A stretch of DNA of 64,000 bases from an uncultured bacterium (lineage in GTDB: Bacteria; Patescibacteriota; Minisyncoccia; Phycocordibacterales; GWA1-40-21). Of the stretch, positions 1 through 64,000 are shown piece by piece. The translations under genes were made by a program, and so were the position numbers. Numbering within the stretch: position 1 is the first letter of the stretch; each line of letters opens with the position of its first letter. Location of the stretch: positions 528,465 to 592,464 of the forward strand of contig CAWCTC010000001.1 of the NCBI GenBank assembly GCA_963798465.1. The letters run 5' to 3'. The notes beneath the pieces were generated by a model that saw only the letters and a program-made list of their open reading frames with translations, was not told the DNA's origin and did no database searches.

Positions 1-1188
1 ATCGTCACTTGCTCCACATCTTTGAACATCTTTTTGAAAATTCAAAATATTTGAAAGCTCAGCTCCTTGAAATTTATAAACAGCTTGATCATCGTCTCCA
101 ACGACCATGATATTCGGCTTGCCTTCGTTCACCGGAGCATCGGTGATAAGCTGTAACAGTTCCATTTGCGCGCCATTCGTATCCTGAAATTCATCCACGA
201 GAATATATTGATATTGTTCTTGAATCTCATATCTGAGCGATGGATTCTGTTTCAAAGCCACTTTGCAATCGAGAATCATATCGTCAAAATCATAATATCC
301 TTTTTCAAACATCGTTTTTCTATAATCGGCATAAATGTCGGCAAAAGCTAAAAGTTTTTCCACATAAAGCGTATCTTTCAAAACAGAATTATTTTCGTCA
401 TCTTTTTTCAATTTATTTTCTTTCCAAGCGGAAAGCGGAATTGTCTTGCCGAGTTCATCGGCTTCTTCTGTAGATTTTTTTAATGTTTCATATATGGATG
501 AAGCCAGATCCTTGAAAAAAATATTCGGAAAATCTTTTGCAGATTTCTCGGCGATTTTTTTCAGCTTTTCCAATCCAGCGTAGGATTTTGATATCGATTC
601 TTTGCTGAGTCTGTCGGAAAAAATACTTTGGATAATTTCATTTATTTCGGAAATGAATTTTTTATTATGATTCAATATTTTTATAAAATCATCAGGAAGA
701 ATGCCAGCTTTTTTCAGATTGCCGATAAGATATAAAGAATCTTTCAGATAAACGAAACCCTGCTCTGGATGAACTGCACTGAGCGGATTTTTATGCGGAA
801 GCTTTTCAAAAATTTCTTCAAGCATCTGCACCTGAGTCAATTCGTCAGCTGGAGAAAAATATGCTCCGCTATAAAAATATTCCGGATATTTCTGGATTAT
901 TTCCACGCAAAAATTATGGAAAGTGTGAATTGCTACGCGATAACCTTCTTGGCCGATAAGCTTAGTCAGGCGATTTCTCATGTTTGCTGAAGCAGCTTCC
1001 GTGAAAGTCAGGCAAAGAATATTTGAAGCAAGAATCTGCGATTCTTGCAAAATCTTTCCAACTCTCAAACTCAAGATTTCCGTTTTTCCGGAACCAGGAC
1101 CAGCAATAACAAGAAGCGGACCGTCTATTGTGTCTACAGCTTTCTTTTGTTGTTTGTTTAGTTCTTTGTAGCGTTCGGTAAAACTCAT
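1..1188 (-). CDS. UvrD/PcrA-family ATP-dependent DNA helicase, N-terminal ~396 codons (gene continues past the left edge)
   Basis: Own minus-strand translation from ATG 1188..1186 gives MSFTERYKELNKQQKKAVDTIDGPLLVIAGPGSGKTEILSLRVGKIL (Walker A), then LCLTFTEAASANMRNRL, and later ILVDEFQDTNGAQMELLQL (DEFQD codons at 181-195). The frame is the same at both ends. It is missing from the ORF track only because no stop lies inside the window. Confidence 0.9.
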   Translation of the reverse strand, partial: MSFTERYKELNKQQKKAVDTIDGPLLVIAGPGSGKTEILSLRVGKILQESQILASNILCLTFTEAASANMRNRLTKLIGQEGYRVAIHTFHNFCVEIIQKYPEYFYSGAYFSPADELTQVQMLEEIFEKLPHKNPLSAVHPEQGFVYLKDSLYLIGNLKKAGILPDDFIKILNHNKKFISEINEIIQSIFSDRLSKESISKSYAGLEKLKKIAEKSAKDFPNIFFKDLASSIYETLKKSTEEADELGKTIPLSAWKENKLKKDDENNSVLKDTLYVEKLLAFADIYADYRKTMFEKGYYDFDDMILDCKVALKQNPSLRYEIQEQYQYILVDEFQDTNGAQMELLQLITDAPVNEGKPNIMVVGDDDQAVYKFQGAELSNILNFQKDVQRCGASDD

Positions 1189-1234
1189 ATAAGTATTTTA
1201 ACATAAAATACCACTAAGTATTAAACAAAAAAAA

Positions 1235-2345
1235 TTAGAATTTAACTGTCAGCGGACTTCCAAGCCCAGTTATATAATCATAATGTTTTCTGGCTGTGCA
1301 GAAAAATGTGCATGAGCCATTTGTGCCGGAAGTAATATCGCGGAAATAGTCAGCATAATTTGTCTGTTCTTTATCTGAATATAATTTTGTATTTGAAACT
1401 GAAAGCCCGAGAGATTGAATCGCCGCCCATTGCGGAGCTCCAGCGGATGTGCCACCGACAACATACCAAGTGCCTTTAGTCGCCGAGCTTGACCAATAAA
1501 CAGAAAATCCTGAAGCTGGATCTGCGTCATAAGAAACATCAGGAATTGCTCTCATGCCGTTTGATTTTGAAATTGAATAATTGGATTGATAGCTCGGCGA
1601 TTTTTCATACGCGCTGACTCCTCCACCGCTTCCGTTCCAAGCAGTTTCTTTTTTAAAAGTTCCGCTGGCAGAAAATGCAACTGTTGTTCCGCCGACACCG
1701 ATTACATTCGGCGATGATGCCGGCCAAGATGCTCCCGCGCCATCATCTCCGCTTGATGCAAAAAATATTGCGCCAGACTTACTTACAAAATGATTATCCA
1801 TTGAAATTTCTTCGGGGAATTCCGCTCCGCCCCAGCTCATCGAAACTGCAACAACATCTTTTCTTCAGGCGGCATAATCAACGGCATTTATCAAATTTGT
1901 TCCGCTCGGAGTCGTAGCTTCGACGAGAAGAATTTTTGCATTCGGCGCAATCGCATGAATCCATTCGATATCAAGCGAAGTTTCTCCGCGCCAGCCAGAG
2001 TTTGTTTTTATCGTCGAAGACATTTTGTGAATTTCGAGACAGCCGTTTTTGACTGTGCAATCCGGCAGATTGAATTGTTTTGAAAAAGTTCCCAAATCTT
2101 TTTCGATATATTGATCGTCATAAGCATCAATGACTGCGACTGTTCCGTTTCCACCGGTTTTTGGCAGATTATAAATTGCTTTTATCTCGTCAGGAGTCAG
2201 ACCCTGCGGGAATTTTTGAGGAGTTTGCAGAAATATGAATTGGCGGTTTGCCTTTAAAATTTGCAAAATGATAAGAAGCCTCTGTTTTTGGAGTTGCAAT
2301 TAAAAAATAAAAAATCAGGGCAAAAATTGCAAAATATTTTTTCAT
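1235..2345 (-). pseudogene. Sedolisin-type (S53) secreted peptidase, reading frame interrupted (one 1-nt shift plus one in-frame TGA)
   Basis: Three pieces fit one protein. The signal-peptide ORF starts at ATG 2345 (MKKYFAIFALIFYFLIATPKTEA..). ORF 1865..2299 carries VAVIDAYDD and GETSLDIEWIHAIAP. ORF 1235..1840 carries SSGDDGAG and GGTSAGAPQWAA. The 2345 frame and the 2299 frame differ by 1 nt near 2225. The last two ORFs share one frame and are separated by TGA at 1865-1867 (..DYAA*RKDVVAVSMSWGG..). Confidence 0.8.
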
Positions 2346-2446
2346 CTGCAAGCATTTTACATGCGAAAATTTTTAATTGCAAATTTTTTCCGCAAAATTT
2401 TGTTGATAACTTTTAAAAAAGATTACTGAAAGTAATCTTTTTTATT

Positions 2447-3325
2447 TTATTTATTTAAAGCTAAATTATATTGAGGAAGCTCCTCGGCATAGATTTTTTG
2501 AATATCAGTAGCAGTTAAAGCTTCCGTATATATCCTAAAGTTATTCATCATTCCATTCATAGTAAATCCACTAGTATTACAAGCGGCTCCAATTTGGGAA
2601 TAACCTAAAGTAGTGAAATTAAAAGGTACAGAAATTGTCTGTGCAGTATCTAAATTACCATTAACATAAAGACTTACATAATTGGTAGAACGAGAATATG
2701 TTGCCACAACATACATCCATCTGCCTTGTGGTAATTTTTTACCATCTGTAACACTAGCTCCATAATTATATAAAGATAATAAATTATTATTAACACCGAA
2801 TAAAACACTGAGACCACCGCTATTGTTCTGACGTTCACAAAACATTGTCTCTTCTATATTTCCATTAAATAGCACATTATTTGAATAATTTATCCAAGCA
2901 CCAATAGTAAAATCTGTATTGCCCAGCATGGGTGATGTTGGTAATGGCAAATAAATTATAGCTGATGGAAGAATAAAATTATATGCTCCTTTACCATTAT
3001 ATCCTCCGTTTGGAACAAAACTGACATTAGAAATAGTTCCATTAATATTATGACCTGAAGTATCAGTTGCAATTCCTGAACTGCCAGGATTACTATTCAT
3101 CAACCATTCCCCGGCTAATTGATCTCCTGTATCATGAAGTATCGTAGCTTCAAATTGTTCTCCGGCAGCAATATTTGCACTATCTCTTGCTCCATTCAAA
3201 CCTGCCATAACTACGCTTGAAAGCAGAGCGATGATAGAAATAACGACAAGCAATTCTATAAGAGTGAACCCTGTAGTAGAGTTTTGTCTCAGATTATTAT
3301 TTAGTTTTTTAAAATTTTTATACAT
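2447..3325 (-). CDS. Type IV pilin/pseudopilin-like protein with LamG (concanavalin-like) domain
   Basis: N-terminal prepilin signature ..TTGFTLIELLVVISIIALL. The C-terminal part has LamG-like strands (RWMYVVATYSRSTNYVSLYVNGNL, NNFRIYTEALTATDIQKIY). Confidence 0.8.
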   Translation of the reverse strand: MYKNFKKLNNNLRQNSTTGFTLIELLVVISIIALLSSVVMAGLNGARDSANIAAGEQFEATILHDTGDQLAGEWLMNSNPGSSGIATDTSGHNINGTISNVSFVPNGGYNGKGAYNFILPSAIIYLPLPTSPMLGNTDFTIGAWINYSNNVLFNGNIEETMFCERQNNSGGLSVLFGVNNNLLSLYNYGASVTDGKKLPQGRWMYVVATYSRSTNYVSLYVNGNLDTAQTISVPFNFTTLGYSQIGAACNTSGFTMNGMMNNFRIYTEALTATDIQKIYAEELPQYNLALNK

Positions 3326-3412
3326 TTACTACAGTTTTTTTATTTTATAGATTCAGATAAACTCACTACAGGGCAAGACTTTTTTTCAATTTTGAATTTT
3401 TTATCATCTTGA

Positions 3413-3652
3413 TTACGAATGCAAGCTATTCATGCCGGCTTTAAAAAGATTCCAAAGAATATTCCAGACATAAGTCACAGGACCGGACAGATAATTATTC
3501 CATATCATCACGCAAAAATTCCAAGCAGCATTCAGATTTGCCTGAACAGTCGGGCTGTTAAAAATATCTTTTATATTAAAACCAAAATAACCCAAAATGA
3601 TGAGAGCAATTATTATCACTATGATAGTTCCTATCAATCCTTTTTTATACAT
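3413..3652 (-). CDS. Small membrane protein, unknown function
   Basis: 79-aa ORF with one clear TM helix (LIGTIIVIIIALIILGYFGF). It lies between the pilin and M23 genes on the same strand. Confidence 0.5.
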   Translation of the reverse strand: MYKKGLIGTIIVIIIALIILGYFGFNIKDIFNSPTVQANLNAAWNFCVMIWNNYLSGPVTYVWNILWNLFKAGMNSLHS

Positions 3653-3772
3653 AAGATTATTTATTAAAATTAACTAAATTACTTCCCCATTATTTTAACA
3701 TATTTATAGAATAACAGAAAAGCTCCGATATGAACTTTTTTGGCCAGCAAAAAACTGCCCGAATTATAAAAA

Positions 3773-5101
3773 TCAATCCAGCGATGGCAAGTAAAGCATC
3801 GGGTCAAGATAGGCGCTCAAATCCGCAACCGGCATGGTGTAAGTTCCATCGCAAACTTTGCTTTTATAGCTGGTTATTTCCGAACCTTGCGTAACATACA
3901 GGCCAAAATGCAAATGAGGTCCGGTCGTGAAGCCGGTAAGACCTGTGTATCCTATTATATCGCCAGTAGAAACATGATCGCCGGGTTTTACTTTTATTAT
4001 GGATAAGTGCGCATATATTGTTGAAAGTCCATTCGGATATTGCAAAAATACCCATTTTCCAAAAGATGCGCCAGGACAAACTGTGTCCGTATCTCCCGTT
4101 CCTTCAACTACTCCGGAAAGTGCGGCATAAGCCGGCGTCCCGATCGGCGCGGCAAAATCCACTCCGTTGTGTCCGTTGCCATTATAAGCAGTAGTTGTTT
4201 TTGAAAAATCGGTTATACCAAAAGGCTGAGTAACTCTTATTGAATTCAAAGGCCAATCTAAAATTCCATGGCTTGGCGAAGGATAGCTGTTCGTATTAAC
4301 AGTAAGATTAAGTTGTGATTGAAATTGTGCAAACTCTTTATCAAACGCATCGGCTTTAGCTTTTTCGTCCGCCAGCATTTTTTCATAATTCGTTTCGGAA
4401 TTTTTGGTAGTGGACAATAATGTATTTTTTTCATCTTTCGAAATTTCAAGAACTTGTTCTTGATCCGTCAGACTTGATTCTAATTTAAGCAGACTTTCTT
4501 TTTTCTGTTCAGCCTGAGTTTTATTATTTTGCAAAGTATTTGTCGTATCTTTTGTTTCAGAAACTTTTTCTTTTATATTATTCTGAATTGAATAAGTATT
4601 CTGCATATCGTTCCATAATTCAGACAAATCATTGTATGTCAGAAGGTTCTCTATCAAAGAATTGCTGTCATTATAATTTACTTCCTTGATAAGATTCGAC
4701 AGCACTTTTGTATCCGCATTTATAGTATCGATATTTTTGCCAATGTCTTTAGTCAGCTGAGTAATTTGAAGGCCTGTAGAATCTATGTCATTCTGAGTGA
4801 CTTTTATATCTAAAGAATTCTTATTTATATTTGCATTCAATGTTTTTATCGCATTGCTCAAAGATGAAGACTGAGTGCTTAAATTCTTCAATTGTTCTTC
4901 ATCAGCAGCTATCTGTTTTTCCAATTGAGTTTTTGTATCGGTTATCTGCTGTATTTGATTTGTTACCGAATCTGTCGTACTGGCAAAGGAAGTGGTTTGA
5001 GCATGAACAAAATCGCATTTTAAAAATACAAAAAATAAAATTAAAAAAACCGCAATAAATAATTTTTTGGCAAAGCAAATTGTATTATTTTTATGGTTCA
5101 T
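3773..5101 (-). CDS. M23 (LytM-type) metallopeptidase with long N-terminal coiled coil
   Basis: 442 aa with a signal/TM segment, a Q/N/K/L-rich coiled-coil region, and M23 motifs HNGVDFAAPIGTPAYA and GPHLHFGLY. Confidence 0.9.
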   Translation of the reverse strand: MNHKNNTICFAKKLFIAVFLILFFVFLKCDFVHAQTTSFASTTDSVTNQIQQITDTKTQLEKQIAADEEQLKNLSTQSSSLSNAIKTLNANINKNSLDIKVTQNDIDSTGLQITQLTKDIGKNIDTINADTKVLSNLIKEVNYNDSNSLIENLLTYNDLSELWNDMQNTYSIQNNIKEKVSETKDTTNTLQNNKTQAEQKKESLLKLESSLTDQEQVLEISKDEKNTLLSTTKNSETNYEKMLADEKAKADAFDKEFAQFQSQLNLTVNTNSYPSPSHGILDWPLNSIRVTQPFGITDFSKTTTAYNGNGHNGVDFAAPIGTPAYAALSGVVEGTGDTDTVCPGASFGKWVFLQYPNGLSTIYAHLSIIKVKPGDHVSTGDIIGYTGLTGFTTGPHLHFGLYVTQGSEITSYKSKVCDGTYTMPVADLSAYLDPMLYLPSLD

Positions 5102-5129
5102 TTTATTAAAATCAAATCAAACCAAAAAA

Positions 5130-6581
5130 TTATATGAAATTTATTGCGTTTTTGATTCTTTTTATCGATTCATTCTTGCCCAAAAGAAATAGCAATGTGA
5201 AAGGGTCCGGGGATTTTTCTTTTCCGGATAATGCGACACGAAGTGGCCAAAGAACATTGCCTTTTCCTTTTTCTTCAGCAAATTTCATCAAATTTTCCTT
5301 TATTATTTCCAGAGTGAAATCCTTATCTGAAATTTTGTTCAAAATATCTGTAACTAGCGACAGGTTTTCCTTGGCTTGTTCCAATGTTCCGCCTTTTTTC
5401 CAAACAATCATTTCTTTTGACAATTTTGGCTCTTCAAAAAAATATTGGATATCACCGTCGAGAACCATCTTGTCTATATCTGAAAAAACATTTATTCTTT
5501 CTGCAATTGTATCAGAAATTTTTCCAATTATTTTTTCATCTTGGCAATTTTCCGGAAATCTTTTCTTTATTTCTTCGACAATTTTTTCTTTAGGTAATTT
5601 TTTGATGTATTCTTTATTAAACCACAATAATTTTTCCTCATTAAATTTACCGCCAGCAGACTGGATTTTATTTATATCAAAAGCTTCTATAATTTCTTTA
5701 ATGCTCATAATTTCTCTTTCATCTCCCGGATTCCATCCTATAAAAGCTAAAAAATTTATTATAGCTTCCGGAAGATAACCTTCGCTTTTATAATCTAGAA
5801 TATCTTTTGCTCCATCTCTCTTTCCAAGCTTTTTTTTGCCATCTGGCCCCATAATTGGAGGTAGCGTGGCAAATTCCGGTCTTGTTATACCAAGCGCTTC
5901 ATATAATGCTAAAAATTTTGGAGTTGATGATATAAATTCATCGGCACGAAATATATGAGTTACTCCCATATATAAATCATCAATAATATGCGCAAAATTG
6001 TAAGTCGGATATCCATCGCTTTTCATTAAAATAAAATCATCAAGAGCTTCCGGTCCAGCAGAAAGTTCGCCTCGAACTAAATCGTTCCATACATATCTTT
6101 TAATATCTATTATTTTTAGTCTGAGAGGTTTAGTTCCATCCCATTTTGGCGGATTTTCAGGTCTATGATCCCTGTAAAGAAAGGCCTTTTTGTCTTCATC
6201 GGATTTTTTTCTAAATGTTTCAAGTTCTTCTTCTGTGTATGGATCTGCATAAGCTAATCCCTTTTCATATAATTCTTGTGCATATTTTTTATAGGTTTCC
6301 AATCTTTGAGATTGAATATATGGTCCATTTGGTCCACCGATATCTGGGCCCTCATCCCAATTCAAACCAAGCCATTTTAAAGATTTAATTATATGTTCAA
6401 TAGATCCCTCAACTTCTCTTTTTTTATCGGTATCCTCAATTCTTAATATAAAAATGCCTTTATTTTTTTTAGCAAAAAGCCAAGAAAATAAAGCTGTTCT
6501 GACACCTCCAACATGCATAAATCCCGTCGGGCTCGGCGCAAATCTTGTAATTATTTTATTATTATTTTTCATTTTTGACAT
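5130..6581 (-). CDS. gltX: Glutamyl-tRNA synthetase
   Basis: 483 aa with class I motifs PSPTGFMHVGG (HIGH-type) and KLGKRDG (KMSKS-type). Confidence 0.95.
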   Translation of the reverse strand: MSKMKNNNKIITRFAPSPTGFMHVGGVRTALFSWLFAKKNKGIFILRIEDTDKKREVEGSIEHIIKSLKWLGLNWDEGPDIGGPNGPYIQSQRLETYKKYAQELYEKGLAYADPYTEEELETFRKKSDEDKKAFLYRDHRPENPPKWDGTKPLRLKIIDIKRYVWNDLVRGELSAGPEALDDFILMKSDGYPTYNFAHIIDDLYMGVTHIFRADEFISSTPKFLALYEALGITRPEFATLPPIMGPDGKKKLGKRDGAKDILDYKSEGYLPEAIINFLAFIGWNPGDEREIMSIKEIIEAFDINKIQSAGGKFNEEKLLWFNKEYIKKLPKEKIVEEIKKRFPENCQDEKIIGKISDTIAERINVFSDIDKMVLDGDIQYFFEEPKLSKEMIVWKKGGTLEQAKENLSLVTDILNKISDKDFTLEIIKENLMKFAEEKGKGNVLWPLRVALSGKEKSPDPFTLLFLLGKNESIKRIKNAINFI

Positions 6582-6583
6582 AA

Positions 6584-7714
6584 TTAATTTTCATGCTGCA
6601 GGCCGATTTTTATTATTTCATGAGCTATCAGATCAGCTGCATCGCCTTTTATAAAACTCTTTGCACCTTCGCTCATTTTTTTCTGCAGATTGTTATCATC
6701 CATAATTCTAGTAATTTCAGAAAGCAATATATTCGGCGAAAGGTTAATTTCTTCTATGACGATTGCTCCGCCTGATCTCGCATAGTTGTAAGCATTCTGC
6801 CTTTGATGATCTCCATTCGTATCTGCAATCGGAATAATTATGCTAGGAATTCCCCAGTATGCAATTTCAAAAATTGCCGAACCGGCTCTTGAAACAATCA
6901 AGCTTGAAGCGCCTGCAGACATACTCATATTCAAATCGTCAAGATAATCAAACGGTCTGTATCTGTTTTTCAGTTTATTATCTGTCAAAACTACGCCGGA
7001 AGTTCCCAAAACTTCTTCAATATTTGCCTTTCCAACTTGATGAATAACATAATATTTTTCGACAAGAGCCGGTAATATACTCATAATCTGATCATTTATA
7101 ATTTTTGCGCCAAGCGATCCGCCCAAAATAAGTATCGTTGGAATATCTTCCATCAAATTTAAAAATTTTCTTGCATCATCTCTAGCAGGAAGCATTTGGA
7201 TGCTTTTTCTTACAGGATTTCCGGTAACCGCAACTTTTTTGGAATCAAAATATTTTGCGGCTTCGGGATAAGAAACGGCAACCCTTTGTGCAAATTTTGC
7301 CGCCCAGGCATTTGTCCTTCCTGGCGCGCTGTCTGATTCATGTACTACCACAGGTATCCTCAATATTTTTGCGGCAAACAGAACAGGAAAACTTGAATAA
7401 GCTCCTTTGCTAAAAATAACGTCGGGATAAAGATTGAAAACTTTTATTGTCGCGTCTATCACTCCGAAAAATGTTTTGAAAAAATCAAAAAAATTAAGTA
7501 TGGAAAAATATCTTCTGGATTTGCCAGCAGAAATTTTTATATATTCGATATTATTTTCTAAAAGCATATCGGCATCATGCGGAGAATCCGACATATAAAA
7601 AAGCTGTATCGGAAGAAGTTTTTCATCCTTTACGATTTTATTTATCGATTCGGCAACCGCTATGAGAGGATAAAAATGTCCGCCTGTGCCTCCTCCTGTT
7701 AAAAGAATTTTCAT
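6584..7714 (-). CDS. murG: Lipid II-forming UDP-GlcNAc transferase MurG
   Basis: N-terminus MKILLTGGGTGGHFYPLIAV, 376 aa, and it follows ftsW in a dcw-type cluster. Confidence 0.93.
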   Translation of the reverse strand: MKILLTGGGTGGHFYPLIAVAESINKIVKDEKLLPIQLFYMSDSPHDADMLLENNIEYIKISAGKSRRYFSILNFFDFFKTFFGVIDATIKVFNLYPDVIFSKGAYSSFPVLFAAKILRIPVVVHESDSAPGRTNAWAAKFAQRVAVSYPEAAKYFDSKKVAVTGNPVRKSIQMLPARDDARKFLNLMEDIPTILILGGSLGAKIINDQIMSILPALVEKYYVIHQVGKANIEEVLGTSGVVLTDNKLKNRYRPFDYLDDLNMSMSAGASSLIVSRAGSAIFEIAYWGIPSIIIPIADTNGDHQRQNAYNYARSGGAIVIEEINLSPNILLSEITRIMDDNNLQKKMSEGAKSFIKGDAADLIAHEIIKIGLQHEN

Positions 7715-7717
7715 TTA

Positions 7718-7852
7718 CCCGAGAAAATTTTTGCCGATAAAAATCACTGTTTCGACAAAACAGCGATATATGTTATTCTTTTTGATTAATTTTGTCATCA
7801 TTGCGGGTTGTAAATAATAATTTTTAGAAACGTCGACAAAAACTTTAACAGG
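7718..7852 (+). repeat. MITE-like element, family C, copy 1 (imperfect terminal inverted repeats)
   Basis: Termini are CCCGAGAAAATTTTTGCCGA and TCGACAAAAACTTTAACAGG; the reverse complement of the right end aligns with the left end. It is nearly identical to copy 2 at 8982-9117. It fills the ftsW-murG spacer and stops 3 nt from the murG start codon. Confidence 0.85.
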
Positions 7853-7868
7853 TGAATTATTTTTTAAA

Positions 7869-8978
7869 TCAAGCTTTTTTATTAAATCTGGACACGCTTA
7901 AAATTATTCCTATTTGAACCAAAAGTATGAACATTGCGGTTCCTCCTTGGCTGAAAAAAGCCAAAGGCAATCCTGAAAAAGGAACGATGCCCAATACTGA
8001 AGCTATATTTATAAAAGACTGCAGTATCGTAAGTATAACAATTCCGAACACCAAAAGTCCACCGAAAGGATCAACAGATTTTATAGCTATTCTAAAACCG
8101 AAAAATACGAAAAATAAAAATAAGATTATTATAGAAACACATCCGACAAAGCCCAGCTCCTCGCCAAGCACGGCAAAAATCGTGTCGCTTATCGACTCCG
8201 GAAGAAATTGATATTTTTGAATGCTCTGTCCCAAACCTTTTCCAAAAATCTCTCCGGAACCGACGGCGATCAAGGATTGCTGAACTTGATATCCGGCATT
8301 TTGAGAATCGGCTGACGGATGTATAAAAGTTTGTATTCTCGACATGACATACGGTCTGGTAAAAGCCAAAATCGCTATGCAGATTATTCCAAGTGCGCCC
8401 AAAATAAAAACATATTTGATTTTTCCACCGGCAATTATGAACATTGAGATTAGTGCAATACAAATAATTACAAAGGAATCCGTATCAGGCTGAGCCAAAA
8501 GAAGAGCACCGACAATACCCATGATGACAAGCAGAGGCACAAAACCGAATTTGAAAGTTGAAACTTTTTCTTTTATCGATGAAAGCCATGCAGCCCAATA
8601 GACAATTACGCCTATATTCAATATTTCAACAGGTTGGAAAGAAAAACCGAAGATGGAAATCCATCTTTTTGCGAAAGTATTGAGATTTGTCCCGATATGA
8701 GGAACAAAAACCAAAGCAGTAAAAATCAATGAACCTATTAAGATAGGAAAAGAATATTTTTTAAGAATTTTATAATCTATTTTTATAAAAATAAAACATG
8801 CCAGTCCGCCGAGGATTATCCCGAAAAATATCTGCTTGAAAACCACGGATGCAAATTGAGTGCTGTTTTTTGCAAGTATTCCCATGGAAGCCGAAACAAA
8901 AATAGTAAAGCCGATAACCATGAGAATGATTACTATTCCAAGAAAAACTTTATCGATTCCTTTGCTGTTTGATGACAT
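7869..8978 (-). CDS. ftsW: SEDS-family peptidoglycan polymerase FtsW/RodA
   Basis: 369 aa, about 10 TM helices, located between mraY and murG. Confidence 0.9.
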   Translation of the reverse strand: MSSNSKGIDKVFLGIVIILMVIGFTIFVSASMGILAKNSTQFASVVFKQIFFGIILGGLACFIFIKIDYKILKKYSFPILIGSLIFTALVFVPHIGTNLNTFAKRWISIFGFSFQPVEILNIGVIVYWAAWLSSIKEKVSTFKFGFVPLLVIMGIVGALLLAQPDTDSFVIICIALISMFIIAGGKIKYVFILGALGIICIAILAFTRPYVMSRIQTFIHPSADSQNAGYQVQQSLIAVGSGEIFGKGLGQSIQKYQFLPESISDTIFAVLGEELGFVGCVSIIILFLFFVFFGFRIAIKSVDPFGGLLVFGIVILTILQSFINIASVLGIVPFSGLPLAFFSQGGTAMFILLVQIGIILSVSRFNKKA

Positions 8979-8981
8979 TTA

Positions 8982-9117
8982 CCCGAGAAAATTTTTGCCG
9001 ATAAAAATTACTGTTTCGGCAAAACAGCAATATACGTTATTCTTTTTGATTAATTTTGTCATCATTGCGGATTTTTAAATAATAATTTTTAGAAACGTCG
9101 ACAAAAACTTTAGCGGG
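8982..9117 (+). repeat. MITE-like element, family C, copy 2
   Basis: Termini are CCCGAGAAAATTTTTGCCGA and CGACAAAAACTTTAGCGGG. It fills the mraY-ftsW spacer and begins 3 nt from the ftsW start codon (..GACATTTA|CCCGAG). Confidence 0.85.
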
Positions 9118-9118
9118 T

Positions 9119-10195
9119 TTATATTTTTATCAAAGCCAAAATTACGCCGAATATCGCACAGACGATTCCAACGACCCAATATCTCATTGTGACTTTGGAC
9201 GCTGGCCAGCCTTTCGCTTCAAAATGGTGATGGACCGGAGCAACCAGAAAAACCTTTTTACCATGCCTGAATTTTTTTGAACAGACTTGTATTATCACCG
9301 ATAGAGAAGTTACAACTAAAGGAAATGCTATAATCGGCAAAACTGCGATTCCTCTTCCATCGCCCATTGAGTCCGTCATGAAAGCGACTATCGCTAAAGT
9401 GATTGTAAGCGCCATGCTTCCCGTCTCTGACATATAAAATCTTGCCGGCGGAATATTAAACCAGAGAAATGCCAGAATTGCACCGACGAGAACTGCGCAG
9501 AAAGCTGCAAGATTTATCTGATTTTGAAAAAATGCAATACCGGCGTATGCGGCAAAGATAGAAGCAAAAACTCCTCCGGCAAGCCCGTCTATTCCATCAA
9601 TAACTCCGCCTGAATAAATAAATAAAGTTATGAGAACGAAAACAGGAATAAACCATAGGCCCAAGATTGTTTTGCCCATAAAAGGAATGCTTATGCTATT
9701 TACATCCAATTTAAAATAAAACCAAAGAGAAATTAAAAATGAAATTATTCCGACAAAAAACAATCTCTTTTTTAAAGAAAGTCCGCCGGCATAATTTCCG
9801 CCACCGCCTTTTATTTCCAAAACATCATCTACAAGACCTACAATAGCTCCGAGAAAAAGTACAGAAAGAGGAATCCATGTTTGATCTCTGCTTAAAAAAT
9901 CCAGTTTGGAAAAAATACTTCCTGGAAATAAATGGCTGAACAGCCAGAAAACTAAAGTTGTAACAATTGCCGACATCCAAATCAATATTCCACCCATTCT
10001 CGGTGTGCTTACTTCCCTTTCTGCGTGCAAACTGCTGAAAATCGGCGTGCCTCCACCATCTATTGAAACGCTTTTGACTTTCTTCTTCCACATTTTATTC
10101 CTGTATAAAAATTCTGTAAGCAAAGGAGCGGAAAACATTCCGATAATGAAAGCTATTATTGATGGCAGGATTACTTTTACTAAATCGATTTGCAT
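9119..10195 (-). CDS. mraY: Phospho-N-acetylmuramoyl-pentapeptide transferase MraY
   Basis: 358-aa polytopic protein with motifs GLVDDVLEIKGG, VIDGIDGLAGG and APVHHHFE. Confidence 0.95.
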   Translation of the reverse strand: MQIDLVKVILPSIIAFIIGMFSAPLLTEFLYRNKMWKKKVKSVSIDGGGTPIFSSLHAEREVSTPRMGGILIWMSAIVTTLVFWLFSHLFPGSIFSKLDFLSRDQTWIPLSVLFLGAIVGLVDDVLEIKGGGGNYAGGLSLKKRLFFVGIISFLISLWFYFKLDVNSISIPFMGKTILGLWFIPVFVLITLFIYSGGVIDGIDGLAGGVFASIFAAYAGIAFFQNQINLAAFCAVLVGAILAFLWFNIPPARFYMSETGSMALTITLAIVAFMTDSMGDGRGIAVLPIIAFPLVVTSLSVIIQVCSKKFRHGKKVFLVAPVHHHFEAKGWPASKVTMRYWVVGIVCAIFGVILALIKI

Positions 10196-10238
10196 ATAAT
10201 TGTATTATAAAATTTTTTGTTAAAAAAAACCAGGAAAA

Positions 10239-11177
10239 CTATTCCGAAATTTTTTGTAGAGCTAATTGTGTCAGCTTCACAACATCGCTAAATCTTCCAT
10301 CGACAGTCGAACCCAAAACAACAACAGCAACCGGATGCATGATTCCAGCATCAAAAACTACAGCCAGATTTCCTCCAGCCAAATCCGTATATCCTGTTTT
10401 TGAAGCTATCAATCCTGGAATTTCATTCATAACGGCATCCGTATTTGAAGCCACATGTTTTATATTGCTTTCAGAAACAAAATCCTCAGTATTTTCACTC
10501 GTGCTTTCAATCAAAGACGGATTATTTTTTATAATATTTTTCAAAAGCATGGACACATCATATGCCGAACTGTATGCTCCACTCATGTCCTTATCAACAT
10601 CCAAGCCAGTTTCATTTATAAAAAATGTGTCCTTCAAACCAAGTGAGACGGCTTTATTATTCATCATCTCTATAATGTCTGTATTATTCGGCGCTTCATA
10701 ATTATTGAACACCGAAGCAATCGCATGTATTCCGCCATTTGAAGACATTATCAAGCTGAAATCTAAAAGATCTTTGAGATTCCATTTTTCCCCAGGTAAA
10801 AAACTGTCCGACAATCCGTTATCGGCATCAAGCGCAATATCGCTTTCATTTATCGTGACTGTAGTATCGGACGGCAGTACATCCATAAAAACTAATCCGG
10901 ACATCAGCTTAGTTATTGAAGCCAAAGGCAATTTTTCGTGTTCATCTTTTGAAAAAATCGCCTTATTTTCCGTAATATCATAAACATAATAAGATTTTGC
11001 TTGAATCGTATTCAATACAGATTGATAATCAAAACCCGATTTTTCAATCGTCGAGCCACCGGCAGGAGTGTCCGCCTTTTGAATTTTTAATATTAAAAAT
11101 ATGCACAAAAAAATCACAACCAATCCTGACACAATTATCAAAAATCTATTTTTTTTAAAAAATTTTTTAAAATGCAT
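10239..11177 (-). CDS. D-alanyl-D-alanine carboxypeptidase (S11, PBP5/6-like)
   Basis: N-terminal membrane anchor and SxxK active-site motif (LASITKLMSG); 312 aa. Confidence 0.8.
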   Translation of the reverse strand: MHFKKFFKKNRFLIIVSGLVVIFLCIFLILKIQKADTPAGGSTIEKSGFDYQSVLNTIQAKSYYVYDITENKAIFSKDEHEKLPLASITKLMSGLVFMDVLPSDTTVTINESDIALDADNGLSDSFLPGEKWNLKDLLDFSLIMSSNGGIHAIASVFNNYEAPNNTDIIEMMNNKAVSLGLKDTFFINETGLDVDKDMSGAYSSAYDVSMLLKNIIKNNPSLIESTSENTEDFVSESNIKHVASNTDAVMNEIPGLIASKTGYTDLAGGNLAVVFDAGIMHPVAVVVLGSTVDGRFSDVVKLTQLALQKISE

Positions 11178-11191
11178 TTTACTTGTCCTTA

Positions 11192-11828
11192 TTATTCCTG
11201 ATCAGGAATAGTTTCCTCTGATGTTTCCATTTCAGCCTCCAAATCTTTCACTGCTTCAGCTTCTTCAGGCTTTTCTTCCTCATCTTTATGCTGGCTATTT
11301 TTATAATTTTCTATTTCAGCTTTAGCTTCTGAATAGCTCGGCATGTCTTCTATTTTTGTAAGACCCATAAATGAAAGCATTTCAAAAGTCGGCTTGTACA
11401 AAAAGCTTCTCTGATCTTTTGGATTTGGGACTTTTTCCATCAAGCCTCTTATCATTAGATTTCTCACAATAAAGTTTGATTGAACTCCGCGAATATAATC
11501 TATTTCTGCGCGAGAAAGCGGACCCTGATAAATAATTATCGAAAGGGTTTCAAGTCCGGCTTTTCCAAGATCTCGGACAAGTTCTTCTTTTGTAAGTTTT
11601 TCTATAAGTAGAGATACATCTTTTGATGTGCCGAGAGCAACTTCATCTTCCTTGAAAATCAAAACTATTCCTCTACCGCCAAGCTTGTTTCAAGATTTTT
11701 CAGAGCAGTAGAAATTTCTTCTTCTGATTTTCCAAAAATTTGTGAAAGTTTTTTTATCGAAACAGGCTCGCCTTTCCAAAAAAGAATGCTTCTATTTTTT
11801 TTTCTAATTCTAAATTATTTTCTTGCAT
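11192..11828 (-). pseudogene. scpB: Segregation/condensation protein ScpB, frame interrupted twice near the N-terminus
   Basis: ORF 11192..11662 holds the ScpB core. The first ~55 codons can be read only by changing frame twice: ATG 11828 MQENNLELEKKIEA / ILFWKGEPVSIKKLSQIFGKSEEEISTALKNLETSL / GGRGIVLIFKEDEVALG. Confidence 0.8.
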
Positions 11829-11877
11829 TGTATTATATTTTTTAATTTACTTTTGACTTTACGGACTTTACGGACTT

Positions 11878-12616
11878 TTAACTAATACATCGGTACTCCG
11901 ATGATTTTGTTTCCATCTGAATATCATCAAACTTTTCTCGCTGATTTACTTCTATTATACCTTGTTTTACGAGCTCAAGCATAGCCAAAAAACTGACAAT
12001 AACATTAATTTTATCCGCTTTTCCTATTCCAGAAAAATCTTTAAAACTCATTTTCAAGCGATGATTGAACTCTCTCCGTAAGATTTGTAATCATTTCTTC
12101 AAGACTGATGACTTTTGTCACTTTGAATTTCGGTTTCACTTCAAATTTCGGCAGATTTTTTATGACTTCAAATATCGCTTTGGCAATATTTTCTTTTGTC
12201 ATTTCTGTGTCAGGAGAAAAAACTGGCTCAATTTTCTTGTCATTCGGAAAGAATAATAATATGTTTGCCGAAAGTATTTTTTATATGAGCGCTCAATTCT
12301 TTGATTTTCTTGTAAATTTTGAGTTTCAATTCCAAATCATGAATATCGGTTTTTTCTTCTTCGGAAAGATCAAGATATCGGCAGATAGTGATTTTGATTT
12401 AATGAGCAAGAAGTGTGGAAGCGATCACCAAGAAATTCAGAAGTATCCTTGATGGAATAAATTTCCCTATTTTGCAAATACGAAATAAAATCATCCGTAA
12501 CTTTTGAAAGCGAAACCTCATTTATCATAAGCTTCCTTTTTTCAATAAGAGAAAGCAGAAGGTCCAGTCGGCCCCTCAAAAACTTCTGTTTTGATTTTGA
12601 ATGATTCTTCTGACAT
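11878..12616 (-). pseudogene. scpA: Segregation/condensation protein ScpA (kleisin), at least 4 frame changes
   Basis: Own translation, with | marking frame changes: MSEESFKIKTEVFEGP|LDLLLSLIEKRKLMINEVSLSKVTDDFISYLQ..SEFL|VIASTLLA|..EEKTDIHDLELKLKIYKKIKELSAHIKNTFGKH|..VISLEEMITNLTERV..INVIVSFLAMLELVKQGIIEVNQREKFDDIQ. The ATG overlaps the upstream stop (TAATG, 12614-12618). Confidence 0.75.
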
Positions 12617-13125
12617 TATTTTATTTTTGAAAACAGATTTTCATCAATCATCTTACGATTTTTTAAAACATTATTTCTAAGTATTCCCTCAAGTTTAAAA
12701 CCATTCTTAATTAAAACTCTTGACGAAGCTTTATTTTGTGGGTATGTGTAAGCATAAATTCTTCTTAATTTTAATTTTTTAAAATAATAATTTGTTGCTA
12801 ATTTTATTACTTCAGTCATAATACCCTTTCCCCAATTTTCTTTTGAAAGCCAGTAACCAAAATCGGCCTTAAATGAGTGATCTTTATCTGCACCAATATT
12901 TATCATTCCAGAAGCTAAACCATTAATATCAATTATAAAAAGATTATCACAGCTACTTTTTATATTTTTTTTCATCTCTTTTGGTGTAAATTTTTTATAT
13001 TTTGAGCGCAAAAGATTTTGAACATTCTTATTATTTATAATTTCTGATAATGAAAATTCATCTCCCTTTCTGTAAGGTCTTAAAATAAATCCTTTTCCTT
13101 TTAATATAATTTCTTTATTTTTCAT
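12616..13125 (-). CDS. GNAT-family N-acetyltransferase (RimJ/RimL-like), paralog 2
   Basis: 169 aa with a GNAT core (GYWLSKENWGKGIMTE.., ..NKASSRVLIKNGFKLEGIL). It shares the N-terminal block ILKGKGFILRPYRKGD with the upstream gene. Confidence 0.85.
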   Translation of the reverse strand: MKNKEIILKGKGFILRPYRKGDEFSLSEIINNKNVQNLLRSKYKKFTPKEMKKNIKSSCDNLFIIDINGLASGMINIGADKDHSFKADFGYWLSKENWGKGIMTEVIKLATNYYFKKLKLRRIYAYTYPQNKASSRVLIKNGFKLEGILRNNVLKNRKMIDENLFSKIK

Positions 13126-13687
13126 TTCTTAATTTGCTAAACATATATTCATCTATTAGTTTACCACGATATTTACGATTTTTTCTCAAAATTCCCTCCA
13201 GTTTAAAACCATTTTTTAATAAAACTTTTTTAGAAGCGTCATTCCAAGTAAAAACTACTGCTTCTACCCTTTGTAAACCCTTAATTGTCTTAAAAAGATA
13301 ATTCTTATAAATTTTTATAGATTCAGATATTATTCCTTTATTCCAGTATTTTTCCCCGAGCCAATAACCAAATGTAAATATAAGAGGCTCATTATTTTTC
13401 TTGAAATATCCCCCGATAACCCCGACAGCAAGTCCACCAACATCAATTACAAAATCATTTTGGCTGTGTTTATTTGCTTTTTCTACAATTGATGCATTAA
13501 TAAAATTTTTAGATTCTTTCATAATATTTAAACTTATAGAATTTGTTATGAAATTTCTAAAAATAGTTTTATTGCCAGCATTTTTTACCAAAGAAATAAA
13601 ATCCTCTTTCTTATAGGGTCTTAAAATAAATCCTTTTCCTTTTAATGTAATTTCTTTATTTTTCACTTTTTTTCTGCTTAATCTCAA
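13115..13687 (-). CDS. GNAT-family N-acetyltransferase (RimJ/RimL-like), paralog 1
   Basis: 190 aa (GYWLGEKYWNKGIISE.., ..NDASKKVLLKNGFKLEGIL). It overlaps the aspS 3' end by 32 nt and the next GNAT by 11 nt. Confidence 0.85.
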   Translation of the reverse strand: MRLSRKKVKNKEITLKGKGFILRPYKKEDFISLVKNAGNKTIFRNFITNSISLNIMKESKNFINASIVEKANKHSQNDFVIDVGGLAVGVIGGYFKKNNEPLIFTFGYWLGEKYWNKGIISESIKIYKNYLFKTIKGLQRVEAVVFTWNDASKKVLLKNGFKLEGILRKNRKYRGKLIDEYMFSKLRNEK

Positions 13688-15062
13688 TTCTCAAATCTCT
13701 TAGTTGTTCTGCAGATACAGGTCCTGGAGCATTTATCATTAAATCTTTTCCTTCACCATTTTTTGCAAAAGCAATAACTTCGCGAATATTTGGTTCATTT
13801 TCAAGGATCATAATAAGTCTATCAAGCCCCCAAGCGATTCCTCCATGTGGTGGAACTCCTGTCTCAAACGCTCTAAGCATATGACCATATTCTCTTTCAA
13901 TTTTCTCATCGCTGAAGTCCATTATTTCAAGAACTTTTCTCAAAGCTTCAGGTCTATGATTTCTAATACTTCCTCCACCAGCTTCATTTCCGTTTAAAGC
14001 AAGATCATACTGTGCAGCCATAATATTTTCAATGTTTGTTTTCGCCATCAAATCTTTCATTGATTCTGGTTTTGTTGTTGAAAAAGGATTGTGAGTAAAA
14101 GTCCATTTTCCTTTATCATCTTTTTCAAACATTGGAAAATCTACAACCCAAGCAAAAGCTAATAAATCTTTATCTTCCTTGTCTTTTCTCAAATCTGGCT
14201 TATCTGTTCCATATTTTTCCATAGATTCTTTATAAGTAATCTTTGGAAAAGGAATTTGCTGAATTTTCTTTTGGGGATAAAGTTTTTGAATAACTTCAAT
14301 AATAACTCTTTCATTTACACCCATTACATCTTCCTCCGTCGGGAAGCTCATTTCTAAGTCCATCTGAGTGAACTCCGGCTGTCTATCTCCTCTTGTATCT
14401 TCATCGCGGAAACATCTAGCAAATTGGAAATATTTTTCAAATCCGGAAGCCATCAGAAGCTGTTTGTATTGCTGTGGAGATTGTGGAAGAGCGTAAAAAC
14501 TTCCAGTTTCAATTCTTGAAGGCACTATAAAATCCCTTGAACCTTCTGCCGTAGCATTTGTAAGAATTGGAGTTTCAATTTCACAAAAACCTTCTTTTTC
14601 AAGAAGAGTTCTTACAAGTGTCATGACTTTGCTTCTGTTGCGAATATTTTTTTGTAGTCTTGGTCTTCTAAGATCCAAATATCTATTTTTCAAACGAGAT
14701 TCTTCTCCAATTTCCATTCCGTCACTTCTGACATCTATAGCTGGAGTAATTGCTTCATTCAAAACAGCAAGTGAAAGCATTTCTATTTCAACTGCACCAT
14801 TTGCTTCATCTTTGTTCACCATTTTTTCAGGGCGAGCATTTACTTTTCCAGTTACTTCAACAACCCATTCTGGTCTGACAGTGTTTGCTGCTGTGTGTGC
14901 TTCTGCATGATTTGGCAAAGCTACCATCTGAACTTTTCCGGACATATCACGAAGATCTATGAAAATAAGTTTTCCGTGGTCGCGTCTAACATCCACCCAT
15001 CCGCAGATTTTTACTTCTTCTCCAACTTTTTTATTTAATTCTCCAATGTATGTTCTTTGCAT
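13656..15062 (-). CDS. aspS: Aspartyl-tRNA synthetase, short form lacking the bacterial insertion domain
   Basis: Class II motifs FRDEDTRGDRQPEFTQMDLEMSF, GGGSIR and GLDRL. DKPDLRKDKEDKDLLAFAWVVDFPMFE joins directly where E. coli AspRS carries its ~130-aa insertion; 468 aa. Confidence 0.93.
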   Translation of the reverse strand: MQRTYIGELNKKVGEEVKICGWVDVRRDHGKLIFIDLRDMSGKVQMVALPNHAEAHTAANTVRPEWVVEVTGKVNARPEKMVNKDEANGAVEIEMLSLAVLNEAITPAIDVRSDGMEIGEESRLKNRYLDLRRPRLQKNIRNRSKVMTLVRTLLEKEGFCEIETPILTNATAEGSRDFIVPSRIETGSFYALPQSPQQYKQLLMASGFEKYFQFARCFRDEDTRGDRQPEFTQMDLEMSFPTEEDVMGVNERVIIEVIQKLYPQKKIQQIPFPKITYKESMEKYGTDKPDLRKDKEDKDLLAFAWVVDFPMFEKDDKGKWTFTHNPFSTTKPESMKDLMAKTNIENIMAAQYDLALNGNEAGGGSIRNHRPEALRKVLEIMDFSDEKIEREYGHMLRAFETGVPPHGGIAWGLDRLIMILENEPNIREVIAFAKNGEGKDLMINAPGPVSAEQLRDLRIEIKQKKSEK

Positions 15063-15084
15063 TTTTTTATAATAAATTAATAAC

Positions 15085-15290
15085 CAAAATAAATCGCCCT
15101 CGCAAGAACCGAAATATTATTTCGATTTTTGCGAGGGCGAACGAGTTCGCGGTGCCACCTCACTTCTCGCCCGAAGAAAATTTTTAATAAAATTTTAACG
15201 GGTTTCTCATTAGGAGTTCTACTCACCCGAAGGCTTTCTTCTCCAAACTCCGCCGTGTTTTCGGCTTCAACGTTTATGTCTATATATTAC
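15085..15290 (-). promoter_or_regulatory. T-box leader (tRNA-sensing transcription attenuator) upstream of aspS
   Basis: In minus sense the T-box core is GTGAGGTGGCACCGCGAAC (complement of 15148-15161). It is followed by a terminator, TCGCCCTCGCAA..TTGCGAGGGCGA (15094-15140), then TTTATTTT. An upstream stem I-like helix reads GGAGTT..GGGTGAGTAGAACTCC. Confidence 0.8.
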
Positions 15291-15346
15291 AACTTATGTT
15301 GAAATAAACAAGGGATTTTACCTCTTGTTTATTTTTTGAAGAATCT

Positions 15347-17182
15347 TTATTTATAACCCTCAGCCTGCAAATTAAATAATCTTGCATATTCGCCATTCAA
15401 TTTCATAAGTTCTTCGTGGGTGCCGTCTTCACGAACTCTGCCTTCATCTATCACAATAATCCTGTCCGCAGTTCTAACGGTAGAAAATCTGTGCGAAATT
15501 AATATGACCGTTTTTTCTTTTGGAAGTTTTGCAAGAGATTCAAATATTTTTGACTCCGCATCAGCATCAATAGAAGAAGTCGGCTCGTCGAGAATCCAAA
15601 TCTTCGGGTCACGATAAAACAATCTGGCAATTCCCAATTTCTGCCATTGTCCTCCGGAAGGCTCAACTCCATCTTTGAAAATTTTCCCGAGCTGTTGGTC
15701 ATATTTATGATCCCATTTTTCTATGAAAACTGCATCGGCGCTTCTTGCGGAAGAAATCATTTTATTTTCATCATAAGGTTTTTTGACATCGCCGAAACTT
15801 ATGAGCTCGCTAACTTTTGTAAAATCAAATTTTGCAAAATCCTGGAAAAGAATGCCAATATTTTCGTACCATAAATCTCTTTTTAAAGTTTTTATATTTT
15901 TTCCATCAACTAAAATTTTCCCTTTATCCGGATCGTAAAAACGGCAAATCAATTTTACAAGAGTTGTTTTTCCAGCGCCGTTCAATCCCACGATTGCAAG
16001 CTTTTCGCCTGGAGGAATTTTCAAAGATAAATTTTCGTAAACATTTTTCTTGCCTCCGGGATAAGAAAAAGAAACTCCTTCAAAAACAATTTCCGGAGCT
16101 TTGCCGGTATCTTCCAATTTATCGTTGCCGTCAATTATCTTGTCTTTTATCTTCAGAAAAGTCGAGAGATCATGAATATAAAGTCTGTCTTCCTGCTGAC
16201 TGCCAATACTAGAAAACAGTGCATTGATGGAATTCTGAAAACCGACCATGCCTCCAAAAATAAATATAACCGTACCTGCCTGCATACTTCCCACAAGCGC
16301 CATTTTCGTAAAATAAATTATTGAGAACAAAAGCATTCCTTGGCTTAGAATTGTTGCAAACATCTGTTCAAGCAGATATTTATTTTCATTTTTCAACTGC
16401 TTATTTTCCACGCCAGTGATAAAATCATTTATTTTGCCGACAAATTTTTTGCCAAGACCAAATAATTTTATTTCCGTCAATGATGACAATGATTGTATAA
16501 AATTTTTCACAGACCAAAATTTTTCTCTCTCGTCATTATCAATATCGTCTCCCCAAATATACCATCCGCGTTTTCCATAATTTGTGCTTATAATCAATTG
16601 AGGTATTGAGGCCAAAAAAATCAAAACAAATATTAACAGAGATTGTTTTGCTATGATTACCGATGCAAAAATCACAGTAATAACGCTCTGATAATCGTAA
16701 AAAATATTAGTCAATATATTGCTTATTACATGAGTTCCTTTCTGATTAATTCTGTTTACAAAATTATTGAATTCGGTATTTTCATACTGTTGTACATACA
16801 CTTCTATTCTTTTTTGCGCCATCAAAAGGTCGAAATGCTTTGACAGGAAAAAATAGACGACTTTCGTGAAAAAGTTCTGAAAAATATATAAGAATGCCGG
16901 AATAATAAGCGAAGCGCCGAGAAGAGACAGAGAAAATATAACAGCTTTTTTATTTACAGTGTGACCTATAGAATTGACAATGGTATTCACCAGAACTCCA
17001 TTTGCATATGCCTGAAATAGCGAAGCTAGCGCAATGCAAGTCGAAACAAAAAACAATGACGTCAAAATCACATAGTGTTTTTTCCATACTATTTTGAACA
17101 GCCAAGCAATATCTTTAAAAAAATCTTTCCAATGGCTCAGCACTTTTATATTCTTTTTTTCAATTTTTTCTTCTTCAAGCAT
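15347..17182 (-). CDS. ABC exporter, fused permease/ATPase (MsbA-type half transporter)
   Basis: 611 aa with an N-terminal 6-TM domain, Walker A GLNGAGKTT, signature SGGQWQKL and Walker B ILDEPTSSID. Confidence 0.9.
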   Translation of the reverse strand: MLEEEKIEKKNIKVLSHWKDFFKDIAWLFKIVWKKHYVILTSLFFVSTCIALASLFQAYANGVLVNTIVNSIGHTVNKKAVIFSLSLLGASLIIPAFLYIFQNFFTKVVYFFLSKHFDLLMAQKRIEVYVQQYENTEFNNFVNRINQKGTHVISNILTNIFYDYQSVITVIFASVIIAKQSLLIFVLIFLASIPQLIISTNYGKRGWYIWGDDIDNDEREKFWSVKNFIQSLSSLTEIKLFGLGKKFVGKINDFITGVENKQLKNENKYLLEQMFATILSQGMLLFSIIYFTKMALVGSMQAGTVIFIFGGMVGFQNSINALFSSIGSQQEDRLYIHDLSTFLKIKDKIIDGNDKLEDTGKAPEIVFEGVSFSYPGGKKNVYENLSLKIPPGEKLAIVGLNGAGKTTLVKLICRFYDPDKGKILVDGKNIKTLKRDLWYENIGILFQDFAKFDFTKVSELISFGDVKKPYDENKMISSARSADAVFIEKWDHKYDQQLGKIFKDGVEPSGGQWQKLGIARLFYRDPKIWILDEPTSSIDADAESKIFESLAKLPKEKTVILISHRFSTVRTADRIIVIDEGRVREDGTHEELMKLNGEYARLFNLQAEGYK

Positions 17183-17241
17183 AAATAAAAAAGCTTCTTC
17201 AGCTCAGGACAGTATTAAAGCACACTTTATAAATTAGTAAA

Positions 17242-18228
17242 TTAATAAATTTCCACACCGACTTTTTCGCGGATTTCTTTCATTTTCTTTTCAGCGTTCA
17301 TTGAAGCTCTTTTTCCGCCCTCTTTCAGAATATCGAGGACTGAATCCATATCTTTGGCGAGCATTTCCCTTTTTTCTCTCATAGGCTTTATGAAAGAAAT
17401 CAAATCTTTAATGAGTAATTCTTTTGCCTCCTTGTAACCCATTCCGCCTTTCTCGTATCTTTCTTTTAACGGTTTTGTATTCTCTGCGCTCAAAAATAAT
17501 TTATGGATTGCAAACAAAATCGATTCATCTGGATTTTTCGATTCATCTATACCTTTTGAATCTGTTGGAATTTTCATAACAGCTTTTTTTATTTCTTCGT
17601 CAGTAGCAAAAAGCGGAATTACATTGTCATAACTCTTACTCATTTTTCTGCCGTCTATTCCAGGAACCGTTTCAACGTGTGTGAGAATAAGTGGTTTGGG
17701 AAGTTTAAAAGTCTCGCCATAAGCATTGTTAAACTTCTGTGCTATATCACGTGCGTATTCTATGTGTTGTTTTTGATCCTGACCTACGGGAACGATATCT
17801 GCATCTTGTATCAAAATATCAGAAGCCATAAGAATTGGATAATCAAAAAGTCCAACGTTCACATCTTTACCTTTTACTTGTGCATCTTTATAAGCATGTG
17901 CTCTTTCTAAATAAGGAACGGTTGTAAGACAATTAAATATCCAGGTAAGCTCTGCTACTTCTTGAACATCGGATTGTTTAAATAAAATAACTTTTTTTGG
18001 ATCAAGACCAACAGCCAAATAATCTAAGGCTACATCAATAATCCCTTTTGAAAGTTCTTCTTTATTTTGAACTGTAGTCATTGCATGATAGTCAGCAATA
18101 AAAATATAACAATCAAATTCATCTTGTAAATCAACAAATTGTTTCATCGCTCCAAAATAGTTTCCTATATGAACTCTTCCTGTTGGTTTGACTCCAGATA
18201 AAAGTATTTTTTTTGATTCTTTTGACAT
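17242..18228 (-). CDS. trpS: Tryptophanyl-tRNA synthetase
   Basis: 328 aa with a HIGH-type motif (GRVHIGNY) and KMSKS (GRKMSKSY). Confidence 0.95.
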   Translation of the reverse strand: MSKESKKILLSGVKPTGRVHIGNYFGAMKQFVDLQDEFDCYIFIADYHAMTTVQNKEELSKGIIDVALDYLAVGLDPKKVILFKQSDVQEVAELTWIFNCLTTVPYLERAHAYKDAQVKGKDVNVGLFDYPILMASDILIQDADIVPVGQDQKQHIEYARDIAQKFNNAYGETFKLPKPLILTHVETVPGIDGRKMSKSYDNVIPLFATDEEIKKAVMKIPTDSKGIDESKNPDESILFAIHKLFLSAENTKPLKERYEKGGMGYKEAKELLIKDLISFIKPMREKREMLAKDMDSVLDILKEGGKRASMNAEKKMKEIREKVGVEIY

Positions 18229-18313
18229 AAGAATAATATATCAGAAAAAGCATATATTTAAAAGAAATAAAATGTTATAAATCAATGGTTTAAATGATAT
18301 TATAGTCAAAACT

Positions 18314-19390
18314 ATGAACATAACCATAAATAATGTTTTTCTTTCAAATCTGATTATCATGTCGATTCTTGCAATCGCGATATTACTTTCTATTAAAAAG
18401 AAGGATAATTTTGACATGCTTTCAATCTCGGTAACCCAAGAATTAAAAGGGTTGGCCATTTTAGGCGTCATTTTTTGCCACATTGGCTATTTCCTATCTA
18501 CAAATCATAATTTTTTATTTCCGTTGTCTATTATATCCGGAATAAGTGTTGATCTTTTTTTATTTTTATCCGGCTTTGGCTTGACAATGAGTGCGCTTAA
18601 GAAAGATATATCTATACCAAAATTCTATAAAAAAAATCTACCAAAACTTTATGTTCCATTTTGGATTACTTTGATTATTTTATTTTTAATGAGTTTTTTC
18701 ATTGCACACATCGGTTATTCTTTTTCATACATAATAAAATCATTTGCCGGAATTTTTACTACAGCCGATATTTTTAAAGACCTCAATTCCCCGCTCTGGT
18801 TTTTCACTCTTATAGTTTTTTATTATTTATTATTTCCGCTACTTTTTTCAAAAAAGAAACCTTGGATTTCTGCGACAATAATTTTTCTTATTACTTTCAT
18901 ACTAACCAAGTTCAATTTAATAAACGGAGTAAACGAATTATACTGTGCACATATTGTCGCTTTTCCGCTTGGAATAATAATTGCCTCAATATTATCAAAT
19001 GAAAAAATCACTGGAAATATAAAAAATATAATTTCAAAAATGAACTGGCTTTTTTATTTTCTAACTTTACTAATATCAATGTCTGTTTTTTCTTTGCTAG
19101 CATATTTCTCCGGTTCTGGGCAAGGAGTATTTGTAAAAGACTCTATAAGCATAATCGCAATGCTTTCCATCATAATTTTCTTTATTATCAAAAAATTTGA
19201 TATCAAAATATTTTATATTCTCGGATTATATTCTTATGAAATATATTTGCTTCACTGGCCAATTATGTATCACTATGATTTTATTTATAAATTTGTTCCG
19301 GCATGGCTTGCAACAACTTTATATATAATAATTTTCCTTGGACTTGGCTTCTTACTTAAAAAAGTTTCAGACAACATAACTAAAAAATAA
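18314..19390 (+). CDS. Membrane acyltransferase (Acyltransferase_3 / OatA-like family)
   Basis: 358 aa with about 10 TM helices and blocks GLAILGVIFCHIGYF and YSYEIYLLHWP. It is one of the few plus-strand genes. Confidence 0.7.
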   Translation: MNITINNVFLSNLIIMSILAIAILLSIKKKDNFDMLSISVTQELKGLAILGVIFCHIGYFLSTNHNFLFPLSIISGISVDLFLFLSGFGLTMSALKKDISIPKFYKKNLPKLYVPFWITLIILFLMSFFIAHIGYSFSYIIKSFAGIFTTADIFKDLNSPLWFFTLIVFYYLLFPLLFSKKKPWISATIIFLITFILTKFNLINGVNELYCAHIVAFPLGIIIASILSNEKITGNIKNIISKMNWLFYFLTLLISMSVFSLLAYFSGSGQGVFVKDSISIIAMLSIIIFFIIKKFDIKIFYILGLYSYEIYLLHWPIMYHYDFIYKFVPAWLATTLYIIIFLGLGFLLKKVSDNITKK

Positions 19391-19400
19391 TTAAATAAAT

Positions 19401-19437
19401 AAAAATAGGCGGCACGCTTCGCGTGCCGCCTATTTTT
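19401..19437. terminator. Bidirectional rho-independent terminator
   Basis: AAAAATAGGCGGCACGC-TTC-GCGTGCCGCCTATTTTT lies between the convergent acyltransferase and dnaJ genes. Confidence 0.85.
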
Positions 19438-19438
19438 A

Positions 19439-20527
19439 TTATATTCCCTCTTCTTTTAATTTTTCAAAATCTTTTTTCGCTTTTCCAGAAAGTCGGCTTG
19501 GAATTTTGATATTCAATTTGACTAGCAAATCCCCTCTTTTATCAGCCGACGTAGGCACTCCTTTGCCTCTAATACGCAATATTTGCCCGAATTCAGCCCC
19601 TTCAGGAACCTTGAGTTCTATCTCTCCGTCGAGCGTTTTAAGGCTATATTTGGCCCCCAAAATAGCATCGGTAAGTTTGATGTTCAATTCCGTCACAAGA
19701 TTTTTCCCTTCTTTTTTAAACAGCGAATCTTTTCTGACATGAATTTTTATGTACAAATCTCCAGAGCTTCCGCCTTTCAAAGATTCTCCCGCGCCAGAAA
19801 GTCTAACAGTTTCTCCGTCATTTATATCTGCTGGAATTTTCACGGAAAATGATTCTTCTTTTTTTTCAATTCCCGATCCAGAACAGTTCGAACATTTTTC
19901 TTTTGGAATTTTTCCAGTTCCTTCGCAAACTTCGCAAACTCTTTCCGTCACTATCGGACCGAGAAAAGATCTTTTTGTTTCGCGGACTCTTCCTTGTCCT
20001 CCGCATTCATGGCACATCTGCATCTGCGTTCCGCTTTTTGCACCGGTTCCGTTGCAGACTTTGCATTTTGAATTTTTAGTCAGGCGAATTGTTTTTTCAA
20101 CTCCAAAAACAGATTCAGAAAAAGTGAGCTCCAAGTCAACATGAATATCTCTTCCTTTTTTCGGCCTGCTTCTTTGCGACGAACCTCCGCCAAAAAAATC
20201 TCCAAAAATATCGCCGAGATCAAAATCTACATTTTGTCCGCCTTGGAAACCGGAAAAATCAAATCCTTCAAAACCATTACCACCTTGGTATTGCTGTCCT
20301 CCAAATCCGCCAGCACCAGGTCCAGCACTTCCGTATGAATCATATTGTGCCCTTTTGTTGTCATCAGAAAGCACACTGTAAGCTTCACTTACTTCTTTAA
20401 ATTTTTCGGCATTTCCGCCTTTGTCCGGATGATGTTCCATTGCAAGTTTTCTGAAAGCTTTTTTAACATCTTCCTTACTTGCACTTTTATCAATACCGAG
20501 TGTTTTGTAATAATCTTTGTTGGCCAT
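19439..20527 (-). CDS. dnaJ: Chaperone DnaJ
   Basis: J-domain HPD ([10 protein letters not shown]), a G/F-rich linker, and four CxxCxGxG zinc motifs. Confidence 0.97.
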
Positions 20528-20541
20528 GATGTTTTTTGTAT

Positions 20542-20570
20542 GTCTTTGCGAGCGTAGCGAAGCAATCTAG
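20542..20570 (+). repeat. GTCAT-hairpin-CCAG module (A type), forward orientation; left arm flanking the GIY-YIG gene
   Basis: GTCTTTGCGAGCGTAGCGAAGCAATCTAG. Its end overlaps the GIY-YIG stop codon. Confidence 0.85.
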
Positions 20571-20857
20571 ATTTGATCAGTTAAATCATTCCATTCAGGA
20601 TTATTTTTTTCAATTAAATCTAGCTTTTTTCTTCTTGAACCCGCTTTTATTTGTTTTTCTCTTTCTATCGCACCTAACATTATCTCGCATGCTTCGTAAT
20701 ATACTAATGTATGAATGTTATATTTTTTTGTAAAACCATCGTTTTTATTTTCTTTATGCTCTTTTACTCTTCTCTTTAAATCAGAGGTTACTCCTGTATA
20801 TAATGTTCCATTTCTTTGACTTGCCATTATATAGATACATGGAATTTTGTCTTTCAT
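20567..20857 (-). CDS. Small stand-alone GIY-YIG nuclease (UPF0213/YhbQ-like)
   Basis: 96 aa with PCIYIMASQRNGTLYTGVTSDLKRRVKEHK (GIY..YIG-type block) and a conserved E in LGAIEREKQIK. It is inserted between dnaK and dnaJ. Confidence 0.85.
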   Translation of the reverse strand: MKDKIPCIYIMASQRNGTLYTGVTSDLKRRVKEHKENKNDGFTKKYNIHTLVYYEACEIMLGAIEREKQIKAGSRRKKLDLIEKNNPEWNDLTDQI

Positions 20858-20873
20858 AATTTTTCTATTTTCC

Positions 20874-20936
20874 CTGGATCACCACGCTTCGCTCGTGATG
20901 ACAAGCCTGGTTTGCTTCGCTTTCGCTCGCAATGAC
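20874..20936 (-). repeat. Two tandem GTCAT-hairpin-CCAG modules in reverse orientation (right arms flanking the GIY-YIG gene)
   Basis: CTGGATCACCACGCTTCGCTCGTGATGAC (20874-20902) and CTGGTTTGCTTCGCTTTCGCTCGCAATGAC (20907-20936). The second ends exactly at the dnaK stop codon. Confidence 0.85.
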
Positions 20937-22850
20937 TTACTTCTGACCTTCCTCTCCTTTCTCTTTGTATTCTGCGTCTTTGATATTGTCTCCAGATTTA
21001 TCCCCTGCCTTTTCTTCAGTTCCCGCTGTTTGTCCAGGAGCTTCTTTCTGAGCTTTTGCCATTGCTTCACCGATTTTTTGCATCTCTGTTGAAAGCGCTT
21101 CTGTTTTTGTTTTAATTGCGCTAGCATCTGTGCCATCTTTTACAGCTTTCAAATCGGAAATTTTATCTTCGACTCCTTTTACAACATCGGCTGGAATTTT
21201 TCCGCCATTATCTTTGATAGCTTTTTCTGCAGTGTAAATCATCTGTTCGGCAATATTTTTTGCTTCAACAGATTCTTTTTTCTTTGCATCTTCCGCCGCA
21301 TTCATTTCAGCTTCTTTTTTCATTCTTTCAATATCTTCTTTTTTCAAACCGGAGCTTGCTTCAATTCTGATTGATTGTTCTTTTCCAGAAGTTTTATCTT
21401 TTGCTTTAACATTCAAGATTCCGTTTGCATCAATGTCAAAAGTAACTTCAACTTGTGGCATTCCTCTAGGTGCTGGTGGTATTCCATCAAGAATAAATTT
21501 ACCAAGGCTCTTGTTATCAGACGCCATTGGTCTTTCTCCTTGAACGATGTGAATTTCTACAGAAGTTTGATTATCTGCAGCGGTTGAAAATACTTGGCTT
21601 CTTGAAGTTGGAATTGTTGTATTTTTTTCTACAAGGTGCGTTGCAACTCCGCCCATGGTTTCAATTCCAAGCGCAAGCGGAATAACATCAAGCAAAAGAA
21701 CATCTTTTACATCACCTCTCAAAATTCCTCCTTGAACCGCGGCGCCAAGCGCGACAACTTCATCAGGATTTACTGAAAGGTTTGGCTCTCTTCCGAATAA
21801 TTCTTTTACAGCAGCGACGATAGCCGGCATTCTTGTCTGACCTCCAACCATTATTACTTCGTTCAAATCTGCAATTTTAAAAGGCGAAGCGTCAATCGCT
21901 CTTTTTGCAATCATGATTGATCTGTCGATGAATTCTTTCGTTAGATTTTCTAAAGTCGCTCTTGAAAGTTTTATCAGCAAATGTTTTGGACCTGAAGCGT
22001 CTGATGTGACAAATGGAATATTTATTTCTGTTTCAAGTGCCGTTGAAAGTTCAATCTTTGCTTTTTCAGCAGCTTCATCAAGTCTTTGAAGTGAAAGCGG
22101 ATCTTTTCTCAAATCGATTCCATTTTCTTTCATGAATTGATCAGCCATAAAGTCTACGATTTTTCTGTCGATGTCACGGCCTCCCAAGTGCGAGTCTCCG
22201 TCAGTTGAGCGAACTTCAATTACAGAATCTCCGATTTCAAGAATTGAAATATCGAAAGTTCCTCCGCCGAAATCGTAAACTGCGATTTTTTCATTTGTTT
22301 TTTTGTTGAGTCCGTAAGCGAGAGCTGCGGCCGTTGGCTCGTTTATAATTCTCAAAACATTTAATCCGGCAATCTGTCCAGCATCTTTTGTCGCTTGTCT
22401 TTGCGAGTCATTGAAATAAGCCGGCACTGTGATAACAGCGTCAGTTATTTTTTCTCCGAGTCTTGCTTCCGCATCAGCTTTTAATTTTCCCAAAATCATC
22501 GCGGAAATTTCTTCCGGTCTGTATTTTTTATCAGCCATTGTTATTTCAACTCCGCCATTTGCAGCTTTTGAAATATCAAATGAGACTGAAGTCTTGTCTT
22601 TCTGAACTCCTGGATCATCGTATTGATGTCCCATGAATCTTTTTACCTGAAAAACTGTATTCTTTGGATTCGTGACAGCTTGGCGTCTTGCCAAAAGTCC
22701 GACAAGTTTTTCGCCTGTCTTTGTCGTAGCGACAATTGACGGAGTCGTTCTTGCACCTTCCGCATTTTCAATTATCTTCGGAGCATTTCCTTCCATCACA
22801 GCCATCGCTGAGAATGTCGTTCCTAAGTCTATTCCTAATATTTTTGACAT
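20937..22850 (-). CDS. dnaK: Chaperone DnaK (Hsp70)
   Basis: 637 aa with [19 protein letters not shown] and VGGQTRMP motifs. Confidence 0.98.
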
Positions 22851-22893
22851 AATTTTATTTTAATTAATTTTATATTTTATAAAAAATCACTTT

Positions 22894-23052
22894 GTCATTC
22901 CCGCGGATGCGGGAATCCAGGTTAAATTGTATGTCTTTGCGAGGAGTATAGTGACGAAGCAATCCAGAATTAGTAGCGTCGCACTTATAGGACGGTTGTG
23001 CGACGTGACTTCGCTAAGTCAACCTGGGTTGCCACGCTTCGCTCGCAATGAC
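22894..23052. repeat. Composite cluster of three hairpin modules plus an extra hairpin
   Basis: The parts are: 22894-22920 GTCATTCCCGCGGATGCGGGAATCCAG (B type, forward); 22933-22967 GTCTTTGCGAGG..GACGAAGCAATCCAG (A type, long loop, forward); hairpin GTCGCAC..GTGCGAC at 22978-23004; and 23024-23052 CTGGGTTGCCACGCTTCGCTCGCAATGAC (reverse). Confidence 0.8.
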
Positions 23053-23063
23053 AATACAAAAAA

Positions 23064-23363
23064 TTATAAATTAGGAGCTCTTGTTGGTTGTGCGACAACA
23101 AATGATAAATCTTTTACCAAACTTAATATATCTGCAAAAAACGGACTGACAATCGGCTTAAAAGTTTCCGTTTCAAAATAAACTGGCAGTGCGAGAACTT
23201 CTTCTTGAGTTATGACATTTTCTTCAATAAGTTTTCCACAAACTGCTTTGGCAGTTATTTTTCCATTTATTTCAGTCAATTCAAAAACAACCAAAGCCAA
23301 AGAACCATTTGGCAATGTTATGGTTTTCTTTATGAATTTAGATTGTTTTTGTAAAGCTAACAT
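23064..23363 (-). CDS. Hypothetical protein (99 aa)
   Basis: An ORF only, with no motif I recognise. It is co-oriented between dnaK and the 611-aa gene and is bounded by repeat modules. Confidence 0.45.
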   Translation of the reverse strand: MLALQKQSKFIKKTITLPNGSLALVVFELTEINGKITAKAVCGKLIEENVITQEEVLALPVYFETETFKPIVSPFFADILSLVKDLSFVVAQPTRAPNL

Positions 23364-23387
23364 ATATTTATTATAACAATATTATTT

Positions 23388-23445
23388 ATCTTTGCGAGCG
23401 AAGCGAAGCAATCCAGAACCTAGTTTGCTTCGCTTTGCTCGTAAG
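23388..23445. repeat. Head-to-head pair of A-type modules (right arm degenerate)
   Basis: ATCTTTGCGAGCGAAGCGAAGCAATCCAG-AAC-CTAGTTTGCTTCGCTTTGCTCGTAAG. Confidence 0.8.
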
Positions 23446-23560
23446 AAATTTTGGTCGCTCACATATTCACCTACTACCAAAATTAGTATATCAAAAAAAA
23501 TTTTAAGAACAAAGTTCTAAGTATCTAAGTACTAGATCTAAGTTACAAAAGAGATAAGTG

Positions 23561-25396
23561 CTAAGACTTGCGAGGCACACGGAACACAAACTCGTAGTTG
23601 TCAACCCACCTATCGTCAGGCTTAGCGTAGAAGCTGTCCAGCCCCAGCTTGCCATCGTCGTTGCGGTACACATCGAACACGCCCGGGTAGCCACCGGAGC
23701 CGGAAATTTGTTTCATGCCTACTCTAAAATAATCTCCATTTGGTTGGTCGAGATATTGTAAACGAAGTTGAGGTCCGACTTCTGCTGGACATAATTCTAA
23801 GCCGAGCTTTTTTGCTTTTTCATATATTTCATCTGTCGTGGCTCCATTTGGAAAACCTAAATCTTTTACTGAGATTCTAACTAGATTGAGATGCTCTTGT
23901 TTTTTTGAAGTAGTAAAATCACGATTATCCATCATTGATTTGGCATAATCAGAAATCCAAACTTTATTTTCTTCCATTTCCTTGATTAATTCTTTTTTAT
24001 TTTTTCCACCTATTTCAGCTTCCATTTTCTTTATGGAACTTTCAGGAAATGACGTGTAAATATTTTCTATATCTGTTTTAAAAATATCTTTAAAGAGTGG
24101 GCCGATATAAGCTTTGGTATCTTTTGATATTTCTTTTTCACTATGAGCGATTTGCTCTGGTTTACAGTCTAGAACAATAGGCGCATCTTCTTGCGGATTC
24201 CTTTCTGATATGATTTCTTCAATTCTCGGGTCTCTTTGATAACCAAAGCCTTCTATTTTATTATTAATTTCATAAATAAATATAAGCTCATCTTTGTTTA
24301 GTTGTTCACCTTTTTTAGTTTTATTTTCTATTTTTGTGAGAAGCTTCATGTCTGCTTCTTTTTTTTCATATTGTTTTCCATCGGGGAATTTGGCAAGTTT
24401 TTCTTTTACAACATCACCAATATATGGGTCCATGTTTTGGTCATGAGCTATACCTCTTACTTCTCCAATATTATCTCCTTGCATACGAATAGCAACTCTA
24501 GGAATAGTTGGCTTTCCTTCTTTATCATTTGAATAATATACATAGAAGTCTCCGCCTTTTAGCTGAGCTTCTGCTGTTGATTCTCCTGCTGTACACCAAC
24601 CAGTTCCGTAACCTTGAAGTGAATTTACAAGTGGCATGTGATCTGAGTTTTGGTCGTATTTAATCCATTCACCTTCTGTTGTTTCAAGTTCGTTCTTTTC
24701 TGTTGGAGTTACTTTTTCTATGGCATAAGCGTAAAGTTTACCGAAGCTCGCACCATCTAGAAGTTGTTTTAATTCTGGATTATTATCTGTGGCTTCTATC
24801 TTTTCATTATTTGCTTTTTTGATAATTGCATCTACAACGTACGCTAAAGCTTCTCTGTTTATATCAGGAAATGGTGCAACTGTGCCTTTGTCTCTTTTTG
24901 CAAAAGTGTGTTTTTCTTTATCAAACGTAGAAAGCTTGAGCATGCTTGTGAATGCCCAATACTTTGCCCACATAGGGTATGCGTCTGCGTCTGGAGAAGT
25001 GAAATAATTAGTCCAGTTGTCTAAGGTGGTTTCTTGGTCTTTTACAACAACTTCACTGAGTTGCTTTCGCATTTCTTCTGTAATATCAATGTCGCCGTGA
25101 CCTTGTTCACGAGCTAATCGCTTTTGGTTTTCATAATAACCTTCTGGGATTTCATTTGGGTCAATGACATATTCTTTATGATAATATTCTTTGATTCTTT
25201 CTAATACACGAGGATCATCTCTGTGTCCTGTGTGAGTTTGTTTTATGACTTCAAGCCAGTCAGATATCTTTTCTGCTGGTTTTTGTGAGGTTTCTTCATC
25301 ACGGGCTTCGAGTCTTTCTTTTTCATGTTCAACAGCTTCACTTGTGTGAAGTTTTGGGTCTCTCTTGTGTAAAAATTGTTCGCCGAAGTTTTCCAT
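23561..25396 (-). CDS. Hypothetical protein (611 aa) with compositionally foreign 3' end
   Basis: A long clean ORF with no signal peptide and a charged, helical N-terminus. It has a central block GYGTGWCTAGESTAEAQLKGGDFYVYYS and no family I can name. Confidence 0.6.
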   Translation of the reverse strand: MENFGEQFLHKRDPKLHTSEAVEHEKERLEARDEETSQKPAEKISDWLEVIKQTHTGHRDDPRVLERIKEYYHKEYVIDPNEIPEGYYENQKRLAREQGHGDIDITEEMRKQLSEVVVKDQETTLDNWTNYFTSPDADAYPMWAKYWAFTSMLKLSTFDKEKHTFAKRDKGTVAPFPDINREALAYVVDAIIKKANNEKIEATDNNPELKQLLDGASFGKLYAYAIEKVTPTEKNELETTEGEWIKYDQNSDHMPLVNSLQGYGTGWCTAGESTAEAQLKGGDFYVYYSNDKEGKPTIPRVAIRMQGDNIGEVRGIAHDQNMDPYIGDVVKEKLAKFPDGKQYEKKEADMKLLTKIENKTKKGEQLNKDELIFIYEINNKIEGFGYQRDPRIEEIISERNPQEDAPIVLDCKPEQIAHSEKEISKDTKAYIGPLFKDIFKTDIENIYTSFPESSIKKMEAEIGGKNKKELIKEMEENKVWISDYAKSMMDNRDFTTSKKQEHLNLVRISVKDLGFPNGATTDEIYEKAKKLGLELCPAEVGPQLRLQYLDQPNGDYFRVGMKQISGSGGYPGVFDVYRNDDGKLGLDSFYAKPDDRWVDNYEFVFRVPRKS

Positions 25397-25435
25397 ATGT
25401 TTATTATATCAAATTATTAATATATTTTATTTCTT

Positions 25436-25496
25436 GTCTTTGCGAGCGAAGCGAAGCAATCCAGAACCTAGTTTGCTTCGCTTCGCTCGCAATGAC
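25436..25496. repeat. Perfect head-to-head pair of A-type modules (60-nt palindrome)
   Basis: GTCTTTGCGAGCGAAGCGAAGCAATCCAG-AAC-CTAGTTTGCTTCGCTTCGCTCGCAATGAC. The 20-nt arms TTGCGAGCGAAGCGAAGCAA and TTGCTTCGCTTCGCTCGCAA are exact complements. It ends exactly at the grpE stop. Confidence 0.9.
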
Positions 25497-26120
25497 CTAT
25501 TTCTTAAACTCTGCCACAACCACCTGAGCAGCTTTCATTACTCTGTCATTTAAAATATAACCTTTCTTTTTTACTTCCGTTATTATTCCGTCTTTTTTTT
25601 CATCTTCTGTTGCAACATGCTCGACTGCAACATGGAATTTCGGATCAAATTTTTCTCCGATTGGATTCATTACTTTGAAATTATTCTCATCGAGAATCTT
25701 CAAAAGCTGAGTGTGAATATATTCCACACCTATTCTCCAATTCTTATCTACTTTTTCCCAAGCTTCCTTGTTTGAAAAAGCCATTTCAAAACTGTCGAGA
25801 ACCTGCGTGATTTCTTCAAGCAAACTTTCATTTGCATATTTTATAACTTCAACTTTTTCATTTTCAATTCTCTTTTTGTAATTAATGAAATCGGCTCTTT
25901 CTCTTTGCCAGCCATCAAGATTTTCCTGTTTTTCTTTTTCAAGAATTTTTATCTTTTCTTTCAGCTTTTTAACAAGCGCTTCTGGAGCTTCATTTTCTTC
26001 GTCCACGACAACATCATCAACCTGCTTTTTAGAGGTCTTTTTGCTTGCCACGAGGTCATCAGACTTTTCGTGGCCTTCTTCTTCGTATATTATATCGTCA
26101 TTAATATCGTTTTTATTCAT
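25497..26120 (-). CDS. grpE: Nucleotide exchange factor GrpE
   Basis: 207 aa with an acidic N-terminus, a coiled coil, and a C-terminal GrpE block (FDPKFHVAVEHV..GYILNDRVMKAAQVVV). Confidence 0.93.
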   Translation of the reverse strand: MNKNDINDDIIYEEEGHEKSDDLVASKKTSKKQVDDVVVDEENEAPEALVKKLKEKIKILEKEKQENLDGWQRERADFINYKKRIENEKVEVIKYANESLLEEITQVLDSFEMAFSNKEAWEKVDKNWRIGVEYIHTQLLKILDENNFKVMNPIGEKFDPKFHVAVEHVATEDEKKDGIITEVKKKGYILNDRVMKAAQVVVAEFKK

Positions 26121-26277
26121 CCTATTTAGAAATTATAACAACTATACTTATATTAAAATCTGTCCTATTTTCAATAAAAATCAACTTTTCCTTGTGTCTT
26201 TCTACCCTGTGAATTTCTAACAGGACAAGTATTTATAGGTATTTTATCATATTTTTTATAATAATCAAATTTGGTGC

Positions 26278-26305
26278 TTGACGAAATAAATTAATATGTT
26301 ATGAT
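26278..26305 (+). promoter_or_regulatory. Near-consensus sigma70-type promoter with extended -10
   Basis: TTGACG (26278-83), a 16-nt spacer ending in TGT, then TATGAT (26300-05). No plus-strand ORF lies downstream. Confidence 0.65.
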
Positions 26306-26311
26306 ACTTTC

Positions 26312-26563
26312 GTAGCGTTTCCCGGCTTTCAACATGACAGGGATAGGATGGTATTTGAGACCAATCCAAAAAATACTCATTACAAGCAGTTGAACTTAGT
26401 TATACTGCTTACAGTTTGGCTCAAACAAACTGATTGAATACTAAGGTGCCTAAGACGTCTACGGTCTTAGAATCACTTGAACAGAGATGAGGATTGACTT
26501 GTGAGAGATCAATCCGATAATCCAAACTCACCCCCAGGCGTAAAAACCTGGGGTTATTTTTTT
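26312..26563 (+). ncRNA. Orphan structured RNA (~250 nt), class unknown
   Basis: It sits between the promoter above and an intrinsic terminator, CCCCAGG-CGTAAAAA-CCTGGGG + T7 (26532-26563). Several local hairpins are visible (AAGCAGT..ACTGCTT, CTAAGAC..GTCTTAG, GGATTGA..TCAATCC). GC is higher than the surroundings by eye, and there is no ORF. Confidence 0.55.
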
Positions 26564-26721
26564 GCAAAAATTTTAAAACAAAAAAAACCGCCGAAAAGCG
26601 GTTTATTTAATTTTATATTTTCTATCTCTTACGTCACAACTTGAACTTTCGTCGCCACTCAAGTTCAGTCGCGACCCTGCCTCAGTATTGCTCGTTGCTA
26701 CTCACAATATACTTGCGGCCG

Positions 26722-26752
26722 TCAAAACGAAAAACTCCCTTTCGGGAGTTTT
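26722..26752 (-). terminator. Rho-independent terminator after rpsI
   Basis: In minus sense, directly after TAA: AAAACTCCC-GAAA-GGGAGTTTTTCGTTTT. Confidence 0.85.
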
Positions 26753-27163
26753 TTAACGTTTTGACCACTGTGGAGCTTTTCTTGCTTTTTTCAAACCGAA
26801 TTTTCTTCTTTCTTTTGCTCTTGGATCTCTCTTCAGGAATCCTTCTTTCTTCAAATCTTTTCTGAGTTCAGGATTCATTTCGATCAAAATTCTTGCGATT
26901 CCGTGTCTGATAGCTTCAGCCTGAGAATTGATTCCTCCGCCAGAAACCATAACTGTGATAGCTAAATGCCCTGGAAGTTTTGCCGTAGCCAAAGATTCTC
27001 CGACAATTATTCTCTGAGCTTCAGTCTTGAAATAATCATCAATGCTTTTTCCGTCATTTATTGAAAAAGAATTTTTAGCGGCTGCTGTAGCTCTGACTCT
27101 GGCGATTGAAGTTTTTCTTCTTCCGACAGCTTCTATGTATTTGTGTTTTATTGTTTCCGGCAT
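26753..27163 (-). CDS. rpsI: 30S ribosomal protein S9
   Basis: GRRKTSIARVR, then GGG..QAEAIRHGIARIL, with a C-terminal KAPQWSKR. Confidence 0.97.
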   Translation of the reverse strand: MPETIKHKYIEAVGRRKTSIARVRATAAAKNSFSINDGKSIDDYFKTEAQRIIVGESLATAKLPGHLAITVMVSGGGINSQAEAIRHGIARILIEMNPELRKDLKKEGFLKRDPRAKERRKFGLKKARKAPQWSKR

Positions 27164-27167
27164 TTTA

Positions 27168-27519
27168 TTATTCCTTAATAATTAAATTTCTGATAATTCT
27201 TGATTTCAATTTATTTCTTGGAATCATTCCTGAAATAGCAAGTTTCAATAAGCCAGCTTTTCCTTTTTTGTCTATCATCTGCTCCATGCTTTTTTCATAA
27301 AGTCCTCCTGGAAAACCGGAATACTTTTTGTAAACTGTTTTTAATTTTCCTTCGAAAATATCGAGCTTTGCCGGCATTTTCAATTTTAACCTCTACATTA
27401 AAAACAACATTTCTCGCATAATCAACGCGATTTTTTCCGATAAGCAAAGCTGTAGCTTCCGTGGCTATTCTTCCAAGTTTTTTACCGTCTGCATTTATTG
27501 TGTAAATTTTCTTTTCCAT
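27168..27519 (-). pseudogene. rplM: 50S ribosomal protein L13, frame broken by a single extra base
   Basis: ORFs 27295..27519 (MEKKIYTINADGKKLGRIATEATALLIGKNR..VEVKIENAGK) and 27168..27383 (..LDIFEGKLKTVYKKYSGFPGG..) join if one G is removed (GGC AAA [G] CTC GAT). The span length is 1 mod 3. Confidence 0.85.
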
Positions 27520-27638
27520 CCAGTTGTAAAATTTTAATGTTTATAATGTTTGTAAATAAATTGTTTGCTGATTATATTTTTGCGTTTTCTATACTACATG
27601 TTTTCGCTGAATTTACAACGGGACACGTGTTATTTATA

Positions 27639-27986
27639 TTATACAAATTCTATCTGAGCCATTTTTGCCGAGTCTGATAATCTTGTCTGAATCTTGGTAA
27701 TTCTTAAATATCCACCTGCTCTTGTTTTATATTTTGGTGCGAGTACTTTAATTATTTTTACGGCTGAAGTGCTTCCGATCTTTCCAGCGATAACTCTCAG
27801 AGAATTTAAACTTCCATCTTTTCCTTTCGTAATTAATTTTTCAACAAAAGGTTTCAAAACTTTAGCTTTGATTTCTGTCGTAGTAATTTTCTCATATCTT
27901 ATTAAAGATACGGCAAGAGTCTTGATCAATGCATTTCTTTGATTCATTCCTCTGCTTAATTGTTTTTTCTTATTTCCGTGTAACAT
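27639..27986 (-). CDS. rplQ: 50S ribosomal protein L17
   Basis: 115 aa (..NQRNALIKTLAVSLIRYEKITTTEIKAKVLKPFVEKLITKGK..); it follows rpoA. Confidence 0.95.
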   Translation of the reverse strand: MLHGNKKKQLSRGMNQRNALIKTLAVSLIRYEKITTTEIKAKVLKPFVEKLITKGKDGSLNSLRVIAGKIGSTSAVKIIKVLAPKYKTRAGGYLRITKIQTRLSDSAKMAQIEFV

Positions 27987-28010
27987 TGTTTTTATTTTGA
28001 AATTTTTAAT

Positions 28011-28039
28011 CTGGTTTGCTTCGCTTTCGCTCGCAATGA
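28011..28039 (-). repeat. Solo A-type module (reverse orientation) in the rpoA-rplQ spacer
   Basis: CTGGTTTGCTTCGCTTTCGCTCGCAATGAA, ending 2 nt from the rpoA stop codon. Confidence 0.8.
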
Positions 28040-28041
28040 AA

Positions 28042-29002
28042 TTATTTTAAAGTTATTCCGTAATTTGAAAGGGCTTTTTTGATTTCCTGAATTCCTTTTG
28101 AGCCCAAACCTTCTATGTCCGTCAAATCTTTTTCTTTCTTTTTTGCAAGACCGCCGACTGTTCTGATATTTGCATTTGAAAGCGCATTCGCCGTTCTAAC
28201 AGACAAATCCAAAGTTTCAATTCTTGTTTTCAAAAATTCTGAATCGTCCTCTTTTTCTTCATCTTCGCCTTTTTCAGCTTTTTTGACTTCTTTTATTTCA
28301 ACCGGTTCTTCAAAACCTACAATAGCTTTAAGTTGTTCAAGCATTATGAAAATTGATTTTTCAAGAGTTTCTTTCGGTGCAATCGAACCGTCGGTTGCAA
28401 TCGTGAAAGTGAGTTTGTTGAAATCTGTTCTGTCTCCGACTCTCATATTTTCAACTTCATAGTTTACTCTTCTTACTGGAGTGAAAATTGCATCGGTAGC
28501 TATGATTCCTATTTCAACTTTATCTTTTTGTATTTCTTCTTTTGGAACAAAACCTAAACCTCTCTGTATTTTCATTTCTATGGAAAGTTCTGTCGCCTTG
28601 TCCGTGATTGATGCGATATGCTGATCCGGATTCAAAACCTCAACCTGTCCTGGAACTGTTATATCTGCAGCGGTAACATCTTTTATTCCTTTTACATTCA
28701 AAGTAACTGTCTGTTCTTCATCGTTTACAACCTTAAATCTGATTTTTTTCAAATTCAAAATTATATTTATGATATCTTCCTTCACGCCTTTCATAGTTGA
28801 AAATTCATGATCAACTCCGTCTATTTTTACAGTCGTTATTGCAACTCCAGGAATAGAAGAAAGAATAATCCTTCTTAAAGAATTACCCAAGTGTATGCCC
28901 ATAGCCCGGATAGAGTCCGTCTATTTCATAAACTCCGGAATTTCCATCTTCTGAAACCATTCTTGGTTTTCCCGGCAATAATATTTTATATTGTTCAGAC
29001 AT
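28042..29002 (-). pseudogene. rpoA: RNA polymerase alpha subunit, frame broken by a single extra base near codon 40
   Basis: ATG 29002 gives MSEQYKILLPGKPRMVSEDGNSGVYEIDGLYPGYGHTLG*. ORF 28042..28902 continues with ..GNSLRRIILSSIPG. Removing one T (CTT GGG [T]AA TTC) restores the universal GYGxTLGNxLRR motif. The span is 961 nt. Confidence 0.88.
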
Positions 29003-29080
29003 ATTTTTTGTGCCTCTTTGATTTTTAGAATCTCAGTAGGCCGATTAAATTAATAATTTATTTAATAATTTTAAAATTGA

Positions 29081-29694
29081 TTATCTGCTGTAATATTGAA
29101 ATATCTGGGAAACATCAAACGACAATTCATTTTCTGGAATTTTCGGAAGCCCTTGCACTTTAGCTTCTTTCTTTTCGGCATTTAAAGCGAGCCATGAAGG
29201 GATTTTTTGTTCTTTCAATTTTTCATTCAACATTTGCAAACAAAGCTTTCTTTTTGCTGTTCTCTCTTATTGTAATGATATCTCCGACTTTCAAAGAATA
29301 TGATGGAATGGTATTTCTCTTTCCGTTCACATTTATATGTCCGTGATTTACCATTTGTCTTGCAGCTTGTCTGGTTGGTGCAAAACCCAATCTGTAAATC
29401 GCATTGTCCAATCTTATTTCAAGCGCTTGAACCAAAGCTTCATTTATATTTATATCTGCACCTTTTTTTGCCAAAACTTTTTCAACTAAATTTTTAAATT
29501 GTCTTTCTCCAATGACCGTAAGTGAATCTGGCTCTTTGTTTTTCAATAAGCTGCAAGCCAAAATCTGATCCGGCTCTTTTTGTCCTTTTTACATCCTTTG
29601 AGCCTGCTCTCATGGCATATTTTTGAGATTGCGTTTTATCATAAACGCTTGTTCCCAATCTTCTTGCTATTTTGTATCTTGGTCCTGTTATCAT
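29081..29694 (-). pseudogene. rpsD: 30S ribosomal protein S4, two single-base frame breaks
   Basis: There are three pieces: 29494..29694 (MITGPRYKIARRLG..RARFTYG), 29223..29561 (..IGERQFKNLVEKV..) and a C-terminal piece read by me (LNEKLKEQKIPSWLALNAEKKEAKVQGLPKIPENELSFDVSQIFQYYSR*, stop at 29081-83). The span is 614 nt, which is 612 plus 2. Confidence 0.88.
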
Positions 29695-29713
29695 AATTTA
29701 TTTAAATTTTATT

Positions 29714-30103
29714 TTATACTCTTCTTGGTTTCTTAGGCTTAGGTCCGTTGTGAGGCACGGGCGTTTCATCTTTTATATTCGTAATATTTATTCCTTTTGA
29801 AATAAAACCTCTGATTGCCGATTCTCTTCCAGATCCGACTCCTTTTACGACAACATCGATTTCTTTTACTCCGAGGTTTGCCGCTTTTTCACCGAGTGTT
29901 TCTCCAACTTTTGCCGCTGCAAACGGCGTTCCTTTTTTTGCACCTTTGAATCCAAGCGCGCCTGCAGAAGATGCCATGAGTGCATTTCCTTTTTTATCGG
30001 TCAAAAGCACCATCGTATTATTGTATGTTGATTGGACATACAAAATGCCAGAATCAACTCTTTTCTTTGAGCTGACTTTTACTTCAGCTTCCGGATTTAG
30101 CAC
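29714..30103 (-). CDS. rpsK: 30S ribosomal protein S11 (GTG start as drawn; an upstream ATG at 30149 in another frame suggests a possible extra base)
   Basis: ..SGILYVQSTYNNTMVLLTD..TPFAAAKVGE..NITNIKDETPVPHNGPKPKKPRRV. The upstream out-of-frame ORF MGKKRIATTENKKAEGAKSGS* looks like a genuine S11 N-terminus. Confidence 0.9.
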   Translation of the reverse strand: MLNPEAEVKVSSKKRVDSGILYVQSTYNNTMVLLTDKKGNALMASSAGALGFKGAKKGTPFAAAKVGETLGEKAANLGVKEIDVVVKGVGSGRESAIRGFISKGINITNIKDETPVPHNGPKPKKPRRV

Positions 30104-30177
30104 CCTCGGCTTTTTTATTTTCTGTTGTTGCTATTCGTTTCTTACCCATTGTTCGTTATGTATATTATTGTATTAAA

Positions 30178-30558
30178 TTATTTTTTGTCAGGAGCTTTTC
30201 TTCCGGTTCCCATCGTCTTCCTGGTATTTCCTCTCAAAGTTCTGGAGTTGGTTTTTGTTCTCTGGCCTCTTGACGGAAGTTTTCTCGCGTGCCTGTTTCC
30301 TCTGTAACTTTTTATATCTTTCAATCTTTTTATATTTGCGCCGACTTCTCTTTTTAAATCTCCTTCGATTTTTCTGCTTTCGACAATTTGTCTGACTTTT
30401 GATTCTTCTTCCGGAGTTATATCCGTCGGCTTTTTGTTTTCATCAACTTTTGCTTCCAAAAGAATTTTTCTAGCCAAAGAACGTCCAACGCCGTAAAGCA
30501 CTGTGAGTCCGACTTTCAATCTTTTATTGTCTGGAATTGTAATACCTGCTATACGCAT
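30178..30558 (-). CDS. rpsM: 30S ribosomal protein S13
   Basis: MRIAGITIPDNKRLKVGLTVLYGVGRSLARKIL..; 126 aa. Confidence 0.97.
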   Translation of the reverse strand: MRIAGITIPDNKRLKVGLTVLYGVGRSLARKILLEAKVDENKKPTDITPEEESKVRQIVESRKIEGDLKREVGANIKRLKDIKSYRGNRHARKLPSRGQRTKTNSRTLRGNTRKTMGTGRKAPDKK

Positions 30559-30614
30559 AAAATTATTATAAGAAATACTAGATTAGCATTTCTATCATTA
30601 AAAATCAACTGTTT

Positions 30615-30731
30615 TTAACCTTGTCTTTGCTTGTGCCTAGGGTTTGATGTACATGTAACATAAACTCGACCCTTTCTTCTGACGGTTCTGCATTTTGCAC
30701 AAATTTTTTTGACTGAAGCTTTTACTTTCAT
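30615..30731 (-). CDS. rpmJ: 50S ribosomal protein L36
   Basis: Own translation gives [38 protein letters not shown] (38 aa, below the ORF-track cutoff). It lies between infA and rpsM. Confidence 0.93.
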
Positions 30732-30736
30732 ATTAT

Positions 30737-30958
30737 TTATATTCTTCTTATTATTCTTCCTTTTCCACCATATTCATCCAGCAAGACTTCCACTTTATCT
30801 CCTATCAGAATTTTTATTCTGTGGAGTCTCATTTTTCCGGCCAAATAACATAGGAGTTCTCCTTTTTCGCCGTCAAGTTGAACCTTGAATAGCGTATTTG
30901 GAAAAGCTTCTAACACTATTCCCGTAGCCGTTTGCTTAATTTTCTGTGGTGTTTGCAT
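30737..30958 (-). CDS. infA: Translation initiation factor IF-1
   Basis: 73 aa with an S1-like fold (..[46 protein letters not shown]..). Confidence 0.95.
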
Positions 30959-31048
30959 TTTTAAATATACAATGTTTGATATGGTATCAAAAAATCCATA
31001 ATAGTCAAGGATGTCCGGTAATTTTATAGTTATTCAGCTGGACAAAAG

Positions 31049-32431
31049 CTAATTTGCATTACCTCTGATAGTATCGATAATTTTTATTTTGTTTGCGTCA
31101 TCAGGAAAAGTGCTTCTCCACATGGGCCTTATCGTCGCCTGTATCTGAGACAAAGTGCTCGTGCTATTTTCCATGACTGAATCAATCACGGATTTGTCCT
31201 GGCCGACTATTGCATTCAATATTGAGCTCGGATCAAATTGCCAAACGACTTCAGCAGGACCGAAAAACTTGGCGCTGAGAGAATTTTCTGTCCAAGGCTC
31301 GGCGGTAGAACCTGATATTGTTACGATATCGCTGTCGTCCCATAGCACATCAACTTTTGAATTGTCGAAACCCGTTATTTTATTTTGAGCTATGAATTCT
31401 GACAATTCATTTTTATCGAACATGATTGCATATATGGAACATTCTTCGGTAATTTTATAATCACTTGCAGAAATATCATCCGGCAAATCGCTGCACTCCG
31501 TATAATAATCGTCTTTGAATAATATATATTCATCGGTCTGAGTCGCATACGCTTCCTTCACGAGTTCATCCTTCAAAGTATTCTGCAAATCTGTTCTTCC
31601 GGATTGCAAAACATCACTTGCAACTGTTTTGACATTTCCGGTCAAACCGCCTTCGATGTCGGAACTGAACTTCGCATAAAATGCTACATATTTATCGCTT
31701 CCGGAAAATCCTGGAATTGTCAAAGTCCCGCTTGCGTCAGAAAGTTTCGTATTATAAGTATCTCCTGCCTGGTCCGCGATTATGTCAACTTCGATTGATC
31801 CCGGAGTTTTTACTCCATTGACGGTCGTATCACCTGGAACATCGACTGAATTTCTTATCCTGTAAATCAAACCGCTTTTCGTTTCTAATCTTGTATTTAT
31901 AATGAGCCTTTGAACAGCAGAACTGTATGAATTGTATATTATGGCTTTTCCAGTGGCTTTTTCCGCAGAATATTGCTGTCCGTTCGTATCAAGGCTTTTT
32001 GATAAATCCTGAGTAGTGCTCGCTACTTCATAATGCAGTCCGCTCACAGTTTTGTCCGGAGAAATATTGTATGAATCGTTCAAAGAAATCGTCTGATTTT
32101 TTGGAGTGACGTCAAGTGTCGCTGTGGCAAACGCAGATGACAGGAAAAAAAGAAGAGTTGCGATGGCAGCTATGCATATTATCCAGAGCAGAATCAGAGA
32201 ATCCTTCGTGACATGCTTTTTTTCTTCAAGATATTCCAAACCATTGTCATAATTTTCTTCAATATTTTTTGGTGCGACCTTATTTATATTTATCGTATCA
32301 TCCGTTTTTTTTATTTTATCTACAGGTTTTTTATTTTCAGCATAAAAACCATCTCTGACGTCGCTTCTCTTGACCATCCTGATGCTTTTTTTGACTACAT
32401 ATATGTCTTGGATCATTTTTTTCGGAGGCAT
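31049..32431 (-). CDS. Membrane-anchored protein of unknown function (460 aa)
   Basis: A basic cytoplasmic N-terminus, one TM helix (LILLWIICIAAIATLLFFLSSAF), and a large extracytoplasmic domain. I recognise no motif. Confidence 0.55.
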   Translation of the reverse strand: MPPKKMIQDIYVVKKSIRMVKRSDVRDGFYAENKKPVDKIKKTDDTININKVAPKNIEENYDNGLEYLEEKKHVTKDSLILLWIICIAAIATLLFFLSSAFATATLDVTPKNQTISLNDSYNISPDKTVSGLHYEVASTTQDLSKSLDTNGQQYSAEKATGKAIIYNSYSSAVQRLIINTRLETKSGLIYRIRNSVDVPGDTTVNGVKTPGSIEVDIIADQAGDTYNTKLSDASGTLTIPGFSGSDKYVAFYAKFSSDIEGGLTGNVKTVASDVLQSGRTDLQNTLKDELVKEAYATQTDEYILFKDDYYTECSDLPDDISASDYKITEECSIYAIMFDKNELSEFIAQNKITGFDNSKVDVLWDDSDIVTISGSTAEPWTENSLSAKFFGPAEVVWQFDPSSILNAIVGQDKSVIDSVMENSTSTLSQIQATIRPMWRSTFPDDANKIKIIDTIRGNAN

Positions 32432-32467
32432 GTTTTTTTGAATGAATTAGATTATTTTATTGACTGC

Positions 32468-33655
32468 TTATAATTTTAACATTTTATCTAAAAATATAAC
32501 ATCCATCTTTATATGCGGTTCGTTCGGAAAAACTTTGCCATTTAAAATTAAGCTGTCGAATACTCCTTCAACAATCGACGTTATTTCTATTTTTGATTCA
32601 AGCAGCTCAAATTGCTTTCCATCTTCTTTATTCGACAAAACTTTTACAAGTATTTCTGATACGACACTGTTCGGAACGATAAATAAATTATTTGGAATAT
32701 TCATTTCAGTGCAGATTTTTGGCAACACGTCTTTAAACTTGTTCATCCAAGCTTCAAAGCCGAATTTTAACATGTCTTCGCCATTGTTATGTGATGTCAG
32801 ATCGAAATTTTTGTCATTGCCAATACTCAGATGAGACATAAAAATATCTTTTGAAAGATTTGTTTTTGACAAAGAAGTTCGTATAATATTTCCCTCGCCA
32901 AACGGAAACGAAGCTACACCAAATATAATATCGTCACGCACAACATAAATGTCTGTGATAAATTTTCCTATATCGACATAAATAAAATTATTCTTGTCCG
33001 AATATAAATCCCTGAAAAAATTATATGATGACAATATGCAAGAATTATTCTGCATTTTTATATGTCTGCCGATTTTTTCATCCACATATGACGATAACTT
33101 AGATTTAATTTCATAAGGTATAAAGGAGATAAAAAGTTCAATGGCCAAATCCATGGTTTTTTTGCCAAAAATATTACTTACTTTGTAACCATTTATTTTT
33201 GATTGAATAATCTTTTCTTCCAAAACTTTCCAATCCGGCTGGTCCGTTTCTTCTTGGAGACTTTTTTCCACTGAAAATTCTTCGCCGACGATTATTTTGC
33301 TGAGCAAAGCATTGTTTATTTCAAACGGCCTGTCTTTGATAATTTTTATGGTTTTGCTTTGAGAAACAGTCCAAGGCGAACCGATGAAAAAACGATAATC
33401 TTTTATTTTTTCCTTATTTCCGATTTTTATCAGGCTTTTTTTCAGAGAAGAAACAGAATCGTCCAAAGTTTTGATCATCAATGAAGAATATTTGCTGTAA
33501 TCTTGAGAATCCTGATATTGGATTTCAAAATTCTGGCATAATATAATTTCAGGCTTTTTATCATTTTCAAATTTTACCGCTGAAACTGATATAGAAGAAT
33601 CCCTTATATCAAATACGAATGACAAGAAGGGTTTATTTTTGAAGAAAAAACTCAT
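32468..33655 (-). CDS. Hypothetical protein, possibly a divergent actin-like ATPase (PilM/FtsA-like)
   Basis: 395 aa. The N-terminal strand pattern FLSFVFDIRDSSISVSAVKF resembles phosphate-1 of PilM/FtsA. The assignment is weak. Confidence 0.4.
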   Translation of the reverse strand: MSFFFKNKPFLSFVFDIRDSSISVSAVKFENDKKPEIILCQNFEIQYQDSQDYSKYSSLMIKTLDDSVSSLKKSLIKIGNKEKIKDYRFFIGSPWTVSQSKTIKIIKDRPFEINNALLSKIIVGEEFSVEKSLQEETDQPDWKVLEEKIIQSKINGYKVSNIFGKKTMDLAIELFISFIPYEIKSKLSSYVDEKIGRHIKMQNNSCILSSYNFFRDLYSDKNNFIYVDIGKFITDIYVVRDDIIFGVASFPFGEGNIIRTSLSKTNLSKDIFMSHLSIGNDKNFDLTSHNNGEDMLKFGFEAWMNKFKDVLPKICTEMNIPNNLFIVPNSVVSEILVKVLSNKEDGKQFELLESKIEITSIVEGVFDSLILNGKVFPNEPHIKMDVIFLDKMLKL

Positions 33656-33695
33656 ATGAGCAGTATTATAATATGTAGCGCCTGTAAGTGCAATG

Positions 33696-33738
33696 ATAAA
33701 GAGCGGATTTTTTGCTTCGAAAAAAATCTGCTCTTTAT
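33696..33738 (-). terminator. Rho-independent terminator after alaS
   Basis: In minus sense: ATAAAGAGCAGATTTTT-TTCGAAGC-AAAAATCCGCTCTTTAT. Confidence 0.7.
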
Positions 33739-33748
33739 CAAAAATTAA

Positions 33749-35647
33749 TTATTCCAAAATCGCTTTTATTCTTCTAACACCAGCGCTTGAGGCTTCTTCC
33801 TTCACAATTTTAAAATGTCCAAGCTCGCTTGTATTTTTCACATGAGGACCTCCGCAAAATTCCACATCAAAATTCCCCACTTTGTAGACTTTTACAATAT
33901 CGCCATATTTTGACAGATCAAATGAAAGAACGGTACAGATTTTCTTTGCTTCTTCTTTTGGAAGTTCAAACATTTCAACCGGAATTTTCTCGGCAATTTT
34001 TTCATTGACCAAATCTTCAACTTTTTTAAGTTGTTCAGGCGTAAGTTTTTCCGGCCAATTAAAATCAAAACGCATTCTTTCCGCCGTAATATTGCTTCCC
34101 TTTTGCACAATTTCTGCATTCAAAACTTTTCTCAAAGCGCCGAGAAGCAAGTGCGTTGCCGTGTGGTATTTTGTTTCCTGTTCGCCAGTGCTTGCAAGTC
34201 CGCCTTTGAATTTTTGTTCAGAACCTGCTTTAGAAATTTCTTGGTGCTTTTTAAATTCTCTATCAAAACCATCTATGTCGACAATCATTCCTTTTTCCTT
34301 AGCAATTTCTATCGTTAATTCAATAGGAAAACCAAAAGTTGTAAATAATCTAAAAGCTATTACTCCAGGAATTTTTTTAGGCATATTTTCAAGTTGTTTA
34401 CCTAATTGTTGGTTTATTTCTTCATTAGAAATTTCCGCATCATATATTCCACTAGTTGGACCAATGATAAATTTTTCAAACTCCTTCAAACCGTTCGTCA
34501 AAGTTTTTCTGAATTTTTCTTCCTCCATCTCGATTTCTTTGAAAATATTTTCCGACTGAGTTGCGAGATTCGGATATGCCGACATATTTTGTTCGACAAA
34601 CATTTGAGAAATATAAACAAGATCGCTTTGATCGGTTTTGTTTTCTTGAACCAAGCCGATTTGGTCCACACATCTGACTGCTCTCCTCAAAAGTCTTCGC
34701 AAGACATAACCTTGCTCGGTATTTGAAGGAGTGACGCCATCGGAAATTATAAAAGTTGCTGCGCGGACATGGTCGGCAATTATTCTTGCAGATTTTTCAT
34801 TATAATTTTTTGCGAGTTTTTTAATTTCGGCGATTACGGGTTCAAAAATATCAGTTTCAAAAACATTATCTTTTCCTTGCATGACTACGGAAGTTCTTTC
34901 AAGACCCATTCCGGTATCGACATTCTGCTTTGCGAGTTTTTCATATTTTCCATCGGCGGTTTTATTGAACTCCATGAAAACATTGTTCCAGATTTCAATA
35001 ATTCTTCCGGACTTTACAAGCTCTTGAAAATTTCCTTCAACTTTTCCTTTTCCGACGACATCATAAAACATTTCAGTGTCTCCTCCGCATGGGCCAGTTT
35101 GTCCTGCAATCCAAAAATTATCCGCTTTTCCAAGAGGAATAATTCTGACATCATCTTTTATTTTTTCATCAGCTTCGGCGACATCGGCACTGATTCCGAA
35201 TTTTGAAAAATTTTCTTTCCAAACAGCGATTGATTCTTCGTCGCGAGGTATTCCATCTTCGCCGCGGAATACCGTGACATAAAGCCTTTTTGGATCAAGT
35301 CCGAGACCTTCTTCTTTGCTTGTCAAAAATTCCAAGCTCCAGGCGATTGCAGCTTTTTTAAAATAATCTCCGAGCGACCAATTGCCCATCATTTCAAAGA
35401 AAGTAAGGTGGCGATTGTCACCAACATCTTCAATATCGCCAGTTCTGACGCATTTCTGGACATCAACGAGGCGCATTCCGGCTGGATGCTTTTGTCCCAA
35501 AAGATAAGGAACGAGTGGCTGCATTCCGGCAGTTATAAAAAGAGACGATGGATCATTTTCTGGAACAAGCGGAGCAGAAGGAATTATTGTGTGTCCTCTT
35601 TTCTCGAAAAATTTTAAATACCTTTGGCGGATTTCGTTTGATAACAT
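33749..35647 (-). CDS. alaS: Alanyl-tRNA synthetase, short form (about 632 aa from ATG 35647; the ORF track starts at TTG 35665)
   Basis: MLSNEIRQRYLKFFEKRGHTIIPSAPL.., an editing-domain HxxxH (TKYHTATHLL), and CGGPHV. The usual C-terminal C-Ala domain is absent. Confidence 0.93.
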   Translation of the reverse strand: MLSNEIRQRYLKFFEKRGHTIIPSAPLVPENDPSSLFITAGMQPLVPYLLGQKHPAGMRLVDVQKCVRTGDIEDVGDNRHLTFFEMMGNWSLGDYFKKAAIAWSLEFLTSKEEGLGLDPKRLYVTVFRGEDGIPRDEESIAVWKENFSKFGISADVAEADEKIKDDVRIIPLGKADNFWIAGQTGPCGGDTEMFYDVVGKGKVEGNFQELVKSGRIIEIWNNVFMEFNKTADGKYEKLAKQNVDTGMGLERTSVVMQGKDNVFETDIFEPVIAEIKKLAKNYNEKSARIIADHVRAATFIISDGVTPSNTEQGYVLRRLLRRAVRCVDQIGLVQENKTDQSDLVYISQMFVEQNMSAYPNLATQSENIFKEIEMEEEKFRKTLTNGLKEFEKFIIGPTSGIYDAEISNEEINQQLGKQLENMPKKIPGVIAFRLFTTFGFPIELTIEIAKEKGMIVDIDGFDREFKKHQEISKAGSEQKFKGGLASTGEQETKYHTATHLLLGALRKVLNAEIVQKGSNITAERMRFDFNWPEKLTPEQLKKVEDLVNEKIAEKIPVEMFELPKEEAKKICTVLSFDLSKYGDIVKVYKVGNFDVEFCGGPHVKNTSELGHFKIVKEEASSAGVRRIKAILE

Positions 35648-35676
35648 AAGAAAAATATAACACAATTTTTTACATT

Positions 35677-35714
35677 AAAAAAGGCGGGTTTCGCGAAGCG
35701 AAACCCGCCTTTTT
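35677..35714. terminator. Bidirectional rho-independent terminator
   Basis: AAAAAAGGCGGGTTTCGC-GAA-GCGAAACCCGCCTTTTT. Confidence 0.85.
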
Positions 35715-35717
35715 AAT

Positions 35718-36299
35718 TTATTTTTCAAATCTTTTTTCCACTTCCTTCCAATTTATATTTTCCACAAATACATTTATATAGGCAGCTCTTTTAATTCCAT
35801 AGTCCGTCATGTAAGCATGTTCAAAAACATCCATCACAAGGAGCGGCACAGCTCCTGCAAAATGACCGACGTCGTGCTCGTTGATCCAGACATTGAACAA
35901 TCTTCCGGTTTCGGCATCATGATACAAAACTACCCAGCCGATTCCTCGCATCGCTGCCATTGATCTGAAATCTTTTTCCCAAAATTCAATCGAGCCAAAT
36001 TCTTTTATAATACTTTTGGACAATTCGGAATCTTTTTCCATCGGAACAAAATTTTCCGTCATGTTTCCAAAATAAAGTTCATGCAATCTCATGCCGTTCC
36101 ATTCCCAGCCAAGTCGGCGATTTAATTCCGCATATTCTGGCGTGCCAAATTTGTCGTCTTTTTCCATAGCAACTAAAATATCATTTAACTTATTGAAATT
36201 GGTAACGTAACCAGCATAAAGCGTAAAATGATTTGAAAGCATTGTATCGCTCAAACCTTTTATTCCAAGCAAACTATTAAAATCTTTTTGTAAGTACAT
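35718..36299 (-). CDS. Fe/Mn-type superoxide dismutase family protein
   Basis: 193 aa. The four metal-ligand positions can be aligned by eye (NHF.., LHELYF, DVFEHAYM). Confidence 0.8.
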   Translation of the reverse strand: MYLQKDFNSLLGIKGLSDTMLSNHFTLYAGYVTNFNKLNDILVAMEKDDKFGTPEYAELNRRLGWEWNGMRLHELYFGNMTENFVPMEKDSELSKSIIKEFGSIEFWEKDFRSMAAMRGIGWVVLYHDAETGRLFNVWINEHDVGHFAGAVPLLVMDVFEHAYMTDYGIKRAAYINVFVENINWKEVEKRFEK

Positions 36300-36307
36300 A
36301 TTTTTGT

Positions 36308-36380
36308 GTCATTCCCGCGGAGGTGGGAATCTATTCTTAAAAATTAATCAATGCTGGATTCCCACCTCCGCGGGAATGAC
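36308..36380. repeat. Head-to-head pair of B-type modules with 22-nt spacer
   Basis: GTCATTCCCGCGGAGGTGGGAATC ... CTGGATTCCCACCTCCGCGGGAATGAC. The 24-nt arms are exact complements, and each arm contains ATTCCC-N8-GGGAAT. Confidence 0.9.
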
Positions 36381-36394
36381 AATACAAAACGCAA

Positions 36395-36985
36395 CTAAAC
36401 TTTTTTCAAAATCTCAAAATCTTTTTTCAATAAATCTTTTTGATTCGGATTATAAACTGCAACACATGGATGATACAAACAAACTATTTTTATCGGACCA
36501 TATGAAGCTTGTGCATCAAATGACTTTCCGTGCATTTTGCTTATCGGCTCAATTTTATCACTAAGTCCGAACTTCTGCATTATGTATCCCATCGAATATC
36601 TACCGAGCGCGCAAATCACTTTTGGTTTGAGTATTTCTATCTGTCTGTCTAAAAATGGTCCGTAAATTTTAATTTCTTCGGGAAGCGGATCGCGATTTTG
36701 CTGAGGCCTGTCTTTAACAATATTCGTGATATAAACATCCTCGCGTTTTATTCCGGCATGAGCGAGCAATTCATCCAAAATTTTTCCTGCGGTTCCGCAA
36801 AAAGGCCCGCCGGTCTTCGCTTCATTTCTTCCAGGAGCTTCGCCGACAAACATAATTTTTGCATCATGACTTCCCTCTCCGATAACAGGAAAATATTTGT
36901 TCTCGATTCGATAAGAATATAGCGGAGATTCTTTCAAATTTAAAACCTCATCTTTTATTTTTCTTAGTTCGTCGGTTTTCGTCAT
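36395..36985 (-). CDS. Uracil-DNA glycosylase, family 4
   Basis: GEGSHDAKIMFVGEAPGRNEAKTGGPFCGTAGKILDELL and a C-terminal LYHPCVAVYNP block. Confidence 0.88.
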   Translation of the reverse strand: MTKTDELRKIKDEVLNLKESPLYSYRIENKYFPVIGEGSHDAKIMFVGEAPGRNEAKTGGPFCGTAGKILDELLAHAGIKREDVYITNIVKDRPQQNRDPLPEEIKIYGPFLDRQIEILKPKVICALGRYSMGYIMQKFGLSDKIEPISKMHGKSFDAQASYGPIKIVCLYHPCVAVYNPNQKDLLKKDFEILKKV

Positions 36986-36997
36986 TTTGGCAAATAA

Positions 36998-37864
36998 TTA
37001 TTTCTTTCCGAATTTTTCCCTGCAATGCTCGCAAAGTCCGTTCACTTCATCCTGGATAGATTTTATTTTTCTGTCATCAAAGTTGACGCTCTTCAATAAT
37101 TCGGTATTCAAAAGATTTTTGGACAATATTATTCCTTTTGAAAGAAACAGATTCTTATCAGATGTTGTCAGCGTCGTCAGAGCTGTCAGAGGAATAAGCT
37201 CGTATTTTTCTATCATGTCATGAAGATTATTGTCATAAGGATAATTCCATCCGACAAATTTTAAGGCAGGCTGGCATTGGCCATACTGAATAGCTGTCGC
37301 ACTGAATTTTGTATTTGTAATCACCCAGCCTTCGGTCAATTTTCTTTTTTCTCCGCCATAGAAATATTCCTGTCCAAAGATATCGTCGTATCTGGCTTTG
37401 ACATAAAGAACAATTTTCAAATCCGATTTCAGATTGAAATCTGTGTGGAATTTCGCTTCAACCATTATAAGCTCGCCCGGTTTCCAAGCAACTATGTCAA
37501 CTTCATGCGGAACGCATTTTCCCTGGACTATCTGATCCGTCAAAGTTTCATAGCCTTCAGCTTTAAAAATCTCTGCAACAAATTTTTCAAAAGGAAAACC
37601 TGTCGGACCAAGCTGGGCTATGGCTTTTTTTAAAGAATATCTGACGGCGATAGGCCTCTGGTTTTTTTTCAAAATTGAAAAAGCCTGCCTGTAAATATCT
37701 TGAGTTGAAACAACCAGTTTTGTTTTTGCTTCCAAACTTATTTCAGATACGACGCGAGAAATAAGATCATCCGTCGCACCGGCTTTCTTTAGAGACATTT
37801 CAAGCTTTTTGTAATCAAAAAGCTCTTTTTCTCCATTATTTTTTATAACGTAAAATTCATTCAT
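36998..37864 (-). CDS. ATP-cone domain fused to a PD-(D/E)xK (Mrr-like restriction endonuclease) domain
   Basis: N-terminal VIKNNGEKELFDYKKLEMSLKKAG (ATP-cone-like). The central FEKFVAEIFKAEGYE..HEVDIVAWKPGELIMVEAKFH gives a D..E-x-K arrangement. There is a C-terminal CxxC. Confidence 0.65.
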   Translation of the reverse strand: MNEFYVIKNNGEKELFDYKKLEMSLKKAGATDDLISRVVSEISLEAKTKLVVSTQDIYRQAFSILKKNQRPIAVRYSLKKAIAQLGPTGFPFEKFVAEIFKAEGYETLTDQIVQGKCVPHEVDIVAWKPGELIMVEAKFHTDFNLKSDLKIVLYVKARYDDIFGQEYFYGGEKRKLTEGWVITNTKFSATAIQYGQCQPALKFVGWNYPYDNNLHDMIEKYELIPLTALTTLTTSDKNLFLSKGIILSKNLLNTELLKSVNFDDRKIKSIQDEVNGLCEHCREKFGKK

Positions 37865-37873
37865 GAGATTTAT

Positions 37874-38001
37874 CCGAGAAAATTTTTGTTGATGAAAATG
37901 TGTTGATGTTATATGACTTATACTTTTATGCAGATTTATCTTTTAAAAATGGTTCCTCTATCAGTTAATCATTTTCAACACGTCAACAAAAACTTTAACG
38001 G
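37874..38001 (+). repeat. MITE-like element, family C, copy 3 (divergent interior, longer inverted termini)
   Basis: CCGAGAAAATTTTTGTTGATGAAAATG ... CATTTTCAACACGTCAACAAAAACTTTAACGG. It begins 9 nt from the start codon of the ATP-cone/Mrr gene. Confidence 0.8.
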
Positions 38002-38031
38002 ACTAATAATAACAAAGATTGCTGCCGTCTG

Positions 38032-39157
38032 CTAGCAGATTATTCCTCCGCCGAGGCAAATTTCCCCGTCATATATGACAGCGGATTGTCCGGAAGCAAT
38101 TGCCTTTTGCGGTTTTGTAAAATAGAGTTCAAATTCCGTATTTTCTTTTGACTTTATGGACTTTTGACTTTTGACTAATATGCATTCTTCAAGCGGCTGG
38201 CGATATCTGATTCTTGCGACATATTTTTTCGATAAATCCGGCATTTCTCCCAAAGTCCAATTCACTTTTTCCAGCTTTGCGATTTTTGATTCGCTTTCAG
38301 GTACTTTAGAAAAATTCTGCGAAACTGTAATCGTATTTTCTTTTATATTTTTTCCGATTATATAATATGGCGAATCGTTCGGTGTTTTTTCCGTGATTTT
38401 AAAACCATGCCTTTGCCCGACGGTCAAATAAAAAGCTCCGTCGTGTTCGCCGATTATTTCGCCTTTTTCATTCAAAACATTTCCTTTTTTTTCTTCAATA
38501 TAATTTTTGAGGAAATCTTTAATATCTATTTTCCCGATGAAGCAAAGTCCTTGGCTGTCTTTTTTTACAGCCGTGCTCAAACCATATTTTTTTGCCAAGC
38601 TTTCTGACTTCCGGCTTTTCAATTTCTCCAATCGGAAAAAGAATTTTTGAAAGCTGTTTCTGCGTTAGTGTCCAGAGAAAATATGTTTGATCTTTATTTT
38701 TGTCTTCACCGGCAAGCAATTTATACTTACTTAGAGGCCTTGCCTCTAAGTTACGAGCATAATGTCCCGTCGCAACAAAGTCAGCTCCTTGTTTCATCGC
38801 CCAATCAAAAAATCCTCCAAACTTTACATATTTATTGCACATAACGTCTGGATTCGGCGTCTTGCCTTTTTTATATTCTTCAATCATATAATCCACGACT
38901 TCTTTTTTATATTCAGCTTCAAGGTTTAAAGTTATGAAAGGAATATTTAATTTTGCGCAAACTCGCATCGCATCAAGTCTGTCGGCTCGCCAAGTGCACT
39001 CAAAGAATTCCGGTTGCCATACTTTTATAAAAACTCCAGTGACATCATAACCTTGTTCTTTAAGCAACGCAGCAGAAACAGAGCTATCAACTCCGCCAGA
39101 CATTCCGACATATGCTCTTGTCCTGCGTGAATTTTCACTTGGTTTTAAATTTAACAT
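38032..39157 (-). pseudogene. mnmA: tRNA 2-thiouridine synthase MnmA, frame broken by one extra base
   Basis: ORFs 38519..39157 (PP-loop VGMSGGVDSSVSA, ..DQTYFLW..) and 38032..38631 (..DSQGLCFIG.., ..ASGQSAVIYDGEICLGGGII) join if one G is removed (AAG CTT [G]GCA AAA). The span is 1126 nt. Confidence 0.88.
38730..38750. repeat. 21-nt GC-rich perfect palindrome inside the mnmA coding sequence
   Basis: CTTAGAGGC-CTT-GCCTCTAAG, read in frame as ..NLEARPLS... The same 21-mer occurs in ychF. Confidence 0.85.
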
Positions 39158-39230
39158 AAGCTTTGATTTTTATTAGACATATTCACATTAAAATACAATA
39201 TCAATTCTGTAAAAATTCTTTGCATGGTTT

Positions 39231-39776
39231 TTATTTATTTTCTTTATCATGTTTCAAAACCATTTCCATTTCAGGAATAATTGCACCACTTATTGGCATC
39301 CTCGTTGATTCATCACTAAATCTTTTTCCAGTATCAACAAAACCTAATTTTTTGTAAAAATTTTCAGCTTGTTTATTATATGTTGCAAGCTGAACTATTG
39401 TATCTTTATTTTTATCCAAAAAAACTTTTGCTCTACTCCAAAACATTGTGCCGATGCCTTTTCCTTGATATTCCGGCAATATGTATATGGCTTGAAGCTG
39501 ATTAAATTTTTCTTTTTTTATAAATCTAATCATTCCAATAACTAAATCACCATCTTTTGCAATTAAATATAATTCATTCTCTGGAATATTTGCATACCTT
39601 TCAGCTCTCTTTTTCATATTCTCTTCAGAATTTCTGTCTTTGTAGCGATCCTCGATATCTTCTATTGTTATACCAGCTTCCTTATTCGGATATGTTGCAA
39701 ACCATGTTTTGTAAAAAACTTCCTGGAGTCCTTGAACATCTTCTTTTGTCGGTTTTTGTATAGTAATCATTTCCAT
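39231..39776 (-). CDS. GNAT-family N-acetyltransferase
   Basis: 181 aa (..QLQAIYILPEYQGKGIGTMFWSRA.., ..NKQAENFYKKLGF..). Confidence 0.85.
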   Translation of the reverse strand: MEMITIQKPTKEDVQGLQEVFYKTWFATYPNKEAGITIEDIEDRYKDRNSEENMKKRAERYANIPENELYLIAKDGDLVIGMIRFIKKEKFNQLQAIYILPEYQGKGIGTMFWSRAKVFLDKNKDTIVQLATYNKQAENFYKKLGFVDTGKRFSDESTRMPISGAIIPEMEMVLKHDKENK

Positions 39777-39853
39777 AAATTATCACACAAAATTCGTTAA
39801 AACAACAATAAAAAAATCCCCGGACTCCGCATCCGAGGATTTAATAAAAAAAA

Positions 39854-40117
39854 TTATTTTCTTTTTATTTTTTTACCGAAAAGTTTTTCTTGTAGGCGAT
39901 CGACGACTACATCTCCATAAAGCCGCCTCATACGCATTATGGAAAATTTTTCGGCATTTATTTTTGAAAAGCCGAAAGACATTACAAACTTTGAAACAGT
40001 TGGAAATTATTTTTCTGGTGCCAAATCTTTCAATCCACGTCCTTTTTCCCCCATAGCTTTCACAAAAAATTTGATAGCCATCTTTTCCAAAACCTTTGTT
40101 TCCAGTTTTTCTTCCAT
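39854..40117 (-). CDS. Two short same-frame ORFs (36 aa and 42 aa) separated by TAA; possibly one ~87-codon gene with a nonsense codon
   Basis: AAAGGAGGTTTAAA-ATG at 40117 opens MEEKLETKVLEKMAIKFFVKAMGEKGRGLKDLAPEK*. The frame continues as ..MSFGFSKINAEKFSIMRMRRLYGDVVVDRLQEKLFGKKIKRK*. A terminator follows at 39810-39843. Confidence 0.35.
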
Positions 40118-40183
40118 TTTAAACCTCCTTTGTAATTTTCAATCCGTATTAAGAATGGCAGATTAGCCTGAGTCTGTCAATAA

Positions 40184-40981
40184 TTATTTTACTGCTTCAA
40201 GACTTATATCAAGACTTTTTGGAGAATGCGTCAGTGCGCCGACAGAAATATAAGTCGCACCAGCTTTTGCAAACTTTTTTATATTTTTCAAATTTACTCC
40301 GCCGGAAATTTCTGTTTCAATTCCTTTTGCGATTGTAACAGCTTTTTTTATTTCTTTAACATTCATATTATCAAGTAAAATTGAATCAGCACCCGCTTCC
40401 AAAGCTTCTTTCAATTCTTTCAGATTTTCTACTTCAACTTCAACTTCTTTGTTAAGTTTTTTTGTTCGCTTTACAGCTTCAGCAACACTGCCGGCAAAAG
40501 CAATATGATTATCTTTTATTAAAATACCATCATCAAGCCTCATTCTGTGATTTGTACCACCACCAATTTTTACCGCATATTTTTCAAGCACTCTCAAACC
40601 CGGAGTTGTTTTTCTTGTGTCTTTAATTTTTGTTTTTCCAGAAAGATTTACAAATTTTCTCGTGAGAGTCGCGATTCCACTAAGTCTTTGTAAAAAATTA
40701 AGAGCTACACGTTCTCCTGTCATAATAGCTCTCGCATTACCATCTATCTTTGCAATAATTTTACCTTTCTTCACAAAATCTCCGTCAGAAACTTCTTTAA
40801 TAAAATTAATATTCTTATCTAGATTTTCTAAAACTTCTTTCGCAATATCGAGTCCGGCGATCACTCCGTCTTCTTTGACAAGCAAAACAGCTTTCAATTT
40901 CTCATTTTTAGAAACAATAGAATTAGTCGTTATGTCCCCTTTTCCGATATCTTCCTTCAGTGCTTCATCTATTATTTTCAT
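40184..40981 (-). CDS. nadC: Nicotinate-nucleotide (quinolinate) pyrophosphorylase
   Basis: 265 aa (..TRKTTPGLRVLEKYAVKIGGGTNHRMRLDDGILIKDNH..). Confidence 0.92.
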   Translation of the reverse strand: MKIIDEALKEDIGKGDITTNSIVSKNEKLKAVLLVKEDGVIAGLDIAKEVLENLDKNINFIKEVSDGDFVKKGKIIAKIDGNARAIMTGERVALNFLQRLSGIATLTRKFVNLSGKTKIKDTRKTTPGLRVLEKYAVKIGGGTNHRMRLDDGILIKDNHIAFAGSVAEAVKRTKKLNKEVEVEVENLKELKEALEAGADSILLDNMNVKEIKKAVTIAKGIETEISGGVNLKNIKKFAKAGATYISVGALTHSPKSLDISLEAVK

Positions 40982-41023
40982 TTTGTTGTTGGAATAATAT
41001 TACTATAAATAACATGTCAATAA

Positions 41024-42172
41024 CTAGATTTTAAACTCGATTACATCTCCATCTTTAACAACGTATTCCTTTCCTTCTGTTCGGACCAAACCTTTTTCGC
41101 GAGCTGAGCCATAAGAGCCTGAAGCTAAAAGCTTGTCCCATTCAATCACTTCTGCACGAACAAATTTGGCTTCGAAGTCACCGTGAATTGCGGTTCCTGC
41201 TTTTGGTGCGGTCCAACCTTTTTTAATTGTCCATGCCCGAGTTTCATCTTCTCCGGTTGTAAAATATGTAATGAGTCCGAGTAAATTGTATCCAGCTTTT
41301 ATCAAGTCGTTTATTCCATCCTCACTTAGAGGCCTTGCCTCTAAGTTTTGAGAGGCAAGGCCTCTAAGTAAATCTTCTCCGACAAGTGCTTGTCTCATCT
41401 CATCTTTTTCTTTACCTTCAAAATCTTTAAGTTCTTGTTCAATACCGGCATCAACAACAACGTATTGCGATTTTGATTCTTTGAAAAAGTTCATTAACTT
41501 TTCCCATCTAGCATCTTTGAGTTCATCGAGATTTTTTCCGCCGGCTTTTTTATTTAAAATATAAAGAATAGGCTTCATCGTGATCAGACAAAGCTTGTTT
41601 ATTTCAACGATTTCTTTTTCATCAAGCGAAACTGTGCTTGAAAGCTGTCCGGCTTCGAGAGCAACTTTTATTTTTTCTGCAGCAGCATTTTCTATTATTG
41701 CAGTCTTGGTTCCCTTTTTAATTTCACTTCCCAAACTTGATAATCTTTTTGTGACAGTCTGAAGATCAGCAAGAATCAATTCAAGATTTATTGTTTCAAT
41801 ATCTGAAAGCGGTTCAACTTTATTTGAAACGTGAATTATATTTTCATCATCAAAAATTCTTACGACTTCGGCAATCGCATCTGTTTCTCTGATATTCGTA
41901 AGAAATTTATTTCCCAAACCTTCGCCTGTAGACGCACCTTTTACAAGCCCGGCAATATCTACAAACTCAACTGCCGCTGGAATCGTTTTCGCAGACTTTG
42001 AAAATTCTGCGAGCTTGAAAATTCTTTCATCAGGAACAGCAACAACGCCGACAGAAGGATCAATCGTCGCGAAAGGATAATTAGCCACGAGAACACTTTT
42101 TCTCGTGAGTGCATTGAATAAGGTTGATTTGCCTACGTTCGGCAATCCGACAATTCCGATTGATAAACTCAT
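41024..42172 (-). CDS. ychF: Ribosome-binding ATPase YchF/OLA1 with a ~16-aa palindrome-encoded insertion
   Basis: MSLSIGIVGLPNVGKSTLFNALT.., a C-terminal TGS-like block, and the extra segment LLRGLASQNLEARPLS. Confidence 0.93.
   Translation of the reverse strand: MSLSIGIVGLPNVGKSTLFNALTRKSVLVANYPFATIDPSVGVVAVPDERIFKLAEFSKSAKTIPAAVEFVDIAGLVKGASTGEGLGNKFLTNIRETDAIAEVVRIFDDENIIHVSNKVEPLSDIETINLELILADLQTVTKRLSSLGSEIKKGTKTAIIENAAAEKIKVALEAGQLSSTVSLDEKEIVEINKLCLITMKPILYILNKKAGGKNLDELKDARWEKLMNFFKESKSQYVVVDAGIEQELKDFEGKEKDEMRQALVGEDLLRGLASQNLEARPLSEDGINDLIKAGYNLLGLITYFTTGEDETRAWTIKKGWTAPKAGTAIHGDFEAKFVRAEVIEWDKLLASGSYGSAREKGLVRTEGKEYVVKDGDVIEFKI
41325..41368. repeat. Double copy of the GC-rich palindrome inside the ychF coding sequence
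   Basis: CTTAGAGGCCTTGCCTCT-AAGTTTTG-AGAGGCAAGGCCTCTAAG. The first 21 nt are identical to 38730-38750. Confidence 0.85.
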
Positions 42173-42219
42173 GAGTGAACTTTAGCAGAAAATATCTTAA
42201 AGATAAAGCTTTTAAAAAA

Positions 42220-44049
42220 TTACATGAATCCGCTGACCTGGAGATTCCACAAATTTTTATAAAGTCCGCTGTCTTTGTTGGAAAGTTCATCATGAGTTCC
42301 GTCTTCGACAATTTTTCCGCCTTCCATGGAGATTATGCGATCCATTTTTCTAACAGTTGAAAGTCTGTGAGCGATAACAATAGTGGTGCAATTTTTCATG
42401 AGATTTTCCAACGCATCCTGGATCAAAGATTCTGAATATGAATCCAAACTTGAAGTCGCTTCATCAAAAATAAGTATTGGAGCTTTTTTTAATATTGCTC
42501 TGGCTATCGCAACTCGCTGTCGTTCTCCGCCGGAAAGTTTGATTCCCCTTTCGCCGACAAAAGTCTCATATTTCAAAGGTAGATTTTCTATAAACTCATC
42601 ACAGTGTGCCAAATGTGCAGCCTCTTTTACTTCTTCATCTGTAACATCACGACAACCATAGCGAATATTTTCCATCAAAGTTCGATGAAAAAGAACCGGA
42701 TCTTGCGGAACAAAACTTATATTTTCACGCAAACTATCTTGATTCACAGTGCTTATATCCTGGCCATCAATACTTATGGAACCGCCAGCTAAATTATAAA
42801 GTCTCATTATCAATCGGACCAAAGTAGTTTTTCCAGCTCCAGAATGTCCAACCACAGCGACTTTTTCTCCCGGCTTGATTGTGAGATTCAGATTGTCCAG
42901 CACTTTGTTATTATTGAAACCGAAAGAAACATTTTTAAAAACTATTTCTCCTTTTGTAACGACAAGATTTTTTGCGTTCGAAATATCTTCAACTTCATGT
43001 TTTGTCAAAAGTATTTCAACCATTTCTTTCGAGTCGGCAAGACTTTGATAAAAATTCCTGATAATCCTATTCAAGCCCCAAAGTTGTTGAGCTAAACCGA
43101 CAACATAAACCTGACATAAAACAAAAGTTCCGATGCTTATAGCACCGACTTTCCAATATTTGATTGCAAAATAAAATACAAAAAATTCTACAAGAGATAT
43201 CAAAAACATTTGTATTATGTCGATGATATTTCCCAGACGCCAAGAAAATAAAGTTTTCTTTGCTTGCTCATTGGAAACATTTTTAAAACCTTTCGATTCA
43301 AATTCATGTCCGGTGAAAAAAGATATAGCGTTGTTATTCGTTATTGAATCGGATAAATAACCTGTTGTTATTGAATCTGCTGCCGATGCGGCTTTATCAT
43401 ATTTTAATTTCCAGGTGGAAAAAATAATGCTGAATATTGTAAATACAGCAACCCAAACAGCGATAATTATTGAAAATGACGGAACAATGAACCATGTAAC
43501 CCATATTGAACCTATGACAGCAACAAGTAAAGGCATCATGTTGTAAATTACACTGTCGGTCAAAACTTCAAAAGCACGGCTAAAGCGTCCGATTTTCTGT
43601 ACAAGACTTCCGCTGAAATTATTCGCAAAAAAAGAATGCGAATTTTTGATTACATAATCAAAAGAACTCTGTTTTAGCCAAGCCATCACAGTCGCTTGCA
43701 TTATATTATACATATACGTGGCGGATTGCCATAATATCTGGTTTAGAAAATGCAGGAGAAGAATATAAACAATTATGCTGACCAACATAGGAGCTGCGGT
43801 ATTAGGACTTATAGGCTTTCCGAGTATATCAAAAAAATTCTTGTAAAACAGCGGAACTATGACGCTGATTATTTGAGAAAGAAAAAACAAAAAGAAGGAA
43901 GAGAGAAACTGACCTTTCATCGGCCCGACTCCCTTCCAAAATTGTGCCAATATCTGGCCAACTGATACATCATTATTTGCAACTTTATTTTTCACAATTT
44001 TAGAAGTATACAACAAAAATCGAATAAAATAAATAATTGATTTAAACAA
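42220..44049 (-). CDS. ABC exporter, fused permease/ATPase
   Basis: 609 aa with a 6-TM domain, Walker A GHSGAGKTT, signature [14 protein letters not shown] and Walker B LIFDEATSSLD. Confidence 0.9.
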   Translation of the reverse strand: MFKSIIYFIRFLLYTSKIVKNKVANNDVSVGQILAQFWKGVGPMKGQFLSSFFLFFLSQIISVIVPLFYKNFFDILGKPISPNTAAPMLVSIIVYILLLHFLNQILWQSATYMYNIMQATVMAWLKQSSFDYVIKNSHSFFANNFSGSLVQKIGRFSRAFEVLTDSVIYNMMPLLVAVIGSIWVTWFIVPSFSIIIAVWVAVFTIFSIIFSTWKLKYDKAASAADSITTGYLSDSITNNNAISFFTGHEFESKGFKNVSNEQAKKTLFSWRLGNIIDIIQMFLISLVEFFVFYFAIKYWKVGAISIGTFVLCQVYVVGLAQQLWGLNRIIRNFYQSLADSKEMVEILLTKHEVEDISNAKNLVVTKGEIVFKNVSFGFNNNKVLDNLNLTIKPGEKVAVVGHSGAGKTTLVRLIMRLYNLAGGSISIDGQDISTVNQDSLRENISFVPQDPVLFHRTLMENIRYGCRDVTDEEVKEAAHLAHCDEFIENLPLKYETFVGERGIKLSGGERQRVAIARAILKKAPILIFDEATSSLDSYSESLIQDALENLMKNCTTIVIAHRLSTVRKMDRIISMEGGKIVEDGTHDELSNKDSGLYKNLWNLQVSGFM

Positions 44050-44104
44050 TTAATCTTTAATTTTTTACTAATATAATAACTGGATTTTCAATTAGTAATA
44101 CAAC

Positions 44105-44136
44105 AAAAAGGCGGGCCGTAAACGGCCCGCCTTTTT
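44105..44136. terminator. Rho-independent terminator after the giant surface-protein gene
   Basis: AAAAAGGCGGGCCG-TAAA-CGGCCCGCCTTTTT. Confidence 0.85.
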
Positions 44137-44172
44137 GCATTTCCCTGCTTAAGAAACTTTAAACTCTCAAAA

Positions 44173-47100
44173 TTATTTTGACATATTTCCTGTTGGAAGA
44201 TTTGTCGGAGCGCTTGGCGTTTTCGGACCACTCATCGGCGCTTTTGGAATATTTGGAGTCTTATTATTTTTTCTGTAGAAGAATATCAAACCTATCATAG
44301 CTATTAAGACAATTACTATCAAAGCTACCATCGGCTTGTTTGGAATATTTGAGAAACCTTCTGCAACGGCTGCGAACAATCCTGCATTATTAGTTGAAGT
44401 TGCAACTGATGATGTAGAATTTGTCGATGTCGCCAATGAAACTTGTTCATTGTTGCTTGTTGTAGCAGAAGAATTGAATTCTCCTACTCCTGCTGGAATC
44501 GTTATTCCTGTGTCTGGAGTTCCGGAAATTGCTTCAGATGTTCCTGTTGTATTTGCAATAGTTGTGGTTGATGCAACTGGTGCTGTTGAAACTATCGGAG
44601 TAACTGCATTTACGATAACTGTTCTTGTCGCAGATGAAGTGTTTCCGGCTTTATCAGATACTGAGTAAACTACTGAATATGTTCCTGGAACATTCATATT
44701 GATTGAACTTACAGCATTTATATTAGATGTAATATTTCCATCAACATTATCATTTGCTGTCGCTCCCGCATCTACATATGAATCGCCGACATTTATATTC
44801 GCTGGATTTGCTCCGAGAATTGTAATAACTGGCGCAACAATATCTTCTGAAGATGGTGTTGTATTTGTAAATGTAGGTGTTGGAATAACTCCTGATGCTG
44901 TTGAACCTCCGTTGACGGGATTAACTACTGGTGCTGCGACAACATTTACTGTTCTTATAGCTGTTGCAACATTTTCTGCTGCATCGCTTGAAGTGTAAGT
45001 TATTGTATACGTAGCAACTACGGTTGTATCAACCGTTCCTGAAGTTGTTACTGTTGTTGAGGTTGCATCAAACGCATCATAAGCTGTTGCGCCTGCATCT
45101 GTGTATAGATTTCCAACTGTAACATTTACTGGGTTTGAACCAAGAATCGTGATTACCGGTGGAACTGTATCTTCTGTAACAACATTATTTACTGTAACTG
45201 CATAATTTGCTGTGAATGATCCAACTGTTACCGTCAAAACTTCATTTGGATTTGCAACTGAAGAATCAAATCCTGAAATGTTTGAATCACTGATATCATT
45301 AATTGTTGAAGTTGAATTATCTGAATATGTTCCTGTAACTATCATTCCTGTGATATCAACCGCTGAATCACCAACTGTGTAAACTGTTTTGGTTGGCAGA
45401 GTTGTGATTGCGATTGATTTTAATGTTGGAGCTGGAATTGAACCTGAACTTACAGAAATCGTGTAGGTTGCTGTTTTTCCACTAACATTAATTGTAAGAG
45501 TTTCGCTTGAAGTTGCAGCCGAAGAATCAAATCCTGAAATGTTTGAATCACTGATATCATTAATTGTTGAAGTTGAATTATCTGAATATGTTCCTGTAAC
45601 TATCATTCCTGTGATATCAACCGCTGAATCACCAACTGTGTAAACTGTTTTGGTTGGCAGAGTTGTGATTGCGATGCTTGATAGTGTTGGAGCTGGAATT
45701 GGGTTTGAATTAACTGTAACTGTTACTGTAGCTGATATTGTTGTTGATCCAGCTGTTCCTGTAATAACAGTTGTTCCTGTTGCAGAAGCTGTAAACAAAC
45801 CGCTTGCATCTATATTACCAACTGAAGTATCTGAGCTAGACCAAGTTACTGAAGCATTTATTGGATTACCAAATTGATCAGAAGTTGAAGCTGTGAATTG
45901 TGTAGTTGAACCAACTGACAATGTTAATGGTGAAGCTGAAATAGTAATTGATGATACGACTGGAGTTGGATCTGAAAAATCTGAAACTGTAACCGTTACT
46001 GTAGCTGATATTGTTGTTGATCCAGCTGTTCCTGTAATAACAGTTGTTCCTGTTGCAGAAGCTGTAAACAAACCAGTTGAATCTATATTACCAACTGAAG
46101 TATCTGAACTAGACCAAGTTACTGCTGCAGAAATTGGATTATTATTTTGATCCAAAGTTATTGCTGTGAATTGTGTTGTTGAACCGACTGACAATGTTAA
46201 TGGTGAAGCTGAAATACTAATTGATGATACGACTGGAGTTGGAACACTTCCATTAATCACAACCGTATAAGTTGCTGTTTTTCCGCTGACTGTAATTGTC
46301 AAAACTTCATTTGGGTTTGCAACTGAAGAATTAAATCCAGAAATGTTTGAATCACTGATATCATTAATTGTTGAAGTTGAATTATCTGAATATGTTCCTG
46401 TAACTATCATTCCTGTGATATCAACCGCTGAATCACCAACTGTGTAAACTGTTTTGGTTGGCAGAGTTGTGATTGCGATTGATTTTAATGTTGGAGCTGG
46501 AATTGAACCTGAACTTACAGAAATCGTGTAGGTTGCTGTTTTTCCACTAACATTAATTGTAAGAGTTTCGCTTGAAGTTGCAGCCGAAGAATCAAATCCT
46601 GAAATGTTTGAATCACTGATATCATTAATTGTTGAAGTTGAATTATCTGAATATGTTCCTGTAACTACCAATCCTGTTATATCAAGTGAATCACCAACTG
46701 TGTAAACTGTTTTTGTTGCTGGTGAGGTGATTGCGATTGATTGCAATGTTGGTGCTGGAGGAATGGCTGCAAAATTTGCAGTGACTGTAATATCTCCGGC
46801 TACTGCTAGATCAGTTCTTGTTGCTGTAAGAACTCCGTCGCTCCAATTTGAGAATTGGAATCCAAAATTTGGAAATGCTGTTACTGATGTTCCATTTGCA
46901 CCAGAGGCAACAACTTGAGTTGAAGATCCTGTTATAGAACCGTTACCATCAGTTGTGTAAGTAAGTGTAAATGAAGCTGGAGTTCCAATTGAACTTATTT
47001 CTGTTGGAACTGTAATCGTTGTAGTTGTTCCATTTATTGTAATAGTACCGCTATCAATCATGCCGTTCAAAATTACTGCATTAGTTGTTGTTGCATTTAC

Positions 47101-50100
47101 AAGAACTGTTCCTGTAATTGTTGAACCTGAATCAACTACGTTTGTAAGTGTTGAACTTGCAACTGTTGAGCCCGTAAGATTTGAATTCGTTGAAGTTGAA
47201 TCTGATATGACAACATTATTTAATACTGAATTTACAAGATCACTGTTTGTTGAAGTTGAATTTGTAAGTTGTGAATTATCAAGTGTTGAGAGAGTTACAG
47301 AACTTGATGCAACATTTGAACCATTGCTAATAGTTGAAGTTGCGATAGTGCTCAATGTTATTGTTGAAGCATCTATCGTTGAACCAGAGACAGTTGAAGT
47401 CGCAACATAAGAATGATTTGAAACTGTTGTGTAGTAAATATTTGATGCATAAATTTGTGAGTTTGTACTTGTTGAATGAATAAACTTATACAAAGTTAAT
47501 GGATCAATTGTTGAATATGCAATATAACAATCTGTTGCAAAATAATTTTCTACATCAGAATTTAATATAGTACATCTTGCAATGTCATCATTTGATAAAG
47601 TTGAGTTTGTAGAAACAACTTGATCAAGGTTTGTATCATCAACGGTTGTGTTTGTAACTGTTGAATTATTTACATTCCAGAATGTTGAAAGTGTTGAGTT
47701 TGTGATTGTTGTTGTTCCTGTTGTTGTTGCAATTGGAGCAAGCAAAGATTCTGCAAGTGATGGTGAATACAAGCTGTAGAAGATTCCTCCCATAGTTGAA
47801 TTCGTTATCATAACTTGTGAATCAGAAACTATGAATGGTCCATAACTTGTAGTTGTTGAAATATTTCCAGCATTATCTATTGCTGCAACATGGAACCAAA
47901 GGGTGCCAAAACCAGAATCAGTAGTTGTTGTGGCAGTTGTTGTTGAAACTCCAACTGTTCCTGTAACTATTTGAGTTGCGTTTGAATTATCCCAAAGGTA
48001 TTCATATCCGGCCAATCCAGATTCTGAATCTATTGAATTCGTCCATGAAATATTTGCTGAAGCGATTATCGTACCTGTTGCACTTGCATTTGTAATGACA
48101 GGTGTTGTTGGTGCGGTCGTATCAGGAATTACTACATTTGAAACAATAACTGTTCTTGTCGCTGTTGCAACATTTCCTGCTGCATCGCTTGAAGTGTAAG
48201 TAATTGTATATGAACCGATAGTATTTACATTAACTGTTCCAGTTGCTGTAACTGCTGTCGATGTTCCATCGTATGCATCGAACGCTGTTGCGCCTGCATC
48301 AATGTAAAAATCACCGACAAATATATTAGTTGGATTTGCTCCAAGAATTGTTATTACTGGCGCAATCGTATCAGGAATAATTACATTTGAAACTGTAACA
48401 GTTGTTGAAGCTGAAAATGCTCCAGCTGTTCCAGTTATTGTAGTTGTTCCGGCAGAAAGTCCGATGAACAATCCGCTTGCATCTATCATACCGACAGATG
48501 AGTTTGAACTAATCCAAGTTGTTGTAGCTGGGAATGGATTTCCAAATTGATCTTTTGTTGTTGAAGTAAATGTTGTTGTTGCTCCAACTAATATATTTGG
48601 ATTTAATGGTGCAATGCTGATTGAAGCAAGTGCTGGTGGAATAACTGCATTGTTTACACTTATCGTATAAGTTGCAGTTGATGTTCCAACTGTGATTGTC
48701 AAAACTTCATTTGGGTTTGCAACTAAAGAATTGAATCCTGAAATGTTTGAAACATTTATTGGTTCTGTTGAAGTTGAACCGTCAGAATATGTTCCTGTGA
48801 CAACAAGTCCAGTGATATCAAGTGCGTCGCCGACTGTGTAAACTGTTTTGTTTGCTGGAGTCGTGATTGCAATTGATTGCAATGTTGGAGTTGAAGTTGC
48901 AGCAGATACTGTTACAAGAGTTGTAATCGGCATGAGTGAACCTGCTGATGCAGTTATCTCAGTTGTTCCAATTGAACTTGCTGTAAATATTCCGTTCGCA
49001 TCAATTGTTCCGACAGCATTATTTGTGTTTGACCAAGTTGTGGTCGTTGCAAATGGCTGACCAAATTGATCCAAAGTTGTTGAGACAAAAGTTATTTGTT
49101 CTCCAACTGTAACTGATGGATTTAGCGGTGAAATACTCATTGATGTAAGTACTGCTGGAACAGCGCTGACTACAACTTCTCTTGAAATTGTAGAAACATT
49201 TCCGGATAAATCTGAAGAAATGTAATTTACCGTATATATACCGACATTATTGGTATTAACAGTTCCAAATATGGTAACTGGTCTTACTCCGTCAACCAAG
49301 TCGGTTGAAGAAGCTCCCTGTTCTACATATGTATTTCCTACGGATAGATCAAGGACAGCTGGTCCTATCAAGGACATTGCTGGTCCTGTTGTGTCCTTTA
49401 TAACAACCAGAGACGTAGCGGTTGCAACATTTCCTGAAAGATCTGTTGCTGTCCAAATAACTGTTGAAGTTCCAAGTCCGAATCCTGCTGGATTATAGGT
49501 AATAATTGGGCTTGTACTTGAGTTATCTGTTGCTGTAGCCTGTACTAATACTGGCGTTGTTGTTGTTCCTGTTGCTTCAAATACTTGAGTAGCTGGAACT
49601 GAAATGACAGGAGCTATTGTATCTACAACATTTACTATTCTTGTAGCTGTTGCAACATTTCCTGCTAGATCTACTGAAGTATAATCTACTGCATATGTTC
49701 CCAAAACTGAAGTATTTACTGAACTTGATGCTGTAAATGTAAGTGGAACTCCTGAATTATCAGTAACACTGACACCTGCATCTGTATAAAGCGTATTTAT
49801 TTGAACATTGGCGGGATTTGATCCAAGTATTGTTATAACTGGAGCAATCTTATCAATATTTGAAATTGTAATTGTCCTTGATGAGAAGTTTCCTGCTACA
49901 TCCGTTGCTGTGAACGTAACTGTTCCGTTGTTTGAGAAATCAGCTGTTGATGTTGCACCTGAATTTATTATTGAAGCTATTGTAGAAGTTCCTACAATAT
50001 TTCCTTCATTTGTAGTTGCAGTAACTATGACATCTTGATTTGTTGATGAAGTTGCATATGGAAGCACTGTAATTATTGGTGCGACTTTATCAATGTTTGA

Positions 50101-51270
50101 AATTGTAATTGTCCTTGATGAGAAGTTTCCTGCTGCATCTGTAGCTGTGAACGTAACTGTTCCGTTGTTTGAGAAATCAGCTGTTGATGTTGCACCATTG
50201 TTTGCAATTGAAGCAATAGTAGAAACACCTACAATATTTCCTTCATTTGTAGTTGCAGTAACTATGACATCTTGATTTGTTGATGAAGTTGCATATGGAA
50301 GTACTGTAATTATTGGCGCAACTTTATCAATATTTGAAATTGTAATTGTTTTTGAAGAAACATTTCCTGCTGCATCTGTAGCTGTAAATGTGACTGTGCC
50401 ATTATCTGAAAATGTAGCTGATGATGTTGCTCCTGAAGTTACTATGCTAGCTGATGATGAAGATGCAATTATTGTTCCTTCATTTGTAACTGCTGTAACT
50501 GTAACATTTTGATTTGTTGATGAAGTTGCATATGGAAGAATTGTAATGACTGGGGCTGTAAGATCTGCTCCGAAAGAAACAATTATAATACCATTTCCTC
50601 CGATTGCTCCGGCATCACCCAAATTTCCATTTGAGTTCAACCATCCGCTTCCTGCTCCACCACCGGCACCTCTTACTCCAGCTGTTGGAGCTGTGTACGA
50701 AGTAGCACTTCCTGTGCTTCCCTGACCTGAGATTCCAATGGCAGTTGTTCCACCATTTCCTCCGTAGGTTCTTGATCCGAGATTGCTTGCACCATTGGTT
50801 CCGTTTGTTCCACCGATACCACCGGCAAAACCACCGACACCGTTTCCAATGCCAGCTGTTGCACCTTGTCCGCCGAATCCTCCGTTAGCAACAACAGAAG
50901 ATCCGAAAGATGTTGATCCTCCGTTTCCTCCGTTTCCTGCTGCAACAGTTAAAGATCCAGCTGTACCTGCAGTACCTGCTGTTCCAATTGTGTAAGGAAT
51001 TATTTGTCCTGGAGTAACAGGAATAGTTGCTATCTTAACAGCTCCTGCTCCTCCTCCGCCACCACCGTATGTGTAGGCTCCGCCCGCTCCGCCTCCTCCG
51101 GCACCGATTGTTTCTACCGTAACGCTAGTTACACCAGCTGGTACGGTAAAATTTCCGCTTTTCAAAAGAGTTGTCGTAGCTGAATAATCAGCAAACGCAA
51201 CTGATCCGAAAGACAGAACGCCAAGGAAGACGACGATGAGGGCGCTTATTGTTCTAGTAATATTTTTCAT
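44173..51270 (-). CDS. Giant (2365 aa) cell-surface protein: signal peptide, glycine-rich N-terminal domain, many Ig-like repeats, C-terminal TM anchor
   Basis: Signal peptide MKNITRTISALIVVFLGVLSFGSVAFA. Residues ~50-230 are rich in GGxGG runs. Repeated modules include APVITILG.NP..V..G..Y.DAGA (HYR/DUF5011-like), ..SSDTSVGNID.TGLFTA.ATGTT.ITGT (Big_2-like) and LQSIAIT..KTVYTVGD.LDITG..VTGTYSD. The C-terminus has a TM helix, ALIVIVLIAMIGLIFFY, and a short basic tail. Confidence 0.9.
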   Translation of the reverse strand: MKNITRTISALIVVFLGVLSFGSVAFADYSATTTLLKSGNFTVPAGVTSVTVETIGAGGGGAGGAYTYGGGGGGAGAVKIATIPVTPGQIIPYTIGTAGTAGTAGSLTVAAGNGGNGGSTSFGSSVVANGGFGGQGATAGIGNGVGGFAGGIGGTNGTNGASNLGSRTYGGNGGTTAIGISGQGSTGSATSYTAPTAGVRGAGGGAGSGWLNSNGNLGDAGAIGGNGIIIVSFGADLTAPVITILPYATSSTNQNVTVTAVTNEGTIIASSSSASIVTSGATSSATFSDNGTVTFTATDAAGNVSSKTITISNIDKVAPIITVLPYATSSTNQDVIVTATTNEGNIVGVSTIASIANNGATSTADFSNNGTVTFTATDAAGNFSSRTITISNIDKVAPIITVLPYATSSTNQDVIVTATTNEGNIVGTSTIASIINSGATSTADFSNNGTVTFTATDVAGNFSSRTITISNIDKIAPVITILGSNPANVQINTLYTDAGVSVTDNSGVPLTFTASSSVNTSVLGTYAVDYTSVDLAGNVATATRIVNVVDTIAPVISVPATQVFEATGTTTTPVLVQATATDNSSTSPIITYNPAGFGLGTSTVIWTATDLSGNVATATSLVVIKDTTGPAMSLIGPAVLDLSVGNTYVEQGASSTDLVDGVRPVTIFGTVNTNNVGIYTVNYISSDLSGNVSTISREVVVSAVPAVLTSMSISPLNPSVTVGEQITFVSTTLDQFGQPFATTTTWSNTNNAVGTIDANGIFTASSIGTTEITASAGSLMPITTLVTVSAATSTPTLQSIAITTPANKTVYTVGDALDITGLVVTGTYSDGSTSTEPINVSNISGFNSLVANPNEVLTITVGTSTATYTISVNNAVIPPALASISIAPLNPNILVGATTTFTSTTKDQFGNPFPATTTWISSNSSVGMIDASGLFIGLSAGTTTITGTAGAFSASTTVTVSNVIIPDTIAPVITILGANPTNIFVGDFYIDAGATAFDAYDGTSTAVTATGTVNVNTIGSYTITYTSSDAAGNVATATRTVIVSNVVIPDTTAPTTPVITNASATGTIIASANISWTNSIDSESGLAGYEYLWDNSNATQIVTGTVGVSTTTATTTTDSGFGTLWFHVAAIDNAGNISTTTSYGPFIVSDSQVMITNSTMGGIFYSLYSPSLAESLLAPIATTTGTTTITNSTLSTFWNVNNSTVTNTTVDDTNLDQVVSTNSTLSNDDIARCTILNSDVENYFATDCYIAYSTIDPLTLYKFIHSTSTNSQIYASNIYYTTVSNHSYVATSTVSGSTIDASTITLSTIATSTISNGSNVASSSVTLSTLDNSQLTNSTSTNSDLVNSVLNNVVISDSTSTNSNLTGSTVASSTLTNVVDSGSTITGTVLVNATTTNAVILNGMIDSGTITINGTTTTITVPTEISSIGTPASFTLTYTTDGNGSITGSSTQVVASGANGTSVTAFPNFGFQFSNWSDGVLTATRTDLAVAGDITVTANFAAIPPAPTLQSIAITSPATKTVYTVGDSLDITGLVVTGTYSDNSTSTINDISDSNISGFDSSAATSSETLTINVSGKTATYTISVSSGSIPAPTLKSIAITTLPTKTVYTVGDSAVDITGMIVTGTYSDNSTSTINDISDSNISGFNSSVANPNEVLTITVSGKTATYTVVINGSVPTPVVSSISISASPLTLSVGSTTQFTAITLDQNNNPISAAVTWSSSDTSVGNIDSTGLFTASATGTTVITGTAGSTTISATVTVTVSDFSDPTPVVSSITISASPLTLSVGSTTQFTASTSDQFGNPINASVTWSSSDTSVGNIDASGLFTASATGTTVITGTAGSTTISATVTVTVNSNPIPAPTLSSIAITTLPTKTVYTVGDSAVDITGMIVTGTYSDNSTSTINDISDSNISGFDSSAATSSETLTINVSGKTATYTISVSSGSIPAPTLKSIAITTLPTKTVYTVGDSAVDITGMIVTGTYSDNSTSTINDISDSNISGFDSSVANPNEVLTVTVGSFTANYAVTVNNVVTEDTVPPVITILGSNPVNVTVGNLYTDAGATAYDAFDATSTTVTTSGTVDTTVVATYTITYTSSDAAENVATAIRTVNVVAAPVVNPVNGGSTASGVIPTPTFTNTTPSSEDIVAPVITILGANPANINVGDSYVDAGATANDNVDGNITSNINAVSSINMNVPGTYSVVYSVSDKAGNTSSATRTVIVNAVTPIVSTAPVASTTTIANTTGTSEAISGTPDTGITIPAGVGEFNSSATTSNNEQVSLATSTNSTSSVATSTNNAGLFAAVAEGFSNIPNKPMVALIVIVLIAMIGLIFFYRKNNKTPNIPKAPMSGPKTPSAPTNLPTGNMSK
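45266..46710 (-). repeat. Near-identical intragenic DNA repeats (four ~260-bp units plus a ~250-bp pair) within the giant gene
   Basis: The string ..AATCCTGAAATGTTTGAATCACTGATATCATTAATTGTTGAAGTTGAATTATCTGAATATGTTCCTGTAAC.. recurs starting near 45266, 45527, 46333 and 46590. The blocks 45700-45890 and 45960-46140 are also near-identical. Confidence 0.85.
49850..50560 (-). repeat. Three tandem 237-bp (79-codon) repeats within the giant gene
   Basis: Unit starts TTATCAAT(A/G)TTTGAAATTGTAATTGT lie at 49850, 50087 and 50324. They encode DKVAPIITVLPYATSSTNQDVIVTATTNEGNIVG..TFTATDAAGN.SS.TITISNI. Confidence 0.9.
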
Positions 51271-51799
51271 AATAATTAAGATTTAAATTAAAAACTTTTT
51301 ATAAGCAAACTAAAACCGATTAATAATTGAATTAAACTAAACAAAATTTAAGATTTTAAATGACTTAGCCGTGATGATAACGGACACTTGTCATAAACTG
51401 AAAAACTAACCTGTATTTATCTTTGATTTTCAATCAAACTATTTCACAAAAACCGAATAATTTTTCGCACAAACTTATCGCACATTTAGAACTGTCGCAC
51501 AAAGAGATTTTCACACAAAACTAACTGAATTTTTAACAAAAGAGCGTTTATATTTTTCGCGGGTATTCCGCAAAAAAGAACTGTTTACAAACGAGAGCTT
51601 ATCACACACAACATTTATTGTCAATAGTCAAATGCAAGATTTTTTCATTATGTATAAAAACGATTTTTTATAATCAGCTTGATTATAAAGGACATTATTG
51701 ATTTTGTCCTTTACAAAATCAATGTCCTTTACAAAAAGCCCTGCTTATAGCGGTATCCGATGAAAAATATTAAACATTGAATTGTAACGTTTAAACAGC

Positions 51800-51827
51800 T
51801 TGACAATCCATTCCTTTATGCTACAAT
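51800..51827 (+). promoter_or_regulatory. Candidate sigma70-type promoter for the plus-strand island
   Basis: TTGACA (51800-05), a 16-nt spacer, then TACAAT (51822-27). It is followed within ~20 nt by the hairpin AATCCC..GGGATT + T7. Confidence 0.55.
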
Positions 51828-52025
51828 TTCCGCAGAGTTTAATCCCCTTCCAACGAGGGATTATTTTTTTGAAAACTATTTCTTCCTAAAGAAAGATAAA
51901 ACAATTATTGAAAATAATTTCTTCTTAAAAAGAAGAATGCAACAATATAAAGAGATTTTGTTTTATTTTAAAAAGAAAGAAAAAAGAAACTAAAAATTAA
52001 ATCCACGTGAGTGGAAGGAGGAAAC

Positions 52026-52919
52026 ATGAAAAATTTTTTGAAGTTGTTTGTAATGCTTTTAACGGTTGTTTTTTTTGCGGCAATCGTTTATGCCGTAAAC
52101 ACAGCACCGACTGCTCCCATTGCGGTCACAACATCAGCTGATGTTGTGAAGATCGACACTCACAAAAAAGTGAACGGGTCGATCGTCGGCGACGACGGTT
52201 CAATGGTCGGCAAGATCGAATTGAACTTGCCCCAGACGAAGTTTTACAAAATCGAGGTGCCGGCGCCAATAATAAACGTCACCATACCAAATGATGACGC
52301 GACTCCGGCTCCATCTGCACCAACAGTTTCGACAACATCAACACAGGTTGTTGAAACTGAAACGTCGGTAAATTCTGCAAGAAAAAAACTAATCCAAATA
52401 TGTGCAGGATTAGTAAGTTCTACAGAAGTGCTTGCGACAGGAAATGGATTCAATATTTCAGAGAACTCCGAGGGTGACTGGGCGGAAGTTTCACTGCAGG
52501 GAAATATCAATGAATACTGCGGTGTAAGAATCACCGAGAATCTCGGTGACAAAACAAGAACGGCGTCTTACATGGGTTCATCTTTCGGAACAGAACATGT
52601 TCAAAGAACTCCGAAGTTGGAGTTCTTGTTCTATCCGATGCCTGAACTTAACTGGCAACCGTTCGTCGGCATCGGAGTGGAATGGGTTAGCATAACCAAT
52701 CCACTATCAGCCGGAGGAGTCGTACTGGAAGATAATTTTTCCGGTATAGCTCCTGGAATAACGGTCGGGGCAGAGCTTCCCATCTTAGATGATGAGCTCT
52801 ACGGAAAAATTGAAGGGTCATACTACCCTTCAAAAATTACCACCGATATTCCAGGTGGTGTTTCCGGCTCAACCGAGAGCAACGCAACTGTTTCGTTCGG
52901 GATCGGATGGAGAATATAA
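52026..52919 (+). CDS. Secreted protein with C-terminal beta-barrel-OMP-like strands (ATG 52026; the ORF track starts at GTG 52011)
   Basis: RBS GGAAGGAGG, signal peptide MKNFLKLFVMLLTVVFFAAIVYA, and alternating-hydrophobic C-terminal strands (WQPFVGIGVEWVSI, GIAPGITVGAELPI, ATVSFGIGWRI-stop). GC is visibly higher than in the neighbours. Confidence 0.6.
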   Translation: MKNFLKLFVMLLTVVFFAAIVYAVNTAPTAPIAVTTSADVVKIDTHKKVNGSIVGDDGSMVGKIELNLPQTKFYKIEVPAPIINVTIPNDDATPAPSAPTVSTTSTQVVETETSVNSARKKLIQICAGLVSSTEVLATGNGFNISENSEGDWAEVSLQGNINEYCGVRITENLGDKTRTASYMGSSFGTEHVQRTPKLEFLFYPMPELNWQPFVGIGVEWVSITNPLSAGGVVLEDNFSGIAPGITVGAELPILDDELYGKIEGSYYPSKITTDIPGGVSGSTESNATVSFGIGWRI

Positions 52920-52936
52920 AAACCATCCGATGTAAT

Positions 52937-52974
52937 AAAAAGGCCAGCACACTTAAAAAAGTGTCCGGCCTTTT
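52937..52974 (+). terminator. Rho-independent terminator
   Basis: AAAAAGGCCAGCACACTT-AAAAA-AGTGTCCGGCCTTTT. Confidence 0.75.
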
Positions 52975-53048
52975 CTCTTGCTTGACTTATATCTAAAATA
53001 TGGTTTAATTATAAGCAAGAAATTAATACCACTTCACGGGAGGTAAGT

Positions 53049-53243
53049 ATGAAAAAATTTATTTTGTTCTTTGTTTTAATTTTTATCTTATTTTCGAGCA
53101 CAATTTCTGCTTCTGCAAAAACGTTATACAACGAGATGTTACCACCCGATGTAGCTGACGAGGCAATAATATCGTCAGTAACATTTACTGTCATCGATAT
53201 ACCACATACAATTTCAATTACAGGAACGCCAACCTGCAATTGA
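53049..53243 (+). CDS. Small secreted protein/peptide (64 aa)
   Basis: RBS GGGAGGTAAGT-ATG and signal peptide MKKFILFFVLIFILFSSTISASA. The mature ~41 aa end in ..ITGTPTCN. It has its own terminator. Confidence 0.55.
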   Translation: MKKFILFFVLIFILFSSTISASAKTLYNEMLPPDVADEAIISSVTFTVIDIPHTISITGTPTCN

Positions 53244-53252
53244 AATAAAAAC

Positions 53253-53287
53253 AAAATGGCCACATGCATAGCATGCGGCCATTTTTT
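53253..53287. terminator. Bidirectional terminator between convergent genes
   Basis: AAAATGGCCACATGC-ATA-GCATGCGGCCATTTTTT. Confidence 0.8.
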
Positions 53288-53298
53288 ATTGTTCAATT

Positions 53299-53526
53299 TT
53301 ACTTCATCAATTTCTGCAATTCTCCTTGATGTTTTCTCATCACTTCCATCGAAGCCGCTGTCTTGCTCTTCCCTTCCTTAACTTTCTGTTCGATTTCTTT
53401 CGCTATATTTTCAAAAAATTGCGGATCCTTTTCCACCGCACGCATCATCATTTCCTGCTGTTCTTTTGGAACATTCTTCATTTGCGATTTTATCGCCTGC
53501 TTCATCAAAAAACTTTTTAATCCCAT
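53299..53526 (-). CDS. Small helical lysine/glutamate-rich protein (75 aa), unknown function
   Basis: An ORF directly downstream of the MacB-type permease on the same strand, with no TM segment. Confidence 0.45.
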   Translation of the reverse strand: MGLKSFLMKQAIKSQMKNVPKEQQEMMMRAVEKDPQFFENIAKEIEQKVKEGKSKTAASMEVMRKHQGELQKLMK

Positions 53527-53599
53527 TTGTTTATTTTATTATTTTAATAACTTTATATTTATATCACAGAGTTGAATTTTTTGAAATTCACTGATAATT

Positions 53600-54833
53600 T
53601 TATTCATACCTAAGTGCTTCCATCGGACTTTTCTTTGCAGCTTGATTTGCAGGATAAATACCAAAAACCAAACCAACAAGGCTTGCAACCAAAATACCGA
53701 GTAGTGCCGCTTCGTATGGAAAAACAAATTGCCAATTCAAAGCGAGGACTTTTGTCAGAATAATTGAAATAAGATAAGAGAGAGATCCTCCTAAAATAAC
53801 TCCGATGATTCCCCCGGTTCCCGTAAGCATTACAGCTTCAAGTAAAAACTGAACCAAAATATCATGATTGGTCGCCCCGATAGCTTTTCTCAAACCGATT
53901 TCCTTTGTTCTCTCCGTAACAGAAACAAGCATAATATTCATAATTCCGATTCCACCGACAATAAGTGAAATCGCTGCAACTGCCGCAAGAAAAGCTGTAA
54001 GCGCAGTTGTTATTGTACCTAGAGTTGCAGCAACATCAGCAGTAGTCTCAACTGAAAAATCGTCATTTGCCGGATCAGTAATATTATGAGAATTTCTCAG
54101 TGTAATTTTTATGTCATCAACAGTTGATGCGAGATTTGCCTGTGAATCCGCTTCAACAACAATTCTATTGAAATATTTTGTCCCTGTAATATATTGCTGT
54201 GCTGTTGTGTACGGCATAAATACAGCATCATCAAACTCAGAAGAAGAACCTTTTTCCGGCAAAACTCCAATTACTTTAAATGTATTATTTTTAATTCTTA
54301 TTTTTTGACCAATAGCATTATTTCCATCAAATAAGATTCTTCTGCACATTATATCCGATAACAACAACTAAAGACTGGCTTATCACATCATCATTGGTAA
54401 AAAAATAGCCTTGATTTGGATTTATATCAAAAATTTCAGGAATCTGTTCACCGGAACCGAAAACTGCAACTTGGTAAACTAAATTTCCATTAACAGCTGC
54501 ACCCGCGCCAATTACCATCGGCATAATATATTTTGCGTCTGGTACATTTGCCTTCAATTCTAGAGCAGTCAAATCTTTTTCTTTTAGAGAATCATTTAAT
54601 GTCTGTGCTGCTGCAGAAGGACTGAATGAAATTTTTCCTGGGATAACGGTTATGGTGGTAGCACCAAGTCCATTAACTTGACTCAAAATTAGATTTTGTG
54701 CGCCTTGTCCAAGCGACATGACTAATATAATAGAAGTTATTCCAATAACAATTCCAATGATAGTCAAAGCCGAACGTGATTTGTGCGTCATAAGTCCAGT
54801 CACTGCTGTTTGTATGCTGTATTTTAATTTCAT
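53600..54833 (-). pseudogene. MacB/FtsX-type ABC permease, frame broken by one extra base
   Basis: ORFs 54327..54833 (N-terminal TM plus periplasmic MacB_PCD-like domain) and 53600..54367 (FtsX C-terminal 3-TM domain) join as ..VVVIGYNVQKNL|FDGNNAIGQKIRIK.. if one A is removed (CTT[A]TTTGAT). The span is 1234 nt. Confidence 0.85.
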
Positions 54834-54941
54834 CCTGTAAAGAAATTTTAATGTTTTAATAATTTCGACTATTTTGATTAATTGATTCTATATTTATTAC
54901 TTTAAATTTTAGACTACGCTGAATTTCACACGAGACAAGTT

Positions 54942-55662
54942 TTATTTTACAAATTTATCAGCACTAGTTTTTCTTTCCTTAACTTTCTCATCACTTTCTA
55001 TTTGTCCATCAAGCAACCTAATTATTCTTTGGGCATATTCGGCGGTATATGTCTCATGAGTTACAAGAATAATTGTATGTCCCATTTCAGTATTTAGTTT
55101 TTGAATTATTTCGATAACCGCTTGTCCAGATTTTGAATCAAGATTTCCTGTCGGCTCATCCGCAAAAATAACTTCAGGATCATTTACAAGAGCTCGCGCA
55201 ATGGCGACTCTTTGCTTTTCTCCTCCGGAAAGCTGAACCGCCTGATGATGCATGCGACTGGCAAGCCCGACGGAAACAACCGCATCCTCTGCTTTTTTAT
55301 TCCATTCGGATTCTGGAACGCTTGAATAAATAAGCGGAAGTTTTACATTTTCAAGAACCGTTTCGTGTGGCAAAAGATTGAATGATTGAAAAATAAAACC
55401 AATTTTTTCATTTCGCAGTTTTGCAATTTCGATAGGATTAAAAGAACCAATATCTTTTCCCAAAAAATAATAAGTTCCTTCTGTGTGATTATCCAGAAGT
55501 CCAAGAATTTGGAGTAAAGTTGATTTTCCAGAACCGGAAGGACCCATGATTGCCAAAAATTCGCCTTTTTTTATTTCAAGAGATACGCCGCGTAATGCTT
55601 CAGTTTTTGTTCCTTCATTTTCATAAACTTTCCAAAGATTTTTTGTTTCTATCGAGATTCAC
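54942..55662 (-). pseudogene. MacB/LolD-type ABC ATPase, frame broken by one extra base at codon 4
   Basis: GTG 55662 gives MNL, then after removing one G (CTC[G]ATA) IETKNLWKVYENEGTKTEALRGVSLEIKKGEFLAIMGPSGSGKST.., [14 protein letters not shown] and [11 protein letters not shown]. The span is 721 nt. Confidence 0.85.
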
Positions 55663-55666
55663 GTTT

Positions 55667-57244
55667 TTAAATATTTGGTGAAGCAACTATTTGATCGCCC
55701 TCTTTTAATCCGGAGATTATTTGAATATAGCCATCTATTCCGCGCATTCCTGTTTCAACTTGCGTTTGAGTGCTTTTTAGCGGGTTGCTTGGATCTATCA
55801 ATTTTACATATTTATTTATATCTATTGAATAAACTGATCTCGAAGGCACCGCCAAAACACCGTTCGCCTGACCGGTAAGAATATCCAAGTTTGCAGTCAT
55901 GCCGGATTTTATTCTGTTGTCAGATGAAGAGGCAAAATTTAAAGTAACTTTATACGTCGGCACATCTTCTATAATTGTTTCTCCTGGATCAATCTTCACA
56001 ACAGAAGTTGGGAAAAAAGTATCCGAACCATATGCGTCCAATGTCGTTGTTGCAACATCGCCGATTTTAACTTTTGAGATGTCGGCTTCTGGCACATAAG
56101 ACTCGACATCATATTGTCCGTAAGAAATAACTGATATAGCCGGAATACCAGATTGCATCGTTTCGCCAACCTTTGCATTTACATTAGTAATAACTCCGCT
56201 TATTGGAGAAATAATTATTGATTTATCAAAATTCGCCTGTGCTGCGTCAACATTTGCCTGTGCTTGTGCAACCGCTGCTTGTGAAGCTTGAAGTTGATCC
56301 GATGTCGCTCCAGTTTTTATGAGAGTAAGTTGACTATTTGCAACATCAAGTGAAGAAATTGCTGATTGATATTGACTAGATGCCGCGGAAAGATTGCTAA
56401 TTGCAAGATCAACTTCAGCTCTGGCCGTCGAAACAGCAGTTTTCCAAATCGTCAATGTGCTCTGACTTATTGTCACTGGTGTTAAATTATTTATCGCCAA
56501 TGCAAGATTCTTCAAAAAAGTTTGAATGTAAGTCAAATTATCATTTGCTGTTTCAACGGCAGAATTAAGATCGGAATCAGTAGTTAAACTTTCGGAAGAA
56601 GTGCTCCAGGAATTAAGCATAGTTTCAATATCGGTTCTTTCCGCGACAATGTCATTGTTTAATTGGGGATCGGCTTGAAACTGCAAAGTAGGATTTTGAG
56701 TTCTTGGATTTGTAAACATAACATCTGTATAATTCCTGACTGCATCATCGGATTTATTATAGGAATCCTGTATTGAATTTACCAAACTATTCTCAGCATC
56801 AGAAATATCGCTTTCCGCTTTTTCCACTTGTGATTGATTTACAGCGATTTGTTGCGGAGTTGATCCATTTTGAAGAGATGATAAATTGGCCTCGGCTATT
56901 TGAAGACCTGCTTTTGCCTGCTCAACTGCAGCTGACAAATCCGCATTTGAAAGCGATGACAATTCCTCGCCTGCCGATACTTTGTCTCCAACTGCAACGT
57001 AAACATGAGCGACTTCTCCGCTCGATTCAAAAGAAAGATCTAAGTTTGAAAGGGGCACAACATTTCCCGTCTCACTGACTTCTTCTACAATGTCGTGTTT
57101 TTGAACCGTGACAAAATCGGTCGGAGAGTTTTGCTTTCTGCCAAGAATAACAAACAAAACTATTATAATAACAATAGCTATTAATATAGACCAGATTTTA
57201 TGTTTCTGGACAAAATTTTTCAACTTGGAAAATATATTTTTCAT
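55667..57244 (-). CDS. HlyD/MacA-type periplasmic adaptor (membrane fusion) protein
   Basis: 525 aa with an N-terminal TM helix, a biotinyl-lipoyl-like hairpin (VSAGEELSSL), a long alanine/glutamine-rich coiled coil, and beta-barrel C-terminal domains. It is the first gene of the adaptor-ATPase-permease operon. Confidence 0.85.
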   Translation of the reverse strand: MKNIFSKLKNFVQKHKIWSILIAIVIIIVLFVILGRKQNSPTDFVTVQKHDIVEEVSETGNVVPLSNLDLSFESSGEVAHVYVAVGDKVSAGEELSSLSNADLSAAVEQAKAGLQIAEANLSSLQNGSTPQQIAVNQSQVEKAESDISDAENSLVNSIQDSYNKSDDAVRNYTDVMFTNPRTQNPTLQFQADPQLNNDIVAERTDIETMLNSWSTSSESLTTDSDLNSAVETANDNLTYIQTFLKNLALAINNLTPVTISQSTLTIWKTAVSTARAEVDLAISNLSAASSQYQSAISSLDVANSQLTLIKTGATSDQLQASQAAVAQAQANVDAAQANFDKSIIISPISGVITNVNAKVGETMQSGIPAISVISYGQYDVESYVPEADISKVKIGDVATTTLDAYGSDTFFPTSVVKIDPGETIIEDVPTYKVTLNFASSSDNRIKSGMTANLDILTGQANGVLAVPSRSVYSIDINKYVKLIDPSNPLKSTQTQVETGMRGIDGYIQIISGLKEGDQIVASPNI

Positions 57245-57295
57245 AACTGACAGATATTATATCAGACTTTAATTATTTTAAAATGATAATTTAAC

Positions 57296-57453
57296 TTGTC
57301 GGAGCGCCGGGATTTGAAACTTACAGTTTCAGTACCCTGATTGGCTCGCTTGTTCGTGATTACACTCCAAGCTCGGCTCAATCAGGCTTCAAATCCCTTT
57401 TGAAGCAATCCCATTGCTTCAAACACTCACAACAAAATTACTTCGTAATTTTG
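57296..57453 (-). repeat. tRNA-3'-end-associated structured element (family D) downstream of tRNA-Pro, ending in a 23-nt copy of the tRNA-Pro 3' end
   Basis: TTGTCGGAGCGCCGGGATTTGAA occurs at 57296-57318 and at 57451-57473. Internal hairpins are CAAAATTAC-GAA-GTAATTTTG, TTTGAAGCAAT-GGG-ATTGCTTCAAA and CCTGATTG..CAATCAGG. The last 71 nt form a tRNA-length 'ghost' starting TGGAGTGTA (the real tRNA starts CGGAGCGTA). Confidence 0.7.
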
Positions 57454-57525
57454 TCGGAGCGCCGGGATTTGAACCCGGAGTCACATGAACCCGAATCATG
57501 CATGTTACCGTTACACTACGCTCCG
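57454..57525 (-). tRNA. tRNA-Pro (anticodon CGG)
   Basis: Hand-folded cloverleaf: CGGAGCG/CGCTCCG acceptor, GTGT/ACAT D stem, CATGA-TTCGGGT-TCATG anticodon arm, CCGGG-TTCAAAT-CCCGG T arm. CCA is not encoded. Confidence 0.9.
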
Positions 57526-57675
57526 ATATTTTTCTTGTGGTCACAAATAAAATTACTGACGTAATTTTTTCGCGACCTCGGCTCACCATTTTTGCCTTTG
57601 CTTCGCTAAACAAAAATATGGCTGCGCCTTCCACAAGATCATAAAATCTAAAGCAGTTTAGATTTTATGATCTTG
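57526..57675 (-). repeat. Family D element downstream of tRNA-Ala(CGC)
   Basis: A 50-nt hairpin (57630-57679) starts inside the tRNA 3' end (TCCACAAGATCATAAAATCTAAA-loop-TTTAGATTTTATGATCTTGTGGA). Conserved stems follow, then GGTCGCG..GTCA-loop hairpin..TGTGACC, and it ends in CCACAAG, a 7-nt copy of the tRNA 3' end. Confidence 0.7.
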
Positions 57676-57746
57676 TGGACCTAGGCAGAATCGGACTGCC
57701 GTCTCGTCAATGCGAATGACGCGTTCTACCACTGTACTATAGGCCC
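57676..57746 (-). tRNA. tRNA-Ala (anticodon CGC)
   Basis: GGGCCTA/TAGGTCC acceptor with G3:U70, anticodon arm CGTCA-TTCGCAT-TGACG, T arm GGCAG-TCCGATT-CTGCC; 71 nt. Confidence 0.88.
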
Positions 57747-57898
57747 AATTTTATTGTGGTCCCGAATAAATTTCCTGACGGAAATTTTTCTTGACCATGA
57801 CTTGCGGTTTTTGCCTTTCGCTTTGCTCAAACAAAAACATCGCTCCGTCTTCCACATAGTAGATAAAATCTGCAGTAGTGCAGATTTTATCTACTATG
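57747..57898 (-). repeat. Family D element downstream of tRNA-Ala(GGC)
   Basis: A 52-nt perfect hairpin (57851-57902) includes the tRNA 3' end. It is collinear with the 57526-57675 element, and the substitutions are compensatory in two stems (GCG..CGC vs CCA..TGG; TTTCC-GTCA-GGAAA vs ATTAC-GTCA-GTAAT). Confidence 0.7.
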
Positions 57899-57971
57899 TG
57901 GACCACACCGGGATCGAACCGGTCGCCTCTTCCATGCCATGGAAACGCTCTACCAAATGAGCTAGCGGCCC
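57899..57971 (-). tRNA. tRNA-Ala (anticodon GGC)
   Basis: GGGCCGC/GTGGTCC acceptor with G3:U70, anticodon arm TTTCC-ATGGCAT-GGAAG, T arm ACCGG-TTCGATC-CCGGT; 73 nt. Confidence 0.9.
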
Positions 57972-58097
57972 TTTGCGCCAAGTGAGTATATTATAAAAAA
58001 TCATAAAAATCAAAAATAGAATAATAAAAAAAATTATGTTATAAAGTAATCGTGCACGGGCGATTAGCTCAGTTGGTTAGAGCATACGATTCATTCA

Positions 58098-58214
58098 CCC
58101 GAGAAAATTTTTGGACATTTAGCTCAGTTGGTTAGAGCATGCGATTCACATTCGCAAGGTCACAGGTTCGAATCCTGTAATGTCCACACATCATCGTCCA
58201 AAAACTTTAACGGG
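58098..58214 (+). repeat. MITE-like element, family C, copy 4: the same inverted termini, but the interior is tRNA-Val
   Basis: CCCGAGAAAATTTTTGGAC ... GTCCAAAAACTTTAACGGG. The termini can pair over 19 positions with 3 mismatches. Confidence 0.75.
58113..58186 (+). tRNA. tRNA-Val (anticodon CAC), nested inside the interrupted tRNA
   Basis: GGACATT/AATGTCC acceptor, GCTC/GAGC D stem, TGCGA-TTCACAT-TCGCA anticodon arm, ACAGG-TTCGAAT-CCTGT T arm; 74 nt. Confidence 0.9.
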
Positions 58215-58254
58215 CAAGTTCGTAAGGTCACAAGTTCGATTCTTGTATCGCCCA

Positions 58255-58486
58255 CAGACAAAAAACAAGATGAATATGAATACTTGCAATATTCAGCTGT
58301 TTTTGGCTGGGTGATACAAGAATCGAAAGATCGGAAGTAATTTTTTCAGCAGAAAAAATTACTGAGTCGTGGTCGCGAAAAATTTCGAGCAACCTAATTT
58401 TCTTGAGCGAAGCGATTAGAAAATGGGAGTACTCTTGTGGTAGACGGCGAGAAAATTATTTGTGACCGATTCTTGTATCGCCCACA
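58255..58486 (+). repeat. Family D element downstream of the interrupted tRNA, with inverted and direct copies of its 3' end
   Basis: The direct repeat CGATTCTTGTATCGCCCACA occurs at 58237-58256 and 58467-58486. An inverted copy, TGGGTGATACAAGAATCGAA, lies at 58308-58327. GGTCGCG (58368) and TGTGACC (58461) are shared with the 57526 element. The last 75 nt form a tRNA-length 'ghost' starting AAGCGATTAG (the real tRNA starts GGGCGATTAG). Confidence 0.7.
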
Positions 58487-58570
58487 AAAATATAAAAAGT
58501 CCAGTGATTCAAATATGGGCATTAAAAAGGCTTGGAAAAATATATTCTTTATGCTAATCTTTTATCCACT

Positions 58571-58643
58571 GGGCCTGTAGCTCATCTGGTAGAGCACCTC
58601 ATTTGCAATGAGGGGGTAAGCGGTTCGAGTCCGCTCAGGTCCA
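58571..58643 (+). tRNA. tRNA-Ala (anticodon UGC)
   Basis: GGGCCTG/CAGGTCC acceptor with G3:U70, anticodon arm CCTCA-TTTGCAA-TGAGG, T arm AGCGG-TTCGAGT-CCGCT; 73 nt. Confidence 0.92.
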
Positions 58644-58664
58644 CACAATGATACATCCACATTT

Positions 58665-59630
58665 TTATTGCTCCAAGGCAAGAGTGATCACGTGATCTAA
58701 AAAGTTTGACAGAGAACATCCGGCTGCTTCTAAAGATTTTGGAAGCAGTGATTCTTTCGTAAGCCCCGGCAAAGTATTGACTTCAAGAATATAAACTCCC
58801 CTTTTCGGACTGACAATAAAATCCGATCTTGAATAATGACGAAGACCGAGAATTCTGTGCACCTCGACTGCCATATCTTGAATTGTCTTTTTTTCTTTTT
58901 CGGAAAAATTGCCTGGACATACTTCGCTCGACTTGCCAGAATATTTTGCATCATAACCGAAAAATTCGAAATCTTTCGGCTTGATTATTTCAACTGGAAA
59001 AAGAGGGTAAATCATTTGACCTCTGAAATTTTCAACAACTCCGCAAGTCGCTTCTTTCCCTTTTATGAATTCTTCCACGATTATCACATCAGAATATTTC
59101 AGGGCTTTTTCAATCGCTGGCATTATATCTTTCAGATTTTTAACCAAAGAAACGCCGATGGATGAACCGCTTCCTCCTGGCTTTACGATTGCAGGCATCG
59201 GAAATGTTTTGAAAATAGTTTTATCGATATCTTTGAGATTTTCTCCTTTTTTAATAACTTTATAAACCGGAGTTTTCAAGTCATCTTTTGCAAAAATATT
59301 TTTTGCCATGACTTTATTCATGCCGAGCGCCGACGCCAAAGCTTTTGATCCGGTATATTTCACGCCGAATTGATCCATAAGCTGTTGCACTTTTCCGTCT
59401 TCGCCATACTCGCCGTGCATTGCATTAAAAACGACATCAATATTTTTGAATAATTTTTCAGGAGATATTTTGACGCCATCCAAAAACCAAGATTTGTTTT
59501 TGTCCACAAAAACATCAAGCGGAATATATTTTTCCGGCAGATTTTCCAAGACATTTTTTCCCGACTTCATGGAGACTTCGCTTTCCGCTCCAGGACCGCC
59601 TCTTAAGACTGCAACTTTTATTCTTTGCAT
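58665..59630 (-). CDS. ddl: D-alanine--D-alanine ligase
   Basis: 321 aa, ATP-grasp fold (MQRIKVAVLRGGPGAESEVS.., ..EVNTLPGLT..). Confidence 0.93.
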   Translation of the reverse strand: MQRIKVAVLRGGPGAESEVSMKSGKNVLENLPEKYIPLDVFVDKNKSWFLDGVKISPEKLFKNIDVVFNAMHGEYGEDGKVQQLMDQFGVKYTGSKALASALGMNKVMAKNIFAKDDLKTPVYKVIKKGENLKDIDKTIFKTFPMPAIVKPGGSGSSIGVSLVKNLKDIMPAIEKALKYSDVIIVEEFIKGKEATCGVVENFRGQMIYPLFPVEIIKPKDFEFFGYDAKYSGKSSEVCPGNFSEKEKKTIQDMAVEVHRILGLRHYSRSDFIVSPKRGVYILEVNTLPGLTKESLLPKSLEAAGCSLSNFLDHVITLALEQ

Positions 59631-59661
59631 ACTAAGGAGAATTATATCACTTCAATAGAAA

Positions 59662-60882
59662 TTACAAAACAAAATTTTTGTTTCTTCTTTCTCTGTGATA
59701 CTTGATAGCAAACCTGTGAGCTTCGCTATTCGCCAACAAGATTTCGCTTTCATATTTATGAATCAAATCTTCTCTGCCAGTAATCATTTTTGGCCTGTGT
59801 CTTTCGTCTTTTGTAACAGCTACAACAATAATATCTGGAACGCCGTATTGTTTAAGTGTTTTTTCAGCTATATTTTTTTGAGCAGTCGAACCGTCTACTA
59901 CTATTATGTCAGGAAATTTCCATTCTTCATGATTCAATCTTCTTCGGAGCATTTCGCCGAGTCCAGCAACGTCATTTTGCACGCTTTCATTTATTTTAAA
60001 TTTTCTGTATTCAGCTTTGTTCACCATTCCATTTTCAACAACAGTCATTACGCCGACAGTGTTTGTTCCGCTAATATGTGCAACATCATAAGCTTCAATC
60101 CTGAAAGCCTTTCCGGTTTTTTCCTCGATATTTTCTTCTTTAATAAGTGCGACATCTTGAATATGATTTAAAGCAAAAATAGTTTTCTTTATTTTGTCTG
60201 CCTTTTCAAATTCTTGATAATCAGCGTACGTTTCCATTTCTTTCTCGAGTTTTTCCATCAAATCAGTTTTTTTGCCTTCAAAAAATAATATTATATTTCT
60301 GATTACTTTTGCATAATCTTTTTTTGCTTCAACACCCGTAGTTTCCGGCGCCAAGCCGATTTCTTTGTAAAATTTATAGCCAGTTTTTTCATTTGAATAA
60401 TTATCTAGAAATGGAAAAATCTTGCGAACGATTTTCAAAGCTTCTTTAAGCTGACTTCCATTTGTAAAAGGTCCAAATTTTTCTTTGATTGAATATTTTT
60501 CTTTGCCAATTTGATCAAGAACTCTTCCACGTTCTATCAAAACTTTTGGAAAATCTTCTTTCGTAATAATCACATAGTTGTAGCTTCTATCATCTTTTTC
60601 TTTCGTATTATATTTAGGCTGATGTTTTTTAATCAAATTTGATTCAAGTATCAAAGCCTCAAGAACTGAATCTGTTTTTATAAAATCAATATTGTCTGCC
60701 TGAAAAACCATATCAACAATAAGCGGACCGCGAGTCGCAATTAAATCATTTGAAAAATAACTTCTGACTCTATCTTTGAGCGAAGTCGCTTTTCCGATAT
60801 ATAAAATATCCTTATTTTTTTTAAATAAGTAAACGCCAGGTTCGGTTGGAAGATTATTTTTTTTGAGTTGTTGACTATCCAT
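59662..60882 (-). CDS. uvrC: Excinuclease subunit UvrC, short form (ATG 60882; the ORF track begins at 60918)
   Basis: GIY-YIG N-terminus (EPGVYLFKKNKDILYIGKATSLKDRVRSYF), a UVR domain (YQEFEKADKIKKTIFALNHI), and an RNase H-like endonuclease domain. No C-terminal (HhH)2 is visible. Confidence 0.88.
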   Translation of the reverse strand: MDSQQLKKNNLPTEPGVYLFKKNKDILYIGKATSLKDRVRSYFSNDLIATRGPLIVDMVFQADNIDFIKTDSVLEALILESNLIKKHQPKYNTKEKDDRSYNYVIITKEDFPKVLIERGRVLDQIGKEKYSIKEKFGPFTNGSQLKEALKIVRKIFPFLDNYSNEKTGYKFYKEIGLAPETTGVEAKKDYAKVIRNIILFFEGKKTDLMEKLEKEMETYADYQEFEKADKIKKTIFALNHIQDVALIKEENIEEKTGKAFRIEAYDVAHISGTNTVGVMTVVENGMVNKAEYRKFKINESVQNDVAGLGEMLRRRLNHEEWKFPDIIVVDGSTAQKNIAEKTLKQYGVPDIIVVAVTKDERHRPKMITGREDLIHKYESEILLANSEAHRFAIKYHRERRNKNFVL

Positions 60883-60947
60883 ATTCAGTGTTATACCATG
60901 ACAAACGGACGAACTCAAATAAAAAAAATAATAAGGAGGTGTTAAAA

Positions 60948-61250
60948 ATGAATAAATGTAAATGTGGCGGAGAAATAAACAAAGAAGTATCCTTTTCGGG
61001 ACAAATTTTTAACGATGCAGAAACATTCTCAAAACGCAAAGAAGCTTATGAGTGTGCAAAGTGTGGCAAATTGCACTGGGATGATGGAAGACCGATTATT
61101 ATAAATGATCCGGTCTTTAAGGACCATGTAAAAGCATATTTATTTTCAATAGGCTGCGTGGACAAAACAAATCCGTGCGGTAATAATATTCTTGTCGTTT
61201 CAGTTAAAAAATTTCTTGGATTATTTCCTTATTACAAGAGAATAATCTAG
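60948..61250 (+). CDS. Small zinc-ribbon protein (100 aa from ATG 60948)
   Basis: RBS AAGGAGGTGTTAAAA-ATG, with CKCGG..(35 aa)..CAKCGK. Confidence 0.5.
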   Translation: MNKCKCGGEINKEVSFSGQIFNDAETFSKRKEAYECAKCGKLHWDDGRPIIINDPVFKDHVKAYLFSIGCVDKTNPCGNNILVVSVKKFLGLFPYYKRII

Positions 61251-61284
61251 ATTTTTTACAAACTAAATCAAGGAGATGTTTTCT

Positions 61285-61443
61285 ATGAGTAGATCATGGA
61301 TATGCCCGAATAAAAAGTGTCAGGGAAAAATAAAAAGAAGGAAAATGATATGGTCATATTCTACAAGAAACATTTACAGATGCAATAAATGCAAAAAAAC
61401 GTATACATATGATCCAAAAAATAAAAAATGGATTATGTATTAA
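61285..61443 (+). CDS. Small zinc-ribbon protein (52 aa, below the ORF-track cutoff)
   Basis: RBS AAGGAGATGTTTTCT-ATG. Own translation gives MSRSWICPNKKCQGKIKRRKMIWSYSTRNIYRCNKCKKTYTYDPKNKKWIMY*, with CxxxxC..CxxC. Confidence 0.45.
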   Translation: MSRSWICPNKKCQGKIKRRKMIWSYSTRNIYRCNKCKKTYTYDPKNKKWIMY

Positions 61444-61450
61444 TAATTTC

Positions 61451-61477
61451 AAAAACCCGAGCCATACTCGGGTTTTT
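61451..61477. terminator. Bidirectional rho-independent terminator
   Basis: AAAAACCCGAG-CCATA-CTCGGGTTTTT, overlapping the uvrA stop codon. Confidence 0.85.
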
Positions 61478-64000
61478 ATTTGCTCTTTTTCAAAACCCTC
61501 TTCAAATATTTTCCAGTGTAACTTTTTTCATTCATCGCGACATCTTCCGGAGTTCCTTTTGCAATTATTTCCCCGCCTTTGTCTCCGCCTTCAGGACCGA
61601 TATCGATAATATAATCTGAACTTTTTATCAAATCCATATTATGCTCAATGACAACGACAGTATTTCCTGCATCAACAAGCTTCTGCAAAATTTCTATAAG
61701 TTTTTTCACATCTTCATAGTGAAGTCCGATTGTCGGCTCATCCAAGAAATAAATTGTTTTGTGAAGTCCTGGCCTGTAAAGTTCCGAAGCGATTTTTACT
61801 CTTTGAGCTTCTCCGCCAGAAAGTGTTGTTGCAGATTGCCCAAGCTTCAGATAATCAAGTCCGACTTCGTTAAGACATTTTATCCTGTCGTAAACTGCCG
61901 GCAAATCCACAAAGAAATTCATAGCTTCCTCGACTGTCATATCCAGTATTTCATGAATATTTTTTCCTTTATATTTCACTTCCAAAGTTTCTTTCGTAAA
62001 TCTTTTTCCGTGGCAGACATCGCAAGGCACATAAACAGTCGGCAAGAAATGCATCTCGCACTTCAATCGTTCCGTTTCCTTCGCAGTTTTCGCATCTTCC
62101 GCCTTTTACATTGAAAGAAAATCTGTTTGCTCCCCAGCCTCTTTCTTTTGCCATCGTCGTCATTGAAAACATATCGCGTATGAATGTCCAAGCTCCGGTA
62201 TAAGTCGCCGGATTTGAGCGCGGAGTTCTTCCTATCGGCGACTGGTCAATCATGATTGTCCTCGCCAACATATTCCGAACCGGAAAAACTTTCGCAATTA
62301 TAGTGTTTGCATTCGGCGGAATTTTCTTTCAAGTCTTGCCTGCAGATTTTTATACAAAATTTCATAAACAAAAGAAGATTTTCCGGAACCGGAAACTCCG
62401 GTGATCGTCACAAATTTGCCAAGCGGAACTTCCACATTCATATTTTTAATATTGAAAATTTTTCCGCCTCGTATTTTCAGTTTTCCTTTATCTTGATCTC
62501 GTCTCTTTTTCGGCAAATCAATTTTCTTGTCTCCGCGCAAATAATCCAGAGTCAGAGAACCGGATTCATTTTTCTTTGCAGTCAAAAGCTCGTCCAGATA
62601 TCCTGAGACAACAACATTTCCTCCATGAACTCCGGCGCCCGGACCGATATCTACAATATAGTCCGAAGCGAACATCGTATCTTCATCGTGTTCAACAACA
62701 AGAATAGTATTTCCCAAATCTCGCAGATTCATAAAGTGTTTTTATGAGCTTGTCATTGTCTCTTTGATGCAGACCAATTGTCGGCTCATCAAGCACATAA
62801 AGTGCGCCGACAAGTCCAGATCCGAGCTGTGAAGCCAGACGAATTCTTTGCGCTTCTCCGCCAGAAAGAGTATTTGCTCTTCTATCAAGCGAAAGATATT
62901 CGATACCGACATTTGTCATGAATTGCAAGCCGGGAATCAATTTCTTTCAAAATTACTCTTGAAATTTCCTGTTCGCTTTCAGTAAATTTCATTTCTTCAA
63001 AAAATTTTTTGGAATCGGTGATAGATTTTGCGGTATATTCAACAATATTTATTCCTCCGATAAGCACATGAAGCGCTTCGTCGCGAGTCTTGCGCCGTGG
63101 CAGGTTTCGCATGGTTCATCCGTCAAAAAATCTTTCGTTCCGAGTCCATGGCAAGCTCGCAAGCTCCGTAAGGCGAATTGAAAGAAAAAAGCCGCGGCTC
63201 GATTTCAGGATAAGAATATCCGTCGTAAGGGCACATGAATTTCACGGAAATCATTTTTGTTTCCTCCGGAGTTTCAACTTTCAAAAGTCCTTTTGATTCC
63301 TCAATGGCTTTTTCAACCGCATCAGAAAGTGAACGTACACTATATAGCTTTCGTGTTTATCATTCCTTTGCTTGTCATTCCCGTGCAGACGCAATCCAGG
63401 TTCTTTTATCCGGTGCTTCGGTGGACGACTCTTTCGTCTTTTGAATTCGCTTATATAAAATTCATCGACAAGCACATCAATATCATGCTTTTTATTTTTT
63501 GAGAGAATTATTTGGTTCCTGAGTTTTTTCAGCTCTCCGTCGACTTTCACCTCCTCATATCCTTTTTCAAGTAAATCATAAAGAAGCTGATAATATTCTC
63601 CTTTTCTTCCGACAACAACCGGAGAAAATATTTTTATCTTGTCCGCATTCACTTCCACGCCCAGAATTTCTTTCGGATTTTTCGCCGGTTTCAAATGCGT
63701 GACAGTATGAATAATCGTTTCCAAAATTTCTTCTTTTGAAAGTTTTTTGATTTCTCTTCCGCAGACAAGACAATGCGGTTTGCCAATTCTTGCATAAAGA
63801 ATTCTCAAATAATCATAAATTTCCGTGATGGTCGCCACGGTTGAACGCGGATTGTTTGAACGGGATTTTTGGTCAATCGCGATAGCTGGAGAAAGTCCGA
63901 CAATCTCATCCACATCCGGCTTCTGCATTTGGTGAAAAAATTGTCTTGCATATGAAGAAAGCGATTCCACATATCTTCTCTGACCTTCGGCAAAAATCGT
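61476..64000 (-). pseudogene. uvrA: Excinuclease subunit UvrA, at least 6 frame changes plus a repeat-module insertion; the N-terminus lies beyond the right edge
   Basis: UvrA blocks are spread over ORFs 63281..63970, 62885..63112, 62692..62940, 62298..62732, 61969..62271 and 61476..62066, plus pieces I translated ([57 protein letters not shown]; [24 protein letters not shown]). The ABC signatures [12 protein letters not shown] and [12 protein letters not shown] are present. Confidence 0.85.
63374..63399 (+). repeat. Degenerate B-type hairpin module inside the uvrA reading frame
   Basis: GTCATTCCCGTGCAGACGCAATCCAG; compare GTCATTCCCGCGGATGCGGGAATCCAG at 22894. Confidence 0.7.

Follow-up and report, generated by a model that had tools for sequence, protein, structure and literature searches.

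Small proteins with a single GIY-YIG domain are abundant, most of them have not been characterised, and activity has been demonstrated only for the Ssn branch. Ssn nucleases (about 94 amino acids, one GIY-YIG domain) bind hairpin repeats in single-stranded DNA that flank their own genes (Chenal et al. 2025, PMC11893778). The authors noted that these NTS/SRM repeats resemble insertion sequences, and the mobility of Ssn/NTS is a hypothesis only (PMC11893778). The Ssn nucleases with their hairpin repeats are the closest described system to the element that we report here, a repeat of about 135 bp in a 64-kb stretch of Patescibacteria DNA (the window). In both cases, a gene for a single-domain GIY-YIG protein of about 90 amino acids is flanked by its own structured repeat, and numerous further copies of the repeat lack the gene and nearly all lie in non-coding sequence. 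However, the flanks of our element pair with each other across the gene, while the Ssn flanks each form a hairpin. Also unlike Ssn, one arm of the element is coding sequence, its protein is structurally nearest to UPF0213 and Slx1, its gene-less copies are 86-215 nt instead of about 30 nt, it lies at a fixed distance from start codons, and its insertion polymorphism has been seen. The SRM motif, HGTCWYN(0-2)YYVSBRHN(0-5)WNVSBRGN(0-2)RNCYNB, has no matches in the window, including at the element's termini.

Several other systems share some of these features. REP/BIME repeats with their RAYT enzymes, and IS200/IS605 with the derived PATEs, are structured repeats that are spread by a small nuclease-type enzyme acting on folded single-stranded DNA (for our element, this is inferred); they lack target-site duplications, and gene-less derivatives outnumber the gene. 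But their HUH/Y1 transposases form covalent intermediates and rejoin the DNA, while the only ORF of our element encodes a GIY-YIG protein. Also, each end of IS200/IS605 has its own subterminal hairpin, and IS200/IS605 needs a flanking target tetranucleotide, whereas the TTTA of our element travels along with it. Correia elements (Neisseria) and ERIC/IRU (enterobacteria) are similarly inverted-repeat elements of 100-150 bp in transcribed intergenic DNA. They can carry promoters and form long RNA hairpins that affect the expression of the next gene. Correia elements duplicate TA and are not known to have a nuclease-encoding parent. Neither group has a fixed 3-nt distance from the start codon or an abutting stop codon.

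Free-standing GIY-YIG homing genes (the seg genes of phage T4 and the I-TevI family) are also selfish genes that sit between host genes with minimal disturbance, and their catalytic residues are conserved in the element's nuclease. In contrast to them, this nuclease has no DNA-binding domain (it is 89 amino acids in total), the element is found at many unrelated sites (51 gene families) and not at one cognate allele, and it has terminal inverted repeats and gene-less derivatives. UPF0213 and Slx1 are the best structural matches, and Slx1 cuts branched DNA, which would fit a three-way-junction substrate. But these are cellular repair proteins or uncharacterised proteins, and no association with repeats or mobility has been described for them.

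Copies of the element in the window

The window contains four copies with the termini CCCGAGAAAATTTTTG...CAAAAACTTTAACGGG. With up to 3 mismatches, the left terminus has 10 matches in the window (2.3 expected; 0 of 100 shuffles reach 10) and the right terminus has 9 (1.3 expected). The two termini pair over 20 positions, with a 2x2 loop within the helix that is always unpaired, so they are imperfect inverted repeats, as the preliminary description of this locus had it. That description placed near-identical copies in the ftsW-murG and mraY-ftsW spacers, a divergent copy before an ATP-cone/Mrr gene, and a fourth around tRNA-Val, each with a CAT triplet near its left terminus (7712-7714, 8976-8978, 37862-37864, and 58092-58094); all of this is borne out. 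The identities of MurG, FtsW, MraY, and the ATP-cone/Mrr protein agree with Pfam. The TTTA beside the left terminus is part of the element, which corrects the earlier boundary.

Copy 1 (7715-7852, minus strand) fills the spacer between the ftsW stop codon and the murG ATG (7712-7714) and reads 5'-CCTGTTAAAG...CTCGGGTAA-3' in gene sense. Copy 2 (8979-9117, minus strand) begins 1 nt past the mraY stop codon, and its TAA end abuts the ATG of ftsW (8976-8978). These two are 93.5% identical (130/139). The terminal helix, P1, is formed by 7833-7852 pairing with 7718-7737 in copy 1 and by 9098-9117 pairing with 8982-9001 in copy 2 (both minus strand). Copy 1 also contains an 11-bp hairpin followed by TTTTT (7743-7767, minus strand), which looks like a terminator; copy 2 shares the hairpin with one pair changed, and the change is compensatory. 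An upstream ORF of 28 codons in copy 2 (8979-9065, minus strand; MMTKLIKKNNVYCCFAETVIFIGKNFLG*) stops at the element's terminal TAA, directly 5' of the ftsW ATG, and its equivalent in copy 1 is at 7715-7801 (minus strand). The C-terminus of this ORF, ..I(S/G)KNFLG*, is also the end of the 89-amino-acid GIY-YIG proteins that are described below, so we take the upstream ORF to be a remnant of the nuclease's C-terminus.

Copy 3 (37870-38002, minus strand) is 66% identical to copies 1 and 2, belongs to a subfamily with the interior TTGACGTGTTGAAAATGA..., and lies 5 nt upstream of the ATP-cone/Mrr ATG. It is 100% identical to a copy in another genome, PLOL01 (locus L039). Copy 4 (58095-58214, minus strand; 58098-58214 between the termini) has only the termini in common with the other copies, and they enclose an intact tRNA-Val(cac) at 58113-58187 (plus strand).

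A 33-nt hairpin that resembles P1 but has no interior is found at 15170-15202 (minus strand), inside a sub-threshold T-box leader (15130-15279). This would be a fifth, "empty" version of the terminal hairpin; its kinship to the element is unresolved.

The family in other genomes and its GIY-YIG nuclease

Beyond the window, we found 78 copies with exact termini in about 12 Patescibacteria MAGs, and more once mismatches are allowed. (All of our evidence is from metagenome-assembled genomes.) Besides a full-length form of about 293 nt, there are forms of 86, 156-158, and 212-215 nt with the same termini; these short forms (86-215 nt, mostly 126-138 nt) have lost the ORF and kept the terminal helix. 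We did not find the element in viral contigs, which gave one weak protein match, and our literature search on MITEs of Patescibacteria, on GIY-YIG proteins with MITEs or terminal inverted repeats, and on COG2827 found no description of it.

We examined the position of 82 copies in other genomes. An ATG begins exactly 3 nt past the end of the element in 49 of these and within 14 nt in 73, so the proximity of the CAT (the complement of ATG) that was reported for the window persists with more copies. The genes that are opened by the abutting ATG are unrelated housekeeping genes (51 families), and in 10 of about 80 relatives a tRNA gene is directly downstream. On the other side, 40 of the 82 copies have a -10 box just 5' of the element; usually the element follows a TGnTATAAT box at a distance of 3 nt. 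Insertions favour the stretch from the -10 box to the start codon or to the 5' end of the tRNA, rather than the CAT triplet itself. The suggestion of a MITE with a target preference holds: the element is multi-copy and mobile (see below), its site is the gap from -10 to start, and its partner is a GIY-YIG nuclease element. By classical definitions, it is short, non-coding, multi-copy, and has terminal inverted repeats, but target-site duplication is missing and so, in the loci that we fetched, is a transposase partner.

The full-length form begins and ends with an imperfect 20-bp inverted repeat (CCCGTTAAAGTTTTT... pairing with ...AAAAATTTTCTCGGG, then TAA(A)), and its sole gene encodes an 89-amino-acid single-domain GIY-YIG protein (PF01541 at residues 2-71, 51.9 bits, E = 9e-14). 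One arm of the inverted repeat, which is also the element's terminus, consists of the last codons of this gene with the stop codon, and this stop codon abuts the start codon of the host gene (TAA-ATG). The preliminary description had envisaged an autonomous relative that bears a transposase; a partner with the same ends does exist, but it is this 293-nt form, which encodes the nuclease and no transposase. The GIY-YIG family includes about 194 clusters, all from CPR MAGs, and Y5, Y16, G18, R26, H30, and E62 are invariant across 21 sequences. The predicted structure (pLDDT 89.8) is a bare GIY-YIG fold without an extra domain, and its best matches in PDB are UPF0213 (1ZG2), Slx1 (7CQ2 and 7CQ3), and the catalytic domain of I-TevI. 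An NCBIfam family of group I intron endonucleases matches weakly (23.5 bits, below its cut-off of 56 bits). The nuclease is 39% identical to an Ssn-like ORF in the window, and its best PDB match is UPF0213 and not an Ssn entry.

The layout of inverted repeat, ORF, and inverted repeat is shared by 51 of the 66 distinct homologs, some with as little as 45% identity, with repeats that differ in sequence. In one MAG (JAVHRR01), a full-length copy (L019) occurs together with at least 12 short ones. Counting against such a parent, the 64-kb window has no full-length copy, and we saw none in the 8-kb loci fetched from several MAGs with many short copies.

The full-length copies fold into three helices that are supported by covariation: 97.2% of cells are paired, versus 41-51% in slid controls, and 10 pairs show compensatory change, which none of 500 shuffles reach. 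Short copies retain the terminal helix, while the interior of the short element is not conserved. Among the 20 positions of P1, positions 5-6 are never paired, positions 1 and 15-19 covary, and position 10 is G.T in gene sense in 90 of 90 copies. The element's two ends pair with each other, without separate hairpins at the ends. In a few elements (L040, L088, L091, and L093), the strands of the terminal helix are swapped, which complicates strand-specific models. The conserved helices could also serve the mRNA, in translational control of the nuclease, instead of recognition of single-stranded DNA.

Insertion polymorphism and alternative explanations

The 135-bp repeat is genuine and has moved recently. 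Copy 2 is missing from the mraY-ftsW spacer of a close relative (PLOL01), where the junction reads ..ATATAAATG..; from this junction, the inserted unit is CCCG..CGGG plus TAAA, with no target-site duplication. The empty site there (locus L003) reads ..gataaaaatataaATGtcatc. The 86-nt form is present in L064 and absent from the corresponding site in L008, L011, and L018. Conversely, the window has an empty site at 55644-55670 (minus strand; ccaaatatttaaaaacgtg) whose ortholog in L080 holds the full-length 293-nt element (ccaaatatataaaa followed by CCCG..GGGTAA and then aacgtg). These three exact pairs of filled and empty sites (copy 2 and L003; L064; L080 and the window) fit the insertion of CCCG..CGGGTAAA without duplication, and no flank is duplicated across the 82 copies, in agreement with the earlier failure to find a consistent duplication. 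A fixed target-site duplication (TTA, TAA, or TAAA) and a flanking target like that of IS608 were considered and rejected, as TAAA arrives with the element in the 86-nt insertion and in the L080/window pair.

At the murG site, an orthologous copy that is only 70% identical to copy 1 is present in L003, L024, and L038. Between the window and L003, the element is identical at 103 of 147 positions and the flank at 136 of 151; this indicates turnover at one site. Simple insertion does not explain several filled/empty pairs from genomes that are further apart: their flanks are 4-12 nt longer or shorter, and some insertions include the 5' flank. For these, recombination, microhomology-based copying, or excision footprints remain possible.

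The element might instead be a regulatory RNA leader of the host (a riboswitch, an attenuator, or a processing signal) that precedes many genes and is not mobile DNA. The fixed 5' position in the orientation of the gene, a conserved terminal helix that has a G.U pair when read in gene sense, and, in the window copies, mutually exclusive pairings beside the terminal helix along with the terminator-like hairpin and U-run would all be expected of such a leader. However, the interior is not conserved, the 51 families of downstream genes are unrelated, and the ends of the element are the 5' UTR and the last codons of a nuclease gene. No Rfam family matches either: in Rfam 15, the best hit in 7600-9300 has E = 1.4 even at a permissive E-value, 57950-58700 likewise gave nothing for the element at a permissive E-value, and only tRNAs reach the gathering score across the window. 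Finally, presence differs between near relatives with exact junctions. The nearest relative lacks the element in one of the two dcw spacers, and the element is abundant outside the window, so the condition that the preliminary description set for a conserved regulatory spacer is not fulfilled. We consider a leader of this kind improbable as the explanation for the repeat; a secondary regulatory effect is not excluded.

Alternatively, the short copies might be immobile, with each one arising by decay in place of a full-length nuclease element that inserted separately. A full-length copy (L077) and a degenerate short copy (in L042) do occupy the same site, and the intermediates of 156-215 nt have the appearance of internally deleted copies in which the helix bases are retained. 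But copies 1 and 2, which are 93.5% identical to each other, are both short, and the sister genome has an empty site in place of one of them. The best match of copy 2 is copy 1, 1.26 kb away, and the next best anywhere is 75%, so the short form itself was copied. Also, two short subfamilies, with the same deletion architecture, occur at dozens of non-orthologous sites in many genomes. Decay in place is unlikely to account for the family.

We think it very improbable that the repeat is an ordinary MITE whose parent, an insertion sequence with a DDE transposase and the ends CCCGTTAAAG.../...CTCGGG, was missed by the DNA that we fetched. Small intergenic elements with terminal inverted repeats and many copies are typical of such MITEs, but the three exact pairs of sites lack a duplication, and the short forms share the C-terminal codons and the stop codon of the nuclease gene. 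In about 640 kb of fetched loci, the longer elements with the same ends were all GIY-YIG forms and none bore a transposase; pairs of termini up to several kb apart were mismatched pairs at the level expected by chance.

The least plausible alternative is suggested by copy 4, which sits in the anticodon loop of another tRNA (58058-58254, plus strand; 5' half 58058-58094, ending in ..TTCAT, and 3' half 58220-58254). These halves can form a cloverleaf at every one of 120 artificial splice junctions, but none produces the canonical loop of 7 nt in which position 37 is a purine. The outer tRNA was called neither by ARAGORN in intron mode, which reports only the tRNA-Val, nor by Rfam, and we found no copy of its 5' half in a metagenome scan. 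Additional fragments of its 3' end lie nearby (58310-58329 and 58467-58484), and it is probably a disrupted gene in a scrambled region. We therefore rejected a split tRNA or tRNA intron at copy 4. That the element in general is an intron-like RNA (archaeal bulge-helix-bulge or group I) that is spliced from transcripts can practically be dismissed: the ends of copy 4 do form a helix with a 4-bp outer segment, but the gene-sense orientation of copy 4, as judged by its flanks, is antisense to the tRNAs, excision restores no canonical anticodon loop, bulge-helix-bulge geometry is missing, a group I intron would need more than 117-138 nt, Rfam has no intron match, the tRNA region carries other fragment duplications, and most copies have no 5' exon because the -10 box is 3 nt upstream.

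A proposed mechanism and its implications

We propose, with a probability of roughly 70%, that the 135-bp element derives, as a non-autonomous, MITE-like form, from a tiny mobile element of Patescibacteria that encodes a GIY-YIG nuclease. Both forms lie in the orientation of the host gene, typically 3 nt past the -10 box, with the TAA against the start codon or, in relatives, against the 5' end of a tRNA gene. The following steps are inferred and are included in that estimate. The nuclease may recognise the folded single-stranded element, via the terminal helix or a three-way junction, and may nick at its base; we have no nuclease assay. This role is inferred by analogy, because Ssn nucleases bind hairpin repeats flanking their own genes in single-stranded DNA. 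GIY-YIG enzymes cut DNA and do not join it, so the nuclease does not explain the copying step. Host repair or replication might complete the copying into new promoter-proximal sites, and short copies would be served in trans.

The element might be tolerated in a host that lacks Shine-Dalgarno sequences and has many leaderless mRNAs, as transcription of the gene would continue from the host promoter or from an internal TGnTATAAT. The -10-to-ATG spacing peaks at 6 nt, with promoters of the leaderless type. It had been noted that murG and ftsW lack a Shine-Dalgarno sequence; the absence is real, but it is genome-wide (a GGAG-like word lies upstream of just 6 of 43 genes) and not a property of the element. 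The further idea of an initiation context or internal promoter provided by the element has partial support, from sequence evidence only: in 21 of the 82 copies, a (TGn)TATAAT lies within the element at 55-59 nt from the end, and in 31 of 82 an upstream ORF stops at the TAA that abuts the host ATG. After the nuclease ORF or its remnant, the UAA-AUG stop-start might allow re-initiation on the host gene. That upstream ORF remnants and internal promoters keep host genes expressed is inferred, not shown. A conserved leader peptide was rejected: an upstream ORF that starts with ATG is present in just 31 of 82 copies and is missing from one whole subfamily.

A more specific proposal is possible but doubtful: that these are an undescribed class of autonomous mobile elements, among the smallest known at about 293 bp, whose sole gene encodes a GIY-YIG nuclease that is structure-specific and recognises the three-way junction formed by the element itself in single-stranded DNA. 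Such elements would target the melted DNA between the -10 box and the transcription start of leaderless genes and tRNA genes, and would have evolved the stop-start junction, the upstream ORF remnants, and the internal promoters that keep essential host genes expressed.

An 89-amino-acid nuclease with a defined structured DNA partner, if the inferred partner is correct, would be a candidate molecular tool. A branch of GIY-YIG proteins with its own inverted repeat, gene-less derivatives, and insertion polymorphism would show that such small nucleases can found families of mobile elements, which the Ssn study raised as a hypothesis only (PMC11893778). The presence of the element inside the essential mraY-ftsW-murG operon, and in the gap between promoter and start, bears on how CPR bacteria express their genes without Shine-Dalgarno sequences, by leaderless starts and re-initiation.

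Element copies in the window and in related genomes

The four positions given in the preliminary description are correct: copy 1 (7715-7852) lies between ftsW and murG, copy 2 (8979-9117) between mraY and ftsW, copy 3 (37870-38002) before the ATP-cone/Mrr gene, and copy 4 (58095-58214) around tRNA-Val. On the forward strand, each copy begins with CCCGAGAAAATTTTTG (TCCGAG.. in copy 3) and ends with CAAAAACTTTA(A/G)C(G/A)G(G/A). With up to 3 mismatches, the left terminus has 10 matches in the window (2.3 expected) and the right terminus has 9 (1.3 expected), and no shuffled sequence reached either count. Copies 1 and 2 are identical at 130/139 positions, and copy 3 is 66% identical to both. Copy 4 has only its termini in common with the others, and it encloses an intact tRNA-Val(cac). 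The genes concerned are all on the reverse strand, and Pfam confirmed MurG, FtsW, MraY, and the ATP-cone/Mrr protein. We describe the element in gene sense, which is the reverse complement of the orientation in the preliminary description: 5'-CCCGTTAAAGTTTTTG ... CAAAAATTTTCTCGGG-TAA-ATG, where the ATG belongs to the host gene.

Copy 4 splits a second tRNA after ..TTCAT, and the joined halves form a cloverleaf. We rejected a tRNA intron: no junction of the two halves restores a normal loop; the flanks (CTTG/CCCG ... GGG/TGAATG) place the element's gene sense antisense to the tRNAs; and further direct and inverted fragments of the split tRNA's 3' end are found in this region. Judging from the sequence, we take the split tRNA to be a gene that was disrupted within a cluster of tRNA genes that has undergone rearrangement. 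At 58255-58484, past the end of this tRNA, there is an inverted copy of its 3' end (58310-58329) and a direct one (58467-58484). A stretch of ~127-150 nt here (58320-58469) is 88-92% identical in three loci of the close-relative MAG PLOL01 (L018, L023, and L032), once beside two tRNA-Met genes, and could represent a further small element, mobile or structured.

An exact search for both termini gave 78 copies at 72 loci, spread over about 12 MAGs of Patescibacteria (mostly labelled Paceibacterota), and single genomes have up to ~14 copies. One of these MAGs is PLOL01, whose nucleotide identity to the window is 92-95%. An ATG lies exactly 3 nt past the element's end (..CTCGGG TAA ATG) in 49/82 copies and within 14 nt in 73/82, and it is nearly always the start of a long ORF. 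The downstream proteins belong to 51 unrelated families (MurG, FtsW, TrmD, SMC, RuvA, Ddl, RNase III, MurA, and others), so the targets are not a regulon. A -10 hexamer, usually an extended TGnTATAAT, ends 3 nt 5' of the element in 40/82 copies, and a second peak, made up of 21 copies (18 with TGn), is internal to the element at 55-59 nt from its 3' end. There are no matching -10 peaks on the antisense strand of the 82 copies. Among the nuclease genes of relatives (see below), 10 of ~80 have a co-oriented tRNA gene at a distance of -9 to +10 nt, which suggests a preference for the gap from promoter to start, not for the ATG itself. In two relatives (L134 1501-1826 and L139 1234-1526), the nuclease ORF and a co-oriented tRNA-Val gene (anticodons cac and gac) overlap over the first 9 nt of the latter. 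At locus L036 (2084-2240), two elements are in tandem, and the 3' flank (TGAA) of one directly joins the CCCGCTAAAGTTTTTACTAACGC of the next.

A nuclease gene with paired ends

When mismatches were allowed, variants sharing the element's ends came to light at lengths of 86, 156-158, 212-215, and 293 nt. In the 293-nt forms (L019 and L040), an ORF of 89 codons begins 26 nt after the 5' end, and its last codons (ATT AGT AAA AAT TTT CTC GGG TAA, or ISKNFLG*) make up the 3' arm of the inverted repeat. The product is a GIY-YIG nuclease (PF01541, 51.9 bits). Its relatives of 84-89 amino acids form ~194 clusters, all from CPR MAGs, with invariant catalytic Tyr, Tyr, Gly, Arg, His, and Glu. The structure model is confident (pLDDT 89.8) and is closest to UPF0213 BH0048, Slx1, and the catalytic domain of I-TevI. 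In every context that we read, the next gene begins immediately after the nuclease's stop codon. Short copies derive from these nuclease-encoding forms and keep the nuclease's tail: 31/82 have an ATG-started upstream ORF that ends in ..IFIGKNFLG* (28 codons in the window copies).

We fetched 80 further loci via the nuclease protein. In 51 of the 66 distinct homologs among them, the 5' UTR pairs with the stop-codon region over 17-24 bp. Several quite different repeat sequences pair in this way, such as ACCCTCCCAACTTTTTGGAC and GTCCAAAAAGTTGGGAGGGT (the latter coding for SKKLGG*). Where the nuclease is 84 aa long, its ORF ends earlier and the 3' arm runs on untranslated to ..CGGGTA(C/A)ATG, so the repeat is a feature of the nucleic acid rather than of the encoded protein. 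A structure of three helices is supported across 22 full-length copies: P1 is formed by the two ends of the element, P2 by the start codon region and the LHNA codons, and P3 by the KKV and NFF codons. In this structure, 97.2% of cells are paired, versus 41-51% with slid partners; there are compensatory changes at ten pairs, and no shuffle reaches its support. At one place in P2, two synonymous substitutions match each other, CAA to CAG on one side and TTG to CTG on the other. In short copies, P1 is retained (18-20 bp, with a TT/CT loop that is always open and, in gene sense, a G.T at position 10 that never varies), together with a 7-bp extension past a bulge, and their interiors are not conserved.

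In some full-length elements (L040 3376-3668, L088, L091, and L093), the strands of the terminal helix are swapped while the interior has the same orientation; the 5' end is CCCGA(A/G)AAAATTTTT and the 3' end is AAAAACTTTAACGGG, coding for KNFNG*. We also noticed a sub-threshold T-box leader (15130-15279, reverse strand; 43.7 bits, E = 2e-8, with the gathering score at 93) that precedes a 468-aa ORF (13656-15062). A hairpin in this leader (15170-15202) bears a close resemblance to the terminal helix of the element, and there is a similar hairpin in locus L004.

Filled and empty sites

Comparisons of orthologous sites show that the element is mobile. Either side of the mraY/ftsW junction in PLOL01 (L003) matches the window at 95% identity, but copy 2 is absent: L003 reads ..gataaaaatataaATGtcatc, versus ..aaaaatataaa/CCCGCT...CTCGGG/taaATGtcatc in the window. 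Copy 2 is more closely related to copy 1, at a distance of 1.26 kb, than to any other copy; it was therefore a short copy that was copied. The 86-nt variant in L064 is missing from four orthologous sites, and the inserted material is unambiguously CCCG...CGGG plus TAAA. The site in the window that is orthologous to the full-length element of L080 is empty (near 55644-55670), and this pair fits insertion of CCCG..GGGTAAA with no duplication. Because TAAA was inserted along with the rest, the TTTA that had been described as an outside flank is part of the element, and there is no target-site duplication, in line with the preliminary description. At the murG site, the window and PLOL01 have different variants (103/147 identical in the element versus 136/151 in the flank), and copy 3 is 100% identical to its PLOL01 ortholog. 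In more distant pairs, the empty sites have leaderless-type promoters (TATAAT-N6-10-ATG), and there are length differences of a few nt beyond what simple insertion explains. Some empty promoters (L008, L018, and L015) read TATAAT-ATTCAC-ATG, -TTCCAC-ATG, or -TTTCCC-ATG, which look like an element's 5' flank followed by its initial C residues and may be footprints left by excision.

Related systems and expression of the host gene

The nearest described system is Ssn/NTS, for which the authors remarked on an IS-like layout but did not show mobility (PMC11893778). Our family differs in its repeat geometry, in having one arm that is coding sequence, and also in derivative size, position, and protein clade. 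Other kinds of element failed their defining tests: a classical MITE (no duplication and no transposase), IS200/IS605 and REP/RAYT (no HUH enzyme), and a homing endonuclease gene (no DNA-binding domain, and many targets). We did not find a description of the element in the literature that we searched.

The window also encodes a different single-domain GIY-YIG protein (20603-20836, reverse strand), which shares 39% identity with the nuclease of the element. GC-rich hairpin repeats (TCTTTGCGAGCGAAGCGAAGCAATCCAGA; GTCATTCCCGCGGAGGTGGGAATC) flank this ORF. They resemble the NTS/SRM repeats of Ssn and lie at 20532-20571, 23378-23444, 25426-25492, and 36308-36385; they do not match the strict SRM pattern. 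Separately, a 2365-aa ORF (44173-51270, reverse strand) has many internal repeats of ~230-300 nt (families D1-D11).

The element's structure, derivation, positions, and polymorphism are shown by the comparisons above. By analogy to Ssn (PMC11893778), and given the Slx1-like fold, we infer that the nuclease would act on the folded single-stranded element and would mobilise short copies in trans. The route by which the DNA is rejoined is unknown; one possibility is microhomology-templated repair at flanks that resemble the -10 box or the ATG, which would explain the irregular junctions. We also infer how the host gene is expressed: the -10 box upstream of the element or the one inside it would drive transcription, and ribosomes would re-initiate at UAA-AUG.

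Just 6/43 genes in the window have a GGAG-like word upstream, and only one has a classical site. The most frequent distance between the -10 hexamer and the ATG is 6 nt (seven genes), the spacing that leaderless mRNAs would be expected to have. Together, these suggest that leaderless or Shine-Dalgarno-independent translation is widespread in this organism. Given the 6-nt spacing, the element thus sits where the transcription start of a leaderless-type gene would be.

Follow-up and report, generated by a model that had tools for sequence, protein, structure and literature searches.

What connects a small nuclease gene lodged between dnaK and dnaJ with the short inverted repeats on either side of it? 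We addressed this question in a 64-kb stretch of DNA (the window) from an uncultured Patescibacteria-like bacterium. In the ORF list, dnaJ (19439-20527) and dnaK (20937-22850) both lie on the minus strand, and their bounds leave a spacer of 409 nt (20528-20936). As a first-pass annotation had reported, and as the ORF and Pfam (PF01541) evidence bears out, this spacer houses a gene for a 96-aa single-domain GIY-YIG nuclease on the same strand (20567-20857), which we refer to as the ssn-like gene. We conclude that the protein is very probably a member of the Ssn family (CDD cd10448), and that the 27-35-nt repeat modules around its gene are probably its cognate SRMs. The idea put forward by the first-pass annotation, that the nuclease serves the repeat family, is largely right but was already published.

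The Ssn family was described in Neisseria by Chenal et al. (Nat Commun 2025, PMC11893778), whose main text presents Ssn proteins, classed in the CDD as cd10448 (GIY-YIG_unchar_3), as enzymes that cut single-stranded DNA (ssDNA) next to hairpin repeats termed NTS or SRM. According to that text, Ssn proteins bind the repeat hairpin on ssDNA and cleave just upstream, binding and cleavage hold for four family members, and the characterized members do not cut double-stranded DNA (dsDNA). SsnA itself is a 94-aa protein whose gene is flanked by NTS. The authors also point out that the repeat-gene-repeat layout looks like an insertion sequence and draw a parallel to REP/RAYT, and the role they propose is control of recombination of SRM-flanked DNA, while the mobility of NTS-ssn-NTS units, present or past, is left open. 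Hence the association, the biochemistry, and the insertion sequence and REP/RAYT analogies that the first-pass annotation took to be unestablished were all in print in 2025. The main text of PMC11893778 does not name Patescibacteria, and we found no report of empty, pair-only, and filled alleles in it.

The Pfam GIY-YIG model (PF01541) matched residues 7-78 of the 96-aa window protein at E 2.6e-15, and the Pfam search returned no further family in it. By BLASTP, the protein was 55% identical over 87 aa, gap-free (E 1e-35), to a gonococcal 94-aa ORF taken from an N. gonorrhoeae chromosome that was mislabelled as a plasmid. A tblastn search of this chromosome with the window protein gave a single GIY-YIG match at E 7e-25, which compares with the homology threshold of E < 1e-10 (tblastn) in the Ssn paper. 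The gonococcal ORF has NTS copies on its flanks, and from its size, its uniqueness in the genome, and these flanks, rather than from an annotated record, we infer that it is the SsnA orthologue. Residues Y9, Y20, R30, E67, and N86 were invariant in 26 homologues and aligned with the gonococcal protein, and the catalytic tyrosines and metal-binding residue of the Ssn family are kept in the window protein. As in that family, modules lie on both sides of the gene (20542-20570 on one, 20874-20902 and 20907-20936 on the other), which was the only GIY-YIG gene that tblastn found in the 64-kb window. Sequence places the protein in the family, and the analysis also shows the likeness of the motifs, the architecture, the joint occurrence of gene and modules, and empty, pair-only, and filled alleles at two different sites. 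The biochemistry described for homologues in PMC11893778, together with the 55% identity to an NTS-flanked gonococcal protein, supports the earlier proposal that the protein is the cognate nuclease of these repeats.

Several other assignments were considered and rejected. The first-pass label of UPF0213 was a misnomer, as matches to two solved UPF0213 proteins were remote (1zg2, E 1.8e-6; 1ywl, E 0.13) relative to E 1e-35 for the Neisseria protein. Members of UPF0213 (E. coli YhbQ, B. halodurans BH0048, PDB 1zg2) share the stand-alone GIY-YIG domain of about 100 aa, but to our knowledge that family has no repeat association. A sequence search of the PDB with the window protein gave only remote UPF0213 and UvrC matches and no solved Ssn. 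An I-TevI-type homing endonuclease was set aside because the TIGR01453 match reached 21.8 bits against a cut-off of 56.05 and covered residues 8-41 only of a 96-aa protein. PADLOC returned only a marginal match to UzuA (E 0.004).

The heat-shock operon runs grpE-p99-dnaK-ssn-dnaJ, and its sole strong intrinsic terminator lies after dnaJ (19398-19440). Because the terminator scan found nothing terminator-like in the gaps that separate dnaK, ssn, and dnaJ, these three genes are probably co-transcribed. We rejected the modules themselves as terminators, given that they have no T-run and that the only strong terminator follows dnaJ. At gathering thresholds, Rfam matched only five tRNAs in the window and nothing at the modules.

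Each module is 27-35 nt long with the form GTCWTT...AAWCYAG, and inverted copies bound the ssn-like gene. The window holds 14 paired-half modules, 11 of them within 20.5-28.1 kb and 13 intergenic in a crude longest-ORF map (the exception is 63374-63399), and many adjoin a stop codon. The core TTGCGAGCGWWRGCGAAGCAA had 0 expected matches in 100 dinucleotide shuffles. Half-sites with at most two mismatches numbered 32 when taken singly, relative to a shuffle mean of 12; as these are not significant alone, our census from half-site scans counted paired halves only. All but one of the 14 copies fit [GAT]TC[AT]T..stem..[AT]C[CT]AG, with 36308-36334 ending in CTAT. The modules share an oriented layout of GTC, then palindrome, then C-YRG. 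They keep the determinants that are critical in the Ssn paper, where cutting depends on the GTC upstream of the palindrome and binding on the C that directly follows it. The published SRM pattern, HGTCWYN(0-2)YYVSBRHN(0-5)WNVSBRGN(0-2)RNCYNB, had 0 matches in the window (shuffles average 0.01) and was not used for the census because it is too strict for the window copies; the NTS-like copy at 22894-22920 misses it solely via loop bases. A purely structural finder (GTC plus at least 5-6 nested pairs plus CYRG) was also discarded, since it misses the dominant module, with its stem of 4-5 bp, and performs at chance level when relaxed.

Like the lack of matches to the published pattern, some features of the modules speak against the Ssn reading. 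The window has modules of two types, A and B (the latter NTS-like), but only one ssn gene is visible in 64 kb. Type A, GTCWTTGCGAGCGAAGCGAAGCAAWCYAG, is dominant and has a 4-5-bp outer stem. With the DNA parameters of ViennaRNA, type B folds at -9 kcal/mol (z -4.6), whereas type A folds at -2.2 to -3.3 kcal/mol (z above -1.1), no better than shuffles. Recognition of type A by one Ssn is therefore an extrapolation. Among type-A folds, the pair of facing arms alone is strong (-28 kcal/mol, z -10). Type A contains GCGAAGC, an unusually stable DNA mini-hairpin that these parameters may underrate.

Directly downstream of the ssn-like gene and 14 nt before the dnaJ ATG is a beta-type SRM-like module, GTCTTTGCGAGCGTAGCGAAGCAATCTAG (20542-20570, plus strand, inverted relative to the gene), whose last four bases overlap the gene end such that the module takes in the TAG stop. 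On the other side, 16 nt upstream of the start, is a variant-stem module in sense orientation, GTCATCACGAGCGAAGCGTGGTGATCCAG (20874-20902, minus strand), which folds as an 8-bp hairpin (-4.8 kcal/mol). Beyond it, an alpha-type module, GTCATTGCGAGCGAAAGCGAAGCAAACCAG (20907-20936, minus strand, sense), adjoins the dnaK TAA stop and forms the outer boundary of the inserted unit by empty-site comparison. All three arms are where the first-pass annotation had placed them, although the left arm and the reverse complement of the right arm differ by 5 changes (four substitutions and one indel) rather than the 4 that it counted.

Farther along are an NTS-like module, GTCATTCCCGCGGATGCGGGAATCCAG (22894-22920, plus strand), and a long-loop module, GTCTTTGCGAGGAGTATAGTGACGAAGCAATCCAG (22933-22967, plus strand), the latter with a counterpart at the same place in relatives L004 and L005. 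The former departs from the Neisseria NTS core, by the consensus given in the main text of PMC11893778, only at two bases of the loop and at the one preceding GTC, and forms a strong hairpin (-9 kcal/mol, z -4.6). The long-loop module converges with GTCATTGCGAGCGAAGCGTGGCAACCCAG (23024-23052, minus strand) around a 56-nt non-coding segment. Two head-to-head pairs follow, at 23388-23447 on the p99 side of a 611-aa insertion (beta 23388-23416, plus; degenerate alpha 23420-23447, minus) and at 25436-25496 adjoining the grpE stop (beta 25436-25464, plus; alpha 25468-25496, minus). Both share the arm order of the ssn flanks, with alpha GTCATT..AAAC[CT]AG and then inverted beta GTCTTT..AATC[CT]AG. 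The second pair folds as one long hairpin (-28 kcal/mol, z -10) and is also present in L002, L004, L005, and L166. It had been called perfect, but its arms, while intact modules separated by 3 nt, differ at 3 of 29 positions and are 90% complementary. The other, reported at 23388-23445, is indeed a head-to-head pair, but its second arm is degenerate with 7 differences. The remaining modules are a solo alpha-type copy, TTCATTGCGAGCGAAAGCGAAGCAAACCAG, just past the rpoA stop (28011-28040, minus strand); a convergent NTS-like pair with 19 nt between its members in the UDG-SOD gene gap at 36308-36380 (36308-36334, plus; 36354-36380, minus); and a possible degenerate copy, GTCATTCCCGTGCAGACGCAATCCAG, that is uncertain and apparently within an ORF (63374-63399, plus strand).

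The first-pass annotation expected GIY-YIG copies to be flanked by arms, dnaK-dnaJ sites to be empty in some relatives, and repeats to track the gene, and comparison with relatives supported all of these. The arms were present in 7/7 relatives with an ssn gene at dnaK|dnaJ, where the Ssn proteins are 81-100% identical to that of the window. Two 70%-identical homologues, at livG|livF and asnB|methyltransferase, carry flanking arms as well, and the arms-plus-gene unit is found in at least three genomic contexts. The module after the ssn gene is nearly or exactly the same in L001-L005 and L167, while the variant module at 20874-20902 occurs in L005 but in neither L002 nor L004. All seven syntenic loci that carry the gene have additional modules nearby, 1-6 per locus, whereas modules are absent in three of the six loci without it (L006, L019, and L028) and the lone pattern match in a fourth, L012, is doubtful.

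In L006, L019, L028, and L007, dnaK and dnaJ are separated by an empty spacer of 9-20 nt, free of modules, and unrelated hairpin elements fill this spacer in other relatives. The livG-livF spacer exists in three states: 26 nt and empty (L174), with a convergent pair only (L176), and with the pair plus gene (L171). The filled L171 and empty L174 share 96% identity in the neighboring protein. Given these empty, pair-only, and filled sites, the arms and gene together behave as one discrete indel relative to close relatives. In bootstrapped neighbor-joining trees of GrpE+p99+DnaK+DnaJ, built with Kimura distances from metagenome contigs, occupied dnaK|dnaJ loci were monophyletic in 0/500 replicates and an empty locus was sister to an occupied locus in 377/500.

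Among distant homologues (n = 80, many phyla, 52-66% identity), a module was present in the ~5-kb locus in 51/80, within 300 nt in 36/80, and on both sides in 25/80. The corresponding published figures are 71% and 42% (main text of PMC11893778). Modules at distant homologues are mostly canonical, GTCATTCCNGCG..CGGGAATCCAG. A correctly oriented module lay at most 200 nt upstream in 27/80 loci, relative to ~2% predicted from a background of 0.19 modules per kb on both strands. Of the 25 two-sided loci, 11 had convergent nearest modules, 8 had divergent ones (the Neisseria arrangement), and 6 had tandem ones. The suggestion that the nuclease gene occupies the loop of a palindrome thus holds in this lineage, where gene and pairs share an arm order, but it is not a rule of the family, and other genes can be enclosed in the same way.

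Judged from sequence, the dnaK-dnaJ nuclease gene and its repeats are a further example of the known pairing of Ssn with hairpin repeats, now in a Patescibacteria-like bacterium with a tiny genome. Several traits are shared with the Ssn/NTS system described in the main text of PMC11893778. The protein is small (~95 aa), consists of a lone GIY-YIG domain, and has 55% identity to its SsnA-like counterpart in the gonococcus, and oriented hairpin repeats that keep a 5' GTC and a 3' C-YRG stand on either side of the gene. The repeats are likewise intergenic, clustered, and flanking other genes, and one copy is the NTS core save its loop. Unlike that system, the host is Patescibacteria-like, with a source contig of ~0.73 Mb, the gene lies within the dnaK-dnaJ operon, the arms are convergent with GTC outward rather than divergent as at Neisseria ssnA, and the dominant repeat, with its 4-5-bp outer stem, is missed by the published SRM pattern. 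The Ssn system is thereby extended to an ultra-small Patescibacteria-like genome. Because the pattern misses the divergent repeat, published motif censuses probably undercount. The empty, pair-only, and pair-plus-gene alleles at two operon spacers bear on the mobility of NTS-ssn-NTS units. If the type-A motif is cut by the window enzyme, it would add a specificity to the ssDNA-cutting toolbox proposed in the main text of PMC11893778.

By analogy with the Neisseria and Wolbachia enzymes, the Ssn-like protein would most likely ignore duplex DNA and RNA. On ssDNA, it would bind the short stem of the module plus the C behind the palindrome, and would then hydrolyze the module strand only, a few nucleotides 5' of the conserved GTC. 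The ssDNA might come from incoming transforming DNA, replication forks, or a displaced strand. Modules in this genome fill short intergenic spacers, often right after a stop codon, and bound ssn as well as variable cargo genes. Both cleavage of ssDNA and specificity for the divergent type-A module are thus predicted for the window protein from its characterized relatives. Its biological role would, by the same analogy, be control of recombination of SRM-flanked DNA, to which spread of the repeats is an alternative.

Such spread is central to the best-surviving rival, the first-pass reading taken in full, in which SRM→ssn←SRM would transpose autonomously, gene-less pairs would be its MITE-like derivatives, and Ssn would excise and spread them via ssDNA hairpins in the manner of IS200/IS605 or REP/RAYT. 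We consider this unlikely, even though terminal inverted repeats bound the gene, gene-less copies have the same ends, and the pairs repeat the alpha/beta arm order found at the gene. Convergent pairs form a continuum enclosing 3, 19, 28, 56-97, and ~300 nt, and the outward GTC ends would place cuts 5' of the arms at both outer boundaries. The differing presence of the whole unit between close relatives at dnaK|dnaJ and livG|livF, the empty, pair-only or solo, and filled states at these independent sites, and the multiple genomic contexts are also consistent with transposition. The tree counts are as well, but they come from neighbor-joining on metagenome contigs, and recombination could mimic such patchiness.

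Against transposition, no target-site duplication was seen between filled and empty dnaK|dnaJ and livG|livF sites, although short ones could be masked because the spacers are AT-rich and diverged. The 64-kb window contains one gene copy and not several near-identical ones. All examined homologues with at least 81% identity sit at dnaK|dnaJ, which suggests long vertical residence. The two cuts would fall on opposite strands, unlike peel-and-paste transposition, and the loop position can be taken by other genes, namely a NUDIX-like ORF in L015 and, in the window, the 611-aa ORF. Nearest arms are divergent in Neisseria and at 8/25 distant loci. Moreover, GIY-YIG enzymes are hydrolytic and form no covalent intermediate for strand transfer, which is not the chemistry of a recombinase or transposase.

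Among the known systems most like this one are REP/BIME repeats and RAYT proteins (IS200/IS605-like Y1 transposases). Both systems have short extragenic palindromes that are oriented and frequently come as inverted pairs, and a gene for a hairpin-recognizing ssDNA enzyme (putative in the window) flanked by its own repeats. In both, the gene is single-copy and vertically stable, in keeping with a scenario of domestication. However, RAYT is an HUH/Y1 enzyme with a covalent intermediate, whereas Ssn has a hydrolytic GIY-YIG fold, and we know of no transposition chemistry for it. Like Neisseria dRS3/NIME and MITE-like repeats (Correia, RPE), the window repeats border short stretches of non-coding DNA (56-97 nt, upstream of dnaK) and mark variable gene insertions. 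Within dRS3, the NTS subset alone is the Ssn motif, and Correia elements and RPEs are of greater length and have unrelated sequences.

We also regard as doubtful a proposal in which a hydrolytic GIY-YIG ssDNA nuclease, working with host repair, drives SRM→ssn←SRM as a mobile element whose mechanism would be of a new kind. Gene-less arm pairs would be its non-autonomous derivatives and would also act as cassette entry points for other genes, such as the 611-aa ORF with its ~85-nt duplication and the NUDIX-like ORF in L015. If this were true, small Patescibacteria genomes would carry integron- or MITE-like gene turnover at operon spacers.

Very improbable, in our assessment, is a homing-type selfish gene whose nuclease cuts gene-less pairs such that repair from an occupied allele copies the gene in. 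The gene does lie exactly between two arms of a pair that is contiguous elsewhere, livG-livF has both pair-only (L176) and pair-plus-gene (L171) alleles, and GIY-YIG is the classic homing-endonuclease fold. The window protein shares with I-TevI-type enzymes the catalytic domain and the selfish-element flavor of its architecture, and the weak TIGR01453 match is consistent with homing, albeit below cut-off (21.8 bits for this group I intron endonuclease model versus 56). Yet there are empty dnaK-dnaJ alleles without any pair, and at least five gene-less pairs or convergent sets in the window are unoccupied despite the gene being present. The protein has neither a DNA-binding extension nor an intron or intein context, and characterized family members spare dsDNA according to the main text of PMC11893778.

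Finally, we judge it highly implausible that the modules are ordinary REP-like intergenic hairpins (mRNA stabilizers, attenuators, or recombination hot spots) that spread by other means and adjoin a GIY-YIG gene incidentally, because their location at gene 3' ends in sense directly behind stop codons inside operons, their bounding of unrelated cargo genes, and the unrelated hairpin elements in the dnaK-dnaJ spacer of other relatives are outweighed by oriented upstream modules in 27/80 distant loci versus ~2% predicted, co-occurrence of gene and modules in syntenic loci, the lack of terminator-like T-runs, and the binding and cleavage reported for four family members in the main text of PMC11893778.

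Preference for the Ssn pairing leaves the enclosed genes to be placed. The 611-aa ORF (23561-25396, minus strand) lies between two copies of the pair plus leader, which aligned as a ~85-nt direct duplication. It matched no Pfam, NCBIfam, or PADLOC family and is missing from L005, L002, and L004. This ORF is a recent insertion and cargo, not part of the nuclease unit. The TATTTCTT repeat at both sides of 25436-25496 was considered as a target-site duplication and rejected, as it belongs to the larger duplication of the 611-aa insertion; it was not seen around the pair in L002, L004, or L005. Convergent pairs enclose other genes too, namely this ORF in the window and a NUDIX-like ORF in L015.

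The 409-nt spacer between dnaK (20937-22850, minus strand) and dnaJ (19439-20527, minus strand) holds ssn, a 96-aa gene (20567-20857, minus strand; Pfam GIY-YIG, E 2.6e-15) that was the only GIY-YIG gene found by tblastn in the 64-kb window. Read in gene direction, the spacer runs from the dnaK TAA through GTCATTGCGAGCGAAAGCGAAGCAAACCAG, GCTT, GTCATCACGAGCGAAGCGTGGTGATCCAG, 16 nt and the ATG of ssn to ATC TAG-ATTGCTTCGCTACGCTCGCAAAGAC, 14 nt and the dnaJ ATG. An SRM-like hairpin repeat occurs here as three modules: two sense-oriented copies upstream of ssn and, downstream, an inverted copy that includes the stop codon. The coordinates in the first-pass annotation were all right, but there are 5 differences between the flanking arms, where 4 had been given, and the two arms of the head-to-head pair at 25436-25496, described there as perfect, differ from each other at 3 positions.

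This locus belongs to the known Ssn/repeat system and is a new instance of it, in a Patescibacteria-like host genome whose best named relatives are Paceibacterota, Yonathbacteria and Moranbacteria (source contig 732,962 bp; the window is AT-rich at 36% G+C). According to Chenal et al. 2025 (PMC11893778), SsnA is a 94-aa single-domain GIY-YIG protein (CDD cd10448), and the Neisseria repeat, NTS, is defined as CGTCATTCCCGCGMAVGCGGGAATCYRG. Genes of the ssnA type adjoin such repeats in many phyla, with a repeat near 71% of SsnA homologues and on both sides of 42%. Binding by SsnA requires the repeat to be single-stranded DNA, and the cut falls immediately upstream; the GTC 5' of the palindrome is important for cutting and the C 3' of it for binding. 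The same paper likens 'NTS-ssnA-NTS' to an insertion sequence, citing IS200/IS605 and REP/RAYT as parallels. Hence, the function that the first-pass annotation considered not established had already been published, transposon/REP analogy included.

For protein comparison, we used an N. gonorrhoeae chromosome from a plasmid collection, in which the single tblastn match was an NTS-flanked 94-aa ORF. The window protein shares 55% identity with this ORF over 87 residues without gaps (E 1e-35), and the GIY-YIG catalytic residues do not vary among 26 homologues. The initial proposal that this protein and the hairpin family are partners is supported. The accompanying label 'UPF0213-type' was wrong, since solved UPF0213 proteins match only remotely. 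The source of the SsnA-like sequence, PLSDB entries NZ_CP119140.1 and NZ_CP119142.1, comprises two 2.17-Mb N. gonorrhoeae chromosomes misfiled as plasmids.

The window contains 14 modules, 11 of them within 20.5-28.1 kb, while the module core had zero matches in dinucleotide-shuffled sequence. On a crude longest-ORF map all except one are intergenic, and several sit directly 3' of a stop codon. Both type A (GTCWTTGCGAGCGAAGCGAAGCAAWCYAG) and type B (GTCATTCCCGCGGAKGYGGGAATCCAG) are present, and at 22894-22920 a type-B copy departs from the NTS core in its loop alone. The C-YAG tail is kept in all modules except one, and GTC in all except three, which start ATC or TTC. The search pattern of PMC11893778 misses the window's repeat variant. 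Arms of this lineage mostly fall into two subtypes (window 20542-20570, 20907-20936 and 25436-25496; relatives L002, L004, L005 and L166): alpha, GTCATT..GCAAAC[CT]AG, in sense orientation adjoining the upstream stop codon, and beta, GTCTTT..GCAATC[CT]AG, in antisense orientation. The outer pair is mismatched in both (A.A or T.T), and in some relatives (L011, L027, L166) the arm 3' of the gene starts GTCATT instead.

Predicted single-stranded folding is strong for the type-B hairpin (-9 kcal/mol, z -4.6) and weak for a type-A arm alone (-2.2 to -3.3 kcal/mol); the two arms of a head-to-head pair form a single long hairpin (-28 kcal/mol, z -10). No T-runs occur in the modules, and an Rfam scan returned no family at their sites. 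Because the only strong terminator in the operon comes 3' of dnaJ, dnaK-ssn-dnaJ is probably one transcript.

One check proposed at first was whether homologues carry flanking arms, and every homologue of at least 81% identity for which DNA could be compared has them. Wherever context was examined, homologues of this group lie in the dnaK-dnaJ spacer. Type-A arms also flank two 70%-identical homologues at other sites: the one in L171 has an ABC ATPase gene on either side, and the one in L169 lies between asnB and a gene for a methyltransferase. Across a broader set of 80 homologues (Sphingomonadaceae, Legionellaceae, Rickettsiales, Nitrosomonadales, Dehalococcoidia, Nostoc, Saccharibacteria and others), a module occurred in the locus in 51, within 300 nt in 36 and on both sides in 25, and modules at those 51 loci were mostly canonical NTS. 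Arms were convergent at 11 of the 25 two-sided loci, divergent at 8 and tandem at 6; those of Neisseria ssnA are divergent. Several nuclease homologues (P0038, P0063, P0083) have N-terminal extensions resembling translated modules.

The first-pass annotation had taken the 'loop' position as the nuclease's relation to the palindrome. Other genes are also bounded by arms, which argues against a loop reserved for the nuclease gene. In L005, the closest relative (DnaK 98% identical), a single head-to-head pair separates grpE from p99, a conserved 99-aa gene, an arrangement common to L002 and L004. The window carries an additional 611-aa ORF there (23561-25396, minus strand), absent from all three and assigned to no family of Pfam, NCBIfam or PADLOC. 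On either side of this ORF stands the pair plus a ~25-nt leader up to the ATG (23388-23447, 25436-25496), a direct duplication of ~85 nt, and the ORF looks like a recent cassette-type insertion. The grpE-p99 spacer of L015 likewise has a 154-aa NUDIX-like ORF (497-1047) with convergent modules on its two sides. These arrangements agree with the picture in PMC11893778, in which repeats cluster around variable genes. The L015 grpE ORF reads through a module to give the tail ..VIARNEAIQ.

Empty sites, for which a comparison had also been proposed, exist in several relatives as module-free dnaK-dnaJ spacers of 9-20 nt, including L007 and, with DnaK at 89-91% identity to that of the window, L006, L019 and L028; the spacer of L025 contains one type-B module on its own. 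As to co-occurrence of gene and modules, syntenic loci that have the gene show 1-6 additional modules and L006, L019 and L028 show 0; L008 and L015, which lack the gene, carry one or two. L012 has a single, dubious pattern match. Small palindromic insertions seem to accumulate preferentially in the dnaK-dnaJ spacer. In some relatives this spacer contains hairpins unrelated to the SRM (L008 3423-3501, L013 255-348, L015 3421-3501, L017 3426-3501), for example GGCGGGAAAAGGTCGAACCTTGGGAATTCAAAAAGGTTCGACCTTGAGGAGCC. In L012 (3400-3501) and L016 (626-1044), an element interrupts dnaJ right at its beginning: a short piece of the old start is left (ATGGCCAATAAAGACTACTAT in L012), and after it come a hairpin and another start codon, again with the KDYY codons. 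In the more distant L021 (3057-3501), the spacer combines a 109-aa ORF without assigned function with two SRM-like modules of higher G+C, GTCACCCCTGCGAAGGCAGGGGTCCAT and inverted GTCATTCCTGCGAAGGCGGGAATCTAT.

The SRM-ssn-SRM unit may be, or may once have been, mobile. Neighbour-joining on GrpE+p99+DnaK+DnaJ recovered the occupied dnaK|dnaJ loci as monophyletic in 0/500 replicates, paired empty L006 with occupied L004 in 377/500, and nested the fully supported gene-less clade of L008, L012 and L019 among occupied loci. This pattern requires clean losses, repeated gains or recombination. The livG-livF spacer is a second site with the same picture: 26 nt and module-free in L174 (neighbouring protein 96% identical, flanks 85-88% DNA identity), a gene-less convergent pair with 28 nt between arms in L176, and a pair plus gene in L171. 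Such alleles (empty, pair-only, pair plus gene) modestly strengthen this idea of mobility. Several points speak against an active transposon: comparing filled with empty sites at dnaK|dnaJ and livG|livF revealed no target-site duplication, the 64 kb hold one ssn copy, and ssn has been resident at one site for a long time. Activity as a transposon is further disfavored by GTC ends that face outward, which would put the two cuts on opposite strands, by the hydrolytic nature of the GIY-YIG fold, and by the variable arm orientation across the family.

Elsewhere in the window, a 2365-aa ORF (44173-51270, minus strand) is built from tandem and dispersed 237-300-nt repeats (families D1-D13) and is probably a giant repetitive surface protein. 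A conserved non-coding segment, ~40-160 nt in length, recurs upstream of three different genes (7705-7868, 8969-9133 and 37860-38018; families D14-D16) and may be a shared regulatory region. Five tRNA genes identified with Rfam cluster on both strands at 57454-58643.

Follow-up and report, generated by a model that had tools for sequence, protein, structure and literature searches.

A probable Ssn-type nuclease gene and its repeat family in the grpE-dnaK-dnaJ locus of a candidate-phyla-radiation bacterium

REP/BIME elements are extragenic palindromes with a GTAG head that are served by RAYT transposases (IS200/IS605-related, HUH/Y1) and are thought to be recognized as single-stranded hairpins. 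Parkhill 2000 is reportedly the source for the dRS3 repeats of Neisseria and their NIME arrays. NIMEs, described as Neisseria-specific, are arrays of 20-bp ATTCCC-N8-GGGAAT repeats in inverted orientation with RS units of 50–150 bp between them, and dRS3 is the integration site of the Neisseria filamentous (Nf) phage (PMC1797815, Bentley 2007). The Ssn system was first described in 2025, in a study of its biochemistry, association statistics and transformation phenotype (Chenal et al., Nat Commun 2025, PMC11893778). The characterized Ssn enzymes come from Neisseria, N. elongata, N. wadsworthii and Wolbachia; the N. meningitidis SsnA binds single-stranded DNA, not RNA, and in Neisseria Ssn cleavage lowers the recombination of motif-bearing DNA (PMC11893778).

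We analyzed a 64-kb stretch of DNA, hereafter the window, from a member of Ca. Paceibacterota (CPR), a group unmentioned in the Ssn paper. It contains 14 short repeat modules, ten of them within 20542–25496 and four outside (Table 1), against a chance expectation of 0.00 (A pattern) and 0.01 (B pattern). A previous sequence-only reading had counted at least ten modules in this interval and others at 28011, 36308/36354 and 63374. All of these were found, the last in degenerate form, and no spacer between grpE and dnaJ is without a module, as that reading had also stated. We consider it very probable that the modules are Ssn-related motifs (SRM/NTS-like) and that the GIY-YIG gene at 20567–20857 encodes their cognate SsnA-family nuclease, the new part being the presence of an Ssn system in a CPR bacterium.

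Table 1 Candidate SRMs and associated features in the 64-kb window
Feature	Position	Strand	Context
A-type SRM	20542..20570	+	ssnA 3' side, reverse orientation relative to the gene; 14 nt before dnaJ start; GTCTTTGCGAGCGTAGCGAAGCAATCTAG
ssnA-like gene, 96 aa, single-domain GIY-YIG nuclease (predicted)	20567..20857	-	between dnaK and dnaJ
SRM, stem variant ATCAC/GTGAT	20874..20902	-	16 nt upstream of ssnA ATG; GTCATCACGAGCGAAGCGTGGTGATCCAG
A-type SRM	20907..20936	-	abuts dnaK stop (TAA-GTCATT)
B-type SRM, Neisseria dRS3 core ATTCCC-N8-GGGAAT	22894..22920	+	matches NTS consensus 25/28
Long-form A-type SRM	22933..22967	+	GTCTTTGCGAGGAGTATAGTGACGAAGCAATCCAG
Inter-SRM spacer with own hairpin GTCGCAC..GTGCGAC	22968..23023	.	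resembles RS unit of Neisseria NIME array
A-type SRM	23024..23052	-	directly downstream of 99-aa gene; GTCATTGCGAGCGAAGCGTGGCAACCCAG
Inverted SRM pair	23388..23448 (23388-416 +, 23420-48 -)		between 611-aa and 99-aa genes; outer arm degenerate
611-aa gene, orphan DGR-type variable protein	23561..25396	-	between two copies of SRM pair
Inverted SRM pair	25436..25496 (25436-64 +, 25468-96 -)		abuts grpE stop (TAG-GTCATT)
Single A-type SRM	28011..28040	-	between rpoA and rplQ
B-type inverted SRM pair	36308..36380 (36308-34 +, 36354-80 -)		between UDG gene and inserted Fe/Mn superoxide dismutase gene
Degenerate B-like module	63374..63399	+	does not fold

The only Pfam match of the 96-aa protein is GIY-YIG (PF01541, residues 7–78, E 2.6e-15). 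Its length falls within the published Ssn size class (about 94 aa, <150 aa), and its relatives measure 95–100 aa. Homologs number more than 8000, including a Nitrosomonas nitrosa protein with 68% identity, and the UPF0213 structure 1zg2, from a different GIY-YIG family, gave a weak match (E 1.8e-6). When the proteins are compared by residue spacing alone, Y9/Y20/E67 are placed like the catalytic Y6/Y17/E64 of the N. meningitidis SsnA. Inverted modules flank the gene on its 5' (20874–20902) and 3' (20542–20570) sides; its TAG stop falls inside the downstream module, and N-terminal over-extensions of ssnA homologs encode module peptides such as SLRAKRSNP. The earlier reading took the gene for a mere insertion and so missed the key link, since the SRM-ssnA-SRM layout marks its product as the probable cognate protein. 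The single-domain GIY-YIG protein of ~95 aa, the inverted, oriented GTC-palindrome-C repeats beside its gene, the clustering of repeats near that gene and around others, and their wide occurrence across phyla are all shared with Ssn/SRM (PMC11893778); 10 of the 14 window modules lie within 5 kb of ssnA. Unlike in the published systems, the predicted ssnA is here embedded in the grpE-dnaK-dnaJ operon and kept there in several relatives.

The B-type repeat of the window is almost the Neisseria NTS. Three B-type modules match the NTS consensus CGTCATTCCCGCGMAVGCGGGAATCYRG with no more than four mismatches each, and the match at 22893–22920 has three, which are confined to its first base and the loop. 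The dominant A-type repeat, ATTGCGAG..GAAGCAAT, lies outside the published degenerate SRM string, HGTCWYN(0-2)YYVSBRHN(0-5)WNVSBRGN(0-2)RNCYNB, which was hand-built from 29 genomes (PMC11893778) and has 0 matches in the window: the A-type stems (TGCGAG) break its YY positions, and a single loop base keeps the B type from matching. The likeness to dRS3/NIME extends to the ATTCCC-N8-GGGAAT core in 3 of the 14 modules, to inverted repeats with short spacers and to the variable or acquired genes that they flank. A short NIME-like array with a 56-nt spacer unit occupies the spacer between the 99-aa gene and dnaK and is kept in the relative L233; it includes a long-form repeat of the kind that usually makes up the partner arm elsewhere. 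The window differs from dRS3/NIME in phylum, in the shortness of its arrays (2–3 repeats) and in that most of its repeats have a different core.

Three stem variants in the window (ATTGC/GCAAT, ATTCCCGC/GCGGGAAT and ATCAC/GTGAT) retain complementarity, in agreement with the compensatory changes proposed earlier, covariation being judged by inspection of the variants; relatives add ATTCCGGC/GCCGGAAT, ATACCGGC/GCCGGTAT and ATTCCTGC/GCAGGAAT. The description of the modules as hairpins was accurate for the B type and the inverted pairs and failed for single A modules, which fold no better than shuffles. The B-type module at 22894–22920 has a DNA fold of -9.0 kcal/mol (z -4.6). RNA folds of the inverted pairs reach -31 to -54 kcal/mol (z -7 to -12), with values of -31.0 kcal/mol (z -7.0) for 23388–23448, -45.5 kcal/mol (z -9.6) for 25436–25496 and -54.5 kcal/mol (z -12.2) for 36308–36380. 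The first of these pairs is a direct copy of the second.

Comparison with related genomes, a check that the earlier reading had proposed, showed presence/absence polymorphism of the modules. The syntenic relative L001 (75–87% nucleotide identity) is free of modules and lacks ssnA and the 611-aa gene, and it also lacks both the 36308–36380 pair and the superoxide dismutase gene. Relative to L001, insertion polymorphism and inverted ends are present for the modules and for the whole ssnA unit, and the 28011–28040 module is part of a clean 48-nt insertion. The pair behind grpE recurs in L231, L233, L236 and L237 and is absent from L001 and L232; L231 and L232 each have a counterpart of the 20542–20570 module in the corresponding position. 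Five relatives (L231–L235) carry ssnA, at 81–89% identity, between dnaK and dnaJ, and the close relative L237 has modules at the locus without ssnA in that position. The gene identities given earlier for the grpE-dnaK-dnaJ locus were confirmed, although not the idea of three extra genes in the operon: the 99-aa gene is native to the locus and sits at this position in all relatives, the module-free L001 among them. The 611-aa gene has a GC-rich variable region at 23565–23700.

Beyond the window, at least 120 species genomes spread over many phyla contain the main variant's 25-mer without a mismatch, as do 107 viral contigs (35–71% GC). The modules are clearly not confined to this locus; confinement would have pointed to local duplication. 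Most modules elsewhere have no adjoining ssnA, which was present at 3 of the 120 genome loci and at 0 of the 107 viral ones. The SRM-ssnA-SRM arrangement is present in L124, L147 and L231–L235 and also in Planctomycetota, Omnitrophota and high-GC loci. Among 73 metagenomic loci encoding nuclease relatives, 43 show GTCWY on the upstream and RWGAC on the downstream side, and 34 have flanking inverted repeats at a score of at least 14, compared with 0 in shuffled controls. Points that weigh against the Ssn interpretation are the failure of the degenerate SRM string to match in the window, the lack of a stable predicted fold for single A modules, the scarcity of ssnA beside modules elsewhere, and L237 with its modules but no ssnA between dnaK and dnaJ.

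By analogy with the characterized enzymes, we infer that the ~95-aa protein would bind the oriented motif (5' GTC, then a palindrome, then C) only in single-stranded DNA and that the nuclease would cut a few nucleotides 5' of it, so that wherever one of these loci is present as a single strand, its modules would be points of cleavage. Incoming transforming DNA and replication or recombination intermediates could supply such DNA. Module, ssnA and inverted module together are arranged like an insertion sequence. The many singles and inverted pairs that lack a gene cluster around ssnA and are probably dispersed derivatives of that unit; they come and go between close relatives and, in this compact genome, probably persist only in the very short spacers that follow stop codons.

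Somewhat short of an even chance is the reading that the unit is a selfish, IS-like transposon in which the GIY-YIG nuclease acts as the "transposase", singles and pairs are MITE-like copies mobilized in trans, and any host function is secondary. Identity is common ground with the Ssn interpretation; the two diverge over the driver of the pattern. The IS-like layout, the clean polymorphic insertions seen against L001 (48 nt in the rpoA–rplQ spacer; the whole ssnA unit), the near-identical 25-mers across phyla and in phage contigs, and the 68% identity between the CPR and Nitrosomonas proteins all favor it, as does L124, where the ssnA unit lies inside pheT and a 116-bp direct duplication (99% identity) flanks the unit and restores the gene. 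The same analogy was raised by the authors of PMC11893778. However, the window insertions show no consistent or clear short target-site duplication, and ssnA is fixed between dnaK and dnaJ in five related contigs, which looks vertical rather than actively mobile. We also know of no strand-transfer activity for any GIY-YIG protein of the Ssn family.

The sequence-only reading had considered a REP-like family that preferentially targets sites directly behind stop codons. As to kind this was right, the modules being dispersed, oriented, palindromic, extragenic and polymorphic between relatives. The two exact abutments it reported are real (in gene sense, grpE TAG-GTCATT with the stop at 25497–99 and dnaK TAA-GTCATT with the stop at 20937–39), and the rpoA module is indeed close to its stop, with 1 nt rather than 2 nt before its TTCATT start. 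The grpE and dnaK abutments are inherited sites and not independent insertions; in L231 and L233 the gap to the stop is 1 nt, the homolog of the dnaK module included. The preference itself was not upheld across the family: for 317 non-redundant A-type modules, distances to the co-oriented upstream stop are even over 0–15 nt, with counts of 2, 6, 5 and 4 at 0, 1, 2 and 3 nt, both zeros being those of the window. Native intergenic spacers in this lineage are 7–9 nt, and any tolerated insertion therefore lands beside a stop.

The same reading's other proposal, an RNA role in operon punctuation (terminators, processing sites or 3'-end stabilizers after stops), is in our judgment quite improbable. 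Inverted pairs would be very stable in a polycistronic transcript, three modules lie 0–1 nt from stops, and E. coli REP elements stabilize upstream mRNA. Yet the operon is module-free in L001, no module has a T-run in or after it, single A modules do not fold, both orientations occur, and the stop distances of the 317 modules do not peak at 0. Of the 8 terminator-like sites in 19400–26300, not one coincides with a module; the region's sole terminator-like hairpin follows dnaJ (19400–19438), and no Rfam family matches the modules. The characterized Neisseria homolog, moreover, is a binder of single-stranded DNA that does not bind RNA (PMC11893778).

An ordinary lineage-specific REP/BIME family with a Y1 RAYT, or a set of mere targets for an IS110-type recombinase in the manner of dRS3 for Nf phage (PMC1797815), would also yield palindromic, extragenic and often paired modules. 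The conserved 5' head, the inverted pairs and a cognate gene within its own repeats are indeed common to REP/BIME-RAYT and the present system. Both versions are nonetheless highly improbable: the repeat-flanked gene encodes a GIY-YIG rather than an HUH/Y1 protein, the repeat, which has a GTC head in place of GTAG, is shared by many phyla where REPs are species-specific, and no recurrent transposase family adjoins the modules at the 107 viral loci.

More speculative extensions of the Ssn interpretation are that module pairs act as portable gene-capture junctions behind stops, that module-ssnA-module is an active transposon, or that ssnA is coupled to stress; we hold these to be unlikely. If true, a single-strand GIY-YIG nuclease serving as a mobility enzyme would represent a transposase class not yet described, and ssnA inside a heat-shock operon could couple the cutting of single-stranded DNA to stress. 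Cues to capture junctions are the 611-aa gene between two direct pair copies and the superoxide dismutase gene beside a B-type pair.

The window is part of a 733-kb contig from a bacterium of Candidatus Paceibacterota, within the candidate phyla radiation (CPR), and every gene of its grpE-to-dnaJ locus lies on the minus strand. We made a module profile from ten modules picked out by eye at this locus. Scanning the window with this profile recovered all ten input modules and added a single module, a module pair and a degenerate copy elsewhere, against an expectation of 0.00 and 0.01 matches in shuffled sequence for the two main module patterns; the repeat family proposed by the sequence-only reading is thus borne out. 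The modules fall into three stem variants with a common frame, GTC(A/T)T...TC(C/T)AG: A (ATTGCGAG..GAAGCAAT), B (ATTCCCGC..GCGGGAAT) and C (ATCACG..GGTGAT). The filtered count of compensatory changes is circular as a test of pairing and serves only as a list of stem variants.

Coordinates of the features discussed in the text.
Feature	Position	Strand	Remark
grpE	25497-26120	-	
611-aa ORF	23561-25396	-	Pfam: no match
3' end of 611-aa ORF	23565-23700	-	59% G+C
99-aa ORF	23064-23363	-	
dnaK	20937-22850	-	
96-aa GIY-YIG ORF	20567-20857	-	ssnA-like gene
dnaJ	19439-20527	-	
Terminator-like hairpin	19400-19438		3' side of dnaJ
Extra module	28011-28040		rpoA-rplQ spacer
Extra module pair	36308-36380		
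Extra module, degenerate copy	63374-63399		
SOD gene	35718-36299		between UDG and alaS
358-aa ORF	18314-19390	+	NCBIfam: no match
611-aa ABC-type ATPase	15347-17182		
2365-aa ORF	44173-51270		internal direct repeats
Upstream repeat (..TTTACCCGAGAAAATTTTTGCCGATAAAAAT..)	7705-7868, 8969-9133, 37860-38018		5' of minus-strand genes

A literal sequence search found that a gonococcal construct contains GTCATTCCCGCGAAAGCGGGAATCTAG ... CTGGATTCCCACTTTCGTGGGAATGAC, which is the dRS3/NIME structure of Neisseria. About half of the dRS3 copies represent a longer oriented motif, NTS (CGTCATTCCCGCGMAVGCGGGAATCYRG), and NTS-like Ssn-related motifs (SRM) flank homologs of ssnA, a 94-aa single-domain GIY-YIG gene (cd10448), across phyla, with at least one motif near 71% of the homologs and a motif on both sides of 42% (PMC11893778). 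SsnA binds its motif solely as single-stranded DNA, cutting a few nucleotides upstream, is inactive on RNA and on double-stranded DNA, and lowers transformation by motif-bearing DNA; the NTS-ssnA-NTS arrangement is insertion-sequence-like (PMC11893778). Of the 28 positions in the NTS consensus, the B modules of the window share 25, and they differ from it at the first base and within the loop. However, the published degenerate SRM string has no match in the window, and A-type modules fall outside it. The dnaK-dnaJ spacer holds a gene for a 96-aa protein with GIY-YIG as its single domain, in which Y9, Y20 and E67 reproduce the spacing of the catalytic Y6, Y17 and E64 of Neisseria SsnA, and inverted modules are present on both flanks of this gene. 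We conclude that the module observation is real and biologically meaningful and is most probably explained by the system published in 2025. A structure search found no solved SsnA structure. The public gene call of the 96-aa protein (P0014) is 86 aa long and takes an internal Met as start; the longer start is backed by relatives (MKDKIPCIYIM / MNEKIPCIYIM). As the sequence-only reading had proposed, modules generate spurious ORFs, and they also cause false N-terminal extensions of ssnA genes: homologs with over-extended gene calls begin in module-encoded peptides.

We examined 73 metagenomic loci encoding relatives of the 96-aa protein (identity 57-81%, G+C 34-69%). GTCWY upstream together with RWGAC downstream was present at 43 of them, and 34 had inverted repeats on the two flanks with a score of 14 or more, compared to 0 in shuffled controls. 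Fold z-scores of ssnA flanks showed only modest enrichment (18-19 of 78 flanks versus 2 of 78 within the gene). Modules also bracket the gene in loci from other phyla, those of Planctomycetota (L124), Omnitrophota (L147) and a high-GC locus (L223), and the stem variant of the bracketing modules is not constant among the three. In the Planctomycetota MAG (CAYWBA010000025.1, locus ~4950-5620), the 5' end of pheT contains the module-ssnA-module unit. The start of pheT is directly duplicated around the unit over 116 bp (99% identity), which leaves an intact pheT after it; the stop codon closing the truncated pheT copy abuts the module there too, reading TAA-GTCATT.

Exact copies of the 25-mer GTCWTTGCGAGCGAAGCGAAGCAAW are present in 107 IMG/VR contigs, with G+C from 35 to 71%, and in at least 120 species-representative genomes. 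Hosts among the listed matches, by record title, include Bradyrhizobium, Sphingomonadales, Rickettsiales, Legionellales and Coxiellaceae, as well as Desulfomonilaceae, Planctomycetota, Zixibacteria, Omnitrophota, Chloroflexota, Bacteroidota, Ignavibacteria, Thermoanaerobaculia and Calothrix. This spread over many phyla rules out a lineage-specific REP. The common form elsewhere consists of a short arm, a 10-30-nt variable loop and a longer inverted arm (CTGGATTGCTTCGTCGCTTCGCTCCTCGCAATGAC). An ssnA-type gene is present at 3 of 120 listed module-bearing genome loci and, by a phmmer search for GIY-YIG, at 0 of 107 viral loci, as expected if gene-less copies greatly outnumber the gene. Clustering of ORFs within 2 kb of modules at the viral loci returned structural genes of phages, with no enzyme recurring among them. 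Since neither the nuclease nor a recurrent enzyme accompanies viral modules, the gene predicts the repeat but the repeat does not predict the gene.

A structural role in mRNA 3' ends or operon punctuation had been offered as another explanation of the modules. Inverted pairs fold strongly as RNA (-31 to -54.5 kcal/mol, z -7 to -12), and a B-type single folds as DNA (-9.0 kcal/mol, z -4.6). A-type singles fold no better than shuffles, having only a 4-5-bp closing stem and a GA-rich interior with GCGAAGC; in DNA, d(GCGAAGC) and tandem G·A pairs have an exceptional stability that the energy rules used do not model, which may bear on the A type. None of the modules has a T-run after it, and the sole good terminator-like hairpin of the region lies on the 3' side of dnaJ. 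Rfam, searched at both the gathering and a permissive threshold, gave no family for the modules, only tRNAs and chance microRNA-like matches on long palindromes.

Comparison with relatives points the same way as the lack of T-runs. A contig syntenic with the window across 20.6 kb (L001, nucleotide identity 73-89%) has, in that stretch, zero modules and no GIY-YIG, 611-aa or superoxide dismutase (SOD) gene. Its rpoA-rplQ spacer measures 7 nt and its spacer between grpE and a 103-aa gene 9 nt, and the rpoA-rplQ module of the window is a clean 48-nt insertion relative to it. In five related contigs (L231-L235), the GIY-YIG gene occupies the same dnaK-dnaJ place (identity 81-89%), with a forward module a few nucleotides 5' of the ATG and a reverse module overlapping the TAG stop. 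Two others (L236 and L237) carry the 611-aa gene (91% identity) downstream of the same TAG-GTCATT pair as in the window, and the dnaK-dnaJ spacer of L237 has no GIY-YIG gene (L236 stops short of that spacer). The modules are polymorphic in presence, absent from L001 and present in L231-L237. Judged by these alignments, the locus is a patchwork varying among close relatives, which counts against a conserved regulatory function within the operon. Close relatives that differ in whether they have ssnA, modules and the 611-aa gene form a natural set for studying repeat spread.

Proximity to stop codons was likewise seen, but not the target preference proposed from it. In gene sense, grpE ends TAG-GTCATT and dnaK ends TAA-GTCATT, and the module at rpoA begins at a distance of 1 nt from the stop of that gene. 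In L231 and L233, the post-grpE pair and the post-dnaK module lie 1 nt from stop codons, indicating that both exact abutments in the window are inherited positions. We measured stop distances for 317 non-redundant A-type modules from all the loci analysed; at 131 of these modules, a co-oriented ORF with 80 or more codons ends no more than 60 nt upstream. Distances are even across 0-15 nt without a peak at 0 (2, 6, 5 and 4 cases at 0, 1, 2 and 3 nt, and roughly 2-8 per nt beyond), and both 0-nt cases belong to the window. A stop lies within 15 nt of 60 of 270 GTC ends versus 14 of 270 CAG ends; this bias was rejected as a sign of targeting because pairs expose GTC ends outward on both sides. 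Stop-codon abutment is best read as an outcome of compaction and inheritance.

Three genes had been regarded as extra to the operon. The 611-aa and GIY-YIG genes are absent from L001, but the 99-aa gene is native, its homolog lying immediately 3' of grpE there. The 611-aa gene is a member of a large CPR family. In loci L238 and L239, the homolog adjoins bAvd and a reverse transcriptase. A template repeat further downstream matches the final ~130 nt of the homolog, and the mismatches fall at adenines of the template, which is the hallmark of a diversity-generating retroelement (DGR). The 3' end of the window's gene aligns with this variable region and is richer in G+C than the remainder of the gene (~36%). 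No DGR template repeat, reverse transcriptase or Avd is found within the 64-kb window, marking the 611-aa ORF as an orphan variable protein. The module pair is present as a direct copy on each side of the gene, and L231 and L233 have a single pair without it; the gene may have entered by recombination at a module pair. A 193-aa gene beside the B pair encodes an Fe/Mn SOD; relative to L001 it is inserted between UDG and alaS, with the B-type pair on its upstream side only.

New here are a CPR host of the Ssn/SRM system, an ssnA residing within an hsp70 operon, a dominant repeat variant overlooked by the published search string, and a close-relative set recording gain and loss. CPR bacteria have tiny genomes and are thought to be reliant on DNA uptake. 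With the system reaching these bacteria, a nuclease limiting incoming single-stranded DNA could matter in them, and homology suggests that single-stranded DNA would be cut at modules in the window's organism. Because the commonest variant, exact in many phyla and phages, evades the published string, published SRM counts are likely underestimates. Neither CPR bacteria nor stop codons are mentioned by Chenal et al. 2025 (PMC11893778).

A further difference from L001 does not involve modules. Window positions 17238-19433 differ from L001 14085-15860, between dnaJ and the aspartyl-tRNA synthetase region; an extra 358-aa ORF stands where relatives have an Acyl_transf_3 gene, and a 611-aa ABC-type ATPase where L001 has ClpP. 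A 2365-aa ORF with many internal direct repeats of 237-300 nt probably encodes a large repetitive surface protein. Finally, a 40-160-nt sequence bearing no relation to the modules recurs 5' of several minus-strand genes.
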